From assembly GCA_045046705.1 (NCBI GenBank), contig JASFZB010000007.1, positions 438 to 64,437 on the forward strand: a stretch of DNA of 64,000 nt. Reading direction: 5' to 3'. Numbering within the stretch: the first letter of the stretch is position 1; each line of letters opens with the position of its first letter. Origin of the DNA: Rhodobacterales bacterium. Its GTDB lineage: Bacteria > Pseudomonadota > Alphaproteobacteria > Rhodobacterales > Rhodobacteraceae. Below are positions 1 through 64,000 of the stretch, in pieces. The notes beneath the pieces were generated by a model. That model was not told where the DNA came from. It was given only the letters and a program-made list of their open reading frames with translations, and ran no database searches. The translations under genes and the position numbers were made by a program.

Positions 1-2352
1 TTTTATGTTCGGTTTACGGGCCGTTTTTGGCAAAAAGTCCTTTGCGTTCTTGATCGTCACCTCGCGTTGGGCAAACGGTATTACTATGCCATTGGCCTTG
101 AACCGTTTGACAATTTCGAAATTAATATCCGACGCGGTGCTTAGGACGTAGTTTATATCCCGCAGAATGCCGCGCAATTGGAAGTCCATAGCATCGGTGC
201 CAAACCCCATGAAAACCACTTGCGGTTTGGGAAGCTTCAGCACCATAGGATGATCCCTTGCTATCGACAAAAGAACCTCTTTGACAAGATCAGGATCGGT
301 GCCGTACGCTACGCCCACTGGCACTTTCACGCGGCCACGGACATTGCCATGTGTCCAGTTGGTCACGGCACCTGAAATCAAATCTGCATTAGGGATAATC
401 ACAGAGGCCCCATCGAAGGTCTCGATGGTGGTAGAGCGCACCGATACTTTTTTAATAGTTCCTGAAAAGGTCCCAATATCTACCCAGTCACCGATTTTCA
501 CCGGGCGTTCGATCAGCAGAATAATGCCAGACACAAAATTCGATACGATTGCCTGCAAGCCAAAACCGATACCAACCGACAAAGCACCCGCAACAATCGC
601 AAGACTGGATAAATCCAGCCCCGTGGTGGTAATGGCCACCAGTGCTGCAAGGAAAATACCGACATAACCAAAACCCGTAACAAGCGCATTTTGCGCCCCG
701 CTTTCAATGCGTGTATTGGGAAACACCACAGTTCGAAGGGTGGATTGCAACAATCTTGTGATCGTATAGCCGATAAAGAATATCAGGATAAACACAAGAA
801 AATCCGAGATCGAAATGCGTGTCCCCCCCAAAGAAACACCTTCATTCAACGTAAACCAAAGGTTGGTCAGATCACTTACACGCGCCCCCCAGATCAAAGC
901 AAAAACCGGGATTGACGCGCAGATCAGAAAAAACGCCAAAGCTACTTTGCGCAAATTTCCGTGTGAGTGTTCGGTAACCTCTGACACGTTTTTTGTTTTG
1001 TCGACGGGGCTTAGAAACCGCACCAGCAGGGTATATAGAATGACGATTGCTGCCGACAATGCCAGCGTCAACGCCATCGAAAACACCAGGATGGTCCCTG
1101 CATTGACATAGCCTATAGCCGCCAGCAAGGGGCCGCCAATTCCTGTCAAATAACATGCCAAAGAAAATACCGAAGCAACCCGCTCAGGAATGCTTGCAGA
1201 TCCACCGTCCAACATTAATATTTTTTTATAGTCGTTGATTTGTTGACCGGTTCGGAACAATCCCAAACCCAGAAAAACAACCAGTGGAAACCGTAAAACA
1301 TTCAGGACATCGGTGGGCCATTCCGCCCCTTTGGCCAAACCGCCCAATAGAAAGGAAACACCGATGACAACACCGATAGCCCGAATGATACGTTGGCTTT
1401 TCACCACCATCGCATGATCTATTGTTGTGGCATGCTTACTGTAAATCCGAACCTGTGGTAAGTTTCGCGCCAGCCAGTTTGCACCATAAACAGCCAAACC
1501 AACCCAAGGAATAGACGTAATCATCAAATCCCCGCGTACTGAAAAAAGATCCAGCATAATCAGTGAAGCAAGCAGTAACAACAGGCCTGCGTAAGGGATA
1601 ACAAAGACAGCTATTGAGCTTGCAAAGCGGGTAATATTGCCAAGGTTATTCGGCTTTTCATCATTGGCCGTTTCCATTCGATTATTTACCCAACGGGAAA
1701 TTGGAAACATCAATGCAAGGCCGGAAAGTGTCAGAAAAATCAGGCTAAGCCAGTTTTTCTTTCTTTGGTGTACATTTGTTTGACTGGACCACTGGTTAAG
1801 CGCTTCGGTGCTGATGTCCTGCACATACTTGCTTATGGCATTCAGGGCTTTGGGCCATAAAACCGGGTTAATCGGCGAGCTGTCCAATTGTAAAAGCCTT
1901 GTCGCCTTACGATTTCGAATGGTTTTATCTATTTCACCTATCAAACCGTCGGCGCGACGGTAGGCCTCTTGTGCCACAACCAGAGGGGCGCGTGCTTTAG
2001 CCAATTGCCCGGACAATTCACTGCGCCTGGCCGCAATGTCCGGTGATTCAGTCGCCCCGTTTTCCGGCGCCGGCCCAAGAGCCTTTATTTGTTCTTCAAC
2101 CGTTGCAACACGTTGGCTGCGGGCCTCTTGGGCCTTTAAGGCGCTGGCGCGAAAAGCAGACAAATCTGACCGCAGGATTTCCAATGAGGCCGTCGAAGCC
2201 CGATCATTTGAAACAACGTCTTCCGCACGGGTAGCAAGGTCGCTAAATTTCGCAATATCAAAATCCTCGGCTGGCGTTTGTGCAAAAGCCCCGAGGCTTA
2301 GAAAAAACATCAGCCCGACTGCAATAAATACGCGTTTGAGCATCTGTGTCAT
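1..2352 (-). CDS. Large MscS-family mechanosensitive channel with N-terminal periplasmic (DUF3772-type) region; 3' end runs off the window
   Basis: Absent from the ORF track because there is no stop in the window. Manual translation from ATG at 2352 gives a signal peptide (MTQMLKRVFIAVGLMFFLSLGAFAQ). The C-terminus in the same frame reads PQVVFMGFGTDAMDFQLRGILRD...NFEIVKRFKANGIVIPFAQREV, typical of the MscS cytoplasmic domain. Confidence 0.85.
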   Translation of the reverse strand, partial: MTQMLKRVFIAVGLMFFLSLGAFAQTPAEDFDIAKFSDLATRAEDVVSNDRASTASLEILRSDLSAFRASALKAQEARSQRVATVEEQIKALGPAPENGATESPDIAARRSELSGQLAKARAPLVVAQEAYRRADGLIGEIDKTIRNRKATRLLQLDSSPINPVLWPKALNAISKYVQDISTEALNQWSSQTNVHQRKKNWLSLIFLTLSGLALMFPISRWVNNRMETANDEKPNNLGNITRFASSIAVFVIPYAGLLLLLASLIMLDLFSVRGDLMITSIPWVGLAVYGANWLARNLPQVRIYSKHATTIDHAMVVKSQRIIRAIGVVIGVSFLLGGLAKGAEWPTDVLNVLRFPLVVFLGLGLFRTGQQINDYKKILMLDGGSASIPERVASVFSLACYLTGIGGPLLAAIGYVNAGTILVFSMALTLALSAAIVILYTLLVRFLSPVDKTKNVSEVTEHSHGNLRKVALAFFLICASIPVFALIWGARVSDLTNLWFTLNEGVSLGGTRISISDFLVFILIFFIGYTITRLLQSTLRTVVFPNTRIESGAQNALVTGFGYVGIFLAALVAITTTGLDLSSLAIVAGALSVGIGFGLQAIVSNFVSGIILLIERPVKIGDWVDIGTFSGTIKKVSVRSTTIETFDGASVIIPNADLISGAVTNWTHGNVRGRVKVPVGVAYGTDPDLVKEVLLSIARDHPMVLKLPKPQVVFMGFGTDAMDFQLRGILRDINYVLSTASDINFEIVKRFKANGIVIPFAQREVTIKNAKDFLPKTARKPNIK

Positions 2353-2362
2353 CAGTGATGTC

Positions 2363-3397
2363 CTATTCAAAAACAGACGGAATAACCGCCCCCGGTCCAT
2401 CCAGCCAGCCCGGAACAGGCAGGTTCATCGCCTTCAGGAATTTCGGATTGAAAATCTTCGATTGATAGCGATTGCCATAATCGGCCAAAATGGTCACGAT
2501 AGTATGGCCTGGCCCCATATCTCTGGCCATACGAATGGCGCCGGCAACATTGATGCCGGTCGAGCCCCCCATGCACAGTCCTTCATCCTGCAACAGATCG
2601 AAAATCACCGGCAGGGCTTCGCTGTCGGGGATGTTATAGGGCATATCCACCTTCAGGCCTTCCAGATTGGCGGTAATACGTCCCTGCCCGATACCTTCGG
2701 TGATGCTGTCGCCCGACGATTTCAGTTCGCCATTGACGTAGTAATTATATAACGCCGCCCCATCCGGATCGGCCAAGCCGATTTTGATGTCTTTCGATTT
2801 TTCACGCAAGCCCATGGCCGTACCCGCTAGCGTGCCGCCGGTGCCAACGGCACAAATAAAGCCGTCAAGCTTACCGTCCAAATCCGCATAAATCTCGGGC
2901 GCGGTGCTTGTGATGTGCACATTGCGGTTCGCCACATTATCGAACTGGTTTGCCCAAATAGCCCCGTTAGGTTCGGTTTGTGCAAGTTTTGCAGCCAGAC
3001 GGGCCGAGTACTTTATGTAATTATTGCTATCTTTATAGGGCTTTGCAGGCACCTCTACCAATGTAGCCCCGGCCAGACGGATCATATCCTTCTTTTCCTG
3101 GCTTTGGGTCTCAGGGATCACGATCACGGTTTTATAGCCCATCGAGGCCCCCACAAGGGCAAGCCCGATACCGGTATTGCCGGCGGTGCCTTCAACAATG
3201 GTTCCGCCCGGTTGCAAATCGCCCGATTTGATCGCATCTTGAATAATCCCCAATGCAGCACGGTCTTTCACCGATTGCCCGGGGTTCATAAACTCTGCTT
3301 TGCCGTATATGGCACAGCCGGTCAATTCCGAGGCTTTGCGCAAGCGGATAAGGGGGGTGTTGCCAACAGCATGTACAAGGTCTGGATAAACGTTCAT
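2363..3397 (-). CDS. cysK: Cysteine synthase A (O-acetylserine sulfhydrylase)
   Basis: PLP-lysine motif NPGQSVKDRAA, plus EGTAGNTGIGLA and GTGGT motifs. Confidence 0.93.
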   Translation of the reverse strand: MNVYPDLVHAVGNTPLIRLRKASELTGCAIYGKAEFMNPGQSVKDRAALGIIQDAIKSGDLQPGGTIVEGTAGNTGIGLALVGASMGYKTVIVIPETQSQEKKDMIRLAGATLVEVPAKPYKDSNNYIKYSARLAAKLAQTEPNGAIWANQFDNVANRNVHITSTAPEIYADLDGKLDGFICAVGTGGTLAGTAMGLREKSKDIKIGLADPDGAALYNYYVNGELKSSGDSITEGIGQGRITANLEGLKVDMPYNIPDSEALPVIFDLLQDEGLCMGGSTGINVAGAIRMARDMGPGHTIVTILADYGNRYQSKIFNPKFLKAMNLPVPGWLDGPGAVIPSVFE

Positions 3398-3486
3398 AGC
3401 AGGTCCAATTCAAAAGATTTGTTTATTGATACGATGCATGACTTGCAGCTTCAACACCCAAAATATTTTCGCATTATAGCATTGCC

Positions 3487-3927
3487 CTAAGTCCAGTATC
3501 GGTTTGCCAATCCCGATCCTATCCCGCTAATGCACCCGCCGATCAAAAGCGTCACAACAATGCCCGGATCGGTCAGCACAATCAGGAAATTAATGGCGGA
3601 TGACACCCAAACACTCAAAATACTTGGAAAATCCTTGATATAAAACCCGATGAGCTTAAGGGTCACAAGCCAGCCGCCCCAGAACACGGCAGACACGAAC
3701 ACCAGAACAACAACCCCGCGCAAGCCCGCAACAATCGACCCTATCCCGCCAAATCCGGGATCAAATCCGATAGAGCGCCATCCCACCAGAAAGCCAAGCA
3801 GGGTACTGGCCGGATAATAGCCCAATCCGGTTGGCGCGTTCGAAGACAACGAAATGAATAAATAATATGTGTAGACTGCAGTGCATGCCAGCAACATGCC
3901 CGCGATCAGTTTGGCAGAGGTCAGCAT
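3487..3927 (-). CDS. trgA: TrgA-family membrane protein (tellurite-resistance associated)
   Basis: 146-aa hydrophobic protein starting MLTSAKLIAG with GFLVGWRSIG; lies between cfa and cysK as trgA does in Rhodobacter. Confidence 0.65.
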   Translation of the reverse strand: MLTSAKLIAGMLLACTAVYTYYLFISLSSNAPTGLGYYPASTLLGFLVGWRSIGFDPGFGGIGSIVAGLRGVVVLVFVSAVFWGGWLVTLKLIGFYIKDFPSILSVWVSSAINFLIVLTDPGIVVTLLIGGCISGIGSGLANRYWT

Positions 3928-3930
3928 TGA

Positions 3931-5139
3931 TTATCTCTTTCGCACGGTAACTTGCGTCACATCGGTTGTGCCGTATTTGAAGCCCGAAGCGCAAGAGGTT
4001 AAATAGAAGTTCCACATATTCCTGAAACGGTCATCGAAACTCGCCCCCGAAATTTCATCCCAACGGCCATTGAACGTATCAAACCAGCGGCGCAAAGTGA
4101 CCGAGTAGCTTTTGCCAAACGCCACCTCGCCGCGATATTCCAGCCCCGATTTATCAATCTGTTTTCGCAATACCGTCGGGCTGGGCAGCATCCCGCCCGG
4201 AAATATATGGCGTTGAATGAAGTCAACGGTTTTACGGTAATTGTCGTACAAGCTGTCAGCCATGGTAATCACCTGTAGTGTCGCTTGTTTACCGGGCTTC
4301 AGGCTATCATGCACCGTCTTGAAATAGGATGGCCAGTATTTTTCACCCACCGCCTCGAACATCTCGATGGAAGCAATGCCGTCATAAATACCGGTTTCAT
4401 CGCGGTAATCTTGCAAAACAATGTCGACACGATCGGCTAGCCCCGCCTTGAACATCCGTTCTTTGGCATAATCACGTTGTGCCTTGGAAATCGTCAGGCA
4501 CTTTAGTGTCGCCCCGCGCGTACCGGCGGCATATTCAGCAAATCCCCCCCACCCGCAGCCGATTTCCAACAGATGATCGCCGCTTTGCATTGCCATCAGA
4601 TCACAAATAGAGGCATATTTTTGAATTTGCGCTTTTTCCAGACTTTCCTGACCGGTTTTGAACAAGGCCGACGAATATGTCATGGTGTCATCCAGCCATT
4701 TAGCGTAGAAATCATTGCCCAGATCGTAATGGTACGATATGTTTTTTTGGGCTTGTTCCTTGGTGTTGCGATGCATCCAGTGGCGAAAGCGTTCATACAT
4801 GCGCAGCAGGCCGGAACCCGGGTAAGATTTGGAAATTTCGTTGAAATTATCGAAAACCAGATCCAGAAAAGCCTGCAAGTCGGGGCTGACCCATTGGCCT
4901 TCCAGATAAGCATCCGAGAACCCCATATCGCCTTCACGGATCAGCCGCGACCAGACATCATCGTTTTTTGAAACCACACGGGCATAATTGCCCGGTTCAG
5001 GGCCGTTTATACGAAACACACGGCCATCGGTGATCTCTAAATCCAGCTCCCCCCTTTTTAGTGTTTTCAAAGAAGCAAAGACCAAAGAAAAGTAGCGCGG
5101 CAGGTCTTTTTGACCTTTTGTCGAGGTAAAAATAGCCAT
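3931..5139 (-). CDS. cfa: Cyclopropane-fatty-acyl-phospholipid synthase family SAM methyltransferase
   Basis: NISYHYDLGNDFY, LEIGCGWGG, SIEMFEAVG and IFPGGMLP motifs. Confidence 0.9.
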   Translation of the reverse strand: MAIFTSTKGQKDLPRYFSLVFASLKTLKRGELDLEITDGRVFRINGPEPGNYARVVSKNDDVWSRLIREGDMGFSDAYLEGQWVSPDLQAFLDLVFDNFNEISKSYPGSGLLRMYERFRHWMHRNTKEQAQKNISYHYDLGNDFYAKWLDDTMTYSSALFKTGQESLEKAQIQKYASICDLMAMQSGDHLLEIGCGWGGFAEYAAGTRGATLKCLTISKAQRDYAKERMFKAGLADRVDIVLQDYRDETGIYDGIASIEMFEAVGEKYWPSYFKTVHDSLKPGKQATLQVITMADSLYDNYRKTVDFIQRHIFPGGMLPSPTVLRKQIDKSGLEYRGEVAFGKSYSVTLRRWFDTFNGRWDEISGASFDDRFRNMWNFYLTSCASGFKYGTTDVTQVTVRKR

Positions 5140-5234
5140 TCTCTTCTCCCTTCTCGGGACAAGTCTAGCGCGATTCTTGATGTTCTGCCAAGTTTTGTGT
5201 TATTTTTCCCGTTAAGGGGCCCGGAAATCCGGAA

Positions 5235-6458
5235 TTAAAGCACCCGATCCAAAGCATCAATCAGCTTTCCCACCTCGTTTTCATCGGTGTAATGCACGAA
5301 ACTAACCCGCAAAACCCCATGATCGGGGTCAATGCCTTGGGCTTGCAGGCAGCGCACGCCGTAGAAATCACCGCCCCCCGCCATAATCCCGTATTGGGTC
5401 AGCTTTTTCGCAATATCCCCACCCTTTTGCGGCAAAGCCACCGCAACGGTCGGAGCCTTTTTGCTTGCATCGCGTGGCCCCAGCAAACGCACCGAGTTTT
5501 TATCGCCGAGATAATCCAACAACGGTTGCAGCAGTTTAATCTCGTGATTGCGCATCAAAGTGTGGACATATTCACCGCGCGCAGTAGCATCCGCCGGACC
5601 ACCATTGTGATGCGTATAAAGCGCATCTATGTAATCGGCCATGCCAGCCGAGGCCGCGATTTGCGCGTGATCCGGCCCTGCGGGGGTAAAGCGTTTATAA
5701 AGACAGTCCGCATTGAAATAATGCCCCTGATTGGGCAGTTTTTCCCCCAATTCACGTTTGATTGTCATAATCCCCTGATGTGGCCCGTAGGTTTTATAGG
5801 CCGAGAACAGATAAATATCCGCACCAAGGGTCGCAACATTAGGAATACCGTGCGGCACATAAGATACCCCGTCCACACAGGTGACCGCCCCTGCATCATG
5901 GGCAATCTGGCAGATTTTCGCCACATCATTGATTTCGCCAACAATGTTCGAGCAATGCGGAAAGCAGACCAGTTTCACCTTGTCTTCCAGCAACGCAGTC
6001 AAATCTGCAGGGTCAAGGTGGCCGGTATCGGGGTCAATTTGCCATTCGCGCAGCTCAATGCCGCGATCTTTCAGGCGCCGCCACGGGCCACTGTTGGCCT
6101 CGTGATCCTGATTGGTCACCACAATCGCATCACCCGTTTGCAGATACTGCCCAAAGGCCTGCGCCAGAACATAGGTGTTTTGCGTCGTTGACGGCCCGAA
6201 GCTTAGCTCATCGGTGTCAACCCCCATGATGGCGGCAAGACGGGTGCGGGCCTCATCCATTTCCTCGCCCGCCAAGCGGCTGGCATCATAAGCACTATAG
6301 GGCTGGACTTTGCGCTCGGTATAATAGCGTGTCAGGCGCTCGATCACCTGTTTGCAGGTATACGAGCCCCCTGCATTTTCAAAGAAAGCCTGCCCCGCCA
6401 GAACGGGTGTGGAAAAGGCGGGAAACTGTGCGCGTACAAAATCAATGTCCAATGTCAT
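5235..6458 (-). CDS. Class V PLP aminotransferase / cysteine desulfurase-like protein
   Basis: FFENAGGS, HEAN, CVDGVS, SAYKTYGPH and LRVSFVHY motifs. Start placed at the second ATG, behind a GGGG RBS. Confidence 0.85.
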   Translation of the reverse strand: MTLDIDFVRAQFPAFSTPVLAGQAFFENAGGSYTCKQVIERLTRYYTERKVQPYSAYDASRLAGEEMDEARTRLAAIMGVDTDELSFGPSTTQNTYVLAQAFGQYLQTGDAIVVTNQDHEANSGPWRRLKDRGIELREWQIDPDTGHLDPADLTALLEDKVKLVCFPHCSNIVGEINDVAKICQIAHDAGAVTCVDGVSYVPHGIPNVATLGADIYLFSAYKTYGPHQGIMTIKRELGEKLPNQGHYFNADCLYKRFTPAGPDHAQIAASAGMADYIDALYTHHNGGPADATARGEYVHTLMRNHEIKLLQPLLDYLGDKNSVRLLGPRDASKKAPTVAVALPQKGGDIAKKLTQYGIMAGGGDFYGVRCLQAQGIDPDHGVLRVSFVHYTDENEVGKLIDALDRVL

Positions 6459-6543
6459 GTAAGACCCCAAGTGTAATCACCCGGCCCTTTGCCGGACGGC
6501 TTACATTGCCATAAACATGGGTAAGCGCAAGGTTGAATTTGCC

Positions 6544-7713
6544 CTAATTCAAAGCCGCAACAATTGCCCGCATAGCCTCAATATTGGCATTGGCCACGCC
6601 GTCGTTCTTGAACCCACGATCCGCGGCATTGCTGGCGATGACCACGCCTTTGGGGCGATTGATGTAAATGTATTGCCCGTAAACCCCGCGGGCAAGAAAC
6701 TCACCCGCGGCCGCATTGACCGCAGGGATCCACCACTGATAGCCATATTTGAAATCCCCCGGCGCAGTATTGGCCGTGGCTTTGGTCGAGGTACGCAGCC
6801 AGGTTTTCGGAACAATTTGCTGTCCGTTGTAAAACCCGTCCTGCGCTACCATCAAACCAAAGCGTGCATAATCGCGCGTGGTCAGGTTCAGCCCGCCCAG
6901 AACAAAAGCAACCCCGTCACCATCGGTCAGATAATAGGGTTGTTTTTCCAGCCCCAGCGGGATGATGATTTTTTCCGACAACAGATCGGGTATCGTGCGC
7001 CCCGTCGCCCCGCGCACCACCATGCCGATCACATGGGTGTCGATGGAAACATATTGCATCACCGTCCCCGGCTTGGCGTAACTGTCTTTCAGGCTTGCGG
7101 CAAAACCATCCAGCGAGCCGCCCAAGGCAATGACACGCCCCATGCGGTTGATGTCGGAACTTTTATCCAGATAATCCTCGTCAAACGTCACCCCGCTCGA
7201 CATTTGCAACACGTTGCGCAAACTTGCGGTCTTATAGGCGCTGTCTTTCAGCGATGGGGCATATTTCACCACCGAGTCATCAATCGAGCCTATTTTTCCT
7301 TCGTCGATCAAGATGCCAACCAACGCCGACAAAAAGCTTTTGGCAACCGACCATGAAATTCGCAAATCATCGGCACCGGTGCCCTGATAATAATCCTCAT
7401 AGACCATTTTACCGTCTTTGAGCACAACAAGCGAGGTCACATTACGCGCCTTTATCCAGTCCTTGACCGTTGCAGGCAACACCATGGGGTCGGCTTTTGG
7501 CAAGGCACTGACAGGCCCGCCGCCTTTGGCCACGGGGACATGCAAAAATGCTGCGTCCATGTGGCTAAAGTTGTTCACGATCTTTTCGGCATGAAACAGG
7601 CTGTTCACCGCCATCAGCCGCGTTATTTCCTCACGCTTCCAAAATGCAACCGCACCAAGGATCAAAACAAGGACAATAGCACCACGCAGGGCAAATTTAA
7701 TAAAAACGGGCAT
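6544..7713 (-). CDS. Serine hydrolase, beta-lactamase/NylB-like family, N-terminally anchored
   Basis: SxxK motif (SWSVAKS), LRNVLQMSSG, YGYQWW, GVYGQYIY; N-terminal hydrophobic helix. Confidence 0.85.
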   Translation of the reverse strand: MPVFIKFALRGAIVLVLILGAVAFWKREEITRLMAVNSLFHAEKIVNNFSHMDAAFLHVPVAKGGGPVSALPKADPMVLPATVKDWIKARNVTSLVVLKDGKMVYEDYYQGTGADDLRISWSVAKSFLSALVGILIDEGKIGSIDDSVVKYAPSLKDSAYKTASLRNVLQMSSGVTFDEDYLDKSSDINRMGRVIALGGSLDGFAASLKDSYAKPGTVMQYVSIDTHVIGMVVRGATGRTIPDLLSEKIIIPLGLEKQPYYLTDGDGVAFVLGGLNLTTRDYARFGLMVAQDGFYNGQQIVPKTWLRTSTKATANTAPGDFKYGYQWWIPAVNAAAGEFLARGVYGQYIYINRPKGVVIASNAADRGFKNDGVANANIEAMRAIVAALN

Positions 7714-7806
7714 GAATGTCGGCTCCTGTTAAATTACACTAATGACTCTTGCCCTAACATTTCCGCATCCGAAAATCACCATTCTACCGATAAAACCCTA
7801 CGTCAC

Positions 7807-8799
7807 CTAAGCGTTCACGTCTACAACAACACGGCCTTTTATCTGACCTTTTAGAATATCCGCACCCAGTTTCGGCAAATCATCCAGCGTTGCATCCACG
7901 ATCATCGTTTCCAGTTTACCCATCGGTAGATCGGTTGCGATACGTTTCCAGACAGCAATACGTTTTTCGGTCGGGCAATGCACACTATCAATACCCAGCA
8001 GGTTCACCCCGCGCAGCAGGAACGGGATAACCGTGGCAGGCAAGCCAGCCCCGCCGGCCAAGCCCACAGACGCCACCGAACCACCATATTTCATCTGCCC
8101 CAGAACCCGCGCCAACATATCACCGCCGACCGCGTCAATGCACCCGGCCCAGGTTTCCGCTTCCAGCGGGCGTTTGACGGTTTCATTGATGTCTTCACGC
8201 GCCACGATCCGACTGGCTCCAAGCGATTTCAGATAATCCGCAGTTTCAGGCCGACCTGTCACTCCCGCCACCTCATATCCAAGGTTGGCCAGTATCGCGG
8301 TCGCAACCGACCCAACACCCCCCGCAGCCCCTGTCACCAGCACAGGGCCGCTATCGGGGGTCAGCCCATGGGCTTCCAAAGTCACCACGGACAGCATCGC
8401 GGTAAAACCCGCCGTACCCACAGCCATTGCCTGCTTTGTGGTCAAACCTTCTGGCAAAGGCACCAGCCAGTCCGCATTCACCCGGGTTTTTTGCGCATAC
8501 CCGCCCCAATGCACCTCGCCGTAACGCCAGCCGGTCAGAACCACCTTGTCGCCGGCCTTGTAGCGGTTATCGAAGGATTGCACGACAGTCCCGGCCATAT
8601 CAATGCCGGGCACATGCGGATAGTTTCGCACCAAACCGCCCCCCGGCCCGATGCACAGACCATCCTTGTAGTTGACACAAGAATATTCCACCGCGACCGT
8701 CACATTCCCATCCGGCAATTGATCATCGGATAATTGCTGCACAGAAGCATGGGTTTTACCGGTCTCGCCTTTTTCAACAAGCAATGCGCTAAATGTCAT
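7807..8799 (-). CDS. acuI: Acryloyl-CoA reductase (NADPH), YhdH/AcuI family
   Basis: NYKDGL, PHVPGID, VGTAGFTAML, GAAGGVGS, PFLLRGVNLLGIDSV and GRVVVDVN motifs. Confidence 0.92.
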   Translation of the reverse strand: MTFSALLVEKGETGKTHASVQQLSDDQLPDGNVTVAVEYSCVNYKDGLCIGPGGGLVRNYPHVPGIDMAGTVVQSFDNRYKAGDKVVLTGWRYGEVHWGGYAQKTRVNADWLVPLPEGLTTKQAMAVGTAGFTAMLSVVTLEAHGLTPDSGPVLVTGAAGGVGSVATAILANLGYEVAGVTGRPETADYLKSLGASRIVAREDINETVKRPLEAETWAGCIDAVGGDMLARVLGQMKYGGSVASVGLAGGAGLPATVIPFLLRGVNLLGIDSVHCPTEKRIAVWKRIATDLPMGKLETMIVDATLDDLPKLGADILKGQIKGRVVVDVNA

Positions 8800-8920
8800 G
8801 TTGTTTCCTTTTTATCTGATCAAAATCGTATCAGTTTCCGTTGTCGCCACCCCCAAAAGCCACGGTTATTTACCCTCTAGGATTTGGCAAATCTTTCTAT
8901 ACTATGCGCATGACACAAAG

Positions 8921-8939
8921 TTAAATGTCTGACAATTAA
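8921..8939. promoter_or_regulatory. FadR/GntR-type operator palindrome TTAAATGTC-T-GACAATTAA
   Basis: 8 of 9 arm pairs are complementary; GT-N-AC core typical of GntR-family sites; lies between divergent acuI and the GntR gene, 15 bp upstream of the regulator ATG. Confidence 0.7.
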
Positions 8940-8954
8940 ATAAATAGAAATTCG

Positions 8955-9704
8955 ATGAAATATACACTGAACCAAACCCGTGAACTCTCCATCCAAATCG
9001 CCGAAGCCATTCGCGGGGCTATTATGAACGGCAGCCTTTTAGTCGATCAACGCCTGCCCTCCGAGGGCGAGCTTTGTGACCGGTTCGCGGTCTCGCGTTC
9101 TACCGTGCGTGAAGCCCTGAAGCGTCTGGCCGCCCAAAGCCTTATACGCACCCAAAGGGGGGCAACGGGCGGGGCCTTTGTCAACCGGATCAGATTTGAA
9201 GACGCCTACCCGCAACAAATCACCACTGCCACCCTGCTGCTTTCAATGAACGACATATCCTTTGAAACCGCCTGCGAAGCCCGCTTTGCCGCGGAACGCG
9301 CCTGTGTACCCCTGTGCGCCCGACGTTGCCAGCCAGCTCATCTTGCAACCATGCGCACGGAAATCCACCGTCAAGAACAGCCAAACCTAAGCGACGAAGG
9401 CTTTTGCACCTCTGATGTTGCGTTTCACAAAGCCCTGATCGAAGGGGCGGGAAATCCGGTTCTGACCTATCAACTGGCCAGTGCCATCGAAGCCATGCAA
9501 CCCTTGATGAACATGATCACGTTTTCAAAACGCGACCGCACAACCATCGTCGATATACACCGCAAAATCGCCGACGGCATTGCAAACGGCAATGCTGAAA
9601 TTGCCGACAAGGGCTTGGCGGAACTGGCGGAATATACCCAAACCCTGGCCGATCAGGTACGCCGTCAACGCGTCAAAGACAAACAAAATACCGTCCGGGC
9701 ATGA
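8955..9704 (+). CDS. FadR/GntR-family transcriptional regulator (DmdR-like, acuI-linked)
   Basis: wHTH RLPSEGELCDRFAVSRSTVREALKRL; FCD domain DVAFHKALIEGAGNPVL. Confidence 0.88.
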   Translation: MKYTLNQTRELSIQIAEAIRGAIMNGSLLVDQRLPSEGELCDRFAVSRSTVREALKRLAAQSLIRTQRGATGGAFVNRIRFEDAYPQQITTATLLLSMNDISFETACEARFAAERACVPLCARRCQPAHLATMRTEIHRQEQPNLSDEGFCTSDVAFHKALIEGAGNPVLTYQLASAIEAMQPLMNMITFSKRDRTTIVDIHRKIADGIANGNAEIADKGLAELAEYTQTLADQVRRQRVKDKQNTVRA

Positions 9705-9739
9705 CCCTGAAACAATCCGGATTGAGGTGAAAATCAAGA

Positions 9740-9768
9740 TTGATCCCTCCCGTTCATTCCCCTATACA
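9740..9768 (+). promoter_or_regulatory. Putative sigma70 promoter of tRNA-Arg
   Basis: TTGATC-N17-TATACA followed by a C-rich discriminator, 9 bp before the tRNA. Confidence 0.5.
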
Positions 9769-9777
9769 CCCCCCAAT

Positions 9778-9854
<77 letters not shown>

Positions 9855-9989
9855 TTTTTTCTATCTCACAGGACATGGCTACCTTCGATGGGGGGGTGGC
9901 CGGCCAACATGCCAGCGCATATATTGGTGCGCTGCGCTTGAAGATTGTATGGTCAAGCGCAGTAAGCATATAGTTCGGCGGGGCGGGCG

Positions 9990-11150
9990 TTAAACCGGTT
10001 GCGCCGCTTCCACAATCCGCGCCAGATAAGATGCACCAATCGGGGCGGCCTCATCGTTGAAATTGAACTCCTGATGATGCAAGGCCGCACTTGGCCCGTT
10101 GCCGACAAACACATAGGCACCGGGGCATTTTTCCAGCATAAAGGAAAAATCCTCGGCCCCCATGCGTGGCGGGGCCGACAGGCTGACCTGATCATCACCC
10201 ACAATGCTGGCTGCGACTTTCATCGCAAACTCGGCCTTTTCGGCGTTATTCACCGTCGAGGGATACCCGTCGCGGTAAGTCAGTTCCGCGCGCGCACCAT
10301 ATGCGGCGGCGGTATTGTCCATGATCTCAACCAGACGGTTGCGCATCAATGCCTTCACTTCTGCCGTAAAGCTGCGCAATGTACCTGTCAACTTGACGGT
10401 TTCGGGAATGATGTTGAACGCGGTTCCACCGTGAAACTGTGTCACCGTCAGGACGCCGCATTCAATTGGATCAATATTGCGGCTGACGATGGTTTGCAGG
10501 GATTGCACCATGGCCGCCCCTGCAACAATAGGGTCGACCGTGGAATTAGGCCTTGCGGCATGCCCGCCTTTGCCAAAAATCGTGATCTCGAAATCATCGA
10601 CCGATGCCATCAGCGGCCCGGCGCGAGTTTGAAATTCTCCCACCGGCAAATCAGGCATATTGTGCTGGCCGAACACCTGGGTAATGCCGTATTTTTCGAT
10701 CAGCCCTTCGTCGCACATCACCCGTGCGCCACCGCCGCCCTCTTCCGCCGGTTGGAAAATCAGTACCACACGGCCCGAAAAGTTCCGCGTTTCAGCCAGG
10801 TATTTCGCCGCCCCCAGCAGCATCGTTGTGTGCCCGTCATGGCCGCAGGCGTGCATCTTGCCCTCAACCGTAGAGGCGTATTCCAGCCCTGTCATCTCGG
10901 GCATCGGCAACGCATCCATATCCGCGCGCAGCCCGATAGTGCCGCCTTCGCCTTTGCCGTTGATCACCGCAACCACACCGGTTTTGGCCCAACCTTCCGA
11001 AATTTCGTCAACACCGAACTCTTTCAGGCGCTCAACCACAAATTTCGCGGTTTCATGGCACTCGAAGCCCAGCTCGGGGTTGGCATGGATATGCTGGCGC
11101 CACTTGGCCATTTCTTCAAAATTATCCGCAATACTGTTGATAACGGGCAT
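9990..11150 (-). CDS. M20D amidohydrolase (hippurate hydrolase-like)
   Basis: [35 protein letters not shown] and MGAEDFSFM motifs; AGGAG RBS before the ATG at 11150. Confidence 0.9.
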
Positions 11151-11210
11151 AGTCTGTGTACTCCTGTTTTCAGCCACCTTAGCCCGACTTATAAAATAGA
11201 AAAGCCCCCA

Positions 11211-12047
11211 ATGACAAAATATACCGATAGCCAGTCACTTTGCCTTGCGCCCAATGGCGGCCTGCCGCGCCTGCTAGAGATCATGGCCCGTCTGCGTGAT
11301 CCTGATACGGGTTGCCCCTGGGACATCGAACAAACTTTCAAATCCATTGCGCCCTACACAATCGAGGAAGCCTACGAAGTGGCGGATGCAATTGAACAGG
11401 GCGACATGAACGATCTGGAGGGCGAGTTGGGCGATCTGTTGTTGCAGGTGGTTTACTATACCCAGATGGGGCACGAGGCCGGACATTTTGATTTCGACAG
11501 CGTGACGAAAAAAATCGCCGACAAAATGATCCACCGTCATCCGCATGTTTTCGGGACTGAAAGTCGTGATAAATCCGCCGCACAACAAACCGCTGACTGG
11601 GAGAAAATAAAAGCGGCAGAGCGGGCGTCCAAAGGACAGGAAAAGGTCGGAACGCTGGATGGAATTGCATCGAATTTGCCCGCATTGACCCGCGCCGTTA
11701 AGTTGCAAAAACGTGCGGCAAGGGTCGGATTCGACTGGCCGTCAACTCTGGACGTACTAGACAAAATCAACGAAGAATGTGCAGAGTTGGTCGAAGCACA
11801 TGAAAAATTATCACATAACGAACAAGTTGAAGAATTCGGCGACCTGATGTTTGTAATGGCCAACCTGGCGCGACACCTGAATATTGATCCCGAAGAGGCC
11901 CTGCGTTCTGCCAACAAAAAATTCACCCGCCGCTTTGAAGCGGTGGAAGCAAAACTGGCAACCTTAGGCAAGACCCCACAGCAGTCGGATCTAACGGAAA
12001 TGGACGCGCTTTGGGATGCGGTCAAAGGGGATGAACGAAATACCTGA
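11211..12047 (+). CDS. mazG: Nucleoside triphosphate pyrophosphohydrolase MazG
   Basis: RLRDPDTGCPWDIEQT, EEAYEV, ELGDLLLQVV, RRHP-like HRHPHVFG, KRAARVGFDW and EEFGD motifs. True start is the ATG at 11211; the 682-aa track ORF is an antisense-extended artefact. Confidence 0.93.
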   Translation: MTKYTDSQSLCLAPNGGLPRLLEIMARLRDPDTGCPWDIEQTFKSIAPYTIEEAYEVADAIEQGDMNDLEGELGDLLLQVVYYTQMGHEAGHFDFDSVTKKIADKMIHRHPHVFGTESRDKSAAQQTADWEKIKAAERASKGQEKVGTLDGIASNLPALTRAVKLQKRAARVGFDWPSTLDVLDKINEECAELVEAHEKLSHNEQVEEFGDLMFVMANLARHLNIDPEEALRSANKKFTRRFEAVEAKLATLGKTPQQSDLTEMDALWDAVKGDERNT

Positions 12048-12066
12048 TTTATTTACTCAACCATTG

Positions 12067-12087
12067 ACTTGACTAATTTAGTCAAGT
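12067..12087. promoter_or_regulatory. Iron-Rhodo-box-like perfect palindrome ACTTGACTAA-T-TTAGTCAAGT
   Basis: Perfect 10-bp arms; fits the Rhodobacterales iron-responsive consensus (cTGActrawtyagTCAg); about 35 bp upstream of an iron-binding protein gene. Confidence 0.8.
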
Positions 12088-12121
12088 TTAAGAAACGCAC
12101 AACAACCGCATGGATTCTAAA

Positions 12122-13135
12122 ATGAACACACCCTTAAAAACCACAATTCTTGCTGCCTTGGCCGCCACCCTTACCGCCCCCGCCCTGGCCGCAGAAGTCA
12201 ACGTTTACTCCTCACGTCAGCCTTTTCTGGTCAAGCCTCTGTTCGACGCTTTCACAAAGCAAACCGGAATAGACGTCAATGTGTCCTTTTTGAAAAAAGG
12301 CATAGCGGAAAAGCTGAAGGCCGAGGGCAAACGCACCCCCGCCGATCTGGTCATGACCACGGATATTTCGCGGCTGAACGGGATCGTCGCGGCAGGTGTG
12401 ACACAAGCGGTAGACAGTGAAACACTAAATGCAAACATCCCCGCCGCATACCGCGACCCCGATGGCCAGTGGTTCGGGCTGACATCGCGGGCGCGTGTGG
12501 TCTACGCCTCCAAGACCCGCGTCAAAGACGGCGATGTCACCACCTACGAGGCCCTGACCGATCCGAAATGGAAGGGTCGCATTTGTATCCGTTCGGGCAC
12601 CAACGCCTATAATCTGGCCCTGACCGCTGCGGTTATTGCGCATCACGGGCAAGACGGGGCCAAGGCGTGGTTGCAAGGGATCAAGGCAAATCTGGCACGC
12701 AAACCATCGGGCAATGATCGCGCCCAGATCAAGGCGATTTTCGCCGGCGAGTGCGATATTTCCATCGGCAACACCTATTACATGAAAAAGATGCTGGACG
12801 ATCCCGATCAGGTAGCCTGGGCCGACAGCGTGCGTATCATATTCCCCACCTTTGAAGGCGGTGGCACCCATATAAACATCTCGGGCATGGCCCTGATCCG
12901 CGCCGCACACCATAAGGACGCGGCCATCAAATTGATGGAGTGGCTGTCATCGGAACAGGCACAAGAGATTTACGCAAAAATCAACGGCGAATACCCGCTG
13001 AAACCGGGCAGCAAACCATCCGCGCTGGTGGCAAGCTGGGGCACATTCACCCCCGATACCCAACCCCTGCTCAAGATCGCCCGTCTGCGCGCAACCGCGC
13101 TGAAAATCACCGAAGAGGTGAATTTCGACGAATAG
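12122..13135 (+). CDS. Fe(III) ABC transporter periplasmic binding protein (FutA/FbpA-like)
   Basis: Signal peptide; EVNVYSSRQ, WFGLTSRARVVY, LARKPSGNDRAQ, IGNTYY and EYPLKPG motifs. Confidence 0.9.
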   Translation: MNTPLKTTILAALAATLTAPALAAEVNVYSSRQPFLVKPLFDAFTKQTGIDVNVSFLKKGIAEKLKAEGKRTPADLVMTTDISRLNGIVAAGVTQAVDSETLNANIPAAYRDPDGQWFGLTSRARVVYASKTRVKDGDVTTYEALTDPKWKGRICIRSGTNAYNLALTAAVIAHHGQDGAKAWLQGIKANLARKPSGNDRAQIKAIFAGECDISIGNTYYMKKMLDDPDQVAWADSVRIIFPTFEGGGTHINISGMALIRAAHHKDAAIKLMEWLSSEQAQEIYAKINGEYPLKPGSKPSALVASWGTFTPDTQPLLKIARLRATALKITEEVNFDE

Positions 13136-13238
13136 GGATATGTGGCAAAGGTCGTACAGCACTGGGATTTCCGCGACCATCTTTCCCGTGATGAATAGAC
13201 CATGTTGACGGACGGCATAGCACATAGGATAAGACCCC

Positions 13239-14021
13239 ATGAAAATAGCATCCTTCAATATAAACGGCATCAAGGCCCGTTTGCCCGCGCTTCTGAACTG
13301 GCTGCAACAGGCCTGTCCCGATGTGGCCCTGTTGCAAGAAATCAAGTCCGTGGATGAAAACTTCCCGCGAGAGCCGATCGAGGACTTGGGCTACCGCGTT
13401 GAAACCCATGGCCAAAAAGGTTTCAACGGGGTGGCAATCCTGTCGAAATTACCCATCGAGGATATAACGCGCGGCTTGCCGGGCGACGAAAGCGATGAAC
13501 AAGCCCGCTGGATTGAAGCCACGGTTATGGGGGATAAATGTGCAGTCAGGGTTTGCGGGCTTTACCTTCCCAACGGTAATCCTGTGCCGGGGCCGAAATA
13601 TGATTACAAACTTTCCTGGATGCGCCGCCAATATGAGCGCGCGCAAGAATTGCTGGCACTGGAAGAGCCGTTTTTAATGGCGGGCGACTACAACGTCATT
13701 CCGCAGGTCGAAGATTGCTGGGATGTTAAGCCCTGGCTGGATGATGCCTTATATCTGCCGCAATCGCGCGAAGCGTATCGCGGGTTGAAAAACCTTGGGC
13801 TGACAGATGCTTTTCGGGCCTGCAACGCGGCCGCCGGCAATTACACGTTTTGGGATTATCAGGCGGGGGCGTGGAACCGGAATCACGGTATCCGCATCGA
13901 TCATTTCCTGATGTCACCGGAATGTGCCGATCTTTTGCTGGATTGCCAGATTGATAAAGACATTCGGGGGTTTGAAAAGCCGTCTGACCATGTGCCGATC
14001 TGGGTTGAATTGGACGCTTGA
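13239..14021 (+). CDS. xth: Exodeoxyribonuclease III
   Basis: MKIASFNING, LQEIK, GFNGVAILS, YLPNGNP, GDYNV, RIDHFL and SDHVP motifs. Confidence 0.95.
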   Translation: MKIASFNINGIKARLPALLNWLQQACPDVALLQEIKSVDENFPREPIEDLGYRVETHGQKGFNGVAILSKLPIEDITRGLPGDESDEQARWIEATVMGDKCAVRVCGLYLPNGNPVPGPKYDYKLSWMRRQYERAQELLALEEPFLMAGDYNVIPQVEDCWDVKPWLDDALYLPQSREAYRGLKNLGLTDAFRACNAAAGNYTFWDYQAGAWNRNHGIRIDHFLMSPECADLLLDCQIDKDIRGFEKPSDHVPIWVELDA

Positions 14022-14113
14022 CGCGATCCAGAGCCAGTTCGCGGTTCTTTACCCCCCTTCCCCCTTCTGCCCCCGAATGCTACACCTCGCCCAATCCAAA
14101 GGGAAACGCATCC

Positions 14114-15361
14114 ATGACCATTTTGCAAGTTGCCTCACTTCTGATCGTGCTTGCGGGTACGTTCGGGGCGATTAACTACCTGTTTTTAAAACTGCCATCG
14201 TCCATCGGCATCCTTGTGGTCGCGCTTTTGGCCTCATTGACAGTGATGGGGGGCGATGCGGTTTTTCCGGCCTTGAACGCGGCAGGTGCCATTCGTGAAA
14301 TCGTCCAGGATATAGAATTTTCCAATGCCCTGCTGGAAGGCATGTTGGGCCTGCTTTTGTTCGCAGGTGCGCTGCATGTCAAACTTGGTGATTTGCGTAA
14401 ACAGGCCTGGGTGGTGCTATTGATGGCGACCTTGGGCGTGGCAATATCGACCGCCATCGTAGGCTACGGCTTTAGCTGGCTTACCGGCGCACCGCTGCTT
14501 GTGGCGCTGGTGTTTGGCGCCCTTATCACCCCGACCGACCCCGTTGCCGTGTTGGGCGTGCTGCGCGAGGCCAACTTGCGCAAGTCGCTGGAAACCAAAA
14601 TTGCCGGTGAAAGCCTGTTCAACGACGGCGTTGGCTATGTGGTGTTCCTGATCTTTGCGGGGCTTGCCTTTCCATCAGGCGAAGGCCCGGCCATGGGGGC
14701 CATGGGGGCCATCACCCTTTTTGTGCAAGAAGCCGTCGGCGGGGCCATTTTAGGCATGGTTCTTGGCTATCTGGTGTTTCAGGTGATGAAGCGCATCGAC
14801 GATTATTCCCTGGAGGTTCTGCTATCCCTTGGGCTTGCCTTCGGCGGCTACCAACTGGCGGTCGCCCTGCATATGTCAGGCCCGATCATGGCCGTGGTGG
14901 CGGGGCTTTTCATCGGCGATGTCGGCGTCAAACACGGCATGTCGGAACAAACCCGCGTCTATGTGAACAAATTCTGGGAGCTGATCGACGAGATATTGAA
15001 CGCCGTCCTGTTCCTGCTGATCGGCATCGAGGTTTTTGCCGTCAGCTTTGACGCCAACGCCATATGGGGCGGCATCCTGTGCATCCTTCTGGCCCTGATT
15101 GCGCGAGCCGCTGCCGTTGCCATCCCGCTTTTGATCCTTAGACCGTTTCGACATTTCACATCCGACGTTATCCCGATCATGACATGGGGGGGGCTAAAGG
15201 GCGGCATCTCGGTGGCTTTGGCCCTGACCCTGCCCGACAGCGAATGGAAACCGGTCATTTTGGCCGCGACCTATATGGTGGTGATCTTCTCGATCATCGT
15301 GCAGGGCCTGACCATCGCCCCCTTGGCCAACAGGCTGGGCCGCTCGCCGGATTTGTTGTAG
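14114..15361 (+). CDS. CPA1 Na+/H+ antiporter (NhaP-like)
   Basis: LITPTDPVAV, IAGESLFNDG, WGGLKGGISVALAL; about 12 TM helices; start at ATG 14114. Confidence 0.9.
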   Translation: MTILQVASLLIVLAGTFGAINYLFLKLPSSIGILVVALLASLTVMGGDAVFPALNAAGAIREIVQDIEFSNALLEGMLGLLLFAGALHVKLGDLRKQAWVVLLMATLGVAISTAIVGYGFSWLTGAPLLVALVFGALITPTDPVAVLGVLREANLRKSLETKIAGESLFNDGVGYVVFLIFAGLAFPSGEGPAMGAMGAITLFVQEAVGGAILGMVLGYLVFQVMKRIDDYSLEVLLSLGLAFGGYQLAVALHMSGPIMAVVAGLFIGDVGVKHGMSEQTRVYVNKFWELIDEILNAVLFLLIGIEVFAVSFDANAIWGGILCILLALIARAAAVAIPLLILRPFRHFTSDVIPIMTWGGLKGGISVALALTLPDSEWKPVILAATYMVVIFSIIVQGLTIAPLANRLGRSPDLL

Positions 15362-15432
15362 GCTTTAACGTTAACGTACTTGCACCGCTCTTGTCAGGGG
15401 TTAAAAGGGCGGCATAAAGGACAATGCAAATC

Positions 15433-17132
<1,700 letters not shown>

Positions 17133-17329
17133 AACCCGCAGGGGGGGGGCGATTTCCACGCACCGTTGGCACGAATAATGCACATTTAAAAGTTTACTTG
17201 GTAAGATTAGAAGGTTAAAGATATTCTATCTACTTAAAGGTTATAGAGGTGGTGTAGCAACCCACCTTACCCTCTAGACGCGCCCCCCGCGCCCCGCTAA
17301 ACCCTTGGCCAAACCAAAGGGCCGAAGCC

Positions 17330-17959
17330 ATGCCAGAATTCGACGAAAAACAGACCCCGCAGATTTACCTGATCACACCACCTGCGTTTGATCTTGCGCC
17401 TTTCAGCACCCAGCTTGCAACGCTACTGGATGCCCACGACATCGCCTGCGTGCGTATGGCCCTGTCGACAACCGATGAGCGCGACATTGCGCAAGCCGCA
17501 GACCAATTGCGCGAGGTCTGCCATGCCCGCGATGTTGCCATTGTCATCGCCGACCATTTTCGCCTTGTAGAACCGCATGGGCTGGACGGTGTACATCTGC
17601 CCGACAGTTCACGCCAAGTGCGCGATGTGCGCAAAGCCTTGGGTGCGGATGCCATTGTCGGCACTTATTGCGGCGCGTCACGCCATGCGGGCATGACATC
17701 GGGTGAAATCGGGGCGGATTACATCTCGTTCGGGCCGGTGGCGGAAACCGCATTGGGCAACGGCAAACTCGCCCCCTATGATCTGTTCGAGTGGTGGTCG
17801 GAAACCGTCGAGGTGCCAGTGGTAGCCGAAGGCAATGTTACACCCGATGCAGCCACAACACTTGCCCCCGTAGTGGATTTCTTCGCTTTGGGTGATGAAA
17901 TTTGGGGCACAGATGATCCAAATGCCACTCTTGACGACTACATCAAGCGTATCGGTTAG
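17330..17959 (+). CDS. Thiamine-phosphate-synthase-like (ThiE/TenI fold) protein
   Basis: QIYLITP, LDGVHL, GADYISFGP and VPVVAEG motifs; no other thi genes nearby. Confidence 0.75.
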   Translation: MPEFDEKQTPQIYLITPPAFDLAPFSTQLATLLDAHDIACVRMALSTTDERDIAQAADQLREVCHARDVAIVIADHFRLVEPHGLDGVHLPDSSRQVRDVRKALGADAIVGTYCGASRHAGMTSGEIGADYISFGPVAETALGNGKLAPYDLFEWWSETVEVPVVAEGNVTPDAATTLAPVVDFFALGDEIWGTDDPNATLDDYIKRIG

Positions 17960-17998
17960 GCTGCCAAAACGGCATAGTCCGGTTAAAGCTATGGGAAG

Positions 17999-18082
17999 TG
18001 GTGGGCGACCCTGGAATCGAACCAGGCGTGGGTCACCCCGGGGGAGTTACAGTCCCCTGCCGCACCTTGCAGCCCGTCGCCC
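17999..18082 (-). tRNA. tRNA-Tyr(GTA)
   Basis: Reverse complement gives GGGCGAC...GTCGCCC-ACCA, anticodon arm GGGGA-CTGTAAC-TCCCC and a long variable arm. Confidence 0.96.
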
Positions 18083-18210
18083 TTAAAGCGTTCGTAAACG
18101 TCTTAAGTTTGGCCTGATTAGTCGCGCTGGCAGCCATCGTCAATACAAAATTTACTTGTTGCGGGCAGATGTTCGTGCCAAATGTGCTACCTACTTGGAA
18201 AGAACGGCAG

Positions 18211-19011
18211 ATGGCACCTAGAAAAGGCAAAAAACCCGTATGGGTCGTTGGCAAAGAACGCACAAAACGCGCCAGCGCGGCAGAAACCGTGTGGTTGTTC
18301 GGATTGCATGCAGTGCGCGATGCCCTGCAAAATCCGGCGCGTCAGCGGTTGCGGCTGATTGTTACAAAAAACGCCGCCGACAAACTGGCAGAAGCCATTA
18401 CCGCATCGGGCATGACACCCGAGGTTCAAGACCCGCGCCGCTTTAACGCACCGCTTGATCCGCAATCCGTACACCAAGGTGCCGCGCTGGAAGTGAAGCC
18501 GCTGGATTGGGGCAACTTGTCCGAGCAATGCGCCCCGCGCGGCGAACGTTCCGTGGTCATCGTGCTTGACCGTGTGACCGACCCACATAATGTCGGGGCC
18601 ATTTTGCGTTCGGCTGAAGTCTTTGGCGCGCGTGCTGTGATCGCCACCTTGCGTAATTCCGCCCCTGAAACCGGAGCTTTGGCAAAAACCGCAAGTGGTG
18701 CCCTGGAGCGTCAACCCTATTTGCGGGTGCAAAACCTGGTGCGATCGCTCAAAACCCTGTCCGATATGGGGTATCGCCTGATCGCGCTAGACGGCGAGGC
18801 CAAGATAAATCTGCAAAACACGTTGGATGCGGAACCCAATGCGCCGACCGCTTTGGTTCTGGGTGCCGAAGGCCCGGGGCTGCGCCCGTCAACCAAAGAG
18901 GCTTGTGATGTGATCGCCAAAATTCCGTTTCAACGCACATTCGGCTCGTTGAACGTATCCAACGCGGCTGCCGTTTCCCTATACGCTTTGTCACAAACCA
19001 AAGCCCCTTAA
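18211..19011 (+). CDS. rlmB: SpoU/TrmH-family 2'-O RNA methyltransferase (RlmB-like)
   Basis: LFGLHAVRDAL, VHQG, LDRVTDPHNVGAILRSA, LGAEGPGL and SLNVSNAAAV motifs. Confidence 0.85.
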   Translation: MAPRKGKKPVWVVGKERTKRASAAETVWLFGLHAVRDALQNPARQRLRLIVTKNAADKLAEAITASGMTPEVQDPRRFNAPLDPQSVHQGAALEVKPLDWGNLSEQCAPRGERSVVIVLDRVTDPHNVGAILRSAEVFGARAVIATLRNSAPETGALAKTASGALERQPYLRVQNLVRSLKTLSDMGYRLIALDGEAKINLQNTLDAEPNAPTALVLGAEGPGLRPSTKEACDVIAKIPFQRTFGSLNVSNAAAVSLYALSQTKAP

Positions 19012-19093
19012 GGGCAATATCTCACATTTTCGCGAGGCGGGTTCAATTCGGGTATTTTCAGGCTATCTTTGTATCAACCAAAGGAATGACCTG

Positions 19094-19549
19094 ATGAATT
19101 TAACCCGACGTACAACACTTGGCTTACTCGCGGCCACAATCGCCGCCCCTGCTTTTGCAAAACAGGCCGTCGTATTTACCAAAGGCGGCCTGGCCATTGC
19201 CGGTTATGATCCGGTTGCTTATTTTACGGAAAAAGACGCATTCAAAGGTTCTACCAAATACAGCCTGATGTGGCACGGCGCGACGTGGCGGTTCAAATCA
19301 GCCGAAAACAAAGCCTTGTTTGAAGCAGACCCCAAAAAATACGCCCCGCAATATGGCGGCTACTGCGCCTATGCCATGGCCAGCGGGGATTATGTTTCCA
19401 TCAACCCCAAAGCATGGGACATCTATAACGGCAAGCTATACCTGAACTACAGCTCGATCATCTGGGCGATCTGGAGTCGGGACAGGGCGGGCTATGTGGC
19501 GCGTGCAGACAAACATTGGCCCGCAGAAAACATTGCCCCACAAAGTTGA
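19094..19549 (+). CDS. YHS-domain periplasmic protein
   Basis: Twin-Arg-like leader (LTRRTTLG); AIAGYDPVAYF, PKKYAPQYGGYCAYAM and GKLYLNY motifs. Confidence 0.85.
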   Translation: MNLTRRTTLGLLAATIAAPAFAKQAVVFTKGGLAIAGYDPVAYFTEKDAFKGSTKYSLMWHGATWRFKSAENKALFEADPKKYAPQYGGYCAYAMASGDYVSINPKAWDIYNGKLYLNYSSIIWAIWSRDRAGYVARADKHWPAENIAPQS

Positions 19550-19634
19550 ATTGAACCTATCTACACATACACATGAAAACCCGACAACGTGATCGCATCT
19601 GCCTTGAAATGGGCGTATAAGGTATTATGTTAAT

Positions 19635-19720
19635 GTGTGAAAGCAAAGGCCGGAACCCCTTGCTTGAATACTGTCCCTCGTTCCACACCTGCACCCAAAG
19701 GCTTCTTTAGGTGCTTTTTT
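19635..19720 (+). ncRNA. Candidate small RNA with its own promoter and intrinsic terminator
   Basis: TTGAAA-N16-TATGTT at 19604-19631; hairpin AAGCAAAGG/CCCTTGCTT; single-stranded UGUCCCUCGUUCC; terminator GCACCCAAAG/CTTTAGGTGC plus T6. Confidence 0.5.
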
Positions 19721-19739
19721 GTAATGGCTGTTGATCACG

Positions 19740-20432
19740 TTATTTGATCTCGAAAACCAGCGTCACAGACGAACGCAATTTCAATTCGCCCCCCGCAACA
19801 GGCAACACGTCGGACGCCATAGCGGCCATTTCCATCCGCACCATTTTACGCGGTTGCGGGCTACCGCCATTTTCGGTGATGCTGATAATCCGCCCCAGTT
19901 CAACCCCCGCCGCTTTGGCATAAAGACCGGCCTTGGCGCGGGCATCTTTTACCGCGCGCCTTCGGGCCTCATCCTGATGCGGGCGCGGTGTTTGAATGCC
20001 AAAACGGATACTGTTGATCCGGTTGGCCCCGACTTTCGTCAATACATCCAATATCGCCCCGACCCGATCAACCACCCGCACCCGCACCGTGACCGTGTTA
20101 ACCGCCTGGTAACCGATGATACGCGGTGGCGTGTTATTGTTGTTGCGCGAAGCCCAGCGCGGATTTAACGACAATTGCGAGGTCTGAATGTCGCGCGGCT
20201 TTATACCTGCGGCCATTAGCTGTTCAAAAACCCTCCCCATGACCGCGGAATTCGCCTGCATCGCTTCGGATGCCTTTTTCTTCAAGCTGCTGACCCCAAG
20301 CGACACCGTGGCCATGTCGGGCGCCACAAATACGGAACCGGTGCCAACAAGTGTCAACCGGCGCGGGGTTTCTTCTGCCGATAAAACGCCGGGCATGAGT
20401 GCCATGATTAGTATAAGAGCGATGATGCGCAT
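19740..20432 (-). CDS. SIMPL (DUF541) periplasmic protein
   Basis: Signal peptide; LTLVGTGSVFVAPDMATVSLGV, DIQTSQLSL, GYQAVNTVTV and AVKDARAKA motifs. Confidence 0.9.
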   Translation of the reverse strand: MRIIALILIMALMPGVLSAEETPRRLTLVGTGSVFVAPDMATVSLGVSSLKKKASEAMQANSAVMGRVFEQLMAAGIKPRDIQTSQLSLNPRWASRNNNNTPPRIIGYQAVNTVTVRVRVVDRVGAILDVLTKVGANRINSIRFGIQTPRPHQDEARRRAVKDARAKAGLYAKAAGVELGRIISITENGGSPQPRKMVRMEMAAMASDVLPVAGGELKLRSSVTLVFEIK

Positions 20433-20596
20433 ATTTTATCCTTCCGAATTTATTTCAAATCTGATGCAAAATGCGGTTATATTCAAGCATGAGCTGCCAA
20501 AGGCAATAAAACGGTCAACCTATTCAACAAAAAAGTGGCTAGATTCAATGAAATATTATAAAGCTACATTTTGTAAGCCAAGCGCATGAAAGCCAG

Positions 20597-21403
20597 ATGA
20601 TGAATGAGCCAGAACCCTTTGCGGTAGATTTATCGAATAATGGCATTTTTCTATGGCACCGGAAACGTAGCAGAAAATGGGAGTTTTTGGGAAGTGTCCC
20701 GTTAAATTCCGGCAATTTACGCCAGCAACTTGAAACATTAAAACAAACGATACTTCGTATTGATGCAGCTTCAAATGCCGCCATCGTGCGCATACCCAGC
20801 GCCGAGGTGAAAACCTTTACACTTTCGCCTGACCCAGACGAAAACGCGCGTTGGGAAGTTCGGATTGTAGCGTCTCTGGAAGCGGCTGCGGGTATATCCA
20901 TCAGGGAATTGGCTTTTGATATAGATCGGGGCAATGCCACGCCCGATATTAGTGTTGCATGGACCCCGATGGCGGTTCTGCAGCAGGCCGAAGCCTTTGT
21001 TCATCTTATCGGGTTTATACCTACATATTACACAACCGACCTAAATCGTGCCGATTTCCCGAGAAATCCAAATTTTCAAATTACGGATTACCAATCGCCC
21101 CCCCAAAGCGCGAAAATCAGCCCTGAGGCCCCTATAACAGAAGCCATACAACAACCTATAGACATAAGCCAGCCGACAGCCGCTTACCCGGCGACAAACC
21201 GGCCTAAGGCTACTTTCGGGGGCCGATGGTTTATCACCCTGATCCTGCTTATCGCAATCTTAATCACTGCAATCTACTATTGGCCGCGCATGCAGGAGAC
21301 CGCAAATTCGGCACCTGTTACACAGGAAAACAGCTATATTTTGCCACTACATCAAAGCCCCCCCCGAATAGCTTTGAAAAAGCTAAAGCAATCTTATAGT
21401 TAG
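20597..21403 (+). CDS. Bitopic membrane protein; short paralog of the downstream gene
   Basis: N-terminal about 160 aa align by eye with the next ORF (FAVDLSNNGIFLWHR vs YAIELSNDGVSLWHR; IVRIPSAEV vs EVRIPRSEV; YYTTDLNRADFPR vs YYTTTLDKADFPR); one TM at WFITLILLIAILITAIYYW. Confidence 0.7.
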   Translation: MMNEPEPFAVDLSNNGIFLWHRKRSRKWEFLGSVPLNSGNLRQQLETLKQTILRIDAASNAAIVRIPSAEVKTFTLSPDPDENARWEVRIVASLEAAAGISIRELAFDIDRGNATPDISVAWTPMAVLQQAEAFVHLIGFIPTYYTTDLNRADFPRNPNFQITDYQSPPQSAKISPEAPITEAIQQPIDISQPTAAYPATNRPKATFGGRWFITLILLIAILITAIYYWPRMQETANSAPVTQENSYILPLHQSPPRIALKKLKQSYS

Positions 21404-21450
21404 GGGTCACGTGGACCCAAAACTTTATGACCTAAGGCCGACACCGCCCG

Positions 21451-23580
21451 ATGAACACATCTGATACGAAATATGCAATTGAACTATCCAATGACGGTGT
21501 ATCGTTGTGGCATCGCTTGGCAAGCGGGGGATGGGATTTATTGGGGAAGGTTGCACTTGGCGAACCTGATTTTTCTGAAAAAATTGCGGTGCTCAAGAAA
21601 AAATACATCCCAAAAGACGGCAGCAAATTGGTTGCCGAAGTGCGCATTCCACGCTCCGAGGTTTTCATCTCGAAGCTGAATCTTGAAGGCGCATCGGGCG
21701 ATGCCGCCACATCGAAAATCAACCGTTTCCTTGAAAAAAATACACCTTATAAAGCCAAAGATCTTGTCATAGACCAGATCACAAACATGGCGACTGACAA
21801 AACTTGTTTGGCGGCGATAACAAAACAAACTCTGAAGGAAGCCAGTGATTTTGTTTCCGGCTATGGGTTTCGTGCCGCTTACTACACCACAACGCTTGAT
21901 AAAGCCGATTTCCCCAGAGACCTGAAATTTTATGATGGCAAGCGTCCGGATATAGCCCCGCCCGGCGCACCTAAAGTGCCACCGCTTACAAACAAACCTG
22001 CACAGGAAATGCCATTAACTGCGCCAGTTAAACCCGACTTGAGTGGTTTTAAAACTGTGCGTAGCAAGTTACTGGTTACACCCGAGATACGCCCCGGCAA
22101 GACCAGCTCCCTACCTCCAAGGCCGCCCTCGCCAACCCCGCGCAGACGTATTTCAATCGATTTGCCGAAACAAAAAGAAACCACCACCCCGGCTTTAGCA
22201 ACGGCACCTGTAACGGCGCCGTTGAAAATGCCTCTGGGCGAAGCCAATACGGCCCATAAGGGCAGCTTCTTCAACCCGCGCATCCTTTTCCTGATTGCCG
22301 CCATCGTCGTTGCAGCTGTGTTGTATTGGTTTTATATTACCCTGTTTGATGGCAAAACGGAAATTTCGCAGCGGCAACAAATTTCCGATACGAAACCCGT
22401 TGCAGTGTCAGAGCCGCATGGATTGACCTATCAAATTGCACCGGATGCGGCCCCGTATGTGGACAGCACATCTAGTGGCGATACCACTCTAAATTCAAAC
22501 TCTGAATCAAAGATCGCCCTGCCCAAACCGGAACCGCTTGAAACAGCGCAAGACAGGACTGATATCAAGGTTGGAAGCATAGCCCGCCCCCCGAAACCAC
22601 CGGCACAAGTTATTGCACCCACGCCGGCTGCACCTAAAGCGACCCGGCAACCCGATGCACCCGAAACAGCCGCACAAGCGGTGACTGACGCGATTGCCGC
22701 CACAACCACAGCCGAACTAACCCCGACCAAAGAAGGCACCGCAGGGCCTGAAGGGATCAGATTATATCTAGGCCAACCCGATATTATGCCGCCGCGCCGA
22801 GAACAGTTGAAAGTGTCGACTGATCCGTTGAAAAACATCCCGCCTAAAATGCGCAGCGCGGAATTCGAAAACAATCATAAAGCCGAAGTACCGCTTGAAA
22901 CCACGCCAAATGCCGTTACCGAAACGGCGCCAACACCCCCGCCCGATGCGGATGTAACCACACCGGATGCCCCCGACCTATTGGCCTCGGCTGATCCTGC
23001 ATTGAAAACCATATTACCCAAACCACGCCCATCTGCCATTGCAAGGATTGCGCATGACGCGCAAAACTCTTTGCTTGCCAAAGCAGACCCCGCCCTTGCC
23101 AGTTCCAAGCCTAGGCGCAGACCCGCCAATTTGGCGGTTGCCAAGCCGCAAACCATCAACCCTTCCGAAATTGATAGAGCCATTCAACAGGCAAACAATG
23201 ACAACGTGCGCCCTCGCACCCGACCAAAAAATCTTCCATCCACGGCTGCAAAAGCCAACCGCAATGGCCGCCCTGTTCAGACCGCCGCATTATCCCCCGC
23301 CAGCGCACGCGGCACATCGGTTGCAAGCCCCGGGGCATCACCCGTAAACATCCAGAAAGAAGCAACAGAAAAGACCGGCTTAAAGAAAAGGCGTATATTG
23401 CTGATCGGGGTGTTTGGATCACCTGCAACACGGCGTGCCATGTTACGGATGCCAAGTGGCCGGTTTGTAACGGTAAAACCGGGGCAAAAAATAAGTGGCT
23501 GGAAAGTTGCCGCCATTGGTGAAAGCTCGGTTCGGATCACAAAAGGCAGTCGAAATCAGGTGTTGCGGATGCCCAAATAG
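21451..23580 (+). CDS. Rhodobacterales bitopic protein with Pro/Ala-rich linker and C-terminal PilP-like domain
   Basis: One TM (ILFLIAAIVVAAVLYWFY); C-terminus LLIGVFGSPATRRAMLRMPSGRFVTVKPGQKISGWKVAAIGESSV resembles the PilP/GspC-HR-like domain. Confidence 0.7.
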   Translation: MNTSDTKYAIELSNDGVSLWHRLASGGWDLLGKVALGEPDFSEKIAVLKKKYIPKDGSKLVAEVRIPRSEVFISKLNLEGASGDAATSKINRFLEKNTPYKAKDLVIDQITNMATDKTCLAAITKQTLKEASDFVSGYGFRAAYYTTTLDKADFPRDLKFYDGKRPDIAPPGAPKVPPLTNKPAQEMPLTAPVKPDLSGFKTVRSKLLVTPEIRPGKTSSLPPRPPSPTPRRRISIDLPKQKETTTPALATAPVTAPLKMPLGEANTAHKGSFFNPRILFLIAAIVVAAVLYWFYITLFDGKTEISQRQQISDTKPVAVSEPHGLTYQIAPDAAPYVDSTSSGDTTLNSNSESKIALPKPEPLETAQDRTDIKVGSIARPPKPPAQVIAPTPAAPKATRQPDAPETAAQAVTDAIAATTTAELTPTKEGTAGPEGIRLYLGQPDIMPPRREQLKVSTDPLKNIPPKMRSAEFENNHKAEVPLETTPNAVTETAPTPPPDADVTTPDAPDLLASADPALKTILPKPRPSAIARIAHDAQNSLLAKADPALASSKPRRRPANLAVAKPQTINPSEIDRAIQQANNDNVRPRTRPKNLPSTAAKANRNGRPVQTAALSPASARGTSVASPGASPVNIQKEATEKTGLKKRRILLIGVFGSPATRRAMLRMPSGRFVTVKPGQKISGWKVAAIGESSVRITKGSRNQVLRMPK

Positions 23581-23581
23581 C

Positions 23582-24964
23582 TTATAGCAACAGGATAGAG
23601 GCCAGCCCCAGGAATGCGAAAAACCCCACAATATCGGTGACTGTAGTCACAAACGCCCCGGATGCCAGCGCAGGATCAATCCCGATTTTATCCAGCCCCA
23701 ACGGCACCAATATGCCCGCAAGCCCGGCAACAACCAGATTGCCTACCATCGCCAACCCCAAAACCACCCCCAGCATCGGCAACGCGTACCAGTAGTACCC
23801 GATGATGCCGATAATAAAGGCAAATAGCAAACCGTTCAGCAGGCCGACAAACAATTCACGCCGGATAATCCGCCATGCGTTGGCGGGTGTCAGGTCTTTG
23901 GTGGCTAGCGCCCGCACAGCAACGGTCAGGGTTTGGGTTCCCGCATTGCCCCCCATCGAGGCCACAATCGGCATCAGCACCGCCAAGGCTACGATGGCTT
24001 TGATGGTTGCGGAAAACTGCGCAATGACAATAGACGCTCCGATCGCTGTCACAAGATTGACCGCCAACCACGGGAAACGTTGGCGGCTGGTTGACAGGAT
24101 GTTGTCGGTCAGGCTTTCGTCGCCGACACCGGCCAGACGCTTTATGTCCTCTTCCGCGTGTTCATCCAGCACTTCCATGGCATCGTCTATGGTAATGACA
24201 CCGACAAGACGGTTGTCCGCATCGACAACGGGGGCAGACACCATGTTATACTGGTTGAACGCATAGGCCACATCTTCCTGATCCTGTAATACAGGGATGG
24301 TACGAAACTCTTCATCCATAATATCGGTCAGTTTGGTATCACGCGCAGACGACATCAGGCTGGACAGGGGCACCTTGCCGACAGGCCGCAGCTTAGGGTC
24401 AACGATCATGACGTCATAAAACTGTTCCGGCAGGTCTTTATCAGAGCGCAGATCATCAATAACCTCGCCCACCGTCCAATGCTCCGGGGCCATGACCAAC
24501 TCGCGCTGCATCATGCGGCCGGCGGAATACTCCGGGTATTGCAAGGCATGTTCAACAGCCGCCCGGTCAGAGCTGTCCAATGCCCCCAAAACCCGTTCCT
24601 GTTGTGGCTCGTCCAGATCCTCGATCAGATCGACGACATCGTCGGTTTCCAGATCCTTGACCGCTTCGGTAACTGTCTCGTCGGACAGATCCTCGAACAC
24701 ATCGTCCAGCAGGCCTTCGTCCATTTCGGCTAGAACTTCGCCATCGAAATCCTTGCCCCAAAGCGCGATAAAGGCAGATCTTTCCTTGGGGCTGATCTGT
24801 TCATAAATGTCGGCAATGTCGGCGGCGTGAAACGGCGCAAGCAAGGTGACAAGCGCATCCCGGTCGCGGGCATCTACCGCATCCAGAACAGCATCGATTA
24901 AAGTGCCGTCGATTTCATAAGCGCGATCCGTATCTTCGGTATCATGAACATCTGTATCTGACAT
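23582..24964 (-). CDS. mgtE: Magnesium transporter MgtE
   Basis: Acidic N-domain, CBS pair (SAGRMMQRE, PVVDADNRLVGVITIDD), QRFPWL, MGGNAGTQ and DPALASGAFVTTVTD motifs. Confidence 0.95.
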   Translation of the reverse strand: MSDTDVHDTEDTDRAYEIDGTLIDAVLDAVDARDRDALVTLLAPFHAADIADIYEQISPKERSAFIALWGKDFDGEVLAEMDEGLLDDVFEDLSDETVTEAVKDLETDDVVDLIEDLDEPQQERVLGALDSSDRAAVEHALQYPEYSAGRMMQRELVMAPEHWTVGEVIDDLRSDKDLPEQFYDVMIVDPKLRPVGKVPLSSLMSSARDTKLTDIMDEEFRTIPVLQDQEDVAYAFNQYNMVSAPVVDADNRLVGVITIDDAMEVLDEHAEEDIKRLAGVGDESLTDNILSTSRQRFPWLAVNLVTAIGASIVIAQFSATIKAIVALAVLMPIVASMGGNAGTQTLTVAVRALATKDLTPANAWRIIRRELFVGLLNGLLFAFIIGIIGYYWYALPMLGVVLGLAMVGNLVVAGLAGILVPLGLDKIGIDPALASGAFVTTVTDIVGFFAFLGLASILLL

Positions 24965-25100
24965 ATCAACCTCCCCGCGCATTGCTTGCAGCCTTATAAC
25001 AGCTTGTCCCGCTTCAACAACGCAAATTGCGAAAATTCAAAAAGGTTTACGCACCCCGTGATGCAGCCTATCATCAAAGCATAGATAACAGGGCCACAAA

Positions 25101-26489
25101 ATGCCGCTAAAACAGCCAAAACAAAGCATAAATTCACTAGCTGATTTGCGCCGCTCGGCTATTAAAGCCCATCAAAACAACGATCTTGAGCAGGCTCGGG
25201 CGCGGTACCGGATCTATTTGAAAAACAACCCCGAGGATGCGGCCATGTGGTCCAATCTAGGGGCCTTGTTTCGTACGCAAAAAAACTATGATATGGCCGT
25301 AGCCGCACAAATCCGCGCTTTGGAACTAGCCCCCGGGGCACCGACCTTGATGAACAATGCCGCCAACGCCTTTTATGACGCGGGCCAGATTGAAAAAGCC
25401 CTGAAGCTGCGTGAAAAGATCATCGCGCTTGAGCCGGATAATCCCGATCATTATGCAAGTTTGGGTAAATGCTATCGCGGGGTGCATCAGTTAGATAAGG
25501 CGCGCAACATTCTGAACCAAGGCATCGAAAAATTTCCCGATTTTGCCGAAAGCCACATTCAACTGGCTTTTGTGCAACTGGCAATGGGCCACTATCCGCA
25601 AGGGTTCAAGTCGTTCAACTGGCGCTGGCAGGGGGACGAATTATCGCCGCCGGATTTCACTTGCCCGCAATGGGCGGGGGAACCCCTAAAAGGCAAAACC
25701 CTAACGATTATCCCGGAACAGGGCTTTGGCGATACCGTCCTGATGGCCCGCTTTCTACCTGCGCTAAATCAGCAGGGCGCAACGCTGAAAATGGCGGTCA
25801 AACCGCCCCTTAGGCGTTTGTTTTCCAACATTGAAAGCTTTGTGGAATTTGTCGACACGAATCCAAGCCGGAAAAATAGTGATTACTGGGCACCGATGAT
25901 GGATCTGCCGCTTTACCTGAATGCGACACTTGCAACCCTGCCAAAGCCGACCTCTCTGTTCATACCCGATGATGCAACCAAACGGGCACGCAGGATCACC
26001 GCCCCCTATCAAGACCGTTTCAAACTTGGTGTGATGTGGTCTGGCTCGGTGACCTACCGCGCCAATCACAAACGCTCTTTCAGTCACCGGTGTTTTTTAG
26101 AGCTTTGCGACATCCCCGGCTTGCAAATGTTTTCCCTCTACAAAGGCCCGCTGTTGCCAGAGTTCGATGCGGACGGAACCTCGGCCATTATCGTCAATGC
26201 TGCCGCCTCTGACCGCGATTTTGCCGATACTGCCGCACTGATGCGCGCGCTGGATCTGGTGGTGACAATGGATAGTGCCGTGGCCCATATAGCGGGGTCT
26301 TTGGGGATCGAGGTCTGGAACCTGCTGCATTCCGAAGCCTACTGGCTGTATGAACCCTACCCCGATCACACCCCGTGGTACCCATCCATGCGGTTGGTAA
26401 GGCAGAAAAAATCAGGGGATTGGGACGGTGTTTTCAAGATATTGCATACCGACATCACAACCCGCATTGCAGATAAGGCACAAACATGA
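25101..26489 (+). CDS. TPR-repeat plus GT-B (GT9-like) glycosyltransferase
   Basis: N-terminal TPR helices; EQGFGDTVLMARF, DFADTAALMRALDLVVTMDSAVAHIAGSLG and PWYPSMRLVRQ motifs. Confidence 0.85.
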   Translation: MPLKQPKQSINSLADLRRSAIKAHQNNDLEQARARYRIYLKNNPEDAAMWSNLGALFRTQKNYDMAVAAQIRALELAPGAPTLMNNAANAFYDAGQIEKALKLREKIIALEPDNPDHYASLGKCYRGVHQLDKARNILNQGIEKFPDFAESHIQLAFVQLAMGHYPQGFKSFNWRWQGDELSPPDFTCPQWAGEPLKGKTLTIIPEQGFGDTVLMARFLPALNQQGATLKMAVKPPLRRLFSNIESFVEFVDTNPSRKNSDYWAPMMDLPLYLNATLATLPKPTSLFIPDDATKRARRITAPYQDRFKLGVMWSGSVTYRANHKRSFSHRCFLELCDIPGLQMFSLYKGPLLPEFDADGTSAIIVNAAASDRDFADTAALMRALDLVVTMDSAVAHIAGSLGIEVWNLLHSEAYWLYEPYPDHTPWYPSMRLVRQKKSGDWDGVFKILHTDITTRIADKAQT

Positions 26490-26875
26490 GCGATATTCTG
26501 ATCCCGATCTCGGTCGGTGAACTGCTGGACAAACTGACCATATTGCAGATCAAATCAGACAATATCACCGATGTGGAAAAACTGGCCAATGTCGCCGTGG
26601 AACGTACCGCATTGCAAACTGTCGCCGACGCACAAATCCCGAGAACACAAGAATTGCAATCACTGACCGCCGCCCTTCTGAATGTGAATAAACGTTTGTG
26701 GGCCATCGAAGATGACATTCGCGATTGCGAACGGGCGGGCGATTTTGGCGAAGATTTTATCCGCCTCGCCCGTGCGGTTTATGTCACCAATGACAAACGC
26801 GCCAAATTGAAAAAACAGATCAGTTTGGCCACGGGCTCCCCCCTGATCGAAGAAAAATCCTACACCAAGTATTAG
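26486..26875 (+). CDS. DUF6165-family protein
   Basis: PISVGELLDKLTILQIK, VNKRLWAIEDDIR, LARAVYVTNDKR and EEKSY motifs; 4-bp overlap with the TPR-GT stop. Confidence 0.8.
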   Translation: MSDILIPISVGELLDKLTILQIKSDNITDVEKLANVAVERTALQTVADAQIPRTQELQSLTAALLNVNKRLWAIEDDIRDCERAGDFGEDFIRLARAVYVTNDKRAKLKKQISLATGSPLIEEKSYTKY

Positions 26876-26905
26876 GCAGTTCTGGTCGGTTCAGTTTAGA
26901 AAATT

Positions 26906-27304
26906 CTAATCCCCGCCTTCAAAGCCGTCTGTTCCGGTAACTTCGGGCGCAATTGCGCCCCCGGTGTGAACCTTGATTTTATCCTTCTTTGGCGGGTGAA
27001 TGCAACTCTTAGGAATCGATTTGGTAGCGTATGGCACTGTAGTTTTTCCATATTTTGATATCAGGGAAATATTTTTCTCAACCTGATACTTAACAAGCCT
27101 CCATCTGCCATTTTCGCACACATATAAATCTGTCCTAGATGCGGCAATTCCCATTGAAGTTCTGTCCTCAATAGTTTCTATAAGATAGGTAGTCCCGTCG
27201 TAAGTGTGCTTACTTAATGTCCGCGTGGGGCCATCATACACATTTTCACACCCCACAAGGCCAATGAAAGCAATGCCCAGCAGCGTCGTATTGATCATTC
27301 GCAT
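26906..27304 (-). CDS. Hypothetical lipoprotein
   Basis: AAAGGGGGG RBS; MRMINTTLLGIAFIGLVG-C lipobox; AT-rich coding sequence. Confidence 0.6.
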   Translation of the reverse strand: MRMINTTLLGIAFIGLVGCENVYDGPTRTLSKHTYDGTTYLIETIEDRTSMGIAASRTDLYVCENGRWRLVKYQVEKNISLISKYGKTTVPYATKSIPKSCIHPPKKDKIKVHTGGAIAPEVTGTDGFEGGD

Positions 27305-27466
27305 CTTGTATCCCCCCTTTATGTTAAATTGTTTGATCTTCAAAAACAGCCGCATAATAATGTCGCTTATAGATCAGCATACCATAAAAAGCCGATTTAT
27401 CCGATCACAAAAAATTGAGTAACATAAAAGACGTCTAATTTTTAGGCAAAAAACCGATCACAAGGC

Positions 27467-28804
27467 TTACATGAATTTCGCCAGCAGCCGGTTTTGATGT
27501 TCCACGATTTTACCCAGTTCCACGCCCGTTAAATGCCCGGCGCGCACCACAGCACGGCCCTCGACATATAGGTCGCGTACATTATGCGGGCCGGTTAAAA
27601 CCAGTGCCGCTACCGGATCCCAAGACCCTGCCGTAGCAATGCCGCTGGTCATGTCCCATATCGCGAAATCAGCGCGTTTGCCGACTTCCAAAGACCCGCA
27701 ATCATCGCGTCCCAGCACTTGCGCGCCGCCCAGCGTGGCGATCTCCAGCACCTCGCGCGCCGACATTGCATCGGCACCGTTTTGCACCCTTTGCAACAGC
27801 AGGGCTTGACGCGCCTCGTCCAGCAAATGACCTGCGTCGTTAGAGGCCGAGCCATCCACACCCAAGCCCACCTTAACGCCCCCGTCACGCATCATGCGCA
27901 CCGGCGCAATCCCTGATCCAAGGCGGCAATTAGAACAGGGGCAATGCGCCACGCCGGTGCCCGTACGCGCAAACAAATCCATTTCCTGCGCATCCAGTTT
28001 TACACAATGCGCATGCCAGACATCCTTGCCCGTCCAGCCCAGGCTTTCGGCATATTGCCCCGGACGGCAGCCGAATTTTTCCAGAGAATAGGCAATGTCT
28101 TCATCGTTTTCCGCCAGATGCGTGTGCAACATCACCCCCTTGTCTCGGGCCAGAATAGCACTGTCGCGCATCAATTCGCGGCTGACCGAAAACGGGGAAC
28201 AAGGGGCAATACCCACACGCACCATCGCGCCATCCCTGGCATCGTGATGCGCATCAATCACACGGATACAATCGTTCAGAATATCGGCCTCTTTTTCGCA
28301 CATGGCATCGGGCGGCAAGCCGCCGTCACTTTCGCCAATGCTCATGGAGCCGCGGGTCGGATGAAACCGGATGCCGATGGTTTTGGCAGCGTCAATGCTA
28401 TCTTCCAGCCGCACACCTTTGGGGAAGTGATACAGATGATCGGACGATAATGTGCAGCCCGACAAGGCCAGCTCGGCCAACCCCACTTGTGCGGAGACAA
28501 ACATCTCTTCCGGCCCGAATTTTTGCCAGATCGGGTAAAGCGATTGCAACCAGCCGAACAACAGCGCATCTTGGCCGCCCGGCACCGCACGGGTCAGGGT
28601 TTGTGACAGGTGGTGATGCGTGTTCACAAGGCCGGGTGTCACCACACAGCCATTTGCATTCACGGTTTCATCCCCAGTCAGGCCCTGACCTATTGCCTCA
28701 ATCACACCGCCGACAATGCGTATATCGGCCCTGTTCAGCTCTTCGCGCTGCGCGTTCATAGTAACAATAACGTCGGCGTTTTTTATCACCAGTGACGTGG
28801 CCAT
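27467..28804 (-). CDS. 8-oxoguanine deaminase-like amidohydrolase
   Basis: PGLVNTHHHLSQ, APCSPFSVS, LHTHLAE, WHAHCV, CPCSNCRLGSG and GLGVDGSASND motifs. Confidence 0.88.
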   Translation of the reverse strand: MATSLVIKNADVIVTMNAQREELNRADIRIVGGVIEAIGQGLTGDETVNANGCVVTPGLVNTHHHLSQTLTRAVPGGQDALLFGWLQSLYPIWQKFGPEEMFVSAQVGLAELALSGCTLSSDHLYHFPKGVRLEDSIDAAKTIGIRFHPTRGSMSIGESDGGLPPDAMCEKEADILNDCIRVIDAHHDARDGAMVRVGIAPCSPFSVSRELMRDSAILARDKGVMLHTHLAENDEDIAYSLEKFGCRPGQYAESLGWTGKDVWHAHCVKLDAQEMDLFARTGTGVAHCPCSNCRLGSGIAPVRMMRDGGVKVGLGVDGSASNDAGHLLDEARQALLLQRVQNGADAMSAREVLEIATLGGAQVLGRDDCGSLEVGKRADFAIWDMTSGIATAGSWDPVAALVLTGPHNVRDLYVEGRAVVRAGHLTGVELGKIVEHQNRLLAKFM

Positions 28805-28839
28805 TCGGGGTATCCTTGCGCTGTGTCTACAAATCGGTG

Positions 28840-28856
28840 GTTAATCCCTGATTAAC
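28840..28856. promoter_or_regulatory. Perfect palindrome GTTAATC-CCT-GATTAAC (also a CtrA-type TTAA-N7-TTAAC)
   Basis: Seen directly, 36 bp upstream of the deaminase start. Confidence 0.55.
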
Positions 28857-28908
28857 ATCCAATTTGTAGACACACTACATGGATAATTTTGAAACAGTTT
28901 CAAAGTGC

Positions 28909-30012
28909 CTAGCGGACGTAAAACGCATCCCTGAAGCCCGATTTTCTGGCCGAGTTCATTGCCAGCCTAAGCCGGTTTGACGATTCAAACGGGCCTAGAA
29001 ATACCACCTTATAGGACTGCCCATTGCGGCTGACCGCACGCGAGCTGACCGGCAATCCACGCGACTGGAAATGTGAAATGGTTTTTCTGGCATTCGTCGG
29101 ATTTCCAAAGGTGCCGATTTGAACGAACCGCGCTGACGGGGCAGCCCTAGAGGCGGTTTTCTGCGGCGATTTTGTCGAAATGTTTGTAGCATAAGAAACG
29201 CTTCTTGCAACTTGCTTCGCGCGCACCCGCTTTATCAGCCTGCGTGGCACCGTGTTAGACCAAACCAGTTCCATTTGCGCGTCGCCCCGCGCCGTTACAT
29301 CCCCGTCTATCATTGTCGGGTACAGGGTCAGTTTATGCACAGGGTCAACCGCACGAACGGTTTTTGTCCGCACAGTTCTTTGCGGTCTGGTACTTGCTAT
29401 ATTATAACGGGTTCCATATTGCATAACGGGGTTTGCATCCGCGTATTTGGAGGGTGCAAGACTGTATGCGTTCCCGCCCATTATGACGTTGCCACCTTTA
29501 GGCAGTGATTGCGCCCCTGAATACACAATTTTGCGCGGTGCTTTGGGTGCAGGGCTTGGGGGGGTATATCTTGCCTGATACGGCTTTTTGGTAGGCGTTG
29601 GGGTCAGAACGATCGTCTGGTAAACTTTGGGTTTCTTTTTGAACACAGGTTTAGCCGGGGGCGTTACAACAGTCGCGACAGGGGTTTTCGCTGCTACCTT
29701 GGCTTTCGGCGTTTTCAGGCGTGTTGCAGGTTGGCCGGTAATCGCGGCAAGTTGTGCCGGTGACAACGATGGCTTGTTGTGTGCATTGCAAAACACCTGC
29801 CGTTTACGATTGACCCTTGGCACCCAAGAGATGTGGTTTCCAAAGCCTGCTTTAATATAAACGCAGCCCTGCGAGTCCACATATTGTTTACCGCGAAAAC
29901 TGGCGGGCGGCAGCTCTGCCGGGCCAGTATCCGACTGGATCGAACGCGAATATCCGGCACCACCAAAGGATATAATCCCTATGGCCAGTATCATTATTTT
30001 GTTTTTCAACAT
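28909..30012 (-). CDS. SPOR-domain periplasmic protein
   Basis: Signal peptide; N-terminal QYVDSQGCVYIKAG...WVPRV motif; C-terminal SPOR domain (FVQIGTFGNPTNA...VFLGPF). Confidence 0.85.
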   Translation of the reverse strand: MLKNKIMILAIGIISFGGAGYSRSIQSDTGPAELPPASFRGKQYVDSQGCVYIKAGFGNHISWVPRVNRKRQVFCNAHNKPSLSPAQLAAITGQPATRLKTPKAKVAAKTPVATVVTPPAKPVFKKKPKVYQTIVLTPTPTKKPYQARYTPPSPAPKAPRKIVYSGAQSLPKGGNVIMGGNAYSLAPSKYADANPVMQYGTRYNIASTRPQRTVRTKTVRAVDPVHKLTLYPTMIDGDVTARGDAQMELVWSNTVPRRLIKRVRAKQVARSVSYATNISTKSPQKTASRAAPSARFVQIGTFGNPTNARKTISHFQSRGLPVSSRAVSRNGQSYKVVFLGPFESSNRLRLAMNSARKSGFRDAFYVR

Positions 30013-30141
30013 CTCGTACCCCCAAGATATGGTGGTAAAATGCCTATATTTTCATGAATAGTAAAGAAATTTCTTGGAAAACAGGCAACATTTAGCGGGT
30101 ATTCAAGCGGGATCAGGATTTACTTACATAAAGCCTGCGAT

Positions 30142-31506
30142 TTAACGCTTTGATCTTTTGCGATAAATGGTGCTTGGGGCCAACCCAAGAACTTCGGCCG
30201 CTTTCGGGATTGATCCCCCTTGGGAAAAAATGGTCGCATCAATGAACTGGCGCTCTACCTCTTCAAGTTGCAACCCGACAAGTTGCTGGATGGCGTGATT
30301 TCTGCGTTCACCCCCCAATCTGCTTACTTGGGTGCCTAGGCTGGCAGCCCCGATTTCCTTATCTGCCAAGGAAAATCCCGTGGGCAGCATATCCAGTGCC
30401 ACCTTGCTGGCATCATAACTCGCCACAATCTTGTGCAACAAATTGGCAAGCTGGCTGATATTACCGGGCCAGTTATGCGACATAAACAGCTTCCCTACCT
30501 CTTTGGTAAGGCCGCTAAAGTTTTTTTGCTCGCCCCGTGAAAACCGGGCCAACAGGGCTTCTGCAATAAAAACAATATCACTGCCTAAATCGCTTAGCGC
30601 GGGCACATCCACTGTCAGGACATGAAGCAGGTAAAATAAATCTTCCCGAATTTTCCGGGTTTCCAGCAATTGATAGGGATCAATGCTGGTGGAACATATT
30701 ATTCTTGGAAATTGCGGGTCATTATAGTCATTCTGTTTGGCGTTCCGCAAAAGTATCGCCAATTTTGACTGCATCAGGGGGTCAAGTTTGGAAATTTCGC
30801 TAATATACAATGTCCCGCTATAGGCCTTTTGCAAGGCACCGGGTTCCGCTGTTTCTGGATGCAATCCACCATCTTCCAGCATACCTAAAAGGGTGTTTTG
30901 TTGTGCGGAAAATGTAAGTTGACTGCTACTATAAACGATAAATGGGTTTGATTTTAAACCAGAGAGATCATGGATAGCTTTGGCACAAACCTCTTTTCCA
31001 GACCCTTTTTCGCCAATCACAAAAACCGGTGCTGTCGAAGCCGCTACACGCGTAATTTTACGGTACATTTCCTGCATCAAGGGCCCGCGTCCGGTGAAGC
31101 CGTAAAAATTACCCTCAGCCATATCTATTTCAGGGTTATGTTCAAAGCGTGTCAAAGCGGATGACACTGTTGCCAGCAATCTTTCGTCCGAAAACGGCTT
31201 CAACAGAAAATCAAACGCCCCTGCGCGCATTGCTTCTACTGCGCGATTGACCGACCCATTTGATGTAATCACAATAATTTTGGCCTGTGGATTGTCATGG
31301 ACAAGCTTTTGGATCACCTCGATCCCGTCCATATCGGGTAAAAACAAATCCATAACTACAACCGAATGGCTGTTGGTATTAAACAACTTCAGCCCTTCAG
31401 CCCCGGATGATGCAATATCGACCGTATAGCCAGCGTTCATCAAATCGGCACTGTAAATCAACTGCAAGGTTGCCGTGTCTTCAATAAGCAACAAACGCTG
31501 CATCAT
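30142..31506 (-). CDS. LuxO/NtrC-like response regulator (REC-AAA+-Fis HTH) with degenerate AAA+ domain
   Basis: REC with phospho-Asp (VMDLFLPDMDG); Walker A GEKGSGKEVCA; WPGNISQL; HTH GSIPKAAEVLGLAPSTIYRK; no GAFTGA. Confidence 0.85.
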   Translation of the reverse strand: MMQRLLLIEDTATLQLIYSADLMNAGYTVDIASSGAEGLKLFNTNSHSVVVMDLFLPDMDGIEVIQKLVHDNPQAKIIVITSNGSVNRAVEAMRAGAFDFLLKPFSDERLLATVSSALTRFEHNPEIDMAEGNFYGFTGRGPLMQEMYRKITRVAASTAPVFVIGEKGSGKEVCAKAIHDLSGLKSNPFIVYSSSQLTFSAQQNTLLGMLEDGGLHPETAEPGALQKAYSGTLYISEISKLDPLMQSKLAILLRNAKQNDYNDPQFPRIICSTSIDPYQLLETRKIREDLFYLLHVLTVDVPALSDLGSDIVFIAEALLARFSRGEQKNFSGLTKEVGKLFMSHNWPGNISQLANLLHKIVASYDASKVALDMLPTGFSLADKEIGAASLGTQVSRLGGERRNHAIQQLVGLQLEEVERQFIDATIFSQGGSIPKAAEVLGLAPSTIYRKRSKR

Positions 31507-31862
31507 GGCAGGTTGCCGCGTGCAGATTGATCGGATTTCAAGAACCGCAGCAGACCGTCAAGCTGATTAATTGCCGCCAATACTGTGCCGTCGGGGAAAT
31601 CTGTGCTATAGAGCGGCTTGAATTCATTTATTTTCTTTGCCACCTTATGCAATTCCATAACCCCGACAACCCCGGCCAGAGAAATCAGTACATGGCTGGG
31701 TTCGTTTAACATATCCACGGCTTTGGCGGATTGTGCTGCCCGCAGGCCGCGCCGCACATTTTTAAGATCAATCATCAACTTCTCGATCAATATCAAAGAC
31801 TGTTTCGGCCCCAGCTTGTCCAAAAGCGTTAAGTAAGTCTGGTTTTGATAGTTATCGTTCAT
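31503..31862 (-). CDS. Stand-alone Hpt (histidine phosphotransfer) protein, LuxU-like
   Basis: 119 aa, helical; Hpt signature SHVLISLAGVVG; stop overlaps the regulator start by 4 bp. Confidence 0.7.
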   Translation of the reverse strand: MNDNYQNQTYLTLLDKLGPKQSLILIEKLMIDLKNVRRGLRAAQSAKAVDMLNEPSHVLISLAGVVGVMELHKVAKKINEFKPLYSTDFPDGTVLAAINQLDGLLRFLKSDQSARGNLP

Positions 31863-31917
31863 ACGCACACCATACACTTCCTGGCAGCCAAAACGGGCCG
31901 GCCAAGTTTTGTATAAT

Positions 31918-31952
31918 CCAAAATACCGGCTTTGCAAAATGCAAAACCGGTA
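31918..31952 (-). terminator. Probable intrinsic terminator after prpE
   Basis: Minus strand reads TACCGGTTTTGCA-TTT-TGCAAAGCCGGTA followed by TTTT. Confidence 0.6.
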
Positions 31953-31974
31953 CTGAAACACTAAGTGTAAAGAC

Positions 31975-33867
31975 CTATTTCTGTGGATAGCCCAGTGTTT
32001 TAAGGGCCTCTGTAATTTCATCCAGAATGGCAGGATCATCAATGGTTGCAGGCATTTTCCAAGGCTCGGCATCGGCAATTTTTGCCATTGTACCGCGCAA
32101 AATTTTGCCCGAACGGGTTTTTGGCAAACGGTCCACAACACAGGCCATCTTGAACGCCGCCACAGGGCCGATGGTTTGGCGCACCAAAGCCACGCATTCT
32201 GCAACCACCTCTGTATGCAGTTTTTCACAGCCCGCATTCAAGCACAAAAACCCCATCGGCAATTGTCCCTTCAGCGCGTCCTTGACACCCAGAACCGCAC
32301 ATTCGGCAACATCGGGGTGATTGGACAGGGTCTCTTCCATTTGCCCGGTAGACAGACGGTGTCCCGCCACATTGATCACATCATCGGTGCGCGACATAAT
32401 ATAAAGATAGCCATCTTCATCTTTGTAACCGGCGTCCCCGGTTTCATAATAGCCAGGGAACGTTTCAAGATAAGAGGATTTATAACGACCGTCTGCATGC
32501 CAAAGGGTTGGCAGGGTGCCGGGGGGAAGTGGCAATTTGATCGCGATGGCCCCCAGTTCGTTCGGCCCCAATTCGGTTCCGTCATCGGACAGGATTTGCA
32601 CATCATAGCCGGGCAGCGGCACGGTGGGCGAGCCAAGCTTTACCGGCATTTTCTCTATTCCCATCGGGTTCGAGACAATGGCATAGCCGGTTTCGGTTTG
32701 CCACCAGTGGTCGATTACCGGCACGCCCAGTTGTTTTTCCGCCCATTGGATGGTGTCGGGGTCGGCGCGCTCGCCGGCCAGAAACAGTGTTTTCAGACAC
32801 GACAGATCATATTTCTTGACAAACGCGCCATCGGGGTCAACGCGCTTGATCGCCCGAAACGCGGTCGGTGCGGTAAACAGAACCTTGACATTATGCTCAG
32901 AGATAACCCGCCAGAAAGTACCCGCATCGGGCGTGCCAATAGGCTTGCCTTCAAACACCACCGTGGTGTTGCCGTGGATCAGCGGGCCGTAGCAGATATA
33001 AGAGTGCCCCACGACCCAACCAACATCGGACGCCGCCCAATAGACATCGCCGGGATCCACATCGTAGACATTTTTCATCGTCCAGTTCAACGCCACGATA
33101 TGACCGCCGGTGGGACGGATAACACCCTTTGGCTGACCTGTGGTGCCCGAGGTATAAAGGATATAGACAGGATCGGCCCCGCCCATTGGCACACAAGGTG
33201 CCGGGTTTGCACCTATTTGAAAAGCATCCCAGTCAATATCACGACCCTCTATTAGATCAGCTGCCAGTTCTTCACGTTGCAAAATAACGCAAAATTCCGG
33301 CTTATGGCTGGCCATATCTATCGCCCCGTCCAAAAGCGGTTTGTAGGGGATTACCCTGCCCGGCTCTATCCCGCACGAGGCTGCAATAATCGCTTTCGGG
33401 GTGGCATCATCAATCCGAGTTGCCAACTCGTTGGCCGCGAAACCGCCAAACACAACCGAGTGGATCGCCCCGATACGCGAACAGGCCAGCATCGCAACAA
33501 GAGCTTCGGGAACCATCGGCATATAGATCAAAACCCGGTCGCCCTTGGCCACACCTTTGGCCTGCAAAGCCCCTGCGAAAGTCGCGACCTTGGTTTGCAA
33601 TTCGGCAAAGCTGATCTTGGCCGATTTACCGGTGATCGGGCTGTCGTAAATAATCGCGATCTGGTCCCCGCGTCCCGCTTCCACATGGCGGTCGACCGCG
33701 TTATAGCAGGTGTTGATCTCGCCATCCTTGAACCACTCGTAAAGCGGTGCGTTTTCGTCAAACAGGGCTTTTGAAGGTGGCTTTGACCATGAAACCGCTT
33801 TGGCCGCTTCCATCCAAAATGCTTCAGGGTCTGATTTCCAGCCTTCGTAAACTTCCTTGTAAGACAT
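31975..33867 (-). CDS. prpE: Propionyl-CoA synthetase
   Basis: Starts MSYKEVY; NTCYNAVDRHV, YILYTSGTTGQPKG, DHWWQTETG, RTDDVINVAGHRLS and LPKTRSGKILR motifs. Confidence 0.92.
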   Translation of the reverse strand: MSYKEVYEGWKSDPEAFWMEAAKAVSWSKPPSKALFDENAPLYEWFKDGEINTCYNAVDRHVEAGRGDQIAIIYDSPITGKSAKISFAELQTKVATFAGALQAKGVAKGDRVLIYMPMVPEALVAMLACSRIGAIHSVVFGGFAANELATRIDDATPKAIIAASCGIEPGRVIPYKPLLDGAIDMASHKPEFCVILQREELAADLIEGRDIDWDAFQIGANPAPCVPMGGADPVYILYTSGTTGQPKGVIRPTGGHIVALNWTMKNVYDVDPGDVYWAASDVGWVVGHSYICYGPLIHGNTTVVFEGKPIGTPDAGTFWRVISEHNVKVLFTAPTAFRAIKRVDPDGAFVKKYDLSCLKTLFLAGERADPDTIQWAEKQLGVPVIDHWWQTETGYAIVSNPMGIEKMPVKLGSPTVPLPGYDVQILSDDGTELGPNELGAIAIKLPLPPGTLPTLWHADGRYKSSYLETFPGYYETGDAGYKDEDGYLYIMSRTDDVINVAGHRLSTGQMEETLSNHPDVAECAVLGVKDALKGQLPMGFLCLNAGCEKLHTEVVAECVALVRQTIGPVAAFKMACVVDRLPKTRSGKILRGTMAKIADAEPWKMPATIDDPAILDEITEALKTLGYPQK

Positions 33868-33871
33868 TTGT

Positions 33872-36004
33872 TTATTCTCCCGATTTTGTATGCTTGACCA
33901 ATTCCAGAACTTCTTTTGCCGCTGCCGGTATGTTTGTGCCGGGCCCGAATATTGCCCGCACCCCGACTTGCCGCAAGAAGTTGTAATCATTGGGCGGGAT
34001 CACCCCGCCGCAAATCACGATAATATTGCCGCCGCCCTTGTTTTTCAGAGCATGCACCAGTTGCGGGGCCAGCGTGGTGTGGCCTGCCGCCTGTGACGAG
34101 ATACCAACAACATCGACACCTTTTTCGATGGCATCTATTGCCGCCTCTTCAGGGGTTTGAAACAGCGGCCCCATCTCAATATCAAAGCCAATGTCGGCAA
34201 ACGCCGTGGCAATGACCTTGCCGCCACGATCATGGCCGTCCTGCCCCATCTTGACCACCATCATCGACGGCTTTTTTCCGTATTTAACAGCAAAATCCGC
34301 AACTTCCGCCTGAATATCCAGAAACCCTTGATCGCCTGCGTATGCGGCACCATAGACCCCTGACAAAAGCTTTACCTTGGCCTTATGCCGGCCGAAGGCG
34401 CGTTCCATCGCGTCCGAGATTTCACCCACGGTGGCCCGCGCACGGGCGGAATCCACCGCCAACTCCAGCAGGTTGCCATTACCGCGTGCACCCGCTTCCA
34501 GCGCGCCCAATGTCGCATCGCAAACCGCCGTATCACGGGTTTTTCTAATCTCTTTCAACCGTTTGATTTGCGCATCGCGCACAGCGGTATTGTCGATCTC
34601 GCGCACATCAATTTCGGCATCATCATCAGTTTGAAACTTGTTCACACCAACGATAATATCTTCACCACGGTCCACCCGCGCCTGTTTTCTCGCCGCCGCT
34701 TCCTCAATGGCCAGCTTCGGCATGCCGTCTTCAACGGCTTTGGTCATACCGCCCATAGCATCGACCTGCCCGATCAATTCCCACGCTTTATCGGCCAGTT
34801 CTTTGGTCAGGCTTTCAACATAATACGACCCTGCCAGCGGATCGACCACATTGGTCACGCCGGTTTCATTTTGCAAGATCAGTTGGGTATTTCGCGCCAA
34901 ACGCGCCGCCGCATCGGATGGCAAGGCTATGGCTTCATCATAGCTGTTGGTGTGCAACGACTGGGTGCCGCCCAACACCGCTGACATGGCCTCGTATGCG
35001 GTGCGAATGGCGTTGTTATAGGGGTCTTGTTCCTGCAAAGACACGCCGCTGGTCTGGCAATGGGTACGCAGCATCAAGGACTTTTCCTGCTTCGCGCCAA
35101 ACTCGGTCATGATCCGGTGCCACAACAACCGTGCCGCGCGTAATTTGGCCGCTTCCATAAAAAAGTTCATACCGATGGCGAAAAAGAACGACAGGCGCGG
35201 CGCAAACGCATCCACATCCATGCCGCGTGCCATAGCCGCGCGCACATATTCCTTACCATCCGCCAGCGTGAACGCCAGTTCCTGCACCAAGGTCGCGCCG
35301 GCTTCTTGCATATGATAGCCGCTGATCGAAATCGAGTTGAACTTGGGCATCTCGCGGCGGGTATAATCAATAATGTCCGAGACAATCCGCATTGAGGGTT
35401 CTGGCGGGTAGATATAAGTGTTGCGCACCATGAATTCCTTCAGCACATCGTTTTGAATGGTGCCCGACAGTTTGGCGCGGTCTACGCCCTGCTCTTCACC
35501 GGCCACGATAAAGCTGGCCAGCACCGGAATGACCGCGCCGTTCATCGTCATCGAAACGCTGACTTTATCCAAGGGAATGCCGTCAAACAGGATCTTCATG
35601 TCCTCGACACTGTCAATCGCTACACCGGCCTTGCCGACATCGCCCACAACCCGCTCATGGTCGCTGTCATAGCCGCGATGGGTGGCCAGGTCGAAAGCTA
35701 CGGAAACCCCCTGCTGCCCGCCTGCCAGCCCCTTGCGGTAAAACGCATTGCTTTCTTCCGCCGTTGAAAAGCCCGCATATTGCCGGATCGTCCAAGGGCG
35801 GCCCGCATACATCGTGGCCTTTGGCCCGCGCAGGAACGGGGCCGAACCGGGGGTGGAATTCAATGTATCCAGCCCTTGCAAATCATCCGCCGTATAAAGC
35901 GGCTTTACCGCAATGCCTTCCGGCGTATGCCAAGTCAAATCTTCCAAAGCCCGACCGCGCAGTTCTTTTTCCGCCAGCTTTTCCCAGTCCCGCCGCTTGC
36001 CCAT
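33872..36004 (-). CDS. scpA: Methylmalonyl-CoA mutase (B12-dependent)
   Basis: [42 protein letters not shown] and B12 motif [10 protein letters not shown]. Confidence 0.97.
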
Positions 36005-38004
36005 TATTCAAACTCCATGATAATTTCGTCAACGGCCAGATTGTCACCCACACCGGCGTTGATTTTCGTCACCAGACCATGCTTTTCCGCCCGCAGCACA
36101 TTCTCCATCTTCATCGCCTCGACCGTGCATAAGGTCTGGCCTTCCTGCACTTCGTCGCCCACGGCCACGCTTAGATCTACGATCAGCCCCGGCATCGGGC
36201 AAAGCAGCAGTTTGGACGTGTCAGGGGCTTGTTTTTCAAGCATATATTCAGCTAATTCAGCGCGGCGCGGGGTGTGGATGATAACGTCCGCCGCAGCCCC
36301 CCGATAGCGGATATGATAGCCCGAGCTAACGACAGCCACTTTCAACACCAACGGCACATCATCTATCATGAAGGTCGCCAGTTGTTGCCCCGGCACCCAA
36401 TCACTGGTTACACGATGTTTTGTGCCATCCTTGAAAGTGACGGTAGAGCCGTCGGGGTCTGCATCAATTTTCACGTCAAAACGCGCGTTTTGTACGGTCA
36501 AAACCCAATCCGTGCCAACTTTACGTTCATGATTGTCAAGCCGCCCCGACACCCGCGAGCGGCGAATTTCAGCGACGCGGTACATCGCGGCGCAGGCTGT
36601 TGCAATACGTTGTAACGTGGTTTCATCCAAATCAACCCCGTTAAAACCTTGGGGATATTCCTCTTCAATAAACGCCGTTGTGATCTCGCCGCTCACAAAG
36701 CGCGGGTGATCCATTACCGCCGATAAAAACGGCAGATTGTGACCGATGCCTTCAACCTCGAACCCGTCCAAAGCATTGCGCATCACTTCAATGGATTTTG
36801 CCCGATCAGGCGCCCAGGAACACAGCTTGGCAATCATCGGATCATAAAACATCGAGATCTCGCCACCCTCATAAACGCCGGTGTCATTGCGCACGGCCAT
36901 CACATCGTTGGCAACTTCCACGGGTGGACGGTAGCGCGACAAACGGCCAATCGAGGGCAGAAAATTGCGGTACGGATCTTCGGCATAAAGCCGGCTTTCC
37001 ATCGCCCAGCCGTTGATGCCGATGTCCGATTGCACAAACGGCAACTTTTCACCTGCGGCGACGCGGATCATCTGTTCAACCAGATCAATACCGGTGATCA
37101 GCTCGGTCACGGGGTGTTCGACTTGCAGACGCGTATTCATTTCCAGAAAATAGAAATTTCGCTCACCGTCAACGATAAATTCCACCGTCCCCGCCGAGCA
37201 ATAATCCACCGCTTGCGCCAGGGCACAGGACTGTTCGCCCATGGCTTTGCGCGTGGCTGCATCCAGAAACGGGCTTGGGGCTTCTTCGATAACTTTTTGA
37301 TTGCGCCGCTGGATCGAGCATTCGCGTTCATTAAGATAAACACAGTTTCCATGCTTGTCCCCCAACACCTGAATTTCGATATGGCGCGGTTGGGTGATGA
37401 ATTTCTCGATAAAAATACGGTCATCGCCAAAACTGCTGGCGGCTTCATTCTTTGACAGTTGAAAGCCCTCGCGGGCTTCCGCGTCATTCCATGCCACCCG
37501 CATGCCCTTGCCGCCTCCACCAGCAGAGGCCTTGATCATCACCGGATAACCGATCTGGTTCGATATTTTGACCGCCTCGTCCGCGTCTGCAATCTCGCCC
37601 ATAAAGCCCGGAACTATGGTTACTCCGGCTTCGGCTGCCAGTTTTTTCGATGTGATTTTATCCCCCATCGCTTCAATCGCCCCCGCTGGCGGGCCGATGA
37701 AAGCGACGCCCGCTTTTTCCAAAGCCTGCGCAAACAGTTTATTTTCCGACAAAAACCCATATCCGGGATGCACCGCTTCGGCCCCTGTTTGACGCACAGC
37801 ATCCATCACTTTATCCAGAACGATATAACTTTGTGCCGCAGGCGACGGACCGATATGCACCGCTTCATCGGCCATTTTGACATGCAACGCCTCTTTGTCC
37901 GCATCCGAATAAACCGCAACTGTTTTGATCCCCATCTTCTGGGCCGATTTGATCACACGACAGGCAATTTCGCCGCGATTGGCAATAAGAATTTTCTTAA
38001 ACAT
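36004..38004 (-). CDS. pccA: Propionyl-CoA carboxylase alpha subunit (biotin carboxylase plus biotin carrier)
   Basis: [33 protein letters not shown] and biotin site EAMKME; TAA overlaps the scpA ATG. Confidence 0.96.
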
Positions 38005-38058
38005 ATAAAACACCGTTGTTTGTTATCGGGGTAGATTGGGATTGGGCAGATTTATACC

Positions 38059-38195
38059 AAAAAAAAGGGGCCCTGTCGTAAAAACGAAAGGGCCCCAGTA
38101 GAGGGGAAATGAAAGAGTTTAACCGCATGGAAATGCGGAAAACCTCTTGATCGGGTTTTGCTTTCACCAGCACCGCACCCGACCAGTACGTCATT
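38059..38195 (-). ncRNA. Candidate structured RNA (three hairpins plus U8 tail) upstream of pccA
   Basis: Minus-strand stems GGTCGGGT/ACCCGATC, CCGCAT-TTCC-ATGCGG and GGGGCCCT/AGGGCCCC followed by T8. Confidence 0.55.
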
Positions 38196-38328
38196 GAAGT
38201 TCCAAAAGAGCTTCCTTGAGATTTATGGTAAACCGGTTTTATCGTGCTGCATATGGTGGTGTTCTTTTGCGCCTTGTTTTGGGCAAAAAGCCGCCAAACT
38301 TGGGTTATGTTGCGCGAATACATGCCGA

Positions 38329-38676
38329 TCAGTCCTTAAACACGTCTGGAAAGCTGACCATAGCCCGGCCTACATTGATCTTAAGTAGAGCCGCGTAATC
38401 TTGCGGATCAAAAGAATCGTCGGCAGGCTCAACCTCGCGGCCAAACAGCCAGCTTAAACGCCCCGCATCAAGATTGCCGCGTTCAAAGGGTTGATCCCCG
38501 AAACAATCCCAAAGTGCCTGCATAAAGCCCGCATCGGCAAGGCGGTCGGCAAACCTGCGGTCAGCATAGCGTTCTCGGGCAACCAGTTTGGTTGCGCCTG
38601 CCTTATTGGCACGCCGAATTGTAAACTGAAAATCAGAGCTGGGAAGTCGGGACGGAAACCCGCGATGTTTTAACAT
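38329..38676 (-). CDS. Conserved hypothetical protein of Rhodobacterales pcc clusters
   Basis: 115 aa; RGFPSRLP..FQFTIRRAN and PFERGNLDAGRLSWLFGREV recalled as conserved between pccB and pccA. Confidence 0.7.
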   Translation of the reverse strand: MLKHRGFPSRLPSSDFQFTIRRANKAGATKLVARERYADRRFADRLADAGFMQALWDCFGDQPFERGNLDAGRLSWLFGREVEPADDSFDPQDYAALLKINVGRAMVSFPDVFKD

Positions 38677-38711
38677 GGGCGCCCCCCGAAATTATCTAAC
38701 GGGGCGCAGCC

Positions 38712-38738
38712 CAATACCCCTAAGGGGTATTGTTTTTT
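38712..38738. terminator. Hairpin CAATACCCC-TAA-GGGGTATTG with T6 on the + strand
   Basis: Perfect 9-bp stem directly 3' of the small lipoprotein stop. The U-tract is on the opposite strand, so it may be an mRNA-stabilising stem or an antisense terminator. Confidence 0.5.
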
Positions 38739-38889
38739 AAGATGCTGGCAGTTTTTGTGAAGTGGGTTCTGCCACGATCGGTGTTGGCTCAGGTGCTGCT
38801 GCAGGGCCAGCGGATGAGGATGAATTTGCACATGCAGACAGGCCAAGAGCCGTTGCGAAAAGTGCTGCAATTGTGATTGTTTTAGACAT
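38737..38889 (-). CDS. 50-aa lipoprotein (not in ORF track)
   Basis: AGGAG RBS; MSKTITIAALFATALGLSA-CANSSSSAGPAAAPEPTPIVAEPTSQKLPAS. Confidence 0.8.
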   Translation of the reverse strand: MSKTITIAALFATALGLSACANSSSSAGPAAAPEPTPIVAEPTSQKLPAS

Positions 38890-39099
38890 AGAAAACTCCT
38901 AATTTCAGTGCGATCCAATTCAATTTTTATTTGGAACGTCTTTAGGTTAGCAGTATTTGTTTTGAAAAAATAGAACCTTGATGGGAATCGACAAAAAAAT
39001 CGAAATATTGTGCGTTCCAATGCCCCCCCGACGTTAACAAACCTTGTGGCACCCGCTTGTTTTGAAGGTGATTTATTATTTAGTATCATTGCTATATCC

Positions 39100-40632
39100 C
39101 TACAAAGGCAAATTATCATGCTTGCGCCATGGGTTTTCGATTTTTTTCGATTTAAGACTGGCAAACGCCCGCGAAACCCGCATTCGGGTATTTTGCGGCA
39201 TAATAACCTCGTCAATAAAACCGTTTTCCGCCGCAACAAATGGATTTGCAAAACGGGTTTCGTAATCCACAGTCAGGGCGGCGATTTTCTGCGCGTCCCC
39301 TAGATCGGAACGGTGCAGAATTTCAACCGCACCCTTGGCCCCCATTACGGCAATTTCGGCTGTGGGCCAGGCATAATTCACATCGCCCCCCAAATGTTTC
39401 GGCGACATCACACAATAAGCCCCGCCATAGGCTTTGCGCGTTATTACCGTCACGCGCGGCACCGTGGCTTCGCCAAAAGCGTAAAGCAGTTTGGCCCCGT
39501 GTTTGATCACGCCGCCATATTCCTGCGCCGTTCCCGGCAAAAAGCCCGGCACATCTACCAGGGTCAGCAACGGAATTTCAAACGCATCGCAGAACCGCAC
39601 GAAGCGCGCCGCCTTGCGCGATGAATTTATGTCCAGACAGCCTGCCAGCACCATCGGTTGATTGGCCACGACACCCACAGTCGAGCCTTCAAGGCGAATA
39701 AATCCGGTCAGGATATTTTTGGCAAAATCCGGTTGGATCTCACAAAAATCGCCCTCGTCCGCCAGTTTTTGCACCAGCTCTTTCATGTCATAGGGCGTAT
39801 TGGCATTTTCGGGAACGATAGTATCCAAAGACGGCTCTTTGCGCGCCGGATCGTCGAAAAACGGCCGCACAGGCGGTTTTGATTTGTTGTTCAGGGGCAG
39901 GAAGTCAAACAGGCGGCGCACTTCCATCAGCGCGTCCATATCGTTGTCAAAGGCGCAATCCGCCACCGATGATTTGCTTGTGTGGGTTTTCGCCCCGCCC
40001 AGTTCTTCCGCTGTCACAACCTCGTTGGTCACGGTTTTCACCACATCGGGGCCGGTTAGAAACATATAAGAGCTGTCGCGCACCATAAAGATGAAGTCCG
40101 TCAAGGCAGGCGAATAAACCGCCCCCCCCGCACTTGGTCCCATAATCACACTGATTTGCGGGATCACGCCCGAGGCCTTGATATTGTTTTGAAACACCGA
40201 TGTGTAGCCCGCCAACGAGGCCACGCCCTCTTGTATGCGTGCGCCGCCTGAATCGTTCAACCCGATGATCGGAACGCCATTGCGCATGGCCATTTCCTGA
40301 ACCTTGCAGATTTTCTTGGCGTGGGTGACGGACAGTGATCCGCCGTAAACCGTGAAATCCTGACTAAAGACATAAACCATGCGGCCATTGATCGTACCCC
40401 AGCCGGTAACAACGCCGTCGCCGGGGATATGTTCCTTGTCCATGCCGAAATCCTGGCATTTGTGGGTCACGAACATATCGAATTCTTCGAAAGAACCTTC
40501 ATCCAGCAACACTTCGATGCGTTCACGCGCCGTTAGTTTACCTTTGGCGTGCTGCACGTCAATGCGCCGCGCACCGCCGCCAAGTTTAGCCCCAGCCCTG
40601 CGGTTTTCCAATTGTTGGATTATGTTAGGCAC
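39100..40632 (-). CDS. pccB: Propionyl-CoA carboxylase beta subunit
   Basis: GTG start after GGAGG; [33 protein letters not shown] and RKAYGGAY motifs; 510 aa. Confidence 0.96.
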
Positions 40633-40703
40633 GCGAATTCCTCCCAAAACTTTTCTTGCTATTCTACATGAACGCGCGGGGCTTGAAAGGCAATATTAGT
40701 TAA

Positions 40704-40759
40704 TTTGCAAAACTATAATATTTTCGCTATTGCTATTTGCAAAGTTGCAAAGTTGCAAA
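40704..40759. promoter_or_regulatory. PccR-type operator: TTTGCAAA plus tandem TTTGCAAA-GTTGCAAA-GTTGCAAA
   Basis: Boxes at 40704, 40736, 40744 and 40752 between divergent pccB and pccR; TTTGCAAA is the known ScfR/PccR half-site. Confidence 0.85.
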
Positions 40760-40772
40760 GATTGGACTCGTT

Positions 40773-42185
40773 ATGGCAAACAACAAACTTTATGCAGGGG
40801 TCGCCTTGCGCGAAATTCGCTATGAATTCCGGTTGACCCAAAAACAGTTTGCCGAAAGGCTGAACATTTCCCTACCCTACCTAAGCCAGATGGAAAACAA
40901 TCACCGCCCCATCGCCGCATCCGTGGTTCTGGCACTGGCGCGGGATTTCCATTTCGATGTCTCGAAACTTGCGGGCGGCGACACCCCGCGAATTATAGCC
41001 GATATGAAAGAGGCCCTGGCCGACCCCGCCTTCAAGGATGCCCAGGTCAGTTTGGCGGATTTGCAACTGACCGCCTCAAACGCCCCTACGCTGGCACGGG
41101 CGTTTCTGGATCTGCATCGCACCTACCGTCAGGCACAGGAACGGCTTGCCTCACTAGACGAAGCTTTGGGGCGTGAGGGCGGTTCGGTAACAGTTTCACC
41201 TTGGGAAGAGGTGCGGGATTTCTTTCATTATTGCGATAATTACATTGATGCCATTGACCGATCTGCGGAAAGTTTTTCACATAAATTAGCACAAAGCGGA
41301 CAATCCATACATAATGCCTTGATCCAGTGGCTATCGCACAAACATCACCTGACAGTGCAGTTTGATACAAGCGCCAGCCTGCGGAATTTGGATCATGGTC
41401 GCCGAATTCTTGCTCTGTCAAAAACCGCCAGCAGCCAATCTCAAGCTTTTCAAATGGCGCATCAGGTCGCCCTCTTGGCGCATAATGATTTGATCGAGGC
41501 CAGCTTGGACATGGCGCGTTTCAGCACGCTTGAAGCCCGCGATATATGCAAGATTGGGCTTGCCAATTACTTTGCGGGGGCCACGCTTTTACCCTATGCC
41601 GAGTTTCTGCAAGCCGCACAGGAATGCCGCCATGATCTGGAAATTCTGGCCCTGCGCTTCGGGGCCTCGCTGGAACAGGTCGCACACCGCTTGTCGACCC
41701 TGCAACGCGCCGGGCTTAAGGGAATACCGTTCTTTTTCGTCCGCGTTGATCAGGCCGGCACCATCACCAAACGCCATTCGGCCACCAAGCTGCAATTCGC
41801 CCGTTACGGCGGGGCTTGCCCGTTATGGAACGTACACCGCGCCTTTGAAACCCCGGGGCGGTTCTTGCGGCAACTAGCCGAAACCCCGGACGGGGCGCGG
41901 TACTTCTGTCTGGCCCGTGATGTTTCAAAACCCGCAGGGGCCTTTCACGCGCCCATCAGGCGATATGCCATCGGTCTGGGCTGCGAGGTCAAACATGCAG
42001 GCGCGTTGGTCTATGCCGACGATATGGGCATCAAGAACGCCCAAGCCTTTGAACCCATCGGAATTTCGTGCCGGATTTGCGAGCGTGACAACTGTCACCA
42101 AAGATCAATCCCGCCCTTGGAGCGCCGCCTGAAGGTTGATCACAACGCACGCGGTGTGTTGCCCTATTCGCTTTCGGAAAAGTAA
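40773..42185 (+). CDS. pccR: ScfR-family (XRE-IrrE-ScfR) regulator of propionyl-CoA assimilation
   Basis: XRE HTH (SLPYLSQMENNHRP), SPWEEVRDFFH, GLANYFAGA, ITKRHSAT and CPLWNVH motifs, C-terminal GISCRICERDNCHQRS; divergent from pccB. Confidence 0.9.
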   Translation: MANNKLYAGVALREIRYEFRLTQKQFAERLNISLPYLSQMENNHRPIAASVVLALARDFHFDVSKLAGGDTPRIIADMKEALADPAFKDAQVSLADLQLTASNAPTLARAFLDLHRTYRQAQERLASLDEALGREGGSVTVSPWEEVRDFFHYCDNYIDAIDRSAESFSHKLAQSGQSIHNALIQWLSHKHHLTVQFDTSASLRNLDHGRRILALSKTASSQSQAFQMAHQVALLAHNDLIEASLDMARFSTLEARDICKIGLANYFAGATLLPYAEFLQAAQECRHDLEILALRFGASLEQVAHRLSTLQRAGLKGIPFFFVRVDQAGTITKRHSATKLQFARYGGACPLWNVHRAFETPGRFLRQLAETPDGARYFCLARDVSKPAGAFHAPIRRYAIGLGCEVKHAGALVYADDMGIKNAQAFEPIGISCRICERDNCHQRSIPPLERRLKVDHNARGVLPYSLSEK

Positions 42186-42243
42186 CTGGACGTTTGTTTG
42201 CAGCATGATAAGTCTGGGCACTGTCACCATTCAGGCCCACTTC

Positions 42244-43470
42244 ATGCACGCAAACTTTCCAAAATCGCGTTACCTTGACCGCGCAACGCCGCCCCATATC
42301 ACCACATTGGTTCTTATAGCGGCCCTTGGGTCGGTCACCCTAAGCATCTTTCTGGCCTCGTTGCCCGAAATGGCGCGCTATTTCCATGTGCCTTATGCGC
42401 TGATGCAACTGGCAATCACCGGCTATCTGGCCCTGACAGGCGTGGCGCATTTACTGCTCGGCCCGATCTCGGACCGGTTCGGCCGCCGCCCAGTCATGCT
42501 GGTGTCCATTCTACTGTTCATTGCCGCCACCATCGGGGCAGCCAGTGCCTCTGGTTTTGAAATTTTCATGGTGTTCCGCACCCTACAGGCGGTCATTGTC
42601 AGCGGCATGGTGTTATCGCGCACCATTGTGCGTGACCTTGTCGCCCGGGAACGCGCTGCCAGCATGATCGGTTATGTCACCATGGGCATGTCTTTGGCCC
42701 CGATGCTGGCACCGCCTTTTGGCGGTTATTTGGCGGAGCATTTCGGCTGGCAGTCTAATTTTCACTTTCTGGCCCTGTTCGGCGCATGCGTATTTGTGGT
42801 CTGCTGGTTTGATCAAGGCGAAACCAACCGCTATAAAACGGCCAGTTTCAAACAACAATTGCGCGCCTACCCGAAACTTTTGACCTCGCGCAGGTTTTGG
42901 GGCTACGCCCTGACCGCCGGTTTTACCGCAGGCACTTTCTTTGCCTATCTGGGCGGGGCACCTTATGTCGGCAGCGAGATCTACGGCCTGACCAGTTCTG
43001 AAATAGGGCTTTATCTGATGCTTACCCCGATCGGGTATCTTATCGGTAACGGCATATCGGGCAGATTCAGCAGCACGCTTGGCATTTATAAAATGATCGG
43101 TATCGGTATTCTGATCCCGCTTCTGGGCATGCTGGGGGCGTTGGCCCTTACCCTAGCGGGTTGGGATCATCCGCTGGCGTTTTTCCTGTTCACCATCACC
43201 ATCGGTCTGGGCAACGGCATGACCTTGCCCAATGCAACCGCAGGTATGCTGGATGTCCACCCCGAGCTTGCAGGCTCGGCTTCCGGACTGGGCGGGGCTT
43301 TGATGACGGTCGGCGGGGCGGCGTTTTCCACTTTATCGGGGTCTTTGCTTAACACCCACAGCGGCCCGTTGCCGCTAATTTTATGTATCATTCTGGCCGC
43401 AGTTTTCGCACTTTTAGCGGCACTTTATACATTCCAAATCGAAAAACAGATCGAAAGAGCGGGCGCATGA
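42244..43470 (+). CDS. Bcr/CflA-family MFS drug efflux transporter
   Basis: GPISDRFGRRPVML, RTIVRDL and APMLAPPFGG motifs; 12 TM. Confidence 0.88.
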   Translation: MHANFPKSRYLDRATPPHITTLVLIAALGSVTLSIFLASLPEMARYFHVPYALMQLAITGYLALTGVAHLLLGPISDRFGRRPVMLVSILLFIAATIGAASASGFEIFMVFRTLQAVIVSGMVLSRTIVRDLVARERAASMIGYVTMGMSLAPMLAPPFGGYLAEHFGWQSNFHFLALFGACVFVVCWFDQGETNRYKTASFKQQLRAYPKLLTSRRFWGYALTAGFTAGTFFAYLGGAPYVGSEIYGLTSSEIGLYLMLTPIGYLIGNGISGRFSSTLGIYKMIGIGILIPLLGMLGALALTLAGWDHPLAFFLFTITIGLGNGMTLPNATAGMLDVHPELAGSASGLGGALMTVGGAAFSTLSGSLLNTHSGPLPLILCIILAAVFALLAALYTFQIEKQIERAGA

Positions 43471-44285
43471 AGCTGCGACGCTTTCTAAAACGCCTGATAT
43501 ATGCCGCCCTTGTTGTTTATCTTGCGGCCTTTGCCCTTGTCTGGTTCGCCCGCACTGCCCTGATCTACCCGTTTGATCCCGCCCATATCACGCCGCGCCA
43601 AGCGGGGGAGCCGCGCTTGATCGAGAAAACCCTGACAACCGACGATGGTGCCAACCTGATTGTCTGGGAACGCCCCGCAAAGGGGCGCAAAGCGACATTG
43701 GTTTATTTCCACGGCAACGCGGGAAATCTGGCGGGGCGCGCCCAGAGGTTTAGCCACCTGAGTGATCGCGGCTACGGGATTGTGGCACTGGCTTACCGTG
43801 GCTCGGGCGGCAGCACGGGGCGGCCATCCGAAGCGGCCCTTAGCAAAGACGCTATTTTATTGCGGCGCAAGCTGCCGCTGCTTTTAGGTCAGGCTATAGT
43901 GGGAAAAATCATCTATTACGGCGAAAGTCTGGGCACAGGGGTTGCGGTGAAACTGGCCACGACATACCCGCCCGACGCCCTGATACTGGAAGCCCCCTAC
44001 ACTGCCATCGTTGATCTGGCCGCACGCCAGATGCCGTTCTTTCCGATCCGCGCAGTTTTGGATCAGCGGTGGGAAACAAGCAGGTATATCACACAAGTGA
44101 ACAGCCCCACTCTGATTATACACGGCACAGATGACCAAGTCGTGCCCTATGCCATGGGCAAAACCCTGTTTGCCCTGTCGCCGGCCAAAAACAATGTGAT
44201 GAAAACACTGCCGGGGGCAGGCCATTTGCCGGCGTTCTCGGGGCCGGGCCAAACCGCAATTTACCTCTTTATTGACGGGCTTTAG
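43467..44285 (+). CDS. Membrane-anchored alpha/beta hydrolase (BEM46-like)
   Basis: YFHGNAGN, YRGSGGS, YGESLGTG and IIHGTDD motifs; N-terminal TM. Confidence 0.85.
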   Translation: MKLRRFLKRLIYAALVVYLAAFALVWFARTALIYPFDPAHITPRQAGEPRLIEKTLTTDDGANLIVWERPAKGRKATLVYFHGNAGNLAGRAQRFSHLSDRGYGIVALAYRGSGGSTGRPSEAALSKDAILLRRKLPLLLGQAIVGKIIYYGESLGTGVAVKLATTYPPDALILEAPYTAIVDLAARQMPFFPIRAVLDQRWETSRYITQVNSPTLIIHGTDDQVVPYAMGKTLFALSPAKNNVMKTLPGAGHLPAFSGPGQTAIYLFIDGL

Positions 44286-44874
44286 TCGCGCCTTGATCTG
44301 CGGCCAACTGCAAATGCAGATATTCGGACACAATCGAAATCGTTTCCAAACGCTCGGTGCTGGATTTTTGCAAGGCTTGCCGGATGTAAAACCCGTCAAT
44401 GATTGACGCAAGCCCGTTGGCAATGCGTTGCGCCTTGGCTTGATCCGTCAGTTTCGACAAATCATACACCAGGTTCGATTGCAATCGCCGCGCATAAACC
44501 TGCAATAGCCGATGCGCCGCTGTCGAGTTTTGTGCCAAAACATAGAAGGTCAACCAAGAGGCAATGACCTCGGGCTTGAAATTATCGGGGTGGAAACTGG
44601 CAGCAATGATCGCATCAAGCCGCTCCATCGGGGTTTTGGCCTTGGCCAGCTCGACCTTCACATGCGCCCCGAAAAGCACCAGTATCGAGCGCATTGCGGC
44701 CAGCAGGATTTGATCTTTGCTGCCGAAATAATGATGCGCCAAAGCACTGGAAACACCCGCTCTTTTGGCAATTTTTCCGACCGTGACATCCAGCGAGCCA
44801 ACCTCGCCGATCTCGCAAATCGCGGCCTCTATCAGGGCTTTGCTGCGTATCGGTTTCATTCCAAGTTTGGGCAT
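44269..44874 (-). CDS. betI: Choline-responsive TetR repressor BetI
   Basis: MPKLGMKPIR, VTVGKIAKRAGVSSALAHHYFGSK and YARRLQSNL motifs. Confidence 0.93.
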   Translation of the reverse strand: MPKLGMKPIRSKALIEAAICEIGEVGSLDVTVGKIAKRAGVSSALAHHYFGSKDQILLAAMRSILVLFGAHVKVELAKAKTPMERLDAIIAASFHPDNFKPEVIASWLTFYVLAQNSTAAHRLLQVYARRLQSNLVYDLSKLTDQAKAQRIANGLASIIDGFYIRQALQKSSTERLETISIVSEYLHLQLAADQGATKARQ

Positions 44875-44912
44875 GTTCATCCTTAAAATTCGGCTGGCTA
44901 AATCTGCAAATG

Positions 44913-44937
44913 TTTATTGACTGGTCAGTCAAATAAA
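44913..44937. promoter_or_regulatory. BetI operator TTTA-TTGACTG-GT-CAGTCAA-ATAAA
   Basis: Perfect 7-bp arms between divergent betI and choX. Confidence 0.8.
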
Positions 44938-45000
44938 TCTTGCATTTTAATTGCCTGTGTTTTCTATTACCCTAGGAACATGAAAAATGGGAGATTAAAA

Positions 45001-45936
45001 ATGCACTCACTGAAAACCACTGCTTCTGCCGTTGCGGTGCTATGCGCACTCGCAACTGGGGCCAATGCCGCGGGCTGCGATAAAGTCATCTTTTCCGATG
45101 TGGGTTGGACAGATATTACCTCGACAACTGCCGCCACAACCCTGGTGCTGGATGCTTTGGGCTACGACACCAAGATCAAAGTTCTTTCCGTGCCTGTGAC
45201 CTATGCGGGCATGGCCGGTGGCGATATAGATGTTTTCCTTGGTAACTGGATGCCAACGATGGAAGGCGACATTGCCAAATACCGCGATGAAGGCTCTGTG
45301 GACACGATCGGGGCCAACCTTGAAGGTGCCAAATACACCTTGGCCGTTAATGAGGCCGCTGCCAAACTGGGCATCAAGGATTTTGCCGATATTGCCAAAG
45401 CCAAAGATGCTCTGGACGGTAAAATCTACGGCATCGAGCCTGGCAATGACGGCAACCGTTTGATCCAGGACATGATCGACAAAAACGCTTTTGGCCTGAA
45501 AGGTTTCGAAGTTGTTGAAAGTTCCGAACAGGGCATGCTGGCGCAGGTCAAACGGCTGGACAAGAAAAACCAACCGATTGTGTTTCTGGGCTGGGAACCG
45601 CACCCGATGAATGCCAACTATAATATGTCCTATCTAACCGGTGGCGACGATTATTTTGGCCCCAATCTGGGCGGCGCAACGGTCTATACAAACACTCGTG
45701 CAGGTTATGTCAATGAGTGTAAAAACGTTGGGGCGCTTCTGAAAAACCTGAAGTTCAGCCTGGCCATGGAAAATGAAATCATGGGGGCTATTCTGGACGA
45801 CGGTGAAGACCCCAGCAAAGCAGCCAAAACCTGGCTGACTGCGCATCCCGATGTTTTGGCCCCGTGGCTGGCAGGTGTGACCACCAAAGACGGTGGCGAT
45901 GCCATGGCTGCGGTCAAATCATCCTTGGGCCTGTAA
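45001..45936 (+). CDS. choX: Choline ABC transporter binding protein
   Basis: FSDVGWTDIT, DVFLGNWMP, YGIEPGNDGN, FLGWEPHPMN and DDYFGPN motifs. Confidence 0.93.
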   Translation: MHSLKTTASAVAVLCALATGANAAGCDKVIFSDVGWTDITSTTAATTLVLDALGYDTKIKVLSVPVTYAGMAGGDIDVFLGNWMPTMEGDIAKYRDEGSVDTIGANLEGAKYTLAVNEAAAKLGIKDFADIAKAKDALDGKIYGIEPGNDGNRLIQDMIDKNAFGLKGFEVVESSEQGMLAQVKRLDKKNQPIVFLGWEPHPMNANYNMSYLTGGDDYFGPNLGGATVYTNTRAGYVNECKNVGALLKNLKFSLAMENEIMGAILDDGEDPSKAAKTWLTAHPDVLAPWLAGVTTKDGGDAMAAVKSSLGL

Positions 45937-45953
45937 TCCACACATCATAACCC

Positions 45954-45990
45954 AAGCGGCCCCGCCCAAGATCGGTGCAGGGCCGCTTTT
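45954..45990 (+). terminator. Intra-operon stem-loop between choX and choW
   Basis: AAGCGGCCC/GGGCCGCTT followed by short T run. Confidence 0.5.
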
Positions 45991-46005
45991 AACGACAGGT
46001 TCCAC

Positions 46006-46842
46006 ATGCACTGGCTGACAGACACGAAAATTCCCATCGGCAAAACAGCGAAATATATTTTCGATTGGCTACAAACCCATGGGGAAACGTTTTTCGACCT
46101 GCTTTCGACCGCTCTGGAACATTTGATCGAATCTTTTCTATGGGTGCTGCAAACCCCGCACCCCCTGATCGTAATTGCGGTTTTTACCCTTATTGCCTGG
46201 TTTTTACAAAAATCATGGAAAATATGCCTATTGGTGGTTTTGGGCCTGCTTTTGATCGTCAATCAGGGCTATTGGGATGAGACCACGGAAAGCCTGACAT
46301 TGGTGTTGTCGGCCTGTGTGGTTTGCATGGGGGTTGGGGTGCCGATCGGCATATGGATCGGCCACAAGCCGAAACTATACGCCTATCTCGCGCCGGTTCT
46401 GGATCTGATGCAAACCCTGCCAACCTTTGTCTATCTGATCCCGGCGATTGTGTTTTTCGGCATTGGCATGGTGCCGGGCCTGATCGCCACGGTGATTTTC
46501 GTGCTGCCAGCCCCTATCCGCCTGACCTATCTGGGCATCTCGCAAGTGCCCGAAGACCAGTTGGAAGCCGCCGACAGTTTTGGTTCTACCAAGCGGCAAA
46601 AGCTGTTCAATGTGGAACTGCCCAACGCCATGCCGCAGATCATGACAGGGCTAAACCAGACCATCATGCTATCGCTTTCCATGGTGGTGATCGCCGCCCT
46701 TGTGGGCGCCGACGGTTTGGGCGTTCCAGTTGTGCGGGCGTTGAACTCGGTGAACACCGCCCTTGGTTTTGAAAGCGGCTTTATCATCGTTATCGTCGCC
46801 ATTCTGCTTGACCGTGTGTTGCGTATCCGGACGGATAAATAG
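46006..46842 (+). CDS. choW: Choline ABC transporter permease
   Basis: KIPIGK, PVLDLMQTLPTFVYLIP, EAA loop and GLNQTIMLSLSMVV motifs. Confidence 0.92.
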   Translation: MHWLTDTKIPIGKTAKYIFDWLQTHGETFFDLLSTALEHLIESFLWVLQTPHPLIVIAVFTLIAWFLQKSWKICLLVVLGLLLIVNQGYWDETTESLTLVLSACVVCMGVGVPIGIWIGHKPKLYAYLAPVLDLMQTLPTFVYLIPAIVFFGIGMVPGLIATVIFVLPAPIRLTYLGISQVPEDQLEAADSFGSTKRQKLFNVELPNAMPQIMTGLNQTIMLSLSMVVIAALVGADGLGVPVVRALNSVNTALGFESGFIIVIVAILLDRVLRIRTDK

Positions 46843-46845
46843 CCG

Positions 46846-48318
46846 CTAACGCATCACAAACGGGTCGGCCATCGGTTCATCCGATGTGTTGATCCACACC
46901 GTGCGCGTGCGCGAATAGTCCAGCATCGTATCCAGCCCGCTTTCACGGCCATAGCCGGTATCCTTGTTGCCGCCAAAAGGGGCAACCGGCGAGATCACCC
47001 GCCATGTGTTAATATAGGTAATACCGCCTGCCAGCTTGCGGGTCATGCGCATGCCGCGCGCCAAATCACGGGTAAACGCCCCGCCCGCGTAATGAAACCT
47101 CGAGGCATTGGCCAAGGCCACCGCCTCGTCCTCGGTTTTGAATGAGCGCACGCTCAAGACCGGGCCAAACAGTTCTTCATCAAAAACATCAATACCATCC
47201 ACATCGCAAGACACGATTGTCGGTTCAAAATAATACCCCTTGTCAAAGCCTTCGGGGATTTTACCCCCGGTCAAAACCCTGGCCCCTTTGGCAACGCTTT
47301 TTGCCAGTAAATCCTGAATGCGGTCGCGTTGGCGGCGGGTGCAAAGCGGCCCCATTTCCGTGGCTTTATCCAAAGGGTCACCGATTTTGATGGCTTGAGC
47401 TTTTTCAATCAGCATATCCAGAAACGCATCGCGCACGCCCTCTTGCACAATCAGCCGTGATCCCGAAACGCAGGATTGTCCGGCAGCGGCAAAAACCCCC
47501 GCCACAACCCCGTTGACGGCACTTTCCAAATTGGCATCGTCAAACACCAGAACCGGTGCTTTACCGCCCAGCTCAAGCGTCAAAAGCGCAAAGTTGTCCG
47601 CCGTATTGCGCACCACATTGCGCGCCGCGTCGACCCCGCCGGTAAAGGCCACCCGCGCCACTTTCGGATGCGAGGTCAACCGTGCGCCGCAGGTGGCCCC
47701 ATACCCTGCAATAATATTCACCACGCCGGGTGGAAACCCCGCCTCATCGACCATTTCGGCGAATTTCAACACGGGGCACGGGGCATCTTCGGAAGCCTTG
47801 ATCACGATGGTATTGCCCATGGCAAGGGCAGGGCCAAGTTTGACGCAGGTCAAAAATATCTGGCTGTTCCAAGGCACCACGGCGGCCACAACCCCCAATG
47901 GTTCACGCATGGTCATGCAAATCATATCGGGCTTGTCATGCGGCAGGGTTTGGCCGGTGACCTTATCGGCCAAGCCGCCGTAAAACCGCAGATAATCCGC
48001 CATATAGCGGCATTGGGCGGCGGTTTCGCGCAGGATTTTACCCGAATCGCGGCTTTCCACTTCGGCAAATTCCCCGGCGCGGCGTTCCAGAATATCGCCC
48101 AAACGGTGCAGGCATTTGCCCCGCGCCGTCGGTGTCATCATCGCCCATGGGCCATCACTAAAAGCGCGATGTGCAGCCTCTACGGCGCGGTCAACGTCAC
48201 CTTCTGTTGCTTCGGGGACAGAGGCCCAAACCGTTTCATCGCTTGGGTTCACGCAGTCGATGCGCCCGCCCTTAACCGCGTCACAAAAGCCGCCGTCAAT
48301 ATAAAGCTGATATGTCAT
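46846..48318 (-). CDS. Aldehyde dehydrogenase, TgnC-like
   Basis: IVPWN-like VVPWNSQIFL, LELGGK, AGQSCVSGSR, EELFGPV; C-terminus SDEPMADPFVMR matches TgnC as recalled. Confidence 0.85.
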   Translation of the reverse strand: MTYQLYIDGGFCDAVKGGRIDCVNPSDETVWASVPEATEGDVDRAVEAAHRAFSDGPWAMMTPTARGKCLHRLGDILERRAGEFAEVESRDSGKILRETAAQCRYMADYLRFYGGLADKVTGQTLPHDKPDMICMTMREPLGVVAAVVPWNSQIFLTCVKLGPALAMGNTIVIKASEDAPCPVLKFAEMVDEAGFPPGVVNIIAGYGATCGARLTSHPKVARVAFTGGVDAARNVVRNTADNFALLTLELGGKAPVLVFDDANLESAVNGVVAGVFAAAGQSCVSGSRLIVQEGVRDAFLDMLIEKAQAIKIGDPLDKATEMGPLCTRRQRDRIQDLLAKSVAKGARVLTGGKIPEGFDKGYYFEPTIVSCDVDGIDVFDEELFGPVLSVRSFKTEDEAVALANASRFHYAGGAFTRDLARGMRMTRKLAGGITYINTWRVISPVAPFGGNKDTGYGRESGLDTMLDYSRTRTVWINTSDEPMADPFVMR

Positions 48319-49052
48319 CGGGTTTCCTTTGCCAGTAAATCCATGATCAATCCTGCCAGTTCCGCGGGCTTTTGCATAGGCACCATATGGGCGGCATCCT
48401 TGAAGATAGCACAGTGTGCATTCGGCAACTCAGCCGCCATTTTTTCAGCCATCGCGGAGGTTGAACCGGCATCAAGACCGCCAGTCACCACCAGCGCGGG
48501 CACCTTGATGCTTTTCAAACGGCCCGTTATTTGCGCCCCCTCATGGGCAAAAACCCTATAACTGCGCATAAACTGATCGGTGTCGTTGGTTTCCAGACAC
48601 CTACGGGTTTGTGTCAGATATTCAGGATATTTAACGGCAAATTCAGGCGTAAACCAGCGCGCAAGGGCCGCGTCGATCATCACTTGCGGCCCCCCGGTTT
48701 GCGATTGCCTGAACCGCGTTTGCACTGCCGACATTTGTTCGGGCGTGCGGTCATAAACCCCGTTTAGCAAGATCAGATGCGAAATTCTTGCGGGATTTGT
48801 CAAAGCCGCCCATTGCGCAATCATAACCCCCAGAGAAAAGCCGCAAAGCGCGAATTTGTCCAAGCCTTGCCCATCCGCATAGCCCATGAGATCTGCCACA
48901 AATCCGTCAAGGCTGGCAGGCCCTTCCCAGTTCGGCCCCTCCCCGTGTCCGCGCAAATCATAGGCGTAGGTGGAAACATCGGGCAAAACGACCCTCAGCG
49001 GCAGCCAAATCGTGTGGTCCAGCCCGACCCCGTGCAACAGGATCAAATCCAC
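48315..49052 (-). CDS. Alpha/beta hydrolase, TgnD-like
   Basis: LHGVGLD, nucleophile elbow GFSLG, TGGLDAGS and AAHMVP motifs; couples to both neighbours. Confidence 0.8.
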   Translation of the reverse strand: MDLILLHGVGLDHTIWLPLRVVLPDVSTYAYDLRGHGEGPNWEGPASLDGFVADLMGYADGQGLDKFALCGFSLGVMIAQWAALTNPARISHLILLNGVYDRTPEQMSAVQTRFRQSQTGGPQVMIDAALARWFTPEFAVKYPEYLTQTRRCLETNDTDQFMRSYRVFAHEGAQITGRLKSIKVPALVVTGGLDAGSTSAMAEKMAAELPNAHCAIFKDAAHMVPMQKPAELAGLIMDLLAKETR

Positions 49053-50095
49053 TATGCAGCCCCTTTGAAGTTCGGCATGACTTCTTCGATGAACAGATTA
49101 AGACTTCGTTTTTTATCCGCAAAGCTGGCCCCGCTATCAATCCAGTAACTATATTCGTCATAGCCCATCGCCTGATAGGTTTTAATGCGCGCAGTCACCT
49201 GATCCGGCGTGCCGACCACGTTGTTTTTGCGCATGTTTTCAGGGCTGAACATCTCAATCGCGGCCATTTCATCGGAACTGAGTTCCTTGATATGACCGTT
49301 GATAATAGGACGTTCATTTCGAAACCAAGCCCCGAAGGTACAGTAAAACCGCGATAAATCTTGCGCGTCTTGTGCAATATCCGCTTCATTCGAGCCCACA
49401 GCAGTGTGGTTCAGAAGCATTATCCTGGGGGATTTATCTGGGTTTTCCATTTTGGCTTCACGAAACTTCAGCATCAGGTTTTCCACCTCGTCATCGCCAT
49501 TCCAAAGCGGTGTTACCTGCACATGACAATCGTTTTTCATGGCAAAATCAAACGAATTCGGATCGCGTGCCGCCACCCAGACCGGCGGGCCACCAGCCTG
49601 TTTCGGTTTTGGTACGGCGGTGGATTTCGGGAACGCGTAATGCTTGCCCTGCATTTCATAATCCCCCGCCCAAAGGGCCTTGATCGCTGGCACTATTTCA
49701 CGCAAATGCTCGCCTGCGGCCCAGGCATCCATGCCGCCGCCAAGACGGTCGTATTCAAAACTATAGGCCCCGCGTGCAATACCAAGCTCCAGACGACCGC
49801 CGGTAATCAAATCGGTCATCGCCGCTTCCCCCGCCAGCCTGATCGGATCCCAGAACGGGGCAACAATGGTGCCGGTACCCAAACGGATACGCTCGGTTTT
49901 GCCGGCCAGCTCGACCAGCAACAGGAACGGGTTCGGCGAGATGGTGAAATCCATCGCATGATGTTCGCCAGTCCAGACGGTTTTCATACCGCCCGCTTCG
50001 GCCATCAACGCCAGCTCGATAAACTGGTCATGCAATTCCTGATAAGTGTCTTTCGTAGACAAACGTTCCATGTGAACGAAAAGCGAGAAATCCAT
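49052..50095 (-). CDS. Luciferase-like flavin monooxygenase, TgnB-like
   Basis: FSLFVHMER, WTGEHHAMDFTISPNPF, GIARGAYSFEY, WVAARDPNS, FGAWFRNER and YDEYSYWID match Acinetobacter TgnB as recalled. Confidence 0.85.
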   Translation of the reverse strand: MDFSLFVHMERLSTKDTYQELHDQFIELALMAEAGGMKTVWTGEHHAMDFTISPNPFLLLVELAGKTERIRLGTGTIVAPFWDPIRLAGEAAMTDLITGGRLELGIARGAYSFEYDRLGGGMDAWAAGEHLREIVPAIKALWAGDYEMQGKHYAFPKSTAVPKPKQAGGPPVWVAARDPNSFDFAMKNDCHVQVTPLWNGDDEVENLMLKFREAKMENPDKSPRIMLLNHTAVGSNEADIAQDAQDLSRFYCTFGAWFRNERPIINGHIKELSSDEMAAIEMFSPENMRKNNVVGTPDQVTARIKTYQAMGYDEYSYWIDSGASFADKKRSLNLFIEEVMPNFKGAA

Positions 50096-50096
50096 C

Positions 50097-50132
50097 TTAG
50101 ACCCCGCCGCGTATGTTTGATAAATGGCGCAT
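50097..50132 (-). other. 11-codon upstream ORF (MRHLSNIRGGV) ending 1 bp before the TgnB-like start
   Basis: Strong GAGGAGG RBS 7 nt before ATG; TAA-G-ATG junction. Confidence 0.5.
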
Positions 50133-50249
50133 ATATCGCCCTCCTCGTGTTACCAAAAAGAACGACACACACCTTTTTACGCTCACTGCGTGTCCACTTG
50201 AGCTTGCGCATTTGGCGCATTAATCGCGATTCGGTCAAGTCGTGGACGA

Positions 50250-51242
50250 TTAGGGTTTACTGAAAACCCCCGTCAATGCCCGCTTCATGATCCCCGTCAC
50301 TGACGGTTTAGGCCTTATGTGAAACCGCATTGGCCGACACAGCTCCATCGCGGCCACACCGACACGCACGGTCAAAGCCCCGTTGATAACCCCTTCACCA
50401 AAACGGCGCGACAGTTTCGAGATAACACTGCCGCCCGCAATCGAGCCTATCATATCGTCGCCAATAGCCACCGCCCCTGTCGCCACCAGATGCGCGGCAA
50501 CCGCACGCATCAAACGCAATGAGCCAAAAAATCCTGACCGCCCGCCATAAATCCCGGCAATGCGGCGGATCATGCGCATGTTTACGCTCAAGGCTACAAC
50601 CACATCGGCCAGTGCCAGCGGAATTATTGCCGTCGCCGTTGCCACCTGACGGCCAGAGGTTTCAATGACGCTGACCGCCTGCTTGTCCAGCTCGGCCACA
50701 ACGGTGCTTTCCACCAAGGCCATATGCGCATCCGCATCCAGTATGTCTGTCGCCTGATCCTTAAGCTTGCCAAACGCCCAGCGCAAATCCTGCCTGCCCT
50801 GATAAAGCTGCGCCAGTTGATCGGAATATCTGCGGGCTGCGGGTAAATCATCGCGATCAAAAACCAGGCGGGCAGTTTGGCGTAAAGCATCCATACGCCG
50901 CAACCGCGCAAAACCTGCAAGTTCGCGGCCCGCGTAAAACAACAGCCCCAGAACAAACAAGCCGGTCAGGGCAAACGCCAGCCGCCCCAGCCAAAGATTG
51001 CGCGCCATCATGCCGGTCACAAAATCCCAAAATGCCAGCGAAATCACGAAACCGGCAAGAGCCACCAGCACGGTGGTGAAAAGCCGCCCCATATAGGACG
51101 GTTTTTGTACCGCCACGCGGGGCTGCGCAAGCTGCAACGCATTTTGTCCCTCTTCGGGCACCGCAGGCACATCCGCAGGGCTTGGCCGCACATTCTTTTT
51201 GTTGGCCGGTTCCAGCGCGATCACAACAGATTTTTTCTTCAT
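50250..51242 (-). CDS. ycjF: YcjF-family (TIGR01620) membrane protein
   Basis: QVATATAIIPLALADV, IAGIYGGRSG and RRFGEGVINGALTVRVG motifs. Confidence 0.9.
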   Translation of the reverse strand: MKKKSVVIALEPANKKNVRPSPADVPAVPEEGQNALQLAQPRVAVQKPSYMGRLFTTVLVALAGFVISLAFWDFVTGMMARNLWLGRLAFALTGLFVLGLLFYAGRELAGFARLRRMDALRQTARLVFDRDDLPAARRYSDQLAQLYQGRQDLRWAFGKLKDQATDILDADAHMALVESTVVAELDKQAVSVIETSGRQVATATAIIPLALADVVVALSVNMRMIRRIAGIYGGRSGFFGSLRLMRAVAAHLVATGAVAIGDDMIGSIAGGSVISKLSRRFGEGVINGALTVRVGVAAMELCRPMRFHIRPKPSVTGIMKRALTGVFSKP

Positions 51243-52654
51243 CTCAACCGATCTCCCAACAAAAACTCTGCCGCTTTGTCCAGCCGGATATGCGGCGGCC
51301 CGCCCCCCGGCTTCAGACTGATCTTCGCAGGCGCAAACTTCATTACCGTATAATCCGCATCCAGCCAGTTTTTCACCCCTTCAGCCGCCGCATTCAGGAT
51401 CTCGCCCGGATCATCCGGCAACTCTCCTGCATACATCGCTACCTCTTTGCCGGTATCCAAAAGCGTACCGCGCACACAGTCCAGCACCTGACCGTTATGG
51501 TCATGGGCTTCCTCGACCGTGGCCCGCAGGCTTGCCAACGCTATGCTGTCCGTTTCAGCCCCCGAGAATGCCGCACGATCACGCGCCTCGCGCAGCAAGG
51601 CTTGCATCAAAGCAGTCAGTTTCGCATGTTGGGTATGATGCAAATAATCCGCCTTGGTGGCCGCAAACAGGATTTTTTCCACCCGTCGCTTGCCCAAAAC
51701 CGTCGACAACCAAATGTTGCGCCCAGGCTTGAACGCTTGCAACACATCCGCCATCGCCAGCCGCAAATCCGCCACCGCAGGCGGCCCGTCATGCACCGCC
51801 CCAAGCGCGTCAACCAGCACGATCTGGCGGTCGATCCTGGCAAAATGATCACGAAAGAACGGCTTGACCACCTTGGCCTTATAGGCCTCATAGCGTCGTG
51901 AAAATTCGCGGTAAAGCGAGCCACGCTTGTTTGCTGTTTCAGGCAGCGGACAAAACGTCAACGCAGGCGAGCCGTCCAGATCACCGGGCATCAAAAATCG
52001 CCCCGGCGCGCAGGCCGAATAGCCCGCATTACGGGCAGACGCCAGATAATCGGTAAAGCCTTTTGCCAGCCACTGCCCGGCCAATTCGTCCAACGGTGCG
52101 CTTGCATCCACATTGGCCAGCAAATTCAGGAACCTTTGCGATTGTTCTTCGCGCTTTTTAGCCAGGGCCAAAGCCTGCCGCGACCATTCCTTGAAACTCA
52201 GTTCCATTAGTGGCAAATCCAGCAACCATTCGCCGGGATAGTCCACAATATCCAGATGCACCACACGCGGGCGGCGAAATGCACCGATTATGCCCGTTGG
52301 CTGTACCCGAAACGACAGCCGCAACTGGCTGATCGACCGGGTCGATTGCGGCCAGCGCGGGCGTGCCCCGGTCATTGCCGCCAAATGTGCCTCATATTCA
52401 AAACGTGGCACCGTATCATCGGGCTGCGGCTGCAAAAAAGCCGACGAAATCCGCCCTTCGGCCGCAGCCCTTAACTGCGGCATCCGCCCCCGATCCAGCA
52501 AGTTTGCCACCAGCGAGGTAATAAACACCGTTTTTCCCGAGCGCGACAAACCCGTCACACCAAGCCGGATCACCGGTTCGAACAGGCTTGCAGACACGCT
52601 GTCTGCAACCCGCTCTGCCTTGCGCGCAATACCGTCTATTACCGACCCGATCAT
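51239..52654 (-). CDS. ycjX: YcjX-family P-loop protein
   Basis: [32 protein letters not shown] and [10 protein letters not shown] motifs; start uncertain. Confidence 0.92.
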
Positions 52655-52759
52655 CCCAGTCCGTGTCCCTTTCATCATACCCCGCCACTTAATCACAGAT
52701 TTCAGCATTTTACAGGGGGGGTCTTGGCAAAATCATTCCGACAAGGTAACGCTGCCGCC

Positions 52760-53527
52760 ATGCCCAGATATGCTTTGAAAATCGAATACCACGGCAAGCC
52801 CTTTGCGGGTTGGCAAAAACAGCGGGACGCGCCTTCTGTGCAGCAAGCTATCGAGCAGGCACTGCAAAAGCTGGAACCGGATTGTGTAAGCGTTCAGGGC
52901 GCCGGGCGCACCGATGCGGGGGTTCACGCATTGGCCCAAGTTGCCCATGTGGATCTAAAGTCCGACTGGCAAGCGTTTCGCCTGTCTGAAGCCCTGAATT
53001 ACCATCTTAAACCAAACCCGATTGCCATATTACAAGCCGCCCGCGTCGCGGATGATTTTCACGCCCGTTTTGACGCAACCAAGCGCACATACACATTCCG
53101 CCTGTTATCACGCCGCGCCCCTGCCACCCATGATGCAGGCCTTGTCTGGCAAATCAACCACCCGCTTGATGTGGCCGACATGCAGCAAGCCGCCAATCAT
53201 CTGCTGGGAAAACACGACTTCACCACTTTCCGGTCCACCATCTGTCAGGCCAAATCCCCGATCAAGACGCTTGATGCGCTGGACATCACCGAACACGCCC
53301 GCCCCCACGGCACCGAATACCGGTTTATCATCCGCGCCCGCAGCTTTTTGCACAATCAGGTGCGCAGCTTTGTCGGCACATTGGCCCGCGTCGGTACAGG
53401 CCGTTGGGCACCCATCAAGGTCAAACACGCACTTGAGGCCACCGACCGCGCCGCCTGCGGCCCGGTTTGCCCCCCGCACGGGTTGTATCTGGCAAAGGTC
53501 ACCTACCCCGACGACCCGTTCAAATAA
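52760..53527 (+). CDS. truA: tRNA pseudouridine(38-40) synthase
   Basis: [26 protein letters not shown] and PPHGLYL motifs. Confidence 0.96.
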
Positions 53528-53573
53528 CCGGCGATCAATTCTGGGTAAGCACCCATCCCAAAGCCGAAATTTG

Positions 53574-53894
53574 CTGTATCATCGGCACCATGCACCCTCA
53601 GGGAAACACCTGTCCAATCCAACGGAAGTGCCCGATGAAACCGCTTCTGACAGCCCTGACAATCGTCTTTCTGCTGCCCCTTTATAGGCCACATCTCGTA
53701 GACTGGCGGCACATGCTATTCTTGTTCATCTCGAACAGTTGATTGGGCGATAAAGCGCGTTACACAAGAAGAAGAAATCGCGGCTTGTTAACACAAATGA
53801 AAACTTTGTCGGCATAGATGCCGGGAAACGCGAACTGGTTGTTGCGATTGTCGGCGTTAACCATATTTGGACGGAGGACAACACCGCCAAAGGC
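53574..53894 (+). mobile_element. Decayed IS110-family element: structured non-coding end plus frameshifted, truncated transposase start
   Basis: Frame at 53796 reads NENFVGIDAGKRELVVAIVGVNHIWTEDNTAKG (IS110 RuvC-like GIDxxK start). The ATG at 53797 is one base out of frame. The upstream 220 bp contain nested inverted repeats. Confidence 0.6.
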
Positions 53895-53915
53895 AATATC
53901 AACGCAAAAGCCGGT

Positions 53916-53938
53916 ACATTGGTGATCCGCACCAATGT
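53916..53938. terminator. Hairpin ACATTGGTG-ATCCG-CACCAATGT, probable MATE terminator
   Basis: Perfect 9-bp stem 6 bp beyond the MATE stop. Confidence 0.55.
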
Positions 53939-53944
53939 CACTTT

Positions 53945-55294
53945 TCATGGGCTTATCCAGTTTCGCGTCCAGAACCGGTAGTTCAACAATATCGCCGCCA
54001 GACCCAAACCGCCAACCAAACCCGCCCAAATACCGACCGCACCATAGCCCCAGACAAAACCGAACATATAGCCTGCGGGCAGGCCGACAATCCAGTAGCT
54101 GATGAAGGCAAGGATAAGCGGCACACGCGCATCCTGCACACCGCGCAACAGCCCCAACGCCATCACTTGCAAACTGTCAGCCACCTGAAACAGTGCCGCC
54201 ATTGCCATCAGGCTGACACCGATCGCCAGAATTTGATCCCTAGCGGCCTCATTACGGTCTAAAAACACCCCGATCAGCGTGTCGGGGATGCTCAGGAACA
54301 CCACAACGATGATGCTGGCAAAGCTCAAGGACATTGCCCCTGCCACCAACCCGCCACGGCGCAGACCGCCCGCGTCCTTGCGCCCCACCGCACGCCCGGC
54401 GCGTACCGTTGCTGCATTCGACAGCCCGACATGCACCATAAAAGTCACCGCCCCCCATTGCAGCGCAATACCGTGGGCCGCCAGTTGCAAGGTGCCGACC
54501 CAGCCCATCATAATCGCGGTGGCACTGAACAGGGCGGTTTCCGCCAGATTTGTCAACCCGATAGGCCAGCCAAGGCGAAACACCTGCCCGAAAGCCGCCG
54601 AATCGAACCGCCAGATACGCTGGAACAACGCGTGCTGCGGCATCTTTCGCACAGCATAAACCGCGAGCAGCGGAAAACTAAGGGTTTGCATCAAGGCCGA
54701 GGCCGTTGCCGCGCCGCGAATACCCATCTCCGGCGCCCCCCAATGGCCGAAAATCAGGGCATAATTCAGCACCCCGTTCAACACCGCCCCCGCCAACGTC
54801 ACCCACAAAACCACTTGTGCGCGCTCCAGAGCTGCCAAATAGCTTTTCAACACCATAATAAACAGGCTCGGCAGCATACCAAATGCGGCGATACGCAGAT
54901 AGTTCTGCGCAAACCCTGCCACGACAGCGTCTTGCCCCAAAGCCAGCAACCACGCTTTCGACCACCACATAAACGGCCATGCCACAATCATATAAAACGC
55001 CGAGGCCCAAAGCCCCATGCGTGTCACCCGGCGCACTTGCGCGTCATCGCCCGCACTGGCCGCATTGGCTACCATCGGCATCACCGCAAATGCAAATCCC
55101 GCGCCAACAATAAAAAGTAGAAAAAACATCGAAGACGCCAGAACAATTGCGGCCAATTCTTCGACCCCGTACCAGCCCATCATAACCGTATCGGTCATCT
55201 GAATGGCCATTTGCGCAATGTGGCTGCCGATCAACGGCAGCCCCAATATCAGCACCGCTTTAGCGTGCCCGGTATATGTTAGTGGATGGTTCAT
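53945..55294 (-). CDS. MATE-family efflux transporter (NorM-like)
   Basis: LGLPLIGSHIAQ, TDTVMMGW, RLGWPIG, AAHGIALQ and LRGVQDARVP motifs. Confidence 0.92.
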   Translation of the reverse strand: MNHPLTYTGHAKAVLILGLPLIGSHIAQMAIQMTDTVMMGWYGVEELAAIVLASSMFFLLFIVGAGFAFAVMPMVANAASAGDDAQVRRVTRMGLWASAFYMIVAWPFMWWSKAWLLALGQDAVVAGFAQNYLRIAAFGMLPSLFIMVLKSYLAALERAQVVLWVTLAGAVLNGVLNYALIFGHWGAPEMGIRGAATASALMQTLSFPLLAVYAVRKMPQHALFQRIWRFDSAAFGQVFRLGWPIGLTNLAETALFSATAIMMGWVGTLQLAAHGIALQWGAVTFMVHVGLSNAATVRAGRAVGRKDAGGLRRGGLVAGAMSLSFASIIVVVFLSIPDTLIGVFLDRNEAARDQILAIGVSLMAMAALFQVADSLQVMALGLLRGVQDARVPLILAFISYWIVGLPAGYMFGFVWGYGAVGIWAGLVGGLGLAAILLNYRFWTRNWISP

Positions 55295-55368
55295 CCGCTA
55301 GGGCTTAGGGTAAAGATACCGCTTCGGCAAGCTTAGGGATGAACCCCGCGCCGCCGCCGTTTTCGATC

Positions 55369-55890
55369 TTAAGGGTTGTTATGAACCACGCCCAACCCAT
55401 TTAGACTAACCGTCACAGGACCAAAGGATTTATGCGTGCCCTCATTCGGGTAGCGCAACCATGCTTTCACACCTTGCCGATACAGATTAGCCCGCCTGCC
55501 AGATGTAATATTACCTGCGCTTAGTCGCTGTAATTCGGCCTGAAGCCGGGCTTTGCGGGTCGCTTTGGTGTCCAGTTTGGCCATATCCTGCAACAAAGCC
55601 TGTGCCGCATGGCGATCACTTAGCATCATCGTCACAACACGCTTCGCCATCGGCTCGTAAAACCCGTTGATCCGGTAATTTGTCAAATAGGTAAGTTCTG
55701 ACCGATTAAGCTGCAAAAACGCATCTTGTGAATAACGCACAGCATCAACCCAGTGATGTTGCGCTTCATTGTTGCGGCTGCCATGGTTGCCAGCTGTACC
55801 TGCAAATGCGCTATACGGAAAAACCGCCAAACCCATTGCCAGCATACCGGGTATGATGAAGTTTTTGCGAAGAGTGTTCTTATTTGTCAT
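55369..55890 (-). CDS. Hypothetical secreted protein
   Basis: Signal peptide (..IPGMLAMGLAVFPYSAFA); no recognisable domain; start uncertain. Confidence 0.55.
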   Translation of the reverse strand: MTNKNTLRKNFIIPGMLAMGLAVFPYSAFAGTAGNHGSRNNEAQHHWVDAVRYSQDAFLQLNRSELTYLTNYRINGFYEPMAKRVVTMMLSDRHAAQALLQDMAKLDTKATRKARLQAELQRLSAGNITSGRRANLYRQGVKAWLRYPNEGTHKSFGPVTVSLNGLGVVHNNP

Positions 55891-56038
55891 GGGAGTCCCA
55901 CCTTTAATATTTACAGTCGATGCGCCCATTTATGGTTTACCCACGATGAAAATCAGATGCAATCGGAAACTCGCACGATCACCGGATATTGATACCATTG
56001 GCAAAATTCTGCCGAATACATAAATCAAGGGGATGAAA

Positions 56039-56113
56039 TGGTGCTGCAAGGGAGAATTGAACTCCCGACCTCGTCATTACCAATGACGCGCTCTACCACT
56101 GAGCTACTGCAGC
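56039..56113 (-). tRNA. tRNA-Thr(GGT)
   Basis: Reverse complement gives GCTGCAG...TTGCAGC-ACCA; anticodon arm CGTCA-TTGGTAA-TGACG. Confidence 0.96.
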
Positions 56114-56199
56114 ACGCTGATGGGCCGCGTTTTATCGCAATAAACACAAAACGCAAGCGGTAACTAGACCCTGCGCCAACCTTATTGTAAAGGGGGGCC

Positions 56200-56343
56200 A
56201 TGAGCACCAAAAAACGCCCGATGACAGATAAAGAAAAGGCCGCAGCGGATCGCGCTGAACGGCTGCGCAAGCAATTACGCGACAATCTACGTCGGCGCAA
56301 AGCCCAAACCCGCGCCCGCAAAGCAACAGATACCAAAGGATAA
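56200..56343 (+). CDS. 47-aa basic protein upstream of murA (not in ORF track)
   Basis: AAAGGGGGG RBS; MSTKKRPMTDKEKAAADRAERLRKQLRDNLRRRKAQTRARKATDTKG; LRDNLRRRKAQ motif recalled as conserved before alphaproteobacterial murA. Confidence 0.7.
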   Translation: MSTKKRPMTDKEKAAADRAERLRKQLRDNLRRRKAQTRARKATDTKG

Positions 56344-56349
56344 ATAGCC

Positions 56350-57615
56350 ATGGATTCGATCATAGTGCGCGGCGGCGGCCCGCTGTCGGGCGAAATAACC
56401 ATTGCAGGCGCAAAAAATGCCGCTCTCACCTTGATGCCCGCCACATTGCTGACCGACCAGCCGCTGACGCTGACCAATGTACCACGCCTGTCCGACATAA
56501 AAACCACCAACGCCCTACTGTCATCGCTTGGCACCGAAATTGCCGTGCTGCAAGACGGCCAGATCATCGTTCTGGACACGCATGAGATCACCAACCACAC
56601 CGCAGATTACGACATCGTGCGCAAAATGCGCGCCTCGATTCTGGTGCTTGGCCCGATGCTGGCACGCGATGGTCAGGCCATTGTCTCGTTGCCGGGCGGA
56701 TGCGCTATCGGGGCGCGCCCGGTGGACTTGCACCTTAAAGGGCTGGAAGCCATGGGGGCAACAATCGAGCTGAAACAGGGCTACATCCACGCCTCGGCCA
56801 AGGGCGGCCTGAAAGGGGCGTTGATAGACTTCCCCTTCGCCTCGGTGGGGGCCACCGAAAACATCCTGATGGCCGCTACTTTAGCCAAAGGCACTACCCT
56901 GATCAAAAATGCCGCCCGCGAACCCGAGATCGTCGATCTTGCCGATTGCCTGCGCAAAATGGGAGCGCAAATCAGCGGCGACGGCAGCCCCGAGATCATC
57001 ATAGAAGGTGTTGAAAAGCTGCATGGCACCACCCACGCCGTTGTTACCGACCGTATCGAGCTGGGCACCTACATGCTGGCCCCGGTAATTGCCGGCGGCA
57101 CGGTTGAATTGATCGGCGGACGCATCAACCTGCTGGCCGCGTTTTGCGAAAAGCTTGATGAGGCGGGCATATCCGTCAGAGAAACCGAACGCGGTCTGAA
57201 AGTCACCGGCGGCAAGGGGCGCATCAGACCAGTAAATGTTGCCACCGCCCCCTACCCCGGCTTTCCCACCGACCTGCAAGCCCAGATGATGGCCGCCCTT
57301 TGCACTGCTGACGGCACATCCCAACTGGAAGAAACCATTTTTGAAAACCGCTTTATGCACGCGCCTGAACTGATCCGCATGGGCGCAAACATTGATGTGC
57401 ACGGCGGTCACGCCACCGTCACCGGCGTGAAAAAGCTCAAAGGTGCGCCGGTCATGGCCACGGATTTACGCGCCTCGGTATCGCTGATATTGGCGGGGCT
57501 TGCCGCAACAGGCGAAACCGTCGTTTCGCGCGTCTACCACCTTGATCGCGGCTATGAACAGCTTGTGCGCAAACTCGCCGCCTGCGGCGCCGACATCGAA
57601 AGGATTTCAACATAA
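56350..57615 (+). CDS. murA: UDP-N-acetylglucosamine 1-carboxyvinyltransferase
   Basis: [40 protein letters not shown] and TDLRAS motifs. Confidence 0.98.
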
Positions 57616-58097
57616 TGGTTGAAGATGCACGCTTTGAAGACGGTGACGCGCAACCCTTGCGCTTGAAAGCCCGCGACGCGGATGATTTGAAAATCATTTC
57701 AACGCTTGTGCAAGACGCCGTTTTGCCGATGAAGGAAACCGCATGGCAGCCCGACCTGAAGCGTTTTGGCATGTTGTTGAACCGGTTTCGCTGGGAAGAC
57801 AAAACACAGGCAGAACAGGGCCATCGCGCTTATGAACGCGTGCAATCCTTACTGGTCATCGACAGTGTCGAAACCATCGCTTCAATGGGCATCGACCGCC
57901 ACAACAAAGACCAGATCATCTCGATCCTGTCGATTGATTTTGAAGCCGGGCCTGATGGCACCGGCAAGTTGATCTTCACACTTGCAGGCGACGGGGCATT
58001 GGCCCTCACAGTCGAATGTCTCGATGTCACCCTTAAAGACGTGACCAAACCCTATGCGGCAATTTCAAAATCCGCCCCCCAACACGCGCTGGACTAA
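57615..58097 (+). CDS. DUF2948-family protein
   Basis: LRLKARDADDLKIISTLVQDAV and NRFRWE motifs; position between murA and hisD. Confidence 0.88.
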   Translation: MVEDARFEDGDAQPLRLKARDADDLKIISTLVQDAVLPMKETAWQPDLKRFGMLLNRFRWEDKTQAEQGHRAYERVQSLLVIDSVETIASMGIDRHNKDQIISILSIDFEAGPDGTGKLIFTLAGDGALALTVECLDVTLKDVTKPYAAISKSAPQHALD

Positions 58098-58100
58098 TTT

Positions 58101-59414
58101 ATGCCCGTATTCCTGAACACCAAAGACGCCGGTTTCGAAGCGTCATTCACAACCTTTATCGGCAACAAGCGTGAAGCCACGCCCGAGGTCGACGACATCG
58201 TTGCCGCCATCATTCAAGATGTGCGCACCCGCGGCGATATGGCCGTGATCGCGCTGACCGCCAAATTCGACAACCTGCAGCTTACCCCCGAAACACTGGC
58301 CTTCACACCTGCCGAAATCGACGCGGCTATTGTAGAAGTCCCCGAATCCCAAGCCGAGGCATTGCGCCTGTCCGCTGACCGCATCCGCGCTTACCACGAA
58401 AAGCAATTGCCCGAAGACGCATGGTGGCAAGACGTCACAGGTGCGCATCTTGGCTGGCGCTGGTCGGCGGTGGAAGCCGCCGGTCTTTATGTGCCGGGCG
58501 GCCTTGCGTCTTATCCCTCGTCGGTTCTGATGAACGCCATTCCCGCCAAAGTCGCAGGCGTTGACCGGCTTTGCATCTGCGCCCCCACACCGAACGGCCA
58601 ATACAACCCGCTGGTGCTGATGGCCGCGCGTCTTGCCGGGGTCGAAACCGTTTACCGCATTGGCGGCGCACAAGCGATTGCGGCATTGGCTTACGGCACC
58701 GAAACAATCGCCAAAGTCGATAAAATCACCGGCCCTGGCAACGCCTATGTCGCCGCCGCCAAACGTCGCGTCTTTGGGCGCGTCGGCATCGACATGATCG
58801 CGGGGCCTTCCGAAATTCTGGTGATCGCCGACAAGGACAACAATCCCGACTGGATTGCGCTTGATATGCTCAGCCAGGCCGAACACGATGCAAGCGCGCA
58901 AGCCATCCTGATCACCGACAACCCGCAATTTGCAGATCAGGTTACCACCGCAATCAACGCGCACCTTGAAACTCTGGAACGCCGCAAAATCGCCGCCCGC
59001 AGTTGGCAAAATTTCGGTGCCGTCATCCTTGTCGACGACTTGGATCAAGCCGCCCAGCTTTCAGACCGCATTGCGCCTGAACATTTGGAACTCTGTGTTA
59101 GCGACGCCGAAACCTTCGCCCGCAAAATCCGCCACGCAGGCGCGATTTTCATCGGGGCATGGACCCCAGAGGCGATCGGTGATTATGTCGGTGGCCCCAA
59201 CCATGTGTTGCCCACCGCACGCTCTGCCAGATTTTCCTCCGGCCTGTCGGTTTTAGACTTTATGAAACGCACAACATTGTCCAAGATGACCCCGAACGCG
59301 CTTGCCGCCATCGGCCCTGCCGCCGAAACACTGGCAAACTCGGAAAGTTTGCAAGCTCACGGCCTGTCAGTGCGCACACGGCTGGATCAACTGAACGAAG
59401 GCGAAAATGGCTGA
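58101..59414 (+). CDS. hisD: Histidinol dehydrogenase
   Basis: GLYVPGG, GGAQAIAALAYG, GPGNAYV, IDMIAGPSE, SQAEHD, APEHLEL and GPNHVLPT motifs. Confidence 0.97.
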   Translation: MPVFLNTKDAGFEASFTTFIGNKREATPEVDDIVAAIIQDVRTRGDMAVIALTAKFDNLQLTPETLAFTPAEIDAAIVEVPESQAEALRLSADRIRAYHEKQLPEDAWWQDVTGAHLGWRWSAVEAAGLYVPGGLASYPSSVLMNAIPAKVAGVDRLCICAPTPNGQYNPLVLMAARLAGVETVYRIGGAQAIAALAYGTETIAKVDKITGPGNAYVAAAKRRVFGRVGIDMIAGPSEILVIADKDNNPDWIALDMLSQAEHDASAQAILITDNPQFADQVTTAINAHLETLERRKIAARSWQNFGAVILVDDLDQAAQLSDRIAPEHLELCVSDAETFARKIRHAGAIFIGAWTPEAIGDYVGGPNHVLPTARSARFSSGLSVLDFMKRTTLSKMTPNALAAIGPAAETLANSESLQAHGLSVRTRLDQLNEGENG

Positions 59415-59895
59415 TATATCCTACCTGACCCATATAGATCTGGATGATACCGGTCTGCCCGCGCCTACGCCCGAGGTGGATCAGGAACGCAAAATCGCGA
59501 TATATGACCTGCTTGAAGACAATGTTTTCGGCCTGCCTGCAAAAGACGACAAACCGGCACCGGGCGGCCCCTATAAACTGACCCTGTCGATCAAAGACAA
59601 ACGTCTGGTGTTTGATGTCATGACCGAACAGGGCGAAAAGGCGGCCGAGTTTCACTTGTCCCTGTCACCGTTTCGCGACACGATCAAAGACTACTTCCAG
59701 ATATGCGAAGCCTATTTCGACGCGGTAAAATCCATGCCCGCGGCCCAGATTGAGGCCATCGATATGGGGCGGCGCGGCATCCACAACGAAGGCGGGGTTT
59801 TGGTGCAGGAACGTCTTATGGGCAAAATCGAAACCGACAAGACCACGGCAAGGCGTCTGTTCACGCTGATCTGTGTCTTGCATTTCAGGGGGTAA
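59407..59895 (+). CDS. UPF0262-family protein
   Basis: EVDQERKIAIYDLLEDN, IDMGRRGIHNEG and ARRLFTLICVLH motifs. Confidence 0.9.
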   Translation: MADISYLTHIDLDDTGLPAPTPEVDQERKIAIYDLLEDNVFGLPAKDDKPAPGGPYKLTLSIKDKRLVFDVMTEQGEKAAEFHLSLSPFRDTIKDYFQICEAYFDAVKSMPAAQIEAIDMGRRGIHNEGGVLVQERLMGKIETDKTTARRLFTLICVLHFRG

Positions 59896-59898
59896 AGC

Positions 59899-60351
59899 AT
59901 GGCAGAGACCCCAAGTGCAGTGTTGTTTTGTTGTGATCACAACTCGATCCGTTCACCGATGGCCGAAGCCTTGATGAAAAACCTGGTAGGCACCCAGATA
60001 TTCGTGCAATCCGCAGGCGTTAAAAGCGATCACGACATCGACGGGTTTGCCGTTGCCGTTTGTCAGGAACTGGGCGTGGAGCTGTCCAAGCATACTGTCC
60101 GCTCATTCGAGGATCTTGAGGATTGGGGCGATCATCTGGCCAGCTTCGATCTGATAGTTGCCCTGTCCCCCACATCCCACATGCGGATCACCGAATTGAC
60201 AAAAAATCACGCGGTGGACGTGGAATACTGGAATACTGCGGATCCCACAGAAACCGGCCGCACCCGCGACGAAAAGCTGGCCTCATACCGCGCCGTGCGC
60301 GATGCCATCATCGCCAACATCAAACGGCGGTTTATGCAAACGGTTGACTAG
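59899..60351 (+). CDS. Low-molecular-weight phosphatase / ArsC-like protein
   Basis: VLFCCDHNSIRSPMAE P-loop (CX5R); DPT motif. Confidence 0.85.
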   Translation: MAETPSAVLFCCDHNSIRSPMAEALMKNLVGTQIFVQSAGVKSDHDIDGFAVAVCQELGVELSKHTVRSFEDLEDWGDHLASFDLIVALSPTSHMRITELTKNHAVDVEYWNTADPTETGRTRDEKLASYRAVRDAIIANIKRRFMQTVD

Positions 60352-60405
60352 GGTCAGGACCTATTAATCCTGCACCGTAGAGGCTGCATTTCAAATTTGT
60401 ATAAA

Positions 60406-60532
60406 TTAACCATCCTTAACAAAACCACCCTGAATTTTGCCATATCGCGTGACATACGCTTTCCACAGGCAAGTCATACCGGAGATATACCCCTGTTTTG
60501 CCCCTGACCTGTGGCAATTAACCTATGTTAAC
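60406..60532 (+). promoter_or_regulatory. Two TTAAC-N5-TTAAC direct-repeat sites upstream of infA
   Basis: TTAACCATCCTTAAC at 60406 and TTAACCTATGTTAAC at 60518. Confidence 0.4.
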
Positions 60533-60645
60533 ACCTTGAAACGCCCCATAAACAGCCTTTTTACTTGTGTTTTGGATGAAAGCGCATCATGTAAGCCACG
60601 CACGGACGGCAAAAGCCTCCGAACGCTGATATATTAGGAGTAAAC

Positions 60646-60864
60646 ATGGCTAAAGAAGAACTTCTCGAATTCGATGGTGTCGTTGTCGAGCTTCTGCCGA
60701 ATGCGACATTTCGGGTAGAGCTAGAGAACGGCCATGAAATCATCGCCCACACTGCGGGAAAAATGCGTAAAAACCGTATTCGCGTGCTTGCAGGCGATAA
60801 AGTTCAAGTCGAAATGACCCCATACGATTTGTCCAAGGGCCGCATCAACTATCGCTATAAATAA
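60646..60864 (+). CDS. infA: Translation initiation factor IF-1
   Basis: [24 protein letters not shown]...[11 protein letters not shown]. Confidence 0.98.
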
Positions 60865-60867
60865 CCC

Positions 60868-61452
60868 ATGAAACTGGTTCTGGGTTCCGCCAGTCCGCGA
60901 CGACTGGAGCTGTTGGCGCAAATCGGTGTCAGACCGATTGCCATCCGCCCTGCCGACATTGACGAGACCCCGATAAAGGCCGAGCCGCCTTTGACCTATG
61001 CACGCCGTCTGGCCAGCGCAAAAGCCCGCGCCATACCGCTTGCAAGCGATGAAGTTGTGCTCTGCGCGGACACTGTTGTCGCGGTCGGCCGCCGAATTCT
61101 TGAAAAGCCGAAAAATGCAGCCCAAGCCGTTGAATTTCTGAACCTTTTATCGGGCCGCCGTCACCGTGTCATCACCGCGATTGCCCTAAAATCAGGCGAC
61201 CGCCTGCTGCAAAAAAGCGTTACTTCAGCGGTGAAATTCAAACACCTTTCAGACCCCGAGATTTCCGCCTACATCCGTTCGGATGAATGGCGGGGCAAGG
61301 CCGGAGGTTACGCGATCCAGGGCATCGCCGCCGCGTTCATCCCGTGGATCAGCGGCTCATACAGCAACGTGGTCGGCCTGCCTTTAGCCGAAACCGCTGG
61401 GCTTTTGCAAGCTGCCGGATACCACTTGAATTATGAGTTGGAAACACCATGA
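60868..61452 (+). CDS. maf: Maf-family nucleoside triphosphate pyrophosphatase
   Basis: [32 protein letters not shown] and NVVGLPL motifs. Confidence 0.92.
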
Positions 61453-62486
61453 AAAAAGGCCGCATCGTTGCCATCGACAGCATTGACGGACGCAAAGCCG
61501 CCGCCTTGTTACAGGACGGAAAGCTGCACGATCTGCTGATTGACCCAGCCCACGACCGACCGCGCCCAAGTGCGATTTACCGTGCAAAAGCGACACGGGC
61601 AATGAAGGGTCAAAACGGTATTATCCTTGATTTGGGGCGCGGCCAAAAAGGCTTTTTGAAACAGGCCAGGGGAATCGCCCCCGGGGCAACGCTGACAGTT
61701 CAGGTTAGCACCCATGCTGAAATCGGCAAAGCCGCCCCGGTTGTTAACAAACTGTTATTCAAAAGCCGCTACGCTATCGTGACACCGAACGCACCGGGCA
61801 TCAACATCGCGCGCAGCATCCACGACGAAGACGCCCGCCTGCGCCTGCATGAAATTGCCCATGACGCCTTTACAGACGCGCCTGAAAATTGCGGCCTGAT
61901 CCTGCGCTCGGCTTGCATAACCGCAGATGAGGGCGACATATACGCCAATATCGCAGCCATGCTGCAAGGTGCAAATGCGGTGTTGAATGACAGTGCAGGC
62001 GTACCGGAACTGTTGCTTGACGCGCCCGATGCCGCCGAGGTCGCATGGGCCAACTGGGGCGAGATTGATCAGGTCATCAGCGATGACGGTTGCTTTGACT
62101 CTTTGGGCGTCTGGGACTTCATTCACGCCTTGGAGTACCCAGAATGTCCGCTTTCAGGCGGCGCATCCATGGTGATCGAAGCCACCCGCGCCCTGATCGC
62201 CGTGGACGTCAATACCGGCAGCGATTTTTCACTTTCCGCCGGCCTGAAAGCCAACATAGCAACAGCCAAAGACCTACCGCGCCAGTTACGCCTGCGCGGT
62301 CTTGGCGGCCAGATCGTGGTCGATTTCGCGCCCTCCCCAAAGGCAGAACGACGCAGCATCGAAACCCAACTGCGCCGCGCCTTCAAGGCCGACAGCATCG
62401 ACACAATCCTTGTCGGCTGGACGGCTTTAGGGCATTATGAACTGCAACGAAAACGTGAACGTCTGCCGCTATCAGAAATGCTGTAA
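61449..62486 (+). CDS. Short RNase E/G-family ribonuclease
   Basis: [29 protein letters not shown] and [10 protein letters not shown] motifs. Confidence 0.88.
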
Positions 62487-62488
62487 CC

Positions 62489-62671
62489 ATGGCCTGCCCG
62501 ATCTGTAAAAAACCTGCACAAGTCAAATACCGCCCGTTTTGTTCCAAACGCTGCGCCGACATTGATTTGGGAAAATGGCTGACCGGCTCATACGCCATCC
62601 CGGCCACAGAAACCGACGATGAAGACAGCCCGCAGGTAGCGTTTGAACCCGAAAACCAGAAATTGCACTAA
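62489..62671 (+). CDS. yacG: DNA gyrase inhibitor YacG
   Basis: CPICKK...RPFCSKRCADIDLGKW zinc finger. Confidence 0.93.
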   Translation: MACPICKKPAQVKYRPFCSKRCADIDLGKWLTGSYAIPATETDDEDSPQVAFEPENQKLH

Positions 62672-62758
62672 CAAGCCATATTCCCTCTTGCCAGCATCCG
62701 TCCCCTATCCTAAAACGCCCCGACCCGACGTTGGTTTTATGGCCAATGTCCATCCCGT

Positions 62759-62833
62759 GCCCGGGTAGCTCAGGGGTAGAGCAGTGGACTGAAAATCCTC
62801 GTGTCGGTGGTTCAAATCCGCCCCCGGGCACCA
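62759..62833 (+). tRNA. tRNA-Phe(GAA)
   Basis: GCCCGGG...CCCGGGC-ACCA; anticodon loop CTGAAAA; upstream TTGCCA-N17-TAAAAC promoter-like site. Confidence 0.95.
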
Positions 62834-62851
62834 TTTAAACCCAAAGCCCCG

Positions 62852-63643
62852 CTATTCAGGCAAACTTTCCAGTGCCTCTTCCCAAACCAGATCATGCGAA
62901 TTAAAACCGCTTGCGATGGTCGGTTTCACCACTTCAAAAAACGGCGACAAATCAAAATCCCGGGGCGCGAAAAGCGAATGGTGCCGGATGTGATAAATCT
63001 CTTGGCGGGCATAGTAGCCGGATGCGCCCTCGACGCGGATTTTTGGTAAAATCGGGTAGTGGATCGCTTGATAAGCCTGTGCAATCAGGGATGAGCATAT
63101 CCCGCGCGTAGGATCCCCCGAGCCCACCGACAGCATACGGCGGCGCCAGCGTACCGGGAACGGTATCGGAAAAAAGTAGCGCAAAAGATCAAAAATATTG
63201 CGCAGGTCATATTGCAGCCCCAGCTTCCCGATCATAAAATTTACAACCGTCGCGCGCTCTGCATCACTTAGCCCGACGGCGCGGCAAATACGGGTGTTAT
63301 AGGTGGTATATTTCGACAGCGGTACTGCAATACAACCATCCCCAACATTCGCTTCAATCAACCTTGGCCGCTCGGTTTCACCTTCTGGGATCGGCAAAGC
63401 ATCACCCACATAAACTGCAGCATGTGACCATGTTGATTGGGTCAAGTATTTGATAACGTTTGAAATCCGTTCATTGCCCTCGACCAAAAGCACATCACCG
63501 GGCTGCAACGTCTTGCTAAGGGTGATAAAATCGGACGGCGTGTAGGGGTTGTAACCAGAGGTCTGTTCCTGAAGCTTGCCTGCCATTCTGCGGCCCAGCC
63601 ACCCCAGAAACCGATCAAAAAGAGACAGCGATTTCGCACTCAT
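62852..63643 (-). CDS. YiiX/YebB-like permuted NlpC/P60 (papain-like) protein
   Basis: LQPGDVLL, STWSHAAVY (His before Cys) and ICSSLIA motifs. Confidence 0.8.
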   Translation of the reverse strand: MSAKSLSLFDRFLGWLGRRMAGKLQEQTSGYNPYTPSDFITLSKTLQPGDVLLVEGNERISNVIKYLTQSTWSHAAVYVGDALPIPEGETERPRLIEANVGDGCIAVPLSKYTTYNTRICRAVGLSDAERATVVNFMIGKLGLQYDLRNIFDLLRYFFPIPFPVRWRRRMLSVGSGDPTRGICSSLIAQAYQAIHYPILPKIRVEGASGYYARQEIYHIRHHSLFAPRDFDLSPFFEVVKPTIASGFNSHDLVWEEALESLPE

Positions 63644-63744
63644 TCAGGCCCTCCAATCTACAGCAGGTAAATTATGTCCTAGCTGAAGTTACAACACAAC
63701 CGCACTGCCCCATAATCACTATTATTTATTATTCTGAAGCGTTC

Positions 63745-64000
63745 CTAGCGCAAGCGTTTGATCAAGGATGATGTATCCCAGCGATTGCCGCCCATGTTTT
63801 GCACATCCTTGTAAAACTGGTCAACCAGGGCCGTCACCGGCAGGCTGGCACCGGTTTCATTGGCGGTATCCAGACAAATCCCCAGATCCTTGCGCATCCA
63901 GTCAACCGCAAACCCGTGTTCAAACTGATCGTCGAGCATGGTTTCATAGCGGTTCGACATTTGCCAGCTACCGGCGGCCCCCTGGCTAATCACCTCGACC
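63745..64000 (-). CDS. 3-hydroxyisobutyrate-dehydrogenase-family oxidoreductase, 3' end only
   Basis: GAAGSWQM, FAVDWMRKDLGI and WDTSSLI motifs; 5' part lies outside the window. Confidence 0.85.
   Translation of the reverse strand, partial: VEVISQGAAGSWQMSNRYETMLDDQFEHGFAVDWMRKDLGICLDTANETGASLPVTALVDQFYKDVQNMGGNRWDTSSLIKRLR

Follow-up and report, generated by a model that had tools for sequence, protein, structure and literature searches.

The hpt-regulator pair located directly behind the pccB-pccA-mcm-prpE genes of a marine Rhodobacteraceae bacterium is, as judged by comparison with sister lineages, the descendant of a complete kinase and activator system that has lost both the kinase and the sigma-54 motor of the activator. 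The pair lies in the 64-kb stretch of DNA that we analyzed (hereafter the window), and profile searches indicate that its closest counterpart among named families is the LuxU/LuxO pair of Vibrio. We consider it on balance probable that the two genes now form a reduced, prpE-linked phosphorelay, wherein a kinase-less Hpt protein is coupled to a DNA-binding protein that is controlled by phosphorylation, is independent of sigma-54, and regulates at least its own expression.

The genes concerned are the following:

30142 to 31506, reverse strand: LuxO-like response regulator of 454 aa, composed of REC, degenerate AAA+, lid and Fis-type HTH domains (Pfam, NCBIfam, PDB match and AF2 model)
31503 to 31862, reverse strand: stand-alone Hpt protein of 119 aa, with the His57 codon at 31692-31694 (AF2 model, Foldseek and NCBIfam LuxU)
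31975 to 33867, reverse strand: prpE-like propionate--CoA ligase (NCBIfam PRK10524, 731 bits)

These open reading frames and their Pfam domains bear out an earlier interpretation made without database searches (the sequence-only reading), which had described a 119-aa Hpt gene overlapping a REC-AAA+-HTH gene, placed directly behind a propionate operon and AT-richer than that operon. The two frames share 4 nt (ATGA), an alternative GTG start for hpt is present two codons upstream at position 31868, and a gap of 112 nt separates hpt from prpE, which is adjoined in turn by mcm, pccA and pccB. Both hpt and the regulator gene are AT-richer than the propionate genes, with the regulator exhibiting a GC content of 0.470 and a GC3 of 0.495, compared to 0.541 and 0.593 for prpE. 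Horizontal transfer was considered as the source of this low GC content, and was rejected because relatives with conserved synteny show the same drop in GC3. The earlier claim that no kinase is encoded nearby likewise holds for the 64 kb, where no other HATPase_c or REC protein was found either among the 48 largest ORFs searched with Pfam or by phmmer with a related hybrid kinase against all ORFs of at least 70 aa. A search of sequencing runs for the locus yielded matches to DNA runs or runs of unknown type only, and to no RNA run.

The regulator carries the Pfam domains Response_reg, Sigma54_activat, AAA_lid_14 and HTH_8, which is the architecture of LuxO (REC, sigma-54 AAA+ and Fis-type HTH). 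Its best model among 116 matching families is the LuxO equivalog (NCBIfam NF041946), although the score of 313 bits falls far below the cut-off of 800; the second-best named family, NtrX (NF051870), reaches 215 bits where its cut-off asks for 600. The best PDB match is also LuxO (5ep0). All four domains are folded in the AF2 model (mean pLDDT 77), and Foldseek searches with this model do not tell bEBPs apart, as NtrX, LuxO and NtrC1 all match at approximately 1e-28; the leading structural matches include NtrX and VpsR. The recognition helix, (S/A)PSTIYRK, is common to named LuxO proteins of Vibrio and Photobacterium, where it reads VSPSTIYRK, and is unlike the equivalent helix of E. coli NtrC, ZraR, AtoC and GlrR. 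The parts of the protein are arranged as follows:

31165 to 31491, reverse strand: REC domain, residues 6-114 (Pfam Response_reg), with the codon of the phospho-acceptor Asp53 at 31348-31350
30595 to 31092, reverse strand: AAA+ core, residues 139-304, with decayed motifs (Sigma54_activat at only 89.8 bits; alignments to LuxO and the canonical clade)
30991 to 31014, reverse strand: Walker A motif GEKGSGKE, intact
30841 to 30882, reverse strand: former GAFTGA loop, now MLEDGGLHPETAEP
30799 to 30801, reverse strand: position of the Walker B Asp, now Ser236
30628 to 30630, reverse strand: position of the arginine finger, now Leu293
30148 to 30267, reverse strand: Fis-type HTH, residues 414-453, with recognition helix APSTIYRK (Pfam HTH_8)

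The motifs that the sequence-only reading had quoted are all present, namely LLLIEDTATLQLIY, GKEVCAKAIH, WPGNISQL, GSIPKAAEVLGLAPSTIYRK and MDLFLPD (with Asp53), together with SHVLIS (with His57) in the small protein. A neighbor-joining tree places the regulator in a clade of its own (the degenerate clade) with 100% bootstrap support and a long branch. This clade joins a canonical clade and Thioclava in a Rhodobacteraceae LuxO-like group with 79% bootstrap support, a grouping to which long-branch effects may contribute. Our searches of the literature on LuxO in Rhodobacteraceae or Alphaproteobacteria, and on prpE in connection with sigma-54, found no paper that characterizes this regulator family, in agreement with the earlier suggestion that the system is undescribed in this lineage.

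The sequence-only reading also depended on the small protein having an Hpt fold. Its AF2 model is a helical bundle (pLDDT 92.4) that places the conserved His57 on a helix spanning residues 49-66, and the top Foldseek matches are all Hpt domains (3myf, HptB, ArcB, BarA and YPD1; TM up to 0.76). As modeled, the protein has the makeup of LuxU, a stand-alone Hpt bundle, some 110-120 aa long, whose phospho-histidine is exposed. The generic Hpt model of Pfam misses the protein and matches only 2 of 23 relatives at E < 1. The LuxU equivalog (NCBIfam NF041948) detects it at 18.1 bits (E = 0.0026), far short of its cut-off of 140, and is the only NCBIfam model matched by 19 of the 23 Hpt family members (best E = 2.2e-5).

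The origin of the pair is evident from its neighbors in related bacteria. In the window and in each of the 28 Rhodobacteraceae loci that we examined, a prpE ortholog is situated directly upstream of the regulator-family system and on its strand. Other Rhodobacteraceae, including Actibacterium, Rhodovulum, Tropicimonas and Thioclava, encode a sensor-less HK-REC-Hpt kinase between prpE and a LuxO-like regulator whose motifs are intact, such that the canonical clade has the order prpE-kinase-regulator and the window the order prpE-Hpt-regulator. The tripartite kinase gene is missing from this slot in the window, and only its Hpt portion is present. Indeed, the small protein matches the kinase C-terminus by BLASTP (1e-6) and by the family HMM (1e-7 to 7e-9 on the loci L002-L004), and in a search of 1.84 billion representatives, 36 of its best 150 matches are proteins of 420-575 aa that are matched at the extreme C-terminus. 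The canonical system resembles that of the window in its 4-nt overlap with the regulator gene, its homologous Hpt domain, its HTH, and its slot behind prpE. It differs in having a complete kinase. Its regulators, which are about 40% identical to that of the window, have GESGTGKE, G(S/A)FTGA, the DE pair and the arginine finger still in place, and the LuxO model gives them 526-540 bits.

Kinases have been lost repeatedly in related lineages, and successive steps of erosion can be seen across sister lineages, which carry the full system, the Hpt gene only, or the regulator only. By these comparisons, the ancestor was a prpE-linked system that paired a LuxO-like sigma-54 activator with a tripartite kinase (DHp-CA-REC-Hpt) devoid of a sensor. 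This kinase aligns with ArcB from DHp to Hpt, and the Hpt domains of the tripartite kinases ArcB and BarA are among the structural matches noted above, whereas in the window the Hpt survives alone as a separate gene. In the Amylibacter/Neptunicoccus lineage, the coding part for kinase and REC was deleted, leaving the C-terminal Hpt as a 119-aa protein translationally coupled to a regulator in which the phospho-acceptor pocket, the AAA+ fold and a DNA-reading helix of the LuxO type have been kept.

Several overlapping elements occupy the region between prpE and hpt:

31932 to 31944, no strand assigned: putative LuxO-type operator, an exact TTGCA-N3-TGCAA with the extended form TTTGCAWWWTGCAAA at 31931-31945, located 70 nt upstream of the hpt start
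31910 to 31937, reverse strand: putative sigma-70-type promoter of hpt-regulator, read from the sequence, with -35 TTGCAA (31932-31937), a 16-nt spacer and -10 TATACA (31910-31915)
31924 to 31952, reverse strand: hairpin that extends the operator and is followed by UUUU (31920-31923), predicted by folding at -21.9 to -26.4 kcal/mol (z = -4.7)

The LuxO operator consensus is that of Lenz 2004, as quoted in PMC3352281. This dyad is the sole exact match in 64 kb, where 0.31 would be expected, and it is identical to the ChIP-seq sites at V. cholerae qrr1/luxO and qrr3. It recurs at the same spot in all 11 clade loci that have sequence there, again as the only exact match in each, and it is conserved at protein identities of about 57-81% while the remaining intergenic region has diverged. 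In Oceanicaulis and Oceaniserpentilla, outside any pcc context, tandem copies of the same dyad 21 nt apart precede kinase-regulator operons that encode the same HTH. At canonical-clade loci, the neighborhood of the operon is free of such a dyad. Within the window, the -35 element sits inside the right arm of the operator, and a TAT(A/G)NT-like hexamer occurs exactly 16 nt past the operator in 8 of 12 loci, from which we infer a sigma-70-type promoter for hpt-regulator. Given that the dyad covers the -35 element, a regulator bound there would be expected to repress its own promoter, as LuxO does at luxO. A consensus scan for sigma-70 promoters and terminators flagged neither the promoter nor the hairpin, both of which came to light when the sequence was read and folded. 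The hairpin is possibly a prpE terminator and is confined to the genome of the window: the corresponding region of 11 relatives is without a U tract, and its folding energy is no stronger than -4 to -11 kcal/mol.

There is a low but real likelihood that the dyad is instead a box for PccR, a regulator of the ScfR type, or simply a terminator, in which case hpt and the regulator gene would be under propionyl-CoA control and the targets of the regulator itself would lie elsewhere. ScfR regulators recognize TTTGCAAA-type boxes, according to a paper that cites the original work on PccR. The pccB-pccR intergenic region of the window carries TTTGCAAA and three TTGCAAAG repeats, and one perfect TTTGCAAA occurs in 10 of the 11 dyads. 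Because PccR, which has such boxes at its own gene, is encoded 9 kb from the dyad, it could be the protein that binds there. The location of the dyad at the 3′ end of the pcc-mcm-prpE gene string, and the hairpin of -22 kcal/mol with its U tract in the window, likewise fit a PccR site or a terminator. However, the part that is invariant among dyads is an inverted repeat with a 3-nt spacer rather than the 8-mer, and the dyad of one relative (L009) lacks a perfect box. Moreover, the repeat interval of the PccR boxes in the window is 8 nt, compared to 7 nt between the half-sites of the dyad. In 11 relatives the hairpin is weak and has no U tract, the dyad accompanies the same HTH in lineages lacking the pcc context, and it equals experimentally mapped LuxO sites.

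The reduced phosphorelay that we favor would bring phosphate from a donor encoded elsewhere to His57 of the Hpt protein, and from there to Asp53 of the regulator. An unlinked hybrid kinase would be a plausible donor and is the obvious candidate. His57 and its flanking residues (EPSHVLISLAG) are unchanged in 24 of 26 database homologs, and D10, D53, T81 and K103 of the REC domain are each unchanged in all 30 clade members. This invariance of the Hpt histidine and the REC pocket is hard to explain without phosphoryl chemistry, and it makes unlikely an arrangement in which phosphorylation plays no part, the Hpt protein serves as a stoichiometric partner of REC (either a co-regulator or an anti-activator), and the regulator binds DNA constitutively. 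Such an arrangement would be in keeping with the loss of the cognate kinase and its REC, and the 4-nt overlap suggests that the two proteins are co-produced at a fixed ratio. Furthermore, autorepression by LuxO in Vibrio is not known to depend on its phosphorylation state. L011 has Gln and L014 has Asn at the histidine position, which suggests that some lineages may do without phosphotransfer, unless the two changes are errors of assembly; both exceptions are MAG lineages represented by single contigs.

In contrast to the phospho-acceptor residues, those of the sigma-54 motor have decayed. The regulator has EDGGLHPE where LuxO has KGAFTGA, LYISEI for LFLDEL, and FYLLH for YYRLH. The Walker B Asp position is D in 88 of 88 canonical-clade proteins and is S13/N12/R3/P1/D1 in the degenerate clade, and the arginine-finger position is R in the same 88 of 88 versus Q28/L2. 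The L1 loop has an entropy of 2.04 bits in the degenerate clade and 0.38 in the canonical clade, such that the former motor positions are now hypervariable, and the AF2 model of the regulator falls below pLDDT 50 at residues 212-216. Of the features that characterize a functional sigma-54 activator among bEBPs, Walker A is kept while Walker B, GAFTGA and the arginine finger are gone, and these losses extend to the whole Amylibacter/Neptunicoccus clade. As judged by these residues, the regulator cannot be a working LuxO, and sigma-54 activation of sRNA genes would be ruled out, because the clade as a whole has lost both the loop that contacts sigma-54 and the residues that hydrolyze ATP. The description of the pair as a LuxU/LuxO-like output module thus survives for the best profile and PDB match, the recognition helix and the operator, and fails for LuxO-type sigma-54 activation.

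We regard as very doubtful the fuller version of this idea, a multi-input hub as proposed in the sequence-only reading, in which several orphan hybrid kinases feed the Hpt protein and the phosphorylated regulator activates sigma-54 promoters such as those of sRNA genes. Among named families LuxU and LuxO match best, the Hpt protein stands alone with no kinase in 64 kb, and a LuxO operator is present, all of which would be consistent with a hub. Opposing this are the loss of GAFTGA, the Walker B Asp and the arginine finger across the clade, and the outcome of scans of the window, which revealed no excess of sigma-54 promoters (51 matches versus 49 expected) and, by Rfam, three tRNAs only and no Qrr or other sRNA. 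A sigma-54 promoter scan upstream of prpE and the kinase in L002-L004 likewise gave nothing convincing. Finally, the sister lineages have one dedicated kinase in the slot and no multi-kinase arrangement. None of the findings speaks for several inputs, and what the comparative data reveal is a self-contained prpE-linked kinase/regulator pair from which the kinase and REC part was deleted in the window.

Both genes are under purifying selection, with dN/dS values of 0.125 for the regulator (versus the relative L006), 0.036 for its HTH, and 0.13 for the Hpt protein. It is highly improbable that the pair is a decaying relic on its way to becoming pseudogenes, as might be imagined from the missing catalytic motifs, the low GC3, the long branch and the repeated loss of kinases in related lineages, when 12 species-level lineages have uninterrupted reading frames, dN/dS is this low, REC and HTH are better conserved than in the canonical clade, and the operator is conserved.

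The phosphorelay that we propose can be compared to several known systems. Like Vibrio LuxU-LuxO, it has a stand-alone Hpt protein of about 115 aa encoded beside a REC-AAA+-HTH regulator, with an identical PSTIYRK recognition helix and an identical operator at the promoter of the regulator itself. Unlike Vibrio, where luxO precedes luxU, the window has hpt first, its context is propionate assimilation rather than quorum sensing, no Qrr gene was found in the window, and the Hpt protein derives from a domain of a fused kinase. With its GAFTGA loop, Walker B Asp and arginine finger gone, the regulator would not activate sigma-54 and, in our proposal, binds the TTGCA-N3-TGCAA dyad without acting on this factor. 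The GAFTGA-less bEBPs (Rhodobacter capsulatus NtrC, Caulobacter NtrC, NtrX and Vibrio VpsR) have the same domain architecture and have also lost the sigma-54 contact loop. They are reported to work at sigma-70 promoters, with some still needing phosphorylation of the Asp residue. The regulator of the window differs from them in lineage, HTH and operator, in having lost the Walker B Asp and arginine finger as well, and in being partnered with an Hpt protein rather than a classical kinase. A third comparison, made by description, is with Caulobacter ShkA-ShpA-TacA, an alphaproteobacterial route from a hybrid kinase through a stand-alone Hpt protein to a bEBP. The ShkA, ShpA and TacA genes are unlinked. 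TacA keeps GAFTGA and activates sigma-54 genes, whereas the regulator of the window lacks this motif.

These observations extend the pairing of the LuxO head with its operator well beyond Vibrionaceae, and document across sister lineages the stepwise erosion of a self-contained tripartite kinase and bEBP pair. The regulator appears to be a natural LuxO-family protein that has shed the sigma-54 motor but not the functions of phospho-acceptance and DNA binding, and it could be of use in separating the repressor role of LuxO from its activator role. More speculatively, and with little confidence, we suggest that LuxO-type regulators sharing one DNA-reading helix and the TTGCA-N3-TGCAA operator constitute an old and widespread alphaproteobacterial family that in Rhodobacteraceae is wired to the activation of short-chain acyl-CoA (prpE) rather than to quorum sensing, that the lineage of the window carries a ‘repressor-only’ LuxO freed of its sigma-54 dependence, and that the operator overlaps ScfR/PccR-type TTTGCAAA boxes. 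If so, propionate genes could be a place where the two families of regulators act in competition or in concert. The two-component system, unstudied and invariably prpE-linked, belongs to marine Rhodobacteraceae, a group that is important in marine carbon and DMSP/propionate turnover.

The degenerate AAA+ domain, the operator at 31932-31944, and the tripartite kinase in the corresponding slot of sister lineages were all absent from the sequence-only reading. The annotation label ‘sigma-54-dependent Fis family transcriptional regulator’ is, on the evidence of the motor residues, very probably wrong for the degenerate clade.

The regulator and hpt genes lie downstream of prpE on the minus strand.

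Features of the prpE-hpt-regulator locus
39100-40647, minus strand, pccB
36004-38013, minus strand, pccA
33872-36004, minus strand, methylmalonyl-CoA mutase (mcm)
31975-33867, minus strand, prpE-type propionate--CoA ligase
31931-45, prpE-hpt gap, LuxO-type operator TTTGCATTTTGCAAA
31503-31862, minus strand, hpt, 119-aa ORF
30142-31506, minus strand, regulator, 454-aa ORF

A gap of 112 nt separates prpE from hpt, and the hpt stop overlaps the regulator start as ATGA. Pfam recognizes Response_reg, Sigma54_activat, AAA_lid_14 and HTH_8 in the regulator, and matches no domain in the 119-aa protein. The sequence-only reading had described the pair as a LuxU/LuxO-like phosphorelay module, AT-richer than its neighbors, with no kinase nearby. 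All the motif strings it listed are present, and the compositional difference is evident in GC3 (regulator 0.495 versus prpE 0.593 and mcm 0.644). In the window and in relatives' loci L006, L013 and L017, the regulator has a GC3 10-17 points lower than the adjacent prpE; this holds throughout a degenerate Amylibacter/Neptunicoccus clade, whereas canonical-clade loci (L002, L003) show no such drop. Such a distribution is more consistent with weak expression or relaxed selection on codons than with a recent transfer. The isolation of the pair also holds: neither Pfam searches of 48 ORFs nor phmmer searches of all ORFs of at least 70 aa with a related hybrid kinase revealed a histidine kinase or second receiver domain encoded within 64 kb. 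The further proposal of a multi-input hub is unsupported.

The resemblance to LuxU and LuxO is real. Among 18,950 NCBIfam models, the regulator scores best against Vibrio LuxO (313 bits; NtrX 215, NtrC 207), and among PDB sequences LuxO 5ep0 ranks first (243 bits; NtrC1 187). NCBIfam matches the small protein to a single model, Vibrio LuxU (E = 0.0026), and 19 of 23 relatives of the protein match that model to the exclusion of any other. AlphaFold predicts a helical bundle (pLDDT 92.4) with His57 on helix 49-66, and the best Foldseek matches of this model are all Hpt domains (Shewanella 3myf at TM 0.74-0.76, HptB, ArcB, BarA and YPD1), bearing out the Hpt fold on which the earlier proposal depended. 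When named Vibrio and Photobacterium LuxO proteins are aligned with the regulator, their recognition helix L(D/E)VSPSTIYRK corresponds to LGLAPSTIYRK, whereas those of E. coli NtrC, ZraR, AtoC and GlrR are unrelated to this type. The likeness runs deeper than was first recognized, because the operator is shared too. The two proteins do not, however, qualify as LuxO and LuxU equivalogs (the LuxO cut-off is 800 bits), nor does the mechanism that the name implies hold. Our literature searches found no description of this regulator/Hpt family.

A neighbor-joining tree (442 columns, 100 bootstraps) took in named LuxO proteins, the canonical and degenerate Rhodobacteraceae clades and other alphaproteobacterial proteins with the same HTH, with E. 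coli NtrC, AtoC, ZraR and GlrR as outgroups. The window's clade is recovered at 100% on a long branch and, together with Thioclava, nests within the Rhodobacteraceae group (79%); every protein carrying the PSTIYRK helix stands apart from the E. coli outgroups (63%). The tree sampled no alphaproteobacterial NtrC, NtrX, FlbD or TacA; against the NtrC, NtrX and FlbD profiles the regulator scores over 95 bits lower than against LuxO.

The sequence-only reading overlooked the loss of motor motifs. In alignment, KGAFTGA of LuxO becomes EDGGLHPE in the window regulator, Walker B LFLDEL becomes LYISEI (Asp to Ser), and YYRLH becomes FYLLH, replacing the arginine finger with Leu. Regulator homologs split into two groups. 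A broad Rhodobacteraceae group (~40% identity), including Actibacterium, Rhodovulum, Tropicimonas, Falsirhodobacter and Amaricoccus, retains GESGTGKE, G(S/A)FTGA and LFLDEI, with the Walker B Asp and the arginine finger each present in 88/88 proteins. The close group comprises 30 full-length proteins (57-81% identity) encoded by MAGs and isolates of Amylibacter and Neptunicoccus; GAFTGA is absent from all 30, the Walker B position is occupied by S (13), N (12), R (3), P (1) or D (1), and the finger position by Q (28) or L (2). The former L1 loop has a column entropy of 0.38 bits for the broad group against 2.04 bits for the close group, a contrast that is reversed in the REC and HTH domains, where the close group is the more conserved. 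Across the close group, D10, D53, T81, K103 and the Walker A Lys show no variation (30/30 regulators). The AF2 model retains the AAA+ fold, with disorder at residues 212-216, and comparison with an 81%-identical relative gives dN/dS values of 0.125 for the whole regulator (AAA+ 0.13, HTH 0.036), 0.13 for Hpt and 0.056 for prpE. From the conserved REC and HTH residues and the low dN/dS we therefore conclude that both genes are functional, but the missing motor motifs indicate that sigma-54 activation and ATP hydrolysis have very probably been lost. Precedents for sigma-54-independent action are provided by GAFTGA-less bEBPs at sigma-70 promoters, namely Rhodobacter capsulatus NtrC, Caulobacter NtrC, NtrX and VpsR.

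Canonical loci suggest where the Hpt gene came from. In Actibacterium, Rhodovulum and Tropicimonas, prpE is followed by a 510-529-aa HATPase_c and Response_reg protein and then the regulator, which the kinase gene overlaps by 4 nt, as hpt does in the window; in 28/28 Rhodobacteraceae loci examined, the gene immediately upstream is a prpE ortholog. This kinase has its H-box ~25 residues from the start, carries no membrane or sensor region, and aligns with ArcB from DHp through Hpt. Its final ~110 residues can be aligned with the 119-aa protein, the motif HVLISLAG(A/V)VG being common to both (BLASTP E = 1e-6), and an HMM from the stand-alone family alone detects the kinase ORFs of canonical loci L002-L004 (E = 1e-7 to 7e-9). 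Searched against 1.84 billion representative proteins, the stand-alone-Hpt profile finds only 254 matches, and 36 of the best 150 are 420-575-aa proteins matched at their extreme C-terminus. Further stand-alone Hpts of the same family exist, one of which overlaps a LuxO-like REC by 4 nt. In the simplest history, the part coding for DHp-CA-REC would have been deleted, so that the Hpt domain survived as a separate gene.

The core of TTTGCATTTTGCAAA is the inverted repeat TTGCA-N3-TGCAA, the published LuxO binding consensus (Lenz 2004, as quoted in PMC3352281), and the window 13-mer is identical to V. cholerae LuxO ChIP-seq sites at qrr1/luxO and qrr3. This dyad has one exact match in 64 kb (0.31 expected). 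Among 12 species-level relatives it lies 60-85 nt upstream of hpt in 11/11 loci reaching that far, within diverged intergenic sequence, and is the sole exact match in each ~11-kb locus (11/11). Tandem dyads 21 nt apart precede same-HTH kinase-regulator operons in Oceanicaulis and the gammaproteobacterium Oceaniserpentilla (locus L029, 2144-2198; L031 and L039, 2124-2178; L032, 805-817, 4909-4942 and 9018-9050), and thus the pairing of helix and dyad is not confined to Vibrio. These operons, with intact GAFTGA, look like unexplored LuxO-like regulons outside Vibrionaceae.

In this genome alone, the dyad forms the core of a longer hairpin of -22 kcal/mol that is followed by a U tract (31924-31952), a plausible prpE terminator. 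In 11 relatives, however, the structure is only weakly stable (-4 to -11 kcal/mol) and no U tract follows it, and therefore termination is not the dyad's conserved function. The window hairpin may end prpE transcription, so that hpt-regulator would rely on its own promoter. PccR could also bind the dyad, since ScfR-family regulators recognize TTTGCAAA boxes and a PccR-type ScfR is encoded at 40774-42185, but the invariant feature is an inverted repeat with a 3-nt spacer rather than an 8-mer, and the dyad of relative L009 contains no perfect box. The pccB-pccR divergent region (40700-40765) holds TTTGCAAA and three TTGCAAAG repeats (TTTGCAAA at 40704; TTTGCAAAG-TTGCAAAG-TTGCAAAG at 40736-40760), which are probably PccR/ScfR operators; their 8-nt period also speaks against PccR at the dyad, whose half-sites are 7 nt apart. 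The pccR start is more likely ATG 40774 than the listed TTG 40737.

In 8/12 window-clade loci a TATAAT-like hexamer stands exactly 16 nt beyond the right arm TTGCAA of the dyad, and therefore a dyad-bound protein would cover the -35 element. LuxO autorepresses at its own promoter, and we infer autorepression at the predicted hpt-regulator promoter. The best-supported picture is of a reduced, sigma-54-independent module that descends from a kinase/bEBP pair linked to prpE, whose putative DNA binder would at least autoregulate and in which phosphorylation control probably persists.

Other stages of decay are apparent among relatives. Thioclava has the kinase and a regulator with GAFPGA and LLLDN, while both kinase and Hpt are missing from Pseudothioclava, Paenirhodobacter and a second Tropicimonas copy. 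The prpE-linked system has decayed independently in other Rhodobacteraceae (L019, L022 (Thioclava), L030 (Pseudothioclava), L038, L043 (Tropicimonas), L040 and L041); the variants include a GAFPGA or KDAFAGA loop, Walker B DE changed to DN, a deleted L1 loop, and a kinase gene that is missing or, in L020, truncated. Two MAG lineages carry another residue in place of the Hpt phospho-histidine (L011 59-394, PSQVLISLAG; L014 4630-5004, PSNVLISLAD), and in a third, L009 (4640-5004), a frameshift breaks hpt; these changes reflect either genuine decay of phosphotransfer or faulty assembly.

Elsewhere in the window, the 1.1-kb pccB-pccA spacer (38013-39100) holds small ORFs only, of 115 aa (38329-38676) and 50 aa (lipoprotein-like, 38737-38889); Amylibacter SFDW26 instead has a DinB-like (IMS) gene between pccA and mcm. 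Two adjacent ORFs with no Pfam match (20597-21403, 268 aa; 21451-23580, 709 aa) adjoin mgtE (23582-24982), as does a large ORF with no Pfam match in Amylibacter loci L001 and L005. The best intergenic sigma-54-like promoter match, TGGCACGAATAATGCA (17167-17182, one mismatch), is flanked by the enolase gene on one side and a thiE-like gene on the other and is probably due to chance. Finally, the 682-aa ORF at 9999-12047 has MazG and PRA-PH domains confined to its C-terminal third; the true gene probably spans far less, and the long reading from a TTG start is likely spurious.

Follow-up and report, generated by a model that had tools for sequence, protein, structure and literature searches.

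A conserved structured RNA ending in an intrinsic terminator within the propionyl-CoA carboxylase operon of Rhodobacterales, possibly a translation-sensitive attenuator

A conserved, structured RNA element that ends in a strong intrinsic terminator is located within the propionyl-CoA carboxylase (pcc) operon on a 64,000-nucleotide stretch of DNA from a marine Rhodobacterales bacterium (the window). Judged from its sequence and that of its relatives, the element may be a translation-sensitive attenuator within the operon, the terminated product of which would probably be an anti-Shine–Dalgarno sRNA; we give this reading a probability of about 45%. The initial annotation had offered an operon-derived sRNA or a regulated attenuator as alternatives. 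Both are viable in the light of the structure, its conservation and an open reading frame that traverses it, and the analysis suggests that they are two sides of one device.

Results

The pcc operon and the position of the element

The gene names originally given to the operon are right, as judged from Pfam. The pccA gene (36004..38004, minus strand, with its ATG at 38004) encodes the propionyl-CoA carboxylase alpha subunit, with biotin carboxylase, PCC_BT and biotinyl domains, and pccB (39100..40647, minus strand) encodes the beta subunit, with a carboxyl transferase domain; the GTG at 40632, preceded by GGGAGG, is the likely true pccB start. The only Shine–Dalgarno-like sequence at the pccA start is a weak GGUG. 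The other operon genes encode, again by Pfam, a methylmalonyl-CoA mutase and an acyl-CoA synthetase. Divergent from pccB lies pccR (40737..42185, plus strand), which encodes an ScfR/PccR-type regulator of the ScfR family (HTH_3, Peptidase_M78 and ScfRs). A candidate PccR operator and pccB promoter region occupies the pccR–pccB intergenic region (40705..40760, minus strand), where three copies of CTTTGCAA, TTTGCAAA boxes and a promoter-like match are found; Carter & Alber are said to have described TTTGCAAA in 2015 as the PccR motif. Propionyl-CoA carboxylase and methylmalonyl-CoA mutase are central in marine roseobacters both to the use of propionate and, via the ethylmalonyl-CoA pathway, to the assimilation of acetate. 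To our knowledge, the transcriptional regulator PccR is the sole known regulator of the two enzymes in these organisms.

The placement of the element inside the pcc operon is supported. A terminator is indeed present between pccB and pccA, as first described, and these two genes are also separated by an ORF of ∼ 135 codons and by a conserved ORF of 115 amino acids (ORF115; 38329..38676, minus strand), which had not been mentioned. ORF115 encodes a hypothetical protein with 7918 homologous clusters, has a pN/pS of 0.17, falls into no Pfam or NCBIfam family and always lies upstream of the RNA element. In Ruegeria pomeroyi, RT-PCR showed that pccB is co-transcribed with two genes downstream (PMC3305630).

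Architecture of the element

The element (38184-38059, minus strand) begins with two hairpins, P1 and P2; after these come an unpaired stretch rich in C and U (the CU-rich box) and then a 12-bp GC hairpin with a U8 run. Every stem, linker, terminator and U-run listed in the initial annotation was found in the sequence at its minus-strand position. Hairpin P1 (38149..38184, minus strand), identified from the minimum free energy (MFE) fold and the alignment, has an outer stem GGTCGGGT/ACCCGATC (38184-38177 with 38156-38149). Of its seven aligned pairs, 38184-38178 with 38155-38149, five show compensatory changes (alignment columns 24-30/53-59). Its inner stem (TGCT/AGCA in the window; GCU(U/G)/AAGC at 38171-38168 with 38163-38160) is invariant in the alignment and is capped by a GNRA-type tetraloop, which is GUGA, GAGA, GCAA or GCGA among relatives. 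An optional extra helix (38172..38192, minus strand; 38192-38188 with 38176-38172) crosses P1, which would make it part of an H-type pseudoknot or else of an alternative fold. It is GACGC/GCGUC in relatives, has one compensatory pair and is paired in 98% of cells in 10 sequences, compared with 6-64% in slid controls; four of its five pairs form in the window sequence.

Hairpin P2 (38113..38148, minus strand; AGAGGTTT..CCGCAT-TTCC-ATGCGG..AAACTCT) has an outer stem AAGAG/CUCUU and an inner stem CCGC/GCGG. Pairing in the inner stem is 100%, and it includes a single compensatory pair as well as several G-U changes. The P2 loop is rich in C and U, reading UUUCC in the window and CUUCC or CCUCC in relatives. 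The motif CATTTCC had been described as unpaired at both of its occurrences; this is only partly true of the first copy, in which CAU/AUG closes the P2 loop. P2 is followed by the linker TTCATTTCCCCTCTACT (38113-38097, minus strand), which contains the CU-rich box (U)UCAUUUCCCCUCUACU (38097..38112). The box, a candidate anti-Shine–Dalgarno seed, is left unpaired by all three folds (MFE, centroid and consensus). The intrinsic terminator T1 (38059..38096, minus strand; GGGGCCCT..AGGGCCCC) is a GC-rich hairpin of 12-13 bp (38096-38067) with its U8 at 38066-38059, and the U-run measures 5-8 nt across the window clade. A 54-nt spacer separates the end of T1 from the pccA ATG.

Conservation of the RNA reaches ∼ 130 nt further 5′, as far as the ORF115 stop. 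This 5′ part of the spacer (38193..38328, minus strand) contains three more candidate hairpins, one over the ATG of the reading frame described below (38325-38312), one formed by UUUGGCGG..GCCCAAA (38298-38278) and one by UCAAGGAAG..CUUCAAUGA (38219-38191). ‘Synonymous’-site substitution in this segment is 0.29-0.37, compared with 0.66 in ORF115. The helices are 95% paired, compared with 32-55% in slid controls, yet have zero compensatory changes, and so these hairpins are conserved but unproven as structure.

Fold strength and covariation

The MFE fold of 38200-38055 gives the three hairpins at -57.5 kcal/mol. Dinucleotide shuffles (200) gave -37.9 +/- 3.8 kcal/mol (z = -5.14), and none of them folded as stably as the native sequence. 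Across 10 related full copies 95.7% of base-pair cells are paired, compared with 30-50% in slid controls. Compensatory changes on both sides were seen in 11 pairs among these 10 copies, a count reached by 0 of 500 shuffles. T1 contributes four compensatory pairs within the window clade, and all eight of its consensus pairs covary in 20 distant loci. Because of this covariation it is clear that the element is an RNA structure under selection, and the structured RNA noted in the initial annotation is borne out.

Conservation and distribution

A search with nhmmer of the window element against 80 pccA loci gave almost no matches, and homologous elements were therefore identified by position and motif. 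A diverged form (CCGUUACCCUUCCCCU plus a hairpin) occupies the same position after ORF115 in ∼ 25 of 37 Rhodobacterales pcc loci. The two forms are tied weakly by covariance model R1 (52 bits for loci L090 and L091; E = 0.009 for L021). The most conserved part of the element across genera is the CU-rich box: its 17 nt are invariant in all 10 full copies as well as in L090 and L091, and its core, CCCTTCC, is invariant across 20 genera, with flanks that are ∼ 50% identical. The box is shared by the window clade and the GC-rich relatives, whereas the 5′ hairpins are not. In several GC-rich relatives, L031 and L045 among them, the U-run is short or absent, and so the hairpin may not always terminate there.

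Linkage to pccA is strict in every copy of the element that was found, and all nine metagenome matches to the box adjoin pccA. The spacer between T1 and pccA is 42-67 nt long in relatives and is unconserved. In some relatives ORF115 directly abuts pccA, and in many a Gly-zipper gene with its own terminator is positioned between the element and pccA. Searches of sequencing runs for RNA from this locus or its relatives turned up DNA metagenomes and empty metatranscriptomes alone. No match was obtained by blastn against a plasmid collection, literature searches with the box sequence and for a pcc-linked sRNA returned nothing, and the accessible part of the R. pomeroyi sRNA catalogue has no entry near pccA, which is not conclusive.

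An open reading frame bridges the terminator

A 108-codon ‘bridge’ ORF (ORF0; 37997..38323, minus strand) begins with an ATG 5 nt past the ORF115 stop, spans both hairpins, the CU box and the whole of T1 with its U-run as far as the pccA start, and ends at a TAA inside pccA codons 2-3 (ATGTTTAA). Its start codon is always present with a G-rich stretch upstream. Frame 0 is stop-free in 11 of 11 copies, whereas stops occur in 12 and 13 codon columns of the other two frames. Among distant loci the frame is stop-free over 330-1930 nt in 21 of 30, and the remaining nine have their stop 1-48 nt upstream of the pccA ATG; in the distant loci the alternative frames mostly carry 3-10 stops. The distance from the ATG to the core varies from 149 to 215 nt and is 2 modulo 3 in 21 of 24 loci, and ORF0 indels are multiples of three. 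In control gaps, a frame stays open in only 5 of 41 and 3 of 33 loci.

The purifying selection, 3-nt periodicity and typical positional GC of an ordinary coding gene are absent from ORF0. Its pN/pS is 0.80, compared with 0.84-0.92 for out-of-frame controls and the 0.17 of ORF115. GC1/2/3 values are flat, whereas ORF115 and pccA have a strong codon-position pattern, and positional divergence is 0.26/0.27/0.30, with substitutions that lack 3-nt periodicity. ORF0 has no Pfam or NCBIfam match and is ignored by gene callers, with a single predicted homologue among 5.8 billion proteins. Since ORF0 evolves like non-coding sequence, its translation, rather than its product, seems to matter. Moreover, the opening of this frame through the element and T1 up to pccA points to translation, and not a ligand, as what would decide readthrough. 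In many relatives a genuine gene, that of the Gly-zipper protein, overlaps ORF0 in a different frame, an unusual arrangement if ORF0 is translated.

An antisense gene was rejected as the cause of the open frame, the plus strand having no long ORF. The R. pomeroyi proteogenomic ORF SPO_PG022 was also rejected as an equivalent of ORF0, since it directly follows pccB and has the appearance of an ordinary protein. Protein-level conservation of an ORF0 N-terminal ‘peptide’ (WRxxIAQ) is not claimed, an RNA hairpin being equally possible. In that region such a hairpin could be GGCGG-CAAA-UCGCC or CGGCAA-GAAA-UUGCCG. Support is weak for a long-range helix that would pair the U-run with an A-rich tract at ORF0 codons 5-8, and the window sequence itself forms this helix poorly.

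Promoters, operators and pairing in cis

The constitutive pccA promoter past the hairpin that had been entertained as a competing account found no counterpart, as no promoter-like site was detected between T1 and pccA. It follows that polymerase from the PccR-controlled pccB promoter probably must pass T1. A TATAAAT directly follows the U-run in the window and is not conserved in relatives. In the window clade a separate sRNA promoter could not be recognised. Inside ORF0 of the GC-rich relatives there is a promoter-like CTTGNC-N17-GCAAT(G/C), the CTTGGC-N17-GCAATG form of which lies ∼ 7-10 nt ahead of a covarying closing stem, GUAGUGG/CCGUUAC. Several other candidates were discarded: a sigma-54 promoter at TGGCGG-N-TGC, the spacing of which is one base short in all copies; an EcfG-type GGAAC-N16-CGTT promoter, the motif of which is not conserved; and PccR boxes near the element, the TTTGCAA repeats being found solely upstream of pccB. 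Sequestration of the pccA ribosome-binding site by the box in cis was rejected for the window clade (-2.1 kcal/mol). In the GC-rich relatives the pccA GGAAGGGA start region is complementary to CCCUUCC, yet it is a plain Shine–Dalgarno sequence too. Complementarity of the box to other starts within the window was not notable, and seed-target scans were uninformative.

Discussion

A possible mechanism

In the proposed mechanism, the ORF115–pccA spacer carries a 3′ module made up of P1 and P2, the single-stranded CU box and the strong terminator T1, and expression of pccA, the mutase and the acyl-CoA synthetase would probably depend on polymerases that come from the pccB promoter and cross T1. 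Translation would restart on ORF0 right at the ORF115 stop. A ribosome following closely behind the polymerase would then melt T1, as in pyrBI/pyrE attenuation, and the ribosomes travelling on ORF0 would also be brought to the weak pccA start. Were translation slow or failing, T1 would form and transcription would end. The terminated 3′ fragment, either whole or processed to ∼ 130 nt, may fold as predicted and would probably act in trans through its anti-Shine–Dalgarno box, in the manner of alphaR8/MmgR-type sRNAs. In GC-rich relatives the promoter-like site inside ORF0 could yield the RNA independently. One difficulty for this attenuation model is that PccA and PccB are needed in equal amounts, and an attenuator between their genes is thus without obvious rationale.

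A more far-reaching version, which we regard as doubtful, is that the frame is kept open across Rhodobacterales only for the passage of ribosomes from ORF115 to pccA, across the sRNA module, a terminator or two and, in many genera, a Gly-zipper gene read in another frame, this passage gating termination so that either full-length pcc–mcm mRNA or an alphaR8-like anti-Shine–Dalgarno sRNA is made. If true, expression of the propionyl-CoA and ethylmalonyl-CoA pathway would be coupled with translation status and with other mRNAs, such as those for PHB metabolism.

Alternative explanations

The pattern of conservation bears on a model in which a free-standing sRNA gene similar in kind to alphaR8/MmgR, equipped with a promoter and terminator of its own and acting in trans, resides between ORF115 and pccA. 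The open frame would then have no bearing on function, and pccA transcripts would arise from leaky readthrough or from a promoter that has escaped recognition. Top conservation in a single-stranded CU box beside a terminator is the usual seed pattern and, together with the CTTGGC-N17-GCAATG site ahead of a covarying stem in GC-rich relatives and a sub-threshold match to RF00519, speaks for such a gene. So does the reading of the motif in different frames in different species, which indicates that it is conserved as DNA and not as protein. However, this model leaves the stop-free frame 0 and the multiple-of-3 indels unexplained, the window clade is without a recognisable promoter, the 130 nt upstream are also nucleotide-constrained, and every copy is linked to pccA, unlike the alphaR8 siblings, which are found at varied loci (PMC12559287). 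A free-standing gene is on this balance rather unlikely. The strict synteny with pccA speaks for another model, a purely cis-acting leader, attenuator or hairpin that stabilises a segment of the mRNA, in which the 265-nt structured spacer would set the PccA:PccB ratio through translation coupling or a bound protein or ligand, with no role in trans. Conservation and pairing potential along the whole spacer, the possible pseudoknot or alternative helix and the passage of the ORF through the terminator are consistent with this, and the intercistronic hairpins of the Rhodobacter puf operon, which set segmental mRNA stability, offer a precedent. Against it, the Gly-zipper gene and terminator of many relatives part the element from pccA, so that it is not always adjacent to the gene it would control; what is conserved order-wide is the CU box and not the 5′ hairpins, as would be expected of a pairing seed more than of an aptamer; and a match to an Rfam riboswitch or leader is absent. 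An exclusively cis-acting element is also unlikely.

Two further explanations are far less probable. That ORF0 is an ordinary, fast-evolving protein gene and the hairpins incidental mRNA structure would account for the open frame and in-frame indels in every locus and for the ever-present start codon with its G-rich stretch, and translated but poorly conserved ORFs have been detected by proteogenomics inside roseobacter operons (PMC3305630). Nevertheless, a pN/pS no different from that of out-of-frame controls, flat positional GC without periodicity, the lack of domain matches and the near absence of homologues all run counter to it; there is zero synonymous variation in the 17-nt box, and stem covariation preserves pairing rather than residues. 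We therefore find a protein gene very improbable. Least credible of all is a plain terminator that closes a pccB–ORF115 operon, with pccA served by its own constitutive promoter and the upstream hairpins due to chance or stabilising. The strong hairpin with U8 and the TATAAAT just past the U-run in the window would fit, but this TATAAAT and the entire 42-67 nt spacer are unconserved, the spacer contains no promoter-like site, the hairpins covary, the box is invariant across genera and the open frame bridges T1.

Implications

A conserved mid-operon RNA with a strong terminator implies that the operon is also controlled at a second level, after initiation. Should termination release an sRNA with an anti-Shine–Dalgarno seed, this RNA would constitute a new riboregulator of the whole order, made in step with operon activity. 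In addition, an open frame that lacks a coding signature and extends across terminators and an embedded gene suggests that ‘translate-through’ ORFs may be selectable purely for transcription–translation coupling. Genome annotation misses such ORFs completely, as the one prediction among 5.8 billion proteins illustrates, and they may explain the poorly conserved ORFs inside other roseobacter operons.

Comparison with known regulatory RNAs

At the gathering score no Rfam family was found in the window or in 14 related loci, and the Rfam check proposed at the outset thus returned a sub-threshold match only. This best match, to RF00519 (alphaR8/MmgR), spans 38054-38127 and scored 21.5 bits (E = 0.044 in a 551-nt search), short of the 41 bits that Rfam sets for membership; in seven GC-rich relatives RF00519 had no match at E up to 5. 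The element had been said not to resemble a cobalamin riboswitch, and nor does it resemble any other: no Rfam riboswitch or leader matches it at E up to 10, and neither a known aptamer nor an aptamer-like core conserved family-wide is present, the 5′ hairpins not being shared with GC-rich relatives.

The anti-Shine–Dalgarno character ascribed to the box is upheld by its standing as the most conserved part of the element, whereas the AbcR-type likeness gives way to alphaR8/MmgR as the nearest kind. AlphaR8 (MmgR of Sinorhizobium meliloti, SuhB of Sphingopyxis granuli and SisA-D of Caulobacter) is likewise alphaproteobacterial and is the only Rfam family with any similarity to the element. Both have a hairpin, a single-stranded CU-rich anti-Shine–Dalgarno stretch and then a Rho-independent terminator, which in the element is the covarying 12-13 bp GC hairpin with U8, and the two are connected thematically through acetyl-CoA and PHB carbon flux. 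AlphaR8 RNAs are characterized by the terminator and by a single-stranded 10-mer, 5′-UUUCCUCCCU-3′, after a weak hairpin (PMC12559287). The window has UUUCCCCUCU, which is identical at 8 of 10 positions, unpaired and downstream of P2, but the hairpins before it are strong, not weak; the core shared across the order is CCCUUCCCCU. The family differs in its length of ∼ 77 nt, the element being ∼ 130 nt or longer with two strong hairpins, bound strictly to one operon and contained inside an open reading frame. The anti-Shine–Dalgarno sRNAs AbcR1/2, NfeR1 and CcsR/‘cuckoo’ RNAs, which are expected to pair with ribosome-binding sites, also present CU-rich motifs in a loop and a single-stranded linker before a terminator; however, they gave no Rfam match even at E up to 10, and the motif of the element differs from CCUCCUCCC.

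Among attenuators, rnTrpL/peTrpL of S. meliloti is a 5′ leader whose terminated transcript acts in trans and which encodes a 14-aa peptide with Trp codons. It resembles the arrangement proposed here in being an alphaproteobacterial, sRNA-yielding attenuator with a translated ORF on the same RNA, whereas the pcc element is intercistronic and ORF0 is long, with no regulatory codon run. In the translation-coupled attenuation of enterobacterial pyrBI and pyrE, the terminator is situated within a translated ORF whose end is at or close to the point where the regulated gene begins. The pcc element similarly has an intrinsic terminator ahead of pccA within an open frame that ends at the pccA start, ORF0 being presumed to be translated, and its hairpin would likewise be prevented by a ribosome close behind the polymerase. 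The pcc element has no evident link to a nucleotide pool, and its bridge ORF is distinct in having 100 to > 300 codons, in restarting at the stop of the preceding gene, in crossing extra conserved hairpins and, in many relatives, in crossing a whole embedded gene and a second terminator as well.

The element and its operon

In this Amylibacter-like member of the Rhodobacterales, as judged from best protein matches, the minus strand carries pccB (40647–39100), an open reading frame of about 135 codons, the conserved 115-residue ORF115 (38676–38329), a 325 nt spacer and pccA (38004–36004), with methylmalonyl-CoA mutase and then acyl-CoA synthetase genes 3′ of pccA. A ScfR/PccR-type regulator gene (pccR, 40737–42185) lies divergently on the plus strand; all but the two small frames were assigned by Pfam. 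ORF115 matched no Pfam or NCBIfam family and has 7918 homologous clusters and a pN/pS of 0.17; its constant position between pccB and pccA in Rhodobacterales makes its product a candidate accessory factor for propionyl-CoA carboxylase. The mechanically called pccB frame begins with TTG at 40647; the GTG at 40632, with GGGAGG at the right distance upstream, is the more likely start. Between pccR and pccB lie three tandem copies of CTTTGCAA (period 9) and, 22 nt further on, one TTTGCAAA (40705–40760, minus strand). These boxes, which agree with the PccR operator reported for Rhodobacter sphaeroides, are likely a PccR/ScfR operator, and no similar box was found near the RNA element.

The element itself (38184–38059, minus strand) comprises hairpin P1 (GGUCGGGU...ACCCGAUC, inner stem UGCU/AGCA), hairpin P2 (AGAGGUUU..CCGCAU-UUCC-AUGCGG..AAACUCU), a 17 nt linker, the CU box (UUCAUUUCCCCUCUACU), and terminator hairpin T1 (GGGGCCCU...AGGGCCCC), followed by eight U residues, the last at 38059. 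The initial annotation had described these hairpins, linker and terminator from the sequence, and all were present exactly as written. A 146 nt stretch folds into three hairpins at −57.5 kcal/mol, against −37.9 ± 3.8 for dinucleotide shuffles (z = −5.14), none of which folded as well. Metagenome run X1, the only one with the window nearly complete, has A versus G at 38210, in a conserved AAGGAAG block 5′ of P1.

The pccB–ORF115 gap (about 410–420 nt) is also crossed by a single open frame in the window clade (window 38670–39090, minus strand; L081, 2097–2507; L083, 2100–2504; also L084, L085, L087, L088 and L092). In L081 and L083 the distance from the pccB stop to the beginning of this frame is 12–18 nt; its 3′ end extends into the ORF115 start, by 7 nt in both the window and L081 and by 4 nt in L083. 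The product looks junk-like, with many Q, L, R, S and C residues, but contains one conserved stretch, AICQKQLHLSHFFW...SQEP..VLG. The frame may represent a second bridge ORF, or the gap may hold a further RNA element; in some relatives (L082, L089, L091) the gap holds a genuine DUF6497 gene.

Covariation among close copies

The window-type set consisted of 10 full copies plus the variant L090/L091, drawn from three genomes or contigs through ORF115 neighbours and from nine metagenome contigs through an exact 21-mer of the box. All adjoin pccA, and in every copy 206 nt separate the box from the ORF115 stop, with zero indels. One copy (L086, 3056–3083) was excluded from structure counts; its terminator is truncated by an assembly artefact, since the contig ends in Nextera adapter (CTGTCTCTTATACACATCTGAC). 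The consensus fold of the alignment is that of the initial annotation, and covariation bore it out: 11 pairs had changed on both sides, a number reached by 0 of 500 shuffles, and 95.7% of pair cells were paired, compared with 30–50% when partners were slid. In P1, covariation is seen at five of the seven outer pairs, the inner helix is capped by a GNRA loop (GUGA, GAGA, GCAA or GCGA), and T1 has four compensatory pairs. An extra GACGC/GCUGC-type helix (columns 16–20 with 32–36, 98% paired) crosses P1, forming a pseudoknot or belonging to an alternative fold. The linker is invariant. The element is a selected RNA structure, its CU box is invariant and single-stranded, and T1 has the sequence features of a canonical intrinsic terminator.

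A wider family in Rhodobacterales

Among 80 pccA loci taken from species-representative genomes, a related module is found in about 25 of the 37 ORF115-bearing Rhodobacterales loci, 165–225 nt past the ORF115 stop. In 5′-to-3′ order the module has one or two small hairpins, the sequence CCGUUACCCUUCCCCU and a long GC hairpin; the short U-run that follows is weak or absent in some GC-rich relatives. In a 20-genus alignment, identity is about 50% outside the invariant core CCCUUCC, and all eight consensus terminator pairs covary. The closing stem is GUAGUGG/CCGUUAC in many members and GUGGCGG/CCGCCGC in L013. The L090/L091 variant (AACCGUUAAACUCUUUCAUUUCCCCUCUACU) is intermediate between the window type and the GC-rich form; a model built on the window-type alignment finds it at 52 bits and also picks up three GC-rich members, with weak scores at the expected position. 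Across an order, linkage of the element to the pcc operon is strict.

A small YMGG-like Gly-zipper lipoprotein gene that has a terminator of its own separates the module from pccA in many genera, just 5′ of the latter (L001–L045; for example, L037, ∼3669–3875, and L001, ∼3672–3869). In other relatives the module is absent and ORF115 abuts pccA, so the module cannot be an obligatory leader of pccA. The tail of the Gly-zipper gene has two terminator-like hairpins, and in L090/L091 the order is reversed, with this gene first and the RNA element second.

A bridge frame kept open across the element

In the window an ATG 5 nt past the ORF115 stop opens ORF0 (38323–37997, minus strand), a frame of 108 codons that runs through P1, P2, the box, the terminator and the U-run to a TAA in ATGTTTAA, ending on or just past the pccA ATG. 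In relatives its start overlaps or closely adjoins the ORF115 stop (e.g. ATGA, or GTGA with a GTG start in L091). Across 11 window-type sequences, stop-bearing codon columns number 12 and 13 in frames 1 and 2, and there are none in frame 0. In distant loci the frame is stop-free over 330–1930 nt in 21 of 30, and in the remaining nine it stops only 1–48 nt 5′ of the pccA ATG; the other two frames mostly hold 3–10 stops. The distance from the ORF0 ATG to the core takes eleven values (149–215 nt), all 2 mod 3, in 21 of 24 loci, and the Gly-zipper gene, wholly overlapped by ORF0, is always in its +2 frame. Among control gaps of these loci, an open frame of any kind was present in only 5 of 41 (pccA–mutase) and 3 of 33 (pccB–ORF115). 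No antisense gene was found that would be the reason for this openness. In L023 (2070–4001) the frame after ORF115 is stop-free for 1931 nt, the others holding 22 and 20 stops, and crosses an apparent oppositely oriented gene start just 5′ of pccA.

Alternative explanations and the preferred reading

A real ORF0 protein is very improbable. ORF0 does not look like a coding sequence: its first, second and third codon positions diverge by 0.26, 0.27 and 0.30, their GC content is flat where ORF115 and pccA have the usual pattern, and pN/pS is 0.80, close to out-of-frame controls (0.84–0.92). Gene callers skip the frame, its product matched no Pfam or NCBIfam family, and only one predicted homologue was found among 5.8 billion proteins. 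The frame is kept stop-free without protein-level selection. At 'synonymous' sites it has diverged less than half as much as ORF115 (0.29 against 0.66); nucleotide-level constraint therefore extends over the whole spacer, the 130 nt 5′ of P1 included. Those 130 nt could form three further conserved hairpins, one over the ORF0 AUG, in which no compensatory changes were found. An apparent N-terminal peptide motif, WRxxIAQ, coincides with one of these hairpins and may reflect conservation of either protein or RNA.

Least likely of all is a plain terminator followed by a separate pccA promoter. The T1–pccA interval (42–67 nt) is unconserved and no promoter-like site was found in it; since, in addition, ORF115 abuts pccA in some relatives, transcription of pccA would most simply start at the pccB promoter and pass through T1. 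A free-standing sRNA is unlikely, although several GC-rich members have CTTGGC-N17-GCAAT(G/C) just 5′ of the closing stem, which suggests a promoter because its reading frame differs among species; no recognisable counterpart was found in the window clade. A purely cis-acting leader or stabiliser, to which the position before pccA would lend itself and the seed-like box less so, is doubtful to a slightly greater degree.

The preferred reading, to which we give a probability of about 0.45, is that T1 is a translation-gated attenuator whose terminated fragment probably acts like an alphaR8-type sRNA. A ribosome on ORF0 close behind the polymerase would block T1 formation, and translating ribosomes would be handed on to the weak pccA start; without a closely following ribosome, T1 would halt transcription, and the 3′ fragment would fold as predicted with its box exposed, like an sRNA of that type. 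A promoter of its own may also yield this RNA in GC-rich genera, and such transcripts, starting 3′ of the ORF0 AUG, would be untranslated and terminate efficiently. This translation-gated reading reconciles the seed-like conservation of the box with the bridge ORF, whose conserved, non-coding-like character is the most surprising feature.

Relation to known RNAs

The Rfam 15 search suggested in the initial annotation gave no match to the element at gathering score and only three tRNAs in the 64 kb window (9778–9851, 56042–56113 and 62759–62830). Nothing was found on the box sequence, or on any pcc-linked sRNA, in the literature searched, and target prediction for the box within the window gave nothing special; the element is real and conserved, and absent from Rfam and from that literature. 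In a permissive search of the spacer the sole suggestive match was RF00519 (suhB/MmgR, alphaR8), which scored 21.5 bits (gathering score 41; E = 0.044) and spanned only the box and terminator. The alphaR8 family is defined by a Rho-independent terminator and a single-stranded 10-mer, UUUCCUCCCU, past a weak hairpin (PMC12559287). The window's UUUCCCCUCU is identical to this 10-mer at 8 of 10 positions, and on paper the element would work in an alphaR8-like manner while failing the family model. PHB accumulation is restrained by MmgR and SuhB. The ethylmalonyl-CoA pathway of Rhodobacterales draws on the same acetoacetyl-CoA pool as PHB and ends in propionyl-CoA carboxylase and the mutase, and a biological link is possible. 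The element is best filed as a candidate anti-Shine–Dalgarno sRNA module joined to a putative translation-coupled attenuator, the control proposed for T1 resembling the pyrBI/pyrE principle, in which a ribosome close behind the polymerase prevents the terminator.

Follow-up and report, generated by a model that had tools for sequence, protein, structure and literature searches.

A riboswitch-like RNA leader precedes a compact trigonelline-type gene cassette in marine Rhodobacteraceae

Results

Three overlapping genes form a recurrent trio

The window analyzed here is a 64-kb stretch of DNA from a marine Rhodobacteraceae bacterium. On its minus strand lie three genes in tandem, encoding a TgnB-type LLM monooxygenase (49052-50095, 347 aa), an alpha/beta hydrolase (48315-49052, 245 aa), and a TgnC-type aldehyde dehydrogenase (ALDH; 46846-48318, 490 aa). 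The LLM and hydrolase genes meet in the sequence TAGTG, where the LLM stop codon TAG and the hydrolase start codon GTG overlap by 1 bp, and the hydrolase and ALDH genes share the 4 bp ATGA, which contains the hydrolase stop and the ALDH ATG. A preliminary description of this DNA had reported three coupled genes with overlaps of 1 bp and 4 bp, and the open reading frames lie exactly where it placed them. The same three genes, intact and tightly coupled, were seen again in about 20 related loci with variable flanks, and therefore the arrangement is not due to chance. Across these loci the protein identity is 66–95%.

The LLM has the Bac_luciferase domain (Pfam PF00296, 8.8e-54) and aligns over its full length with Acinetobacter soli TgnB (59% identity over 344 aa, E 2e-150), a protein that NCBI names [quoted passage not shown]. 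By this measure it is a clear member of the TgnB family, as the preliminary description had held, and we predict that it is the FMNH2-dependent oxygenase component for ring opening. In the LLM tree, the window protein falls into a 9-member clade (SH-aLRT 100), which is separated from the canonical TgnB clade by a long branch and forms a distinct, well-supported sister to the proteins of canonical FDABC clusters. Given this long branch, a shift of substrate in the window clade is possible.

Over 489 aa, the ALDH (Pfam Aldedh, 6.8e-155) is 52% identical to A. soli TgnC, which NCBI names MFMB dehydrogenase, and the C-terminal tail DPFVMR is common to both proteins; identity to a TgnE-like SSADH is only 31%. 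Judged by identity and tail, this protein is a clear TgnC-family member, in keeping with the TgnC-like label given to it before.

The third protein is an alpha/beta hydrolase (Pfam Abhydrolase_6/_1, 1.8e-18) with the nucleophile elbow GFSLG. It is 28% identical to A. soli TgnD and likewise to A. baylyi TgnD (CAG69310.1), and the closest PDB entry, PcaD (2xua, 78 bits), is about as near as TgnD. In a tree, the hydrolase groups with PcaD-annotated and CMD-fused enzymes in a clade that is sister to canonical TgnD. Because of the low identity and this sister-clade position, orthology to TgnD is unproven; the TgnD-like hydrolase of the preliminary description stands as an alpha/beta hydrolase but not as a demonstrated TgnD ortholog. 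A relative at 76% identity carries the JGI label (a KO call) MFMS hydrolase, and we predict a TgnD-like role, with the enzyme acting as a deformylase or hydrolase on the ring-opened product. The N-terminus is about 20 aa shorter than that of TgnD. A truncation or frameshift was considered and ruled out, since all members of the clade are 242–248 aa long.

The adjacent betI-choXW genes resemble an ordinary choline unit

Next to the trio lie a gene for a BetI-family TetR repressor on the minus strand (44269-44880; TIGR03384 222 bits against a cut-off of 201, NF001978 230 bits) and two plus-strand genes, choX for a choline ABC binding protein (44917-45936; TIGR03414 460 bits, cut-off 379) and choW for a choline ABC permease (46006-46842; TIGR03416 438 bits, cut-off 363). 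The choXW genes converge on the ALDH gene, with 3 nt separating the choW and ALDH stop codons. No choV, nor any ABC ATPase motif pair, was found anywhere in the 64-kb window, and no betA is present. ChoX matches S. meliloti ChoX (2REG) with 457 bits, and GWTD, NWMP, AKYT, GWEP, and PGNDGN are kept in the alignment. The choXW pair occurs in the window, L001, L003, and L089 and is absent from L002, L004, L021, and L090, and in L002 and L004, both of which are without choXW, the gene that comes right after the ALDH gene encodes a BetI ortholog (82% identity). By score and distribution, betI-choXW looks like an ordinary choline unit with no more than a loose link to the cassette. ChoXW as a dedicated importer of the cassette substrate, which the preliminary description had offered as a possibility, is unlikely, as ChoX appears to be a true choline-type ortholog and is missing from several sister loci.

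These neighbors could also place the trio itself in choline or glycine-betaine metabolism, the ALDH then being a betaine-aldehyde dehydrogenase (BADH), and BADH is the best NCBIfam match of the ALDH at 486 bits. That score, however, is far under the 668-bit cut-off and equivalent to the score of A. soli TgnC (471 bits). With betA missing, choXW absent from sister loci with a complete trio, and Tgn proteins as the nearest characterized-family relatives of the trio, we regard a role in choline metabolism as very improbable.

The cassette is the standard form of its clade

Searches of the 64-kb window by blastp (1e-8) found no homologs of TgnA, TgnF, TgnE, TgnP, or the GntR regulator TgnR, and an HMM built from 70 TgnA homologs found no PF01613-like reductase ORF in it. 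Nor does a PF01613 reductase adjoin the cassette in any of the nine loci of the window LLM clade. The preliminary description had listed tgnA, tgnE, tgnF, a regulator, and a transporter as missing, and for the three tgn genes, the GntR regulator, and the NCS1 permease this is accurate for the 64-kb window. We assume that a “borrowed” flavin reductase is encoded elsewhere in the genome.

Every locus recovered from the Neptunicoccus/Amylibacter clade has the gene order B-(F)-D′-C without a reductase, where D′ is the divergent hydrolase. TgnF (58% identity) lies between B and D′ in sister Amylibacter loci and is kept in L002, L003, L004, L021, L086, and L088-L090, and it has been lost repeatedly across the clade. 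The cassette is the standard form of the whole clade and not an isolated oddity, and a parallel form exists with another LLM. These LLM′-(AA_synth)-hydrolase-ALDH cassettes (L081, L092-L103) come from marine Alpha- and Gammaproteobacteria and Acidimicrobiales, and their oxygenase shares 24–26% identity with TgnB or the window LLM. Reductase-less cassettes are common in the LLM′ family, while L081, L092, and L093 open with a PF01613 reductase of their own. Canonical FDABC clusters are found in other Rhodobacteraceae loci (L039, L046, L067, L072); our canonical sample comprised L080 from A. soli together with about 60 loci from Alphaproteobacteria, Paraburkholderia, and Acinetobacter.

The absence of tgnA, F, E, R, and P from the 64 kb might indicate that the cassette is a decaying, nonfunctional tgn remnant. 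We find this barely credible: the ORFs are intact, overlapping, and conserved at the protein level in about 20 loci, the catalytic motifs of the trio proteins are kept (GFSLG; ELGGK and GQSCV), the RNA leader and upstream open reading frame (uORF) described below are under strong constraint, and the LLM′ family also commonly does without a reductase.

A conserved RNA leader with an H-type pseudoknot precedes the LLM gene

Upstream of the LLM gene, on the same strand, lies a conserved RNA leader with a 41-nt core (50163-50203; 45–50 nt with flanks). Helix P1 pairs GCUCA (50199-50203) with UGAGC (50181-50185) and closes the loop AGUGGACACGCAG (50186-50198); the linker GUAAAAAGG follows the 3′ strand of P1 and leads to the pseudoknot 3′ strand GUGUGUC (50164-50170). 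The leader is near-invariant in all nine B-D′-C loci though their upstream genes differ, and it does not vary even between loci with LLMs of only 66–70% identity. Searches with covariance models found it in about 27 loci of Alphaproteobacteria, Gammaproteobacteria, and Acidimicrobiales (three bacterial classes). In each case it precedes a tgn-like cassette on the coding strand, with a promoter-like site on one side and the first gene of the cassette on the other. Among the LLM′ loci, 8 of 13 have the leader, and tandem copies occur at L092 and L102.

In an alignment of 18 distinct leader sequences (A4), P1 is 100% paired with three pairs changed on both sides, and in the pseudoknot pairing reaches 91%, with 10 compensatory cells that include changes from A-U to G-C at two pairs. 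Two-sided changes amount to 5 pairs and 13 cells overall, a covariation score that was reached by 0 of 500 shuffles, with slid controls far lower; it is carried by only about 8 divergent sequences, most copies of the leader being nearly identical. At the level of sequence comparison, this covariation establishes the leader as a structured RNA with an H-type pseudoknot.

Comparison of the leader with the 4227 models of Rfam 15 gave chance-level matches only (int-alpA, E 1.5; sX7, E 0.75). The sX7 match falls elsewhere in its locus and not on the leader. Neither covariance model found the leader in our sample of approximately 60 canonical FDABC loci, the majority of which adjoin a GntR gene, and model R2 with filters off did not find it at LLM′ loci L095-L097, L099, and L100. 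One of these loci, L096, is AT-rich. A blastn search of 72,556 plasmids gave no match to the leader, and literature searches found nothing relevant on a trigonelline riboswitch or on tgn in Amylibacter.

The leader is predicted to control translation through a coupled uORF

A putative promoter precedes the leader on the minus strand (50210-50238), with TTGACC (50233-50238) as the -35 element, a 17-nt spacer, and CCAAAT (50210-50215) as the -10 element. CTTGAC(A/C)GAATCG and CCAnAT are kept across window-clade loci despite different upstream genes; a scan based on the E. coli consensus made no promoter call at TTGACC-N17-CCAAAT. We infer that this is the promoter and predict that transcription starts only a few nt from P1. 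There is also an inverted repeat, GCTCA-N13-TGAGC, overlapping the predicted +1.

RNAfold predicts an expression platform on the minus strand (50129-50172). Here an anti-Shine-Dalgarno (anti-SD) strand, GUGUGUGUCGUUCUUUUUG (50154-50172), overlaps the pseudoknot 3′ strand and pairs with the SD and uORF start, CGAGGAGGGCGAUAUAUGC (50129-50147), in both the MFE and centroid structures (z = -2.8). The GGUGUG strand pairs with the SD region in the MFE folds of L006, L007, L081, L093, L094, and L103 as well, and we predict an SD-sequestering helix that competes with the pseudoknot. The uORF itself (50097-50132, minus strand) has 11 codons, MRHLSNIRGGV*, and stops 1 nt before the LLM ATG. All 15 readable window-type loci have a uORF of exactly 11 codons with a variable interior and a stop 1–3 nt before the LLM ATG; L006 and L007 have no uORF, and there the LLM gene itself is served by this SD. 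The claim that the genes have no regulator does not hold up, given that a conserved, covarying pseudoknot leader, a predicted SD-sequestering helix, and a coupled uORF precede the LLM gene and that BetI is syntenic.

The leader looks like a new riboswitch that is absent from Rfam. Instead of responding to a metabolite, the structured RNA could bind a protein or an sRNA, or be a constitutive element for stabilization or translational coupling, and induction could be left to a trans regulator such as BetI. Extreme sequence conservation, even inside the stems of most copies, would fit such an element, as would the BetI orthologs directly downstream of the ALDH gene in L002 and L004, a TetR_C_6 regulator divergent from the leader-less LLM′ cassette at L097, and the inverted repeat over the predicted +1. 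The loop-to-downstream compensatory changes (10 cells) and the double changes in P1, however, are signals at the RNA level, and tandem copies and predicted SD-sequestering helices are typical of riboswitches. Moreover, the leader is present at loci without any BetI (L006, L091-L094, L098, L101-L103), and BetI, beside a true ChoX, scores as a true choline-BetI equivalog. On these grounds we consider an element of this kind rather unlikely, although it has real points in its favor. BetI as the regulator of the operon was down-weighted, as BetI and ChoX score as true choline-system orthologs and the leader occurs without BetI.

Returning to the riboswitch, we tentatively propose that the 41-nt leader represents a new class that senses trigonelline, a shared substrate, or an early intermediate, and that acts as a translational ON switch for two or more ring-opening LLM systems that are not orthologous (Alpha-/Gammaproteobacteria, Actinobacteriota), in the window clade by way of the 11-codon uORF. 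We would put this specific proposal at somewhat below even odds. The ligand need not be trigonelline itself, because the leader also precedes cassettes with an LLM that is 26% identical to TgnB.

Discussion

We favor, at a probability of slightly over one half, the interpretation that the trio is a lineage-specific, rearranged core of a catabolic pathway for trigonelline (N-methylnicotinate) or a close analog of this compound, with the reductase encoded elsewhere and with riboswitch-like translational control. The tgn pathway reportedly converts trigonelline to MFMB, MFMS, and succinate semialdehyde. By homology, the TgnB-type LLM would open the pyridinium ring with FMNH2 from a reductase encoded elsewhere, the TgnC-type ALDH would oxidize the resulting lactol or aldehyde, and the divergent hydrolase would take off the N-formyl group, with the product going on to methylamine, formate, CO2, and succinate semialdehyde. 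Control would be exerted by the 5′ leader RNA and not by the GntR regulator TgnR, with both the ligand and the switching being our conjecture. We suggest that the pseudoknot 3′ strand doubles as the anti-SD strand and that formation of the pseudoknot, presumably in the ligand-bound state, would free the SD of the uORF. Ribosomes ending at the uORF stop would go on to reinitiate at the operon. In the sea, trigonelline is abundant as a metabolite, and Ruegeria pomeroyi, also of the Rhodobacteraceae, grows on it (PMC8269262).

The same enzyme logic might serve another substrate, a different N-heterocycle or pyridinium compound such as N-methylnicotinamide, a nicotinate derivative, or some other alkaloid from algae, and the leader would then sense that compound. 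The long branch to the window LLM clade, a hydrolase clade that differs from TgnD, and an ALDH only 52% identical to TgnC speak for this view; the canonical FDABC clusters in L039, L046, L067, and L072 suggest that the variant could have a paralogous function, and the leader is common to a different LLM family. Set against this are the 59% identity to an oxygenase of a characterized family, a level that usually keeps the substrate, the retention of TgnF and of the TgnC tail, and the KO call of the hydrolase relative as MFMS hydrolase. Homarine, also suggested in the preliminary description, has its own, different pathway, encoded by the operon homABCDER with HomA (FAD-binding domain), its partner HomB, and HomC (predicted peptidase), and leading to N-methylglutamate and glutamate (Ferrer-Gonzalez et al. 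2026, PMC13236597). We therefore judge a different substrate to be distinctly less probable than trigonelline or a close analog, though still a serious candidate.

If the trio is such a trigonelline core, it represents a stripped-down form of tgn in a marine Rhodobacteraceae lineage, with a different hydrolase and no dedicated reductase, and searches demanding the full tgnABCDEF set would miss cassettes of this type. Trigonelline and related N-methylated osmolytes are major carbon and nitrogen currencies between phytoplankton and bacteria. The leader carries more weight than the cassette, as it is short and conserved across phyla. Binding of the pathway substrate by the leader would identify that substrate directly and would provide a new class of riboswitch ligand and a compact natural sensor. 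To our knowledge, no earlier riboswitch responds to an osmolyte of the pyridinium or quaternary-amine type, so that this one would be the first. The leader also connects one signal with two unrelated oxygenase families and thereby makes it experimentally tractable to ask which substrate the abundant marine LLM cassettes break down.

Comparison with known systems

The trigonelline cluster of A. baylyi ADP1 is reportedly organized as tgnR / tgnFDABC-P-E. The window cassette resembles it in the LLM (59%), in the ALDH (52%, with the same tail), in an alpha/beta hydrolase of the PcaD-like group, in the AA_synth protein TgnF kept by sister loci, and in the predicted chemistry of pyridinium ring opening, oxidation, and deformylation. 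It differs in gene order (B-(F)-D′-C as opposed to F-D-A-B-C), in lacking an adjacent PF01613 reductase, GntR regulator, NCS1 permease, and SSADH, in a hydrolase from another clade (28% identity, approximately 20 fewer N-terminal residues), and in its proposed control by an RNA leader and coupled uORF.

SAM-II and preQ1-II are translational riboswitches built on a small H-type pseudoknot. Like them, the leader has a short domain in which the loop of a hairpin pairs with a strand further downstream, itself shared by the predicted SD-sequestering helix, and it occurs in tandem arrangements and in the 5′ UTR of genes from one pathway. Unlike them, it has no similarity to any of the Rfam 15 models, it precedes catabolic genes, for which an ON switch is expected, and in the window clade it would act on an 11-codon uORF coupled to the first enzyme gene.

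Like the cassette in our favored interpretation, homABCDER is a marine operon for the breakdown of an N-methylpyridinium carboxylate and includes an aldehyde-dehydrogenase-like enzyme, and the Cobetia hom operon has a betaine-type transporter (PMC13236597). The Pfam assignments of the window enzymes as LLM, alpha/beta hydrolase, and ALDH set them apart from the Hom proteins as described. The LLM′ cassettes use an oxygenase of a different LLM subfamily, 24–26% identical to TgnB and the window LLM, yet they share with the window cassette a hydrolase of the same type (40% identity), a TgnC-type ALDH (61%), TgnF, the absence of a reductase in most cases, and, in 8 of 13 loci, the RNA leader.

A variant trigonelline-type cassette

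The cassette consists of three coupled minus-strand genes, and the positions, the overlaps and the Pfam families all agree with the preliminary description. They encode a luciferase-like monooxygenase (LLM; 49052-50095, 347 aa), an alpha/beta hydrolase with a GFSLG catalytic motif (48315-49052, 245 aa) and an aldehyde dehydrogenase (ALDH) with ELGGK and GQSCV catalytic motifs (46846-48318, 490 aa). The LLM and hydrolase genes overlap by 1 bp (TAGTG) and the hydrolase and ALDH genes by 4 bp (ATGA), while the 5′ side of the LLM gene is occupied by ycjF and ycjX, followed by truA and a MATE pump gene. A genome-collection scan based on the LLM gave 80 loci, including a reference tgn locus from Acinetobacter soli (L080) with the order GntR (reversed), AA_synth (TgnF), alpha/beta hydrolase, PF01613 reductase, LLM, ALDH, NCS1 permease, unknown, ALDH, CMD. 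By exact look-up, its NCBI names include flavin-dependent trigonelline monooxygenase, reductase component (TgnA) and oxygenase component (TgnB), (Z)-2-((N-methylformamido)methylene)-5-hydroxybutyrolactone dehydrogenase (TgnC) and (E)-2-((N-methylformamido)methylene)succinate hydrolase (TgnD). A. baylyi ADP1 CAG69310.1 falls in the 90% cluster of the L080 hydrolase.

The window LLM is 59% identical to A. soli TgnB, and the ALDH is 52% identical to TgnC, with which it has a C-terminal DPFVMR extension in common, and only 31% identical to the TgnE-like SSADH of L080. The hydrolase, here called D′, is only 28% identical to TgnD of either A. soli or A. baylyi. The reading as a trigonelline-type module thus stands for the LLM and ALDH, which belong to the TgnB and TgnC families, and not for orthology of the hydrolase to TgnD. 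In the hydrolase tree, the D′ clade is sister to canonical TgnD and takes in PcaD-annotated proteins, CMD-fused proteins and actinobacterial hydrolases; PcaD (2xua) and TgnD are about equally close to D′. Given this position and the low identity, TgnD orthology is unproven. Its fixed place between the TgnB-type and TgnC-type genes nevertheless makes a role like that of TgnD the simplest reading. One D′ relative at 76% identity carries the JGI label MFMS hydrolase. The short N-terminus of D′ was considered as a possible truncation or frameshift and found to be native, since all D′ proteins are 242-248 aa long. A second alpha/beta hydrolase gene (43383-44285) follows a Bcr/CflA-type MFS gene, and this pair (42136-44285) is syntenic with the cassette in the related loci L002, L003 and L021, at 67-71% identity.

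As noted previously, tgnA, tgnE and tgnF are lacking: we found no homologues of TgnA, F, E, P or R in the 64-kb window, nor any PF01613-like ORF with an HMM built from 70 TgnA homologues. In the LLM tree, nine loci, the window among them, form a distinct clade on a long branch (SH-aLRT 100), made up of Neptunicoccus, Amylibacter and two MAGs. All nine have the order B-(F)-D′-C, and none has an adjoining reductase gene. TgnF lies between B and D′ in four Amylibacter loci (56-58% identical to A. soli TgnF) and was not found in the cassettes of the window, L001, L005 or L006. What lies upstream of the LLM varies within the clade, with ycjXF, pntAB, accD-folC-acs or genes of a polar-amino-acid ABC system in different loci, so the cassette is a mobile, self-contained unit. 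Further tgn-like loci without an adjoining reductase (L026, L041 (Hellea), L010, L013, L050 and L052; F-D-B-C or B-D only) lack the RNA motif described below, and show that tgnA was lost from the cluster several times. As cassettes without a reductase are the rule in the window clade and common in the second LLM family discussed below, the proposed borrowed reductase, encoded elsewhere, is a reasonable assumption. As a set of enzymes, the cassette represents a new form of the known trigonelline pathway.

A conserved RNA leader precedes the cassette

The module had been described as lacking a regulator, which did not hold up: alignment of the LLM-upstream regions of the nine clade loci uncovered a leader of about 110 nt that is almost invariant despite unrelated flanking genes. 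Even in L006 and L007, where the LLMs are only 66-70% identical to that of the window, the leader is kept. Its conserved part includes a promoter-like TTGACC-N17-CCAAAT (50210-50238, minus). The motif core (50163-50203, minus) has a fold supported by covariation, in which a hairpin, P1 (GCUCA/UGAGC), closes the loop AGUGGACACGCAG. The linker GUAAAAAGG leads from P1 to GUGUGUC (50164-50170, minus), which is able to pair with the loop segment GACACGC to form a pseudoknot. The same stretch lies within an extended strand, GUGUGUGUCGUUCUUUUUG (50154-50172, minus), predicted to pair with CGAGGAGGGCGAUAUAUGC (50129-50147, minus), which contains the Shine-Dalgarno sequence and AUG of an 11-codon uORF (50097-50132, minus). 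The 3′ strand of the pseudoknot therefore overlaps the anti-Shine-Dalgarno strand. The window uORF stops 1 nt 5′ of the LLM ATG. Across all 15 readable window-type loci, the uORF is exactly 11 codons long, varies in its interior and ends 1-3 nt from the start of the LLM gene. In L006 and L007, it is the LLM gene that this Shine-Dalgarno sequence serves directly.

Upstream of the LLM promoter, about 45 nt from its −35 element, ten loci (L001, L002, L004, L005, L021, L084-L086, L088 and L090) share a conserved palindrome, AAACCAGTAAACTAGTTTAGTA (core TAAACTAGTTTA), a possible protein operator of the cassette or of divergent ABC transporter genes. The window has a degenerate version of it (CAGTAAACCCTAATCG, about 50250-50265), and L003, L087 and L089 have none.

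The motif heads several kinds of operon

After the set was widened by a metagenome pattern scan and homologue look-ups, two covariance models detected the motif in about 27 loci, ahead of tgn-like cassettes. Three kinds of operon follow it: window-type cassettes, other operons of the TgnB type (L082, L091) and cassettes headed by a second LLM subfamily, LLM′. In an alignment of 18 distinct sequences, P1 pairing is complete (100%) and three of its pairs are doubly changed, while pseudoknot pairing reaches 91%, with ten compensatory cells. The covariation score was matched by none of 500 shuffles, and slid controls scored far lower; most copies are nearly identical, and the signal comes from about eight divergent sequences. 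Divergent copies have P1 sequences such as CCUCG/CGAGG (L094) and GCUGA/UCAGC (L102a), and two pseudoknot pairs change from A-U to G-C in L092b, L093, L094, L098, L101, L102a and L102b. In MFE folds of several divergent leaders, the GGUGUG strand is again predicted to pair with the Shine-Dalgarno region. Tandem copies lie upstream of the LLM′ cassettes in L092 (5023-5111) and L102 (3316-3404), each pair combining one copy with an A/U-containing pseudoknot and one that is G/C-rich. Neither covariance model found the motif in canonical F-D-A-B-C loci, and the covariance-model search did not find it in the LLM′ loci L095-L097, L099 and L100, of which L096 is AT-rich. No Rfam 15 family matches the leader, and a literature search found no trigonelline riboswitch. 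Of all features of the locus we find the leader the most interesting, and it is a credible candidate riboswitch of a new class.

LLM′ proteins are 24-26% identical to TgnB. Behind their genes come TgnF, in several loci, and then genes for a D′-type hydrolase (40% identity) and a TgnC-type ALDH (61%); some LLM′ genes (L081, L092, L093) also have their own PF01613 reductase gene in front. The motif-bearing LLM′ loci are attributed to Kiloniellales, Parvibaculaceae, Rhodospirillaceae, a gammaproteobacterial MAG and Acidimicrobiales. LLM′ cassettes may open the ring of the same osmolyte, or of a related one, by a second and so far uncharacterised route. The family is large (1977 matches at E<=1e-30; 386-392 aa; L081 and L092-L103, e.g. 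L092:5746-6915), and neighbors in L094 and L100 include a Rieske oxygenase, creatinase-like M24, Amdase and PhyH.

Choline genes and wider context

Downstream of the ALDH gene and convergent on it lie choX and choW, which had been suggested as a possible uptake system for the cassette. Both proteins score above choline-system cut-offs, and ChoX aligns with S. meliloti ChoX (2REG) at 457 bits, keeping the GWTD, NWMP, AKYT, GWEP and PGNDGN segments. The choW stop (46840-46842) and ALDH stop (46846-48) are 3 nt apart, which leaves no room for a terminator, so the convergent transcripts must overlap. We did not find choV beside choXW, nor any ORF with Walker-A and LSGGQ motifs in the 64-kb window. 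The window, L001, L003 and L089 have choXW, but L002, L004, L021 and L090 do not. A TetR gene (44269-44880) is a BetI equivalog, and a BetI orthologue (82% identical) lies directly 3′ of the ALDH gene in L002 and L004. We take betI-choXW to be an ordinary choline unit that is loosely syntenic with the cassette and is neither its uptake system nor its main regulator, although BetI may have some regulatory role. The motif-free LLM′ cassette of L097 has a similar neighbor, a divergent TetR gene (4085-4687) whose product has a BetI-type C-terminal domain. The region at 36004-42185, with propionyl-CoA carboxylase biotin carboxylase/BCCP (36004-38013) and carboxyltransferase (39100-40647) subunits and a divergent ScfR-type short-chain acyl-CoA regulator (40737-42185), looks like ordinary housekeeping context.

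Proposed mechanism and comparison with known systems

We hypothesize that a ligand would stabilise the pseudoknot and free the uORF Shine-Dalgarno sequence, and that termination at the uORF stop with reinitiation at the abutting LLM ATG would then turn the operon on. The LLM would open the ring with FMNH2 from a reductase encoded elsewhere, and the ALDH and hydrolase would then carry the opened product through to methylamine, formate, CO2 and succinate semialdehyde, following the chemistry reportedly described by Perchat et al. in 2018. Trigonelline is the most parsimonious substrate given the 59% identity of the LLM to TgnB, the abundance of trigonelline in seawater and its use for growth by Ruegeria pomeroyi, a member of the Rhodobacteraceae (PMC8269262), although a related compound may be the substrate instead.

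Homarine, named earlier as another candidate, is an unlikely substrate, since it has its own pathway, homABCDER, which yields N-methylglutamate (PMC13236597). That pathway employs an FAD-domain protein and a predicted peptidase, whereas the window encodes an LLM, an alpha/beta hydrolase and an ALDH. The closer comparison is with the canonical tgn cluster, found as F-D-A-B-C in about 60 of the 80 loci, mostly with an adjoining GntR gene, in Rhizobium, Sinorhizobium, Mesorhizobium, Paracoccus, other Rhodobacteraceae, Paraburkholderia and Acinetobacter; the window clade instead has B-(F)-D′-C without an adjoining reductase.

Follow-up and report, generated by a model that had tools for sequence, protein, structure and literature searches.

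The window analysed here, a stretch of 64,000 nucleotides from a Rhodobacterales bacterium with a G+C content of 53.7%, contains a 417-bp spacer between truA and the gene for a MATE efflux transporter, and this spacer is the site of a reported IS110 fossil. Judged by its MATE protein, whose best relatives share 74-85% amino acid identity with it, the window comes from an Amylibacter/Neptunicoccus-like member of the Rhodobacterales. In four related loci (L002, L004, L005, L006), a same-strand gene of the proline-racemase family, encoding a protein of ~345 aa, directly follows the MATE gene (Pfam Pro_racemase in the L002 protein, E = 4.6e-120). Moreover, L004-L006 carry a convergent MBL-fold gene between the proline-racemase gene and truA, the L005 protein being a Pfam Lactamase_B member. 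Neither gene is present in the window, where only a stub of each is left. The truA-MATE spacer is a triple scar that combines the stub of an MBL-fold pseudogene, an internal fragment of an IS110 element and the stub of a proline-racemase gene. All mapped features are listed in Table 1. The initial annotation had treated 53574-53894 as a single object. Only ~53687-53884 is IS110-derived; 53528 to ~53685 and 53882-53944 are host DNA.

Table 1. Features mapped in and around the truA-MATE spacer, followed by the elements of the consensus bridge RNA of the intact relatives (given as columns of alignment A4). LE, left end; TBL, target-binding loop; DBL, donor-binding loop; LDG and RDG, left and right donor guides; RTG, right target guide.
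Feature	Position	Strand	Evidence
truA (tRNA pseudouridine synthase), left neighbour	52724..53527	+	Pfam PseudoU_synth_1, E = 1.2e-43; syntenic orthologues in L002, L004-L006
Host truA-MBL intergenic region	53528..53634	+	Aligns with the same intergenic region of L004-L006 (alignment A1, mean column identity 70%)
Inverted repeat TCATCGGCAC (53579-53588) / GTGCCCGATGA (53628-53638), enclosing CAGG/CCTG	53579..53638	+	Read directly in the sequence; host DNA, outside the IS
Remnant, first ~15-17 codons (MKPLLTALTIVFLLP...) of the MBL-fold gene intact in relatives	53635..53685	+	tblastn with L006, L005 and L004 MBL proteins
Left junction zone (AGGCCACA), host DNA / IS fragment	53686..53693	.	X1 IS copy matches from 53686; X2 variant to 53693; nhmmer start 53687
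3' ~95 nt of IS110 LE (LE positions ~92-186), 3' part of the bridge RNA gene	53687..53779	+	nhmmer; alignment to the 58-sequence A4
RTG strand of TBL, TCTCGTAGACT	53694-53704	+	A4 column mapping
TBL basal stem, 3' strand, GGCGGCAC	53705-53712	+	A4 column mapping; 5' partner deleted
Degraded DBL	53715..53779	+	Covariance model R1; A4 column mapping
DBL basal stem	53715-53727 with 53767-53779	+	7/11 pairs kept
LDG strand of DBL	53728-53744	+	ACAGTTG intact at 53735-53741
DBL distal hairpin remnant	53745-53760	+	1/6 pairs kept
RDG/RBS-like AAGAAGAAG	about 53766-53774	+	A4 column mapping
Recombinase codons 1 to ~35, remnant	53780..53884	+	nhmmer to 53833; family consensus A3; in-register count
Proline-racemase-family gene remnant	53882..53944	-	blastn 23/23 nt to L005, 25/29 to L006; tblastn KVTLVRITNVPAFA.. 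and VDIAFGG
Perfect 9-bp hairpin ACATTGGTG/CACCAATGT, terminator-like	53916..53938	.	Terminator scan; from Pro_racemase codons TSVRITNV
MATE efflux transporter gene, right neighbour	53945..55294	-	Pfam MatE, E = 2.9e-49
Consensus 5' hairpin, 15 bp	A4 columns 28-63		RNAalifold
Consensus TBL	A4 columns: basal stem 66-74/123-130, distal hairpin 85-89/107-111		RNAalifold
Consensus DBL	A4 columns: basal stem 132-148/193-205, distal hairpin 166-171/180-186		RNAalifold

The host DNA on the left includes the inverted repeat at 53579/53628 with its CAGG/CCTG, which had been taken for part of an IS110 end. The repeat is indeed present, and at -19.6 kcal/mol it is more stable than most shuffled sequences (z = -2.2; 6/200 shuffles as good). 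However, it is not an IS110 end but host DNA that aligns with the truA-MBL region of L004-L006. Its right arm consists of the RBS and the ATG (53635-53637) of the MBL remnant, and its left arm (53579-53588) falls within an insertion of ~10 nt that, compared with L004-L006, is found in the window only. In the remnant itself, RKCPMKPLLTALTIVFLLP was matched to RKHPMKPLFAALSIALAIP by tblastn with the L006, L005 and L004 MBL proteins (E = 1.4e-4). Similarly, the word GATGATACAG, previously read as IS-end sequence, is host intergenic DNA. CTGTATC at 53574-53580 was tried as the left tip of the IS and rejected, the position aligning with host intergenic DNA in three relatives.

On the right, the proline-racemase remnant has kept its own ATG, which overlaps the TGA of the MATE gene. 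It also retains codons from around K133-V141 and V161-G167 (numbering of the relatives) and has internal deletions. By blastn, CGTTGATATTGCCTTTGGCGGTG is identical to the VDIAFGG codons of L005 (23/23 nt), and AAAGTGACATTGGTGCGGATCACCAATGT matches the K-A-T-S-V-R-I-T-N-V codons of L006 (25/29). Since 53882-53944 belongs to this remnant, most of the peptide NTAKGNINAK is antisense to VDIAFGG. The hairpin at 53916-53938 had been described as the MATE terminator, at which the IS110 frame would be truncated. Although terminator-like in the scan, it is a piece of Pro_racemase coding sequence, whose counterpart in the intact gene of relatives is imperfect (ACATCGGTG..TACCAATGT), and the real junction of the IS fragment is with the proline-racemase pseudogene.

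The middle ~200 bases lie between these two host stretches. A permissive blastn search with 53660-53900 against plasmids gave weak matches in Paracoccus and Gemmobacter. In Paracoccus sp. Arc7-R13, ~40 nt separate the match from an annotated IS110-family transposase downstream of it (Pfam DEDD_Tnp_IS110, 9e-19; Transposase_20, 7.7e-19), and the alignment with this relative includes 17/17 nt of TCTCGAACAGTTGATTG, plus GGCAC and the TCGGCATAGATG codons. A DNA profile of the left end (LE) and the first ~45 codons, built from 14 plasmid copies, gave a single nhmmer match at 53687-53833 on the plus strand (model positions 92-236, E = 4.6e-10, 128 kb searched). The 147 matched nucleotides are collinear, are found on the correct strand and span the boundary between LE and coding sequence. 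The proposal that the locus contains a fossil of an IS110-family element, including part of its non-coding, bridge-RNA-encoding left end, was borne out by this match. The nearest sampled family member shares only ~67% identity over ~155 nt in pairwise alignment, which suggests that the parent element belonged to an unsampled sister clade.

The protein-level tests of the fragment were not significant. Pfam gave 0 matches at E <= 10 with the repaired peptide, and a search of 5.8 billion proteins with the 40-aa peptide returned no candidate. With tblastn against plasmids, three matches were obtained (E = 0.2-9), all to the N-termini of IS110-family proteins or transposases, which is suggestive only. 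The IS110 assignment therefore rests on the similarity of the LE and of the first codons at the DNA level. The DEDD domain (PF01548) was undetected in the translation of the fragment, in which at most ~35 of its ~150 residues are left, while full-length relatives carry it (L082: 9e-19). Of the two signs of IS110 origin named by the initial annotation, similarity to IS110 ends was found in the LE (E = 4.6e-10), and the IS110 origin stands, although the DEDD_Tnp_IS110 domain is undetectable in ~35 codons. The Transposase_20/Tnp domain (PF02371) is absent from the whole 64-kb window, the coding sequence of the fragment ending at about codon 35. The family protein HMM, run against the six-frame translation of the 64-kb window, detected neither the fossil nor an intact recombinase. 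The intact copies that had been considered were thus not found in the window by this HMM or by self-comparison, and the latter also showed no other copy of the spacer or of the peptide there. Rfam gave nothing relevant in the window at gathering or permissive thresholds; it is uninformative here, since Rfam 15 misses the intact LE of L082 as well. The literature on the family's name yielded only an unrelated IS1111-group Paracoccus element, ISPmar4.

The similarity to IS110 might be coincidental, the 200 bases being either ordinary intergenic DNA or what is left, after divergence, of the MBL-fold or proline-racemase genes. Such a reading, which we regard as highly improbable, would fit the non-significant protein-level tests of the frame and the nature of both flanks, which are demonstrably host pseudogene remnants. 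It would also fit NTAKG, which resembles the NTxEG motif of IS110 proteins but is mostly the antisense noted above. However, the profile match, with its E-value, its collinearity over 147 nt and its position across the LE-CDS boundary on the correct strand, already refutes a coincidence. In addition, the DBL is matched independently by a covariance model, and the first blastn lead lay just upstream of an annotated IS110 transposase. In a contig of the public run X1, the match extends into the family-invariant CCTTGTGG. An origin of the central 200 nt from further Pro_racemase or MBL remains was rejected, as tblastn with both proteins gave nothing collinear in 53690-53880.

The intact relatives form a Rhodobacterales IS110 subfamily of about 95 copies that is common on Rhodobacterales plasmids. 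The set used here comprises 14 plasmid and 80 metagenome copies, and 58 non-redundant left ends were aligned (A4). The copies are ~1.18 kb long, with an LE of ~186 nt, a bridge RNA co-directional with the DEDD recombinase and a right end (RE) of only ~17 nt beyond the stop codon; the recombinase carries the Pfam domains DEDD_Tnp_IS110 and Transposase_20. The termini read TCTGTATC... and ...GATACAGTTG. When occupied sites were compared with the uninterrupted IS5-family end in L082 (ATCCTGACC CT AG), the insertion read ...TCCTGACC-CT-(TCTGTATC ... GATACAGTTG-CT)-AG. This comparison gives CT as the core and the terminus of IS5-family elements (TCCTGACC/CT/AG) as the target of the family.

The bridge RNA was resolved by RNAalifold on A4 into a 5' hairpin, a target-binding loop (TBL) and a donor-binding loop (DBL). 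Compensatory changes are seen in 22 of the 48 pairs of the consensus structure. Of the alignment cells, 97.4% are paired, compared with 37-49% when the partners are slid, and 0/500 shuffles reach the observed values. In the TBL, helices 2 and 3 have covariation support in the family alignment. The left target TCCTGACC and the core CT at the IS5-family tip are reproduced in the left target guide (LTG), TCTGACCCT, which changes with the flank, reading CGGAACCT in L124, TGGAGCCT in L153, CGACCCT in L169 and CGGACCCT in one further copy. The GAC and GAG subfamilies of the LTG mostly have the matching GAC or GAG targets. ACAGTTG, the left donor guide (LDG), is identical to the tip of the right end, and the right donor guide (RDG), CAGAAG, is complementary to the core CT followed by TCTG, the tip of the left end. 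The RDG follows the left tip, with CATAAG found where the tip is TATG (L171, L173, L174) and CGGAAG where it is TCCG (L169). In the DBL basal stem, CTCTCTTC pairs with GAAGAGAG and covers the RBS of the recombinase. The RE-core-LE joint reads TTGCTT, 17 nt, TAnnCT, with T19, A20 and T24 invariant or nearly so, and a sigma-70-type promoter would be assembled at this joint in the excised circle. That the bridge RNA, core, junction promoter and natural target of the family can be read from covariation is a useful by-product of the analysis, and the naturally reprogrammed guides (L124, L153, L169) are a ready comparative data set for bridge-RNA rules. The family adds to the established bridge-RNA elements and offers no new mechanism.

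Against this background, the fossil runs from LE position ~92 to the inside of the gene. The loss of LE positions 1-91 has removed the left tip and the -10 box, as well as the 5' hairpin and, from the TBL, its 5' strand and the LTG; both IS termini, which the donor guides would recognise, and the core dinucleotide are absent as well. The TBL loop is incomplete through the deletion of its 5' basal strand and of the LTG. By column mapping, 0/8 basal pairs are possible, the 5' letters being gone, and 1/5 pairs of the distal hairpin. The remaining RTG strand reads GTAG where the family has CTAG or TTAG. The basal stem and the LDG of the DBL are better preserved than the rest of the fossil, which could reflect sequence constraint or chance, and the RDG reads CAAGAA as against CAGAAG in the family. 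A conserved word singled out by the initial annotation, CTCGAACAGTTGATTG, proved to be the LDG strand of this loop.

The covariance model of the whole LE (R1) matched the DBL only, at 53719-53776 on the plus strand (15.2 bits, E ~1e-3 over the window, model positions 123-182), and gave nothing better than chance on the minus strand of the window. A search of both strands with such models had been proposed, and it was thus positive for one strand only. The minus-strand words reported as resembling IS110 ends are present as letters, but the guide lies on the plus strand; the guide is accordingly co-directional with the recombinase, which is the rule throughout the IS110 group, and not divergent to it. 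The retained end was also said to be structured. In folding tests, the IS-derived part was no better than shuffled sequences (z = +0.44 on the plus strand and +1.19 on the minus strand), leaving no detectable structure, and the MFE fold of the fossil DBL segment did not recover the DBL, while the L082 DBL does fold in this way. The locus had been called seekRNA-like, after the guide RNA of IS1111-group elements reportedly described by Siddiquee et al. in 2024. It is of the bridge-RNA type instead (LE-encoded, IS110 group).

The recombinase remnant has lost its native start, the family ATG aligning to GCG at 53780-53782. The frame NFVGIDAGKRELVVAIVGVNHIWTEDNTAKG at 53802-53894 on the plus strand, preceded by an ATG (53797) that is out of frame by one base, is present as described. 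The repair by one missing A does not restore the native start, since the family ATG aligns 17 nt further upstream, to the GCG; the ATG at 53797 corresponds to family codons 6-7 (CAT GG). The N-terminal peptide of the fossil, FVGIDAGKRELVVAI, differs from the family's IIGIDVSRDWLDIH, and a net +1 frameshift precedes the GID codons. From there, GIDAGK...NT is in register with family residues G11...N34-T35, without indels between G11 (53811) and N34 (53880). The earlier estimate of a truncation after ~33 codons was about right, as N34 of the family is in register with 53880-53882. The segment 53834-53879, which has no detectable similarity of its own, is probably IS110-derived by continuity and register.

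Taken together, ~53687-53884 (~195 bases) is very probably an internal piece of an insertion sequence of the IS110 group, devoid of function and of both ends. The fossil is an ordinary genomic scar and not a working orphan guide locus. It most likely has no activity at all; the fragment is probably neither functional nor transcribed, and would at most be carried passively in truA read-through transcripts. The suggestion that the locus could record a target specificity was not upheld, because the LTG, the strand that records the target, is deleted together with the promoter and both IS termini. The fossil shows a former IS at a place where two host genes were lost, and its value lies in correct annotation.

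The initial annotation had also raised the possibility of action in trans. In that case, the half of the bridge RNA that survives (RTG strand and DBL) would be transcribed, for example by read-through from truA, and would act with the recombinase of a related intact IS110 at another place in the genome; it could be a spare or decoy donor-binding module, or a promoter of rearrangements. We consider this very unlikely. Separate TBL and DBL RNAs do support IS621 recombination in vitro (PMC11208158), and both the LDG ACAGTTG and 7/11 basal-stem pairs survive in the fossil. Moreover, truA reads toward the fragment, with the sole terminator-like hairpin downstream of it, and a closer relative in the X1 sample has an intact-looking TBL 5' strand (...GCCTTGTGG...). 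However, only 1/6 pairs are kept in the distal hairpin of the DBL, a stem-loop that in IS621 is in contact with the recombinase and important for synapsis (PMC11208158). The fossil has an altered RDG, its MFE fold is without the DBL and the z-scores are positive. A scan found no promoter-like site in 53450-54000, and the fragment is absent from the X2 strain, hence not conserved. It is the destroyed distal hairpin, together with the lack of a promoter, the related strain without the fragment and the null fold statistics, that makes a role in trans unlikely. The more specific version, in which the donor-binding half would lie in the 3' UTR of truA and be bound by the recombinase of a related, active IS110 of the same genome, as a domesticated half bridge RNA that serves as a trans decoy or spare DBL modulating transposition or IS-mediated rearrangement, is likewise very unlikely.

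Another candidate for a functional element is a minus-strand ORF of 62 codons (53947 to 53760), for whose small protein the region would have been kept. This ORF is open, starts at the old Pro_racemase ATG and would be translationally coupled to the MATE gene through the ATGA overlap. Nevertheless, the ORF is chimeric, joining frame-shifted pieces of pseudogenes to IS DNA read in antisense. A search for homologues found none, the terminator-like hairpin lies within the ORF, and the X2 strain, where the depth over 53703-54012 is zero, lacks it. A retained small protein is accordingly given very little credence.

We therefore return to the non-functional IS110 fragment. On the left, the junction lies within the distal-hairpin loop of the TBL. 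On the right, it falls in codon 34/35, at a CAC/AACAC microhomology (3-5 nt), where the IS sequence (CCN AAC ACN in relatives) meets the antisense of Pro_racemase (..CACCGCCAAAGG). Since neither junction lies at an IS terminus, the fragment was presumably left by illegitimate deletions and not by transposition. In the history that we propose, an IS110 element would once have resided between or within the MBL and Pro_racemase genes, the original insertion possibly having occurred at the end of an IS5-type element, the preferred target of the family. Illegitimate deletions at short microhomologies would then have left only the internal IS piece and the two gene stubs.

Public sequencing runs bear on the same locus. 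In run X1, which includes the window's own contig, a contig of 1755 nt is ~90% identical to 53686-53753 and extends upstream into ...CCAGCCTTGTGG..., that is, the family-invariant end of the LTG strand and the distal stem. The contig is a closer and more complete relative in the same sample. In addition, the truA contig of a sister organism in X1 ends ...ATTTAG/GGTCAGGACCC, with an IS5-type terminal repeat right after truA. The strain of run X2 is ~98% identical to the window up to 53693 and then diverges, and the run showed no sequence of at least 80% similarity, and zero depth, over 53703-54012. These reads support a dynamic locus, whose left junction differs between strains.

Annotated IS110 elements of Paracoccus, Salipiger, Pseudosulfitobacter and other genera (e.g., NZ_CP034817.1 18471-19633, WP_127900009.1) are collinear with the fossil over a stretch that begins in the TBL distal hairpin, includes the DBL and the RBS and extends over the GID codons, and share with it the family-invariant words GGCAC, TCTCGAACAGTTGA and TCGGCATAGATG. 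In contrast, the identity of only ~67% and the different N-terminal peptide indicate that the fossil came from a sister clade, with a closer member in X1.

Many features of the intact relatives are shared with IS621 (Durrant et al. 2024, PMC11208160; Hiraizumi et al. 2024, PMC11208158). Both have a recombinase with DEDD_Tnp_IS110 and Transposase_20, a long LE and a co-directional ncRNA with 5' hairpin, TBL and DBL. In IS621, LTG and LDG read as the top strand, while RTG and RDG are complementary to it (PMC11208160). The same rules hold in the family, where the LTG equals the left target plus core on the top strand, the RTG is complementary to the right target, the LDG equals the right-end tip and the RDG is complementary to the left-end tip. 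A CT core and a promoter at the RE-LE joint, reported for IS621 (PMC11208160), are also common to both, as is the lack of inverted repeats and long duplications. The two differ in clade, the family being found on Rhodobacterales plasmids and in marine and freshwater metagenomes, and in target, an IS5-family terminus in the family as against a REP-like site in IS621. Compared with IS621, the window has only LE positions ~92-186 and ~35 codons, without termini, LTG, promoter or recombinase.

In the IS1111 group, the guide RNA is encoded downstream of the gene, in the right end, and the elements carry inverted repeats (7-17 bp) in a sub-terminal position (PMC11208160). The fossil shares with IS1111/seekRNA elements the recombinase superfamily and an RNA guide from the non-coding end, but its RNA region lies upstream of the gene, in the left end.

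Finally, a truncated left end of the same family, lacking a recombinase gene, was also found on the Sinorhizobium fredii plasmid NZ_CP035038.1 (locus L175 2022-2184). There, LE positions 2-163 adjoin an IS5-type end, and the surrounding 2 kb contain no recombinase. Solo left-end fossils like that of the window exist elsewhere, on S. fredii plasmids, and the finding is in this respect ordinary. The window fossil, which has no terminus, is the opposite half of the S. fredii one, in which the true left terminus at its IS5-type target, the promoter -10 box and the 5' hairpin are kept along with a complete TBL and a portion of the DBL.

Nearly all insertions of the Rhodobacterales IS110 subfamily lie at the tip of an IS5-family element (ISPso2-like), with both orientations of the target IS5 being used (loci L082-L094 and L095-L174). 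A few copies (L124, L153, and L169) carry naturally reprogrammed left target guides, each matching a different flank. A ~45-nt hairpin is inserted into the 3′ strand of the donor-binding loop, immediately upstream of the recombinase RBS, in L084, L123, and L168. No Rfam 15 model recognises the intact bridge-RNA region of the family copy at L082 (2350-2650), where the top match was sX15 on the wrong strand (E = 0.09). Because Rfam 15 misses this intact left end (LE), negative Rfam results for IS110 left ends are uninformative.

A solo LE of the same family was mapped to an IS5-type end on a Sinorhizobium fredii plasmid, and the 2 kb around it contain no recombinase. The query matched nine Sinorhizobium records, and in the two of these that were listed the match spans the left end only. 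In the Sinorhizobium LE fossils the target-binding loop (TBL) is complete, and both the 5′ hairpin and the -10 box of the promoter persist. The initial annotation had proposed an orphan guide locus in the window; the label "orphan guide" suits the Sinorhizobium fossils, as candidates, better than it does the fragment in the window.

Features located in the window and in Sinorhizobium
Feature	Location	Strand	Details
Solo LE, same IS110 family	L175 2022-2184 (plasmid NZ_CP035038.1)		LE positions 2-163; nhmmer E = 2e-33
Chimeric ORF	53760-53947	minus	62 codons, MKSDIGADHQCTGFCVDIAFGGVV...; start is the old Pro_racemase ATG
Near-repeat, first copy	53583-53593
Near-repeat, second copy	53706-53715
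Hairpin downstream of MATE	53916-53938
IS5-type end	60348-60369

Contigs from the public read run X1 were compared with window positions 53300-54200. A 1755-nt contig (depth 65) shows ~90% identity to 53686-53753 and reaches into an intact-looking TBL 5′ strand. The truA contig of a sister organism in the same run has the same depth, and its end adjoins an IS5-type terminal repeat (...ATTTAG/GGTCAGGACCC). The variant in a second run, X2, departs from the window sequence at 53693. In the window's lineage, the spacer separating truA and MATE has the look of a hot spot for rearrangement. One copy of the near-repeat CGGCAC(C)ATGC is found inside the window-specific insertion that makes up the host hairpin's left arm, and the other inside the TBL basal stem, in its IS-derived 3′ strand. 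For an 8-10-mer this could reflect chance, or else templated repair could have left it as a trace.

The IS110 fragment is crossed in antisense by the chimeric ORF, whose start ATG overlaps the MATE TGA (ATGA). This ORF is probably meaningless, but translational coupling to MATE is conceivable. The hairpin downstream of MATE is built from reused Pro_racemase codons (TSVRITNV), its stem being a perfect 9 bp in the window versus two mismatches in relatives, and T-runs follow the stem on both strands. What is left of the pseudogene may thereby have acquired a use as a terminator working in both directions.

Elsewhere in the window, at 60348-60369, CTAG followed by GGGTCAGGACCTATTAAT lies where the gene 59899-60351 ends in its stop codon. 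This site is identical at 17/19 positions to the IS5-family terminal repeat flanking IS110 copies (L081), and its minus strand, TCCTGACC/CT/AG, exactly matches the IS110-family consensus target in its unoccupied form. There is no IS5 transposase near the site, which may represent the end of a MITE or an inverted repeat standing alone.
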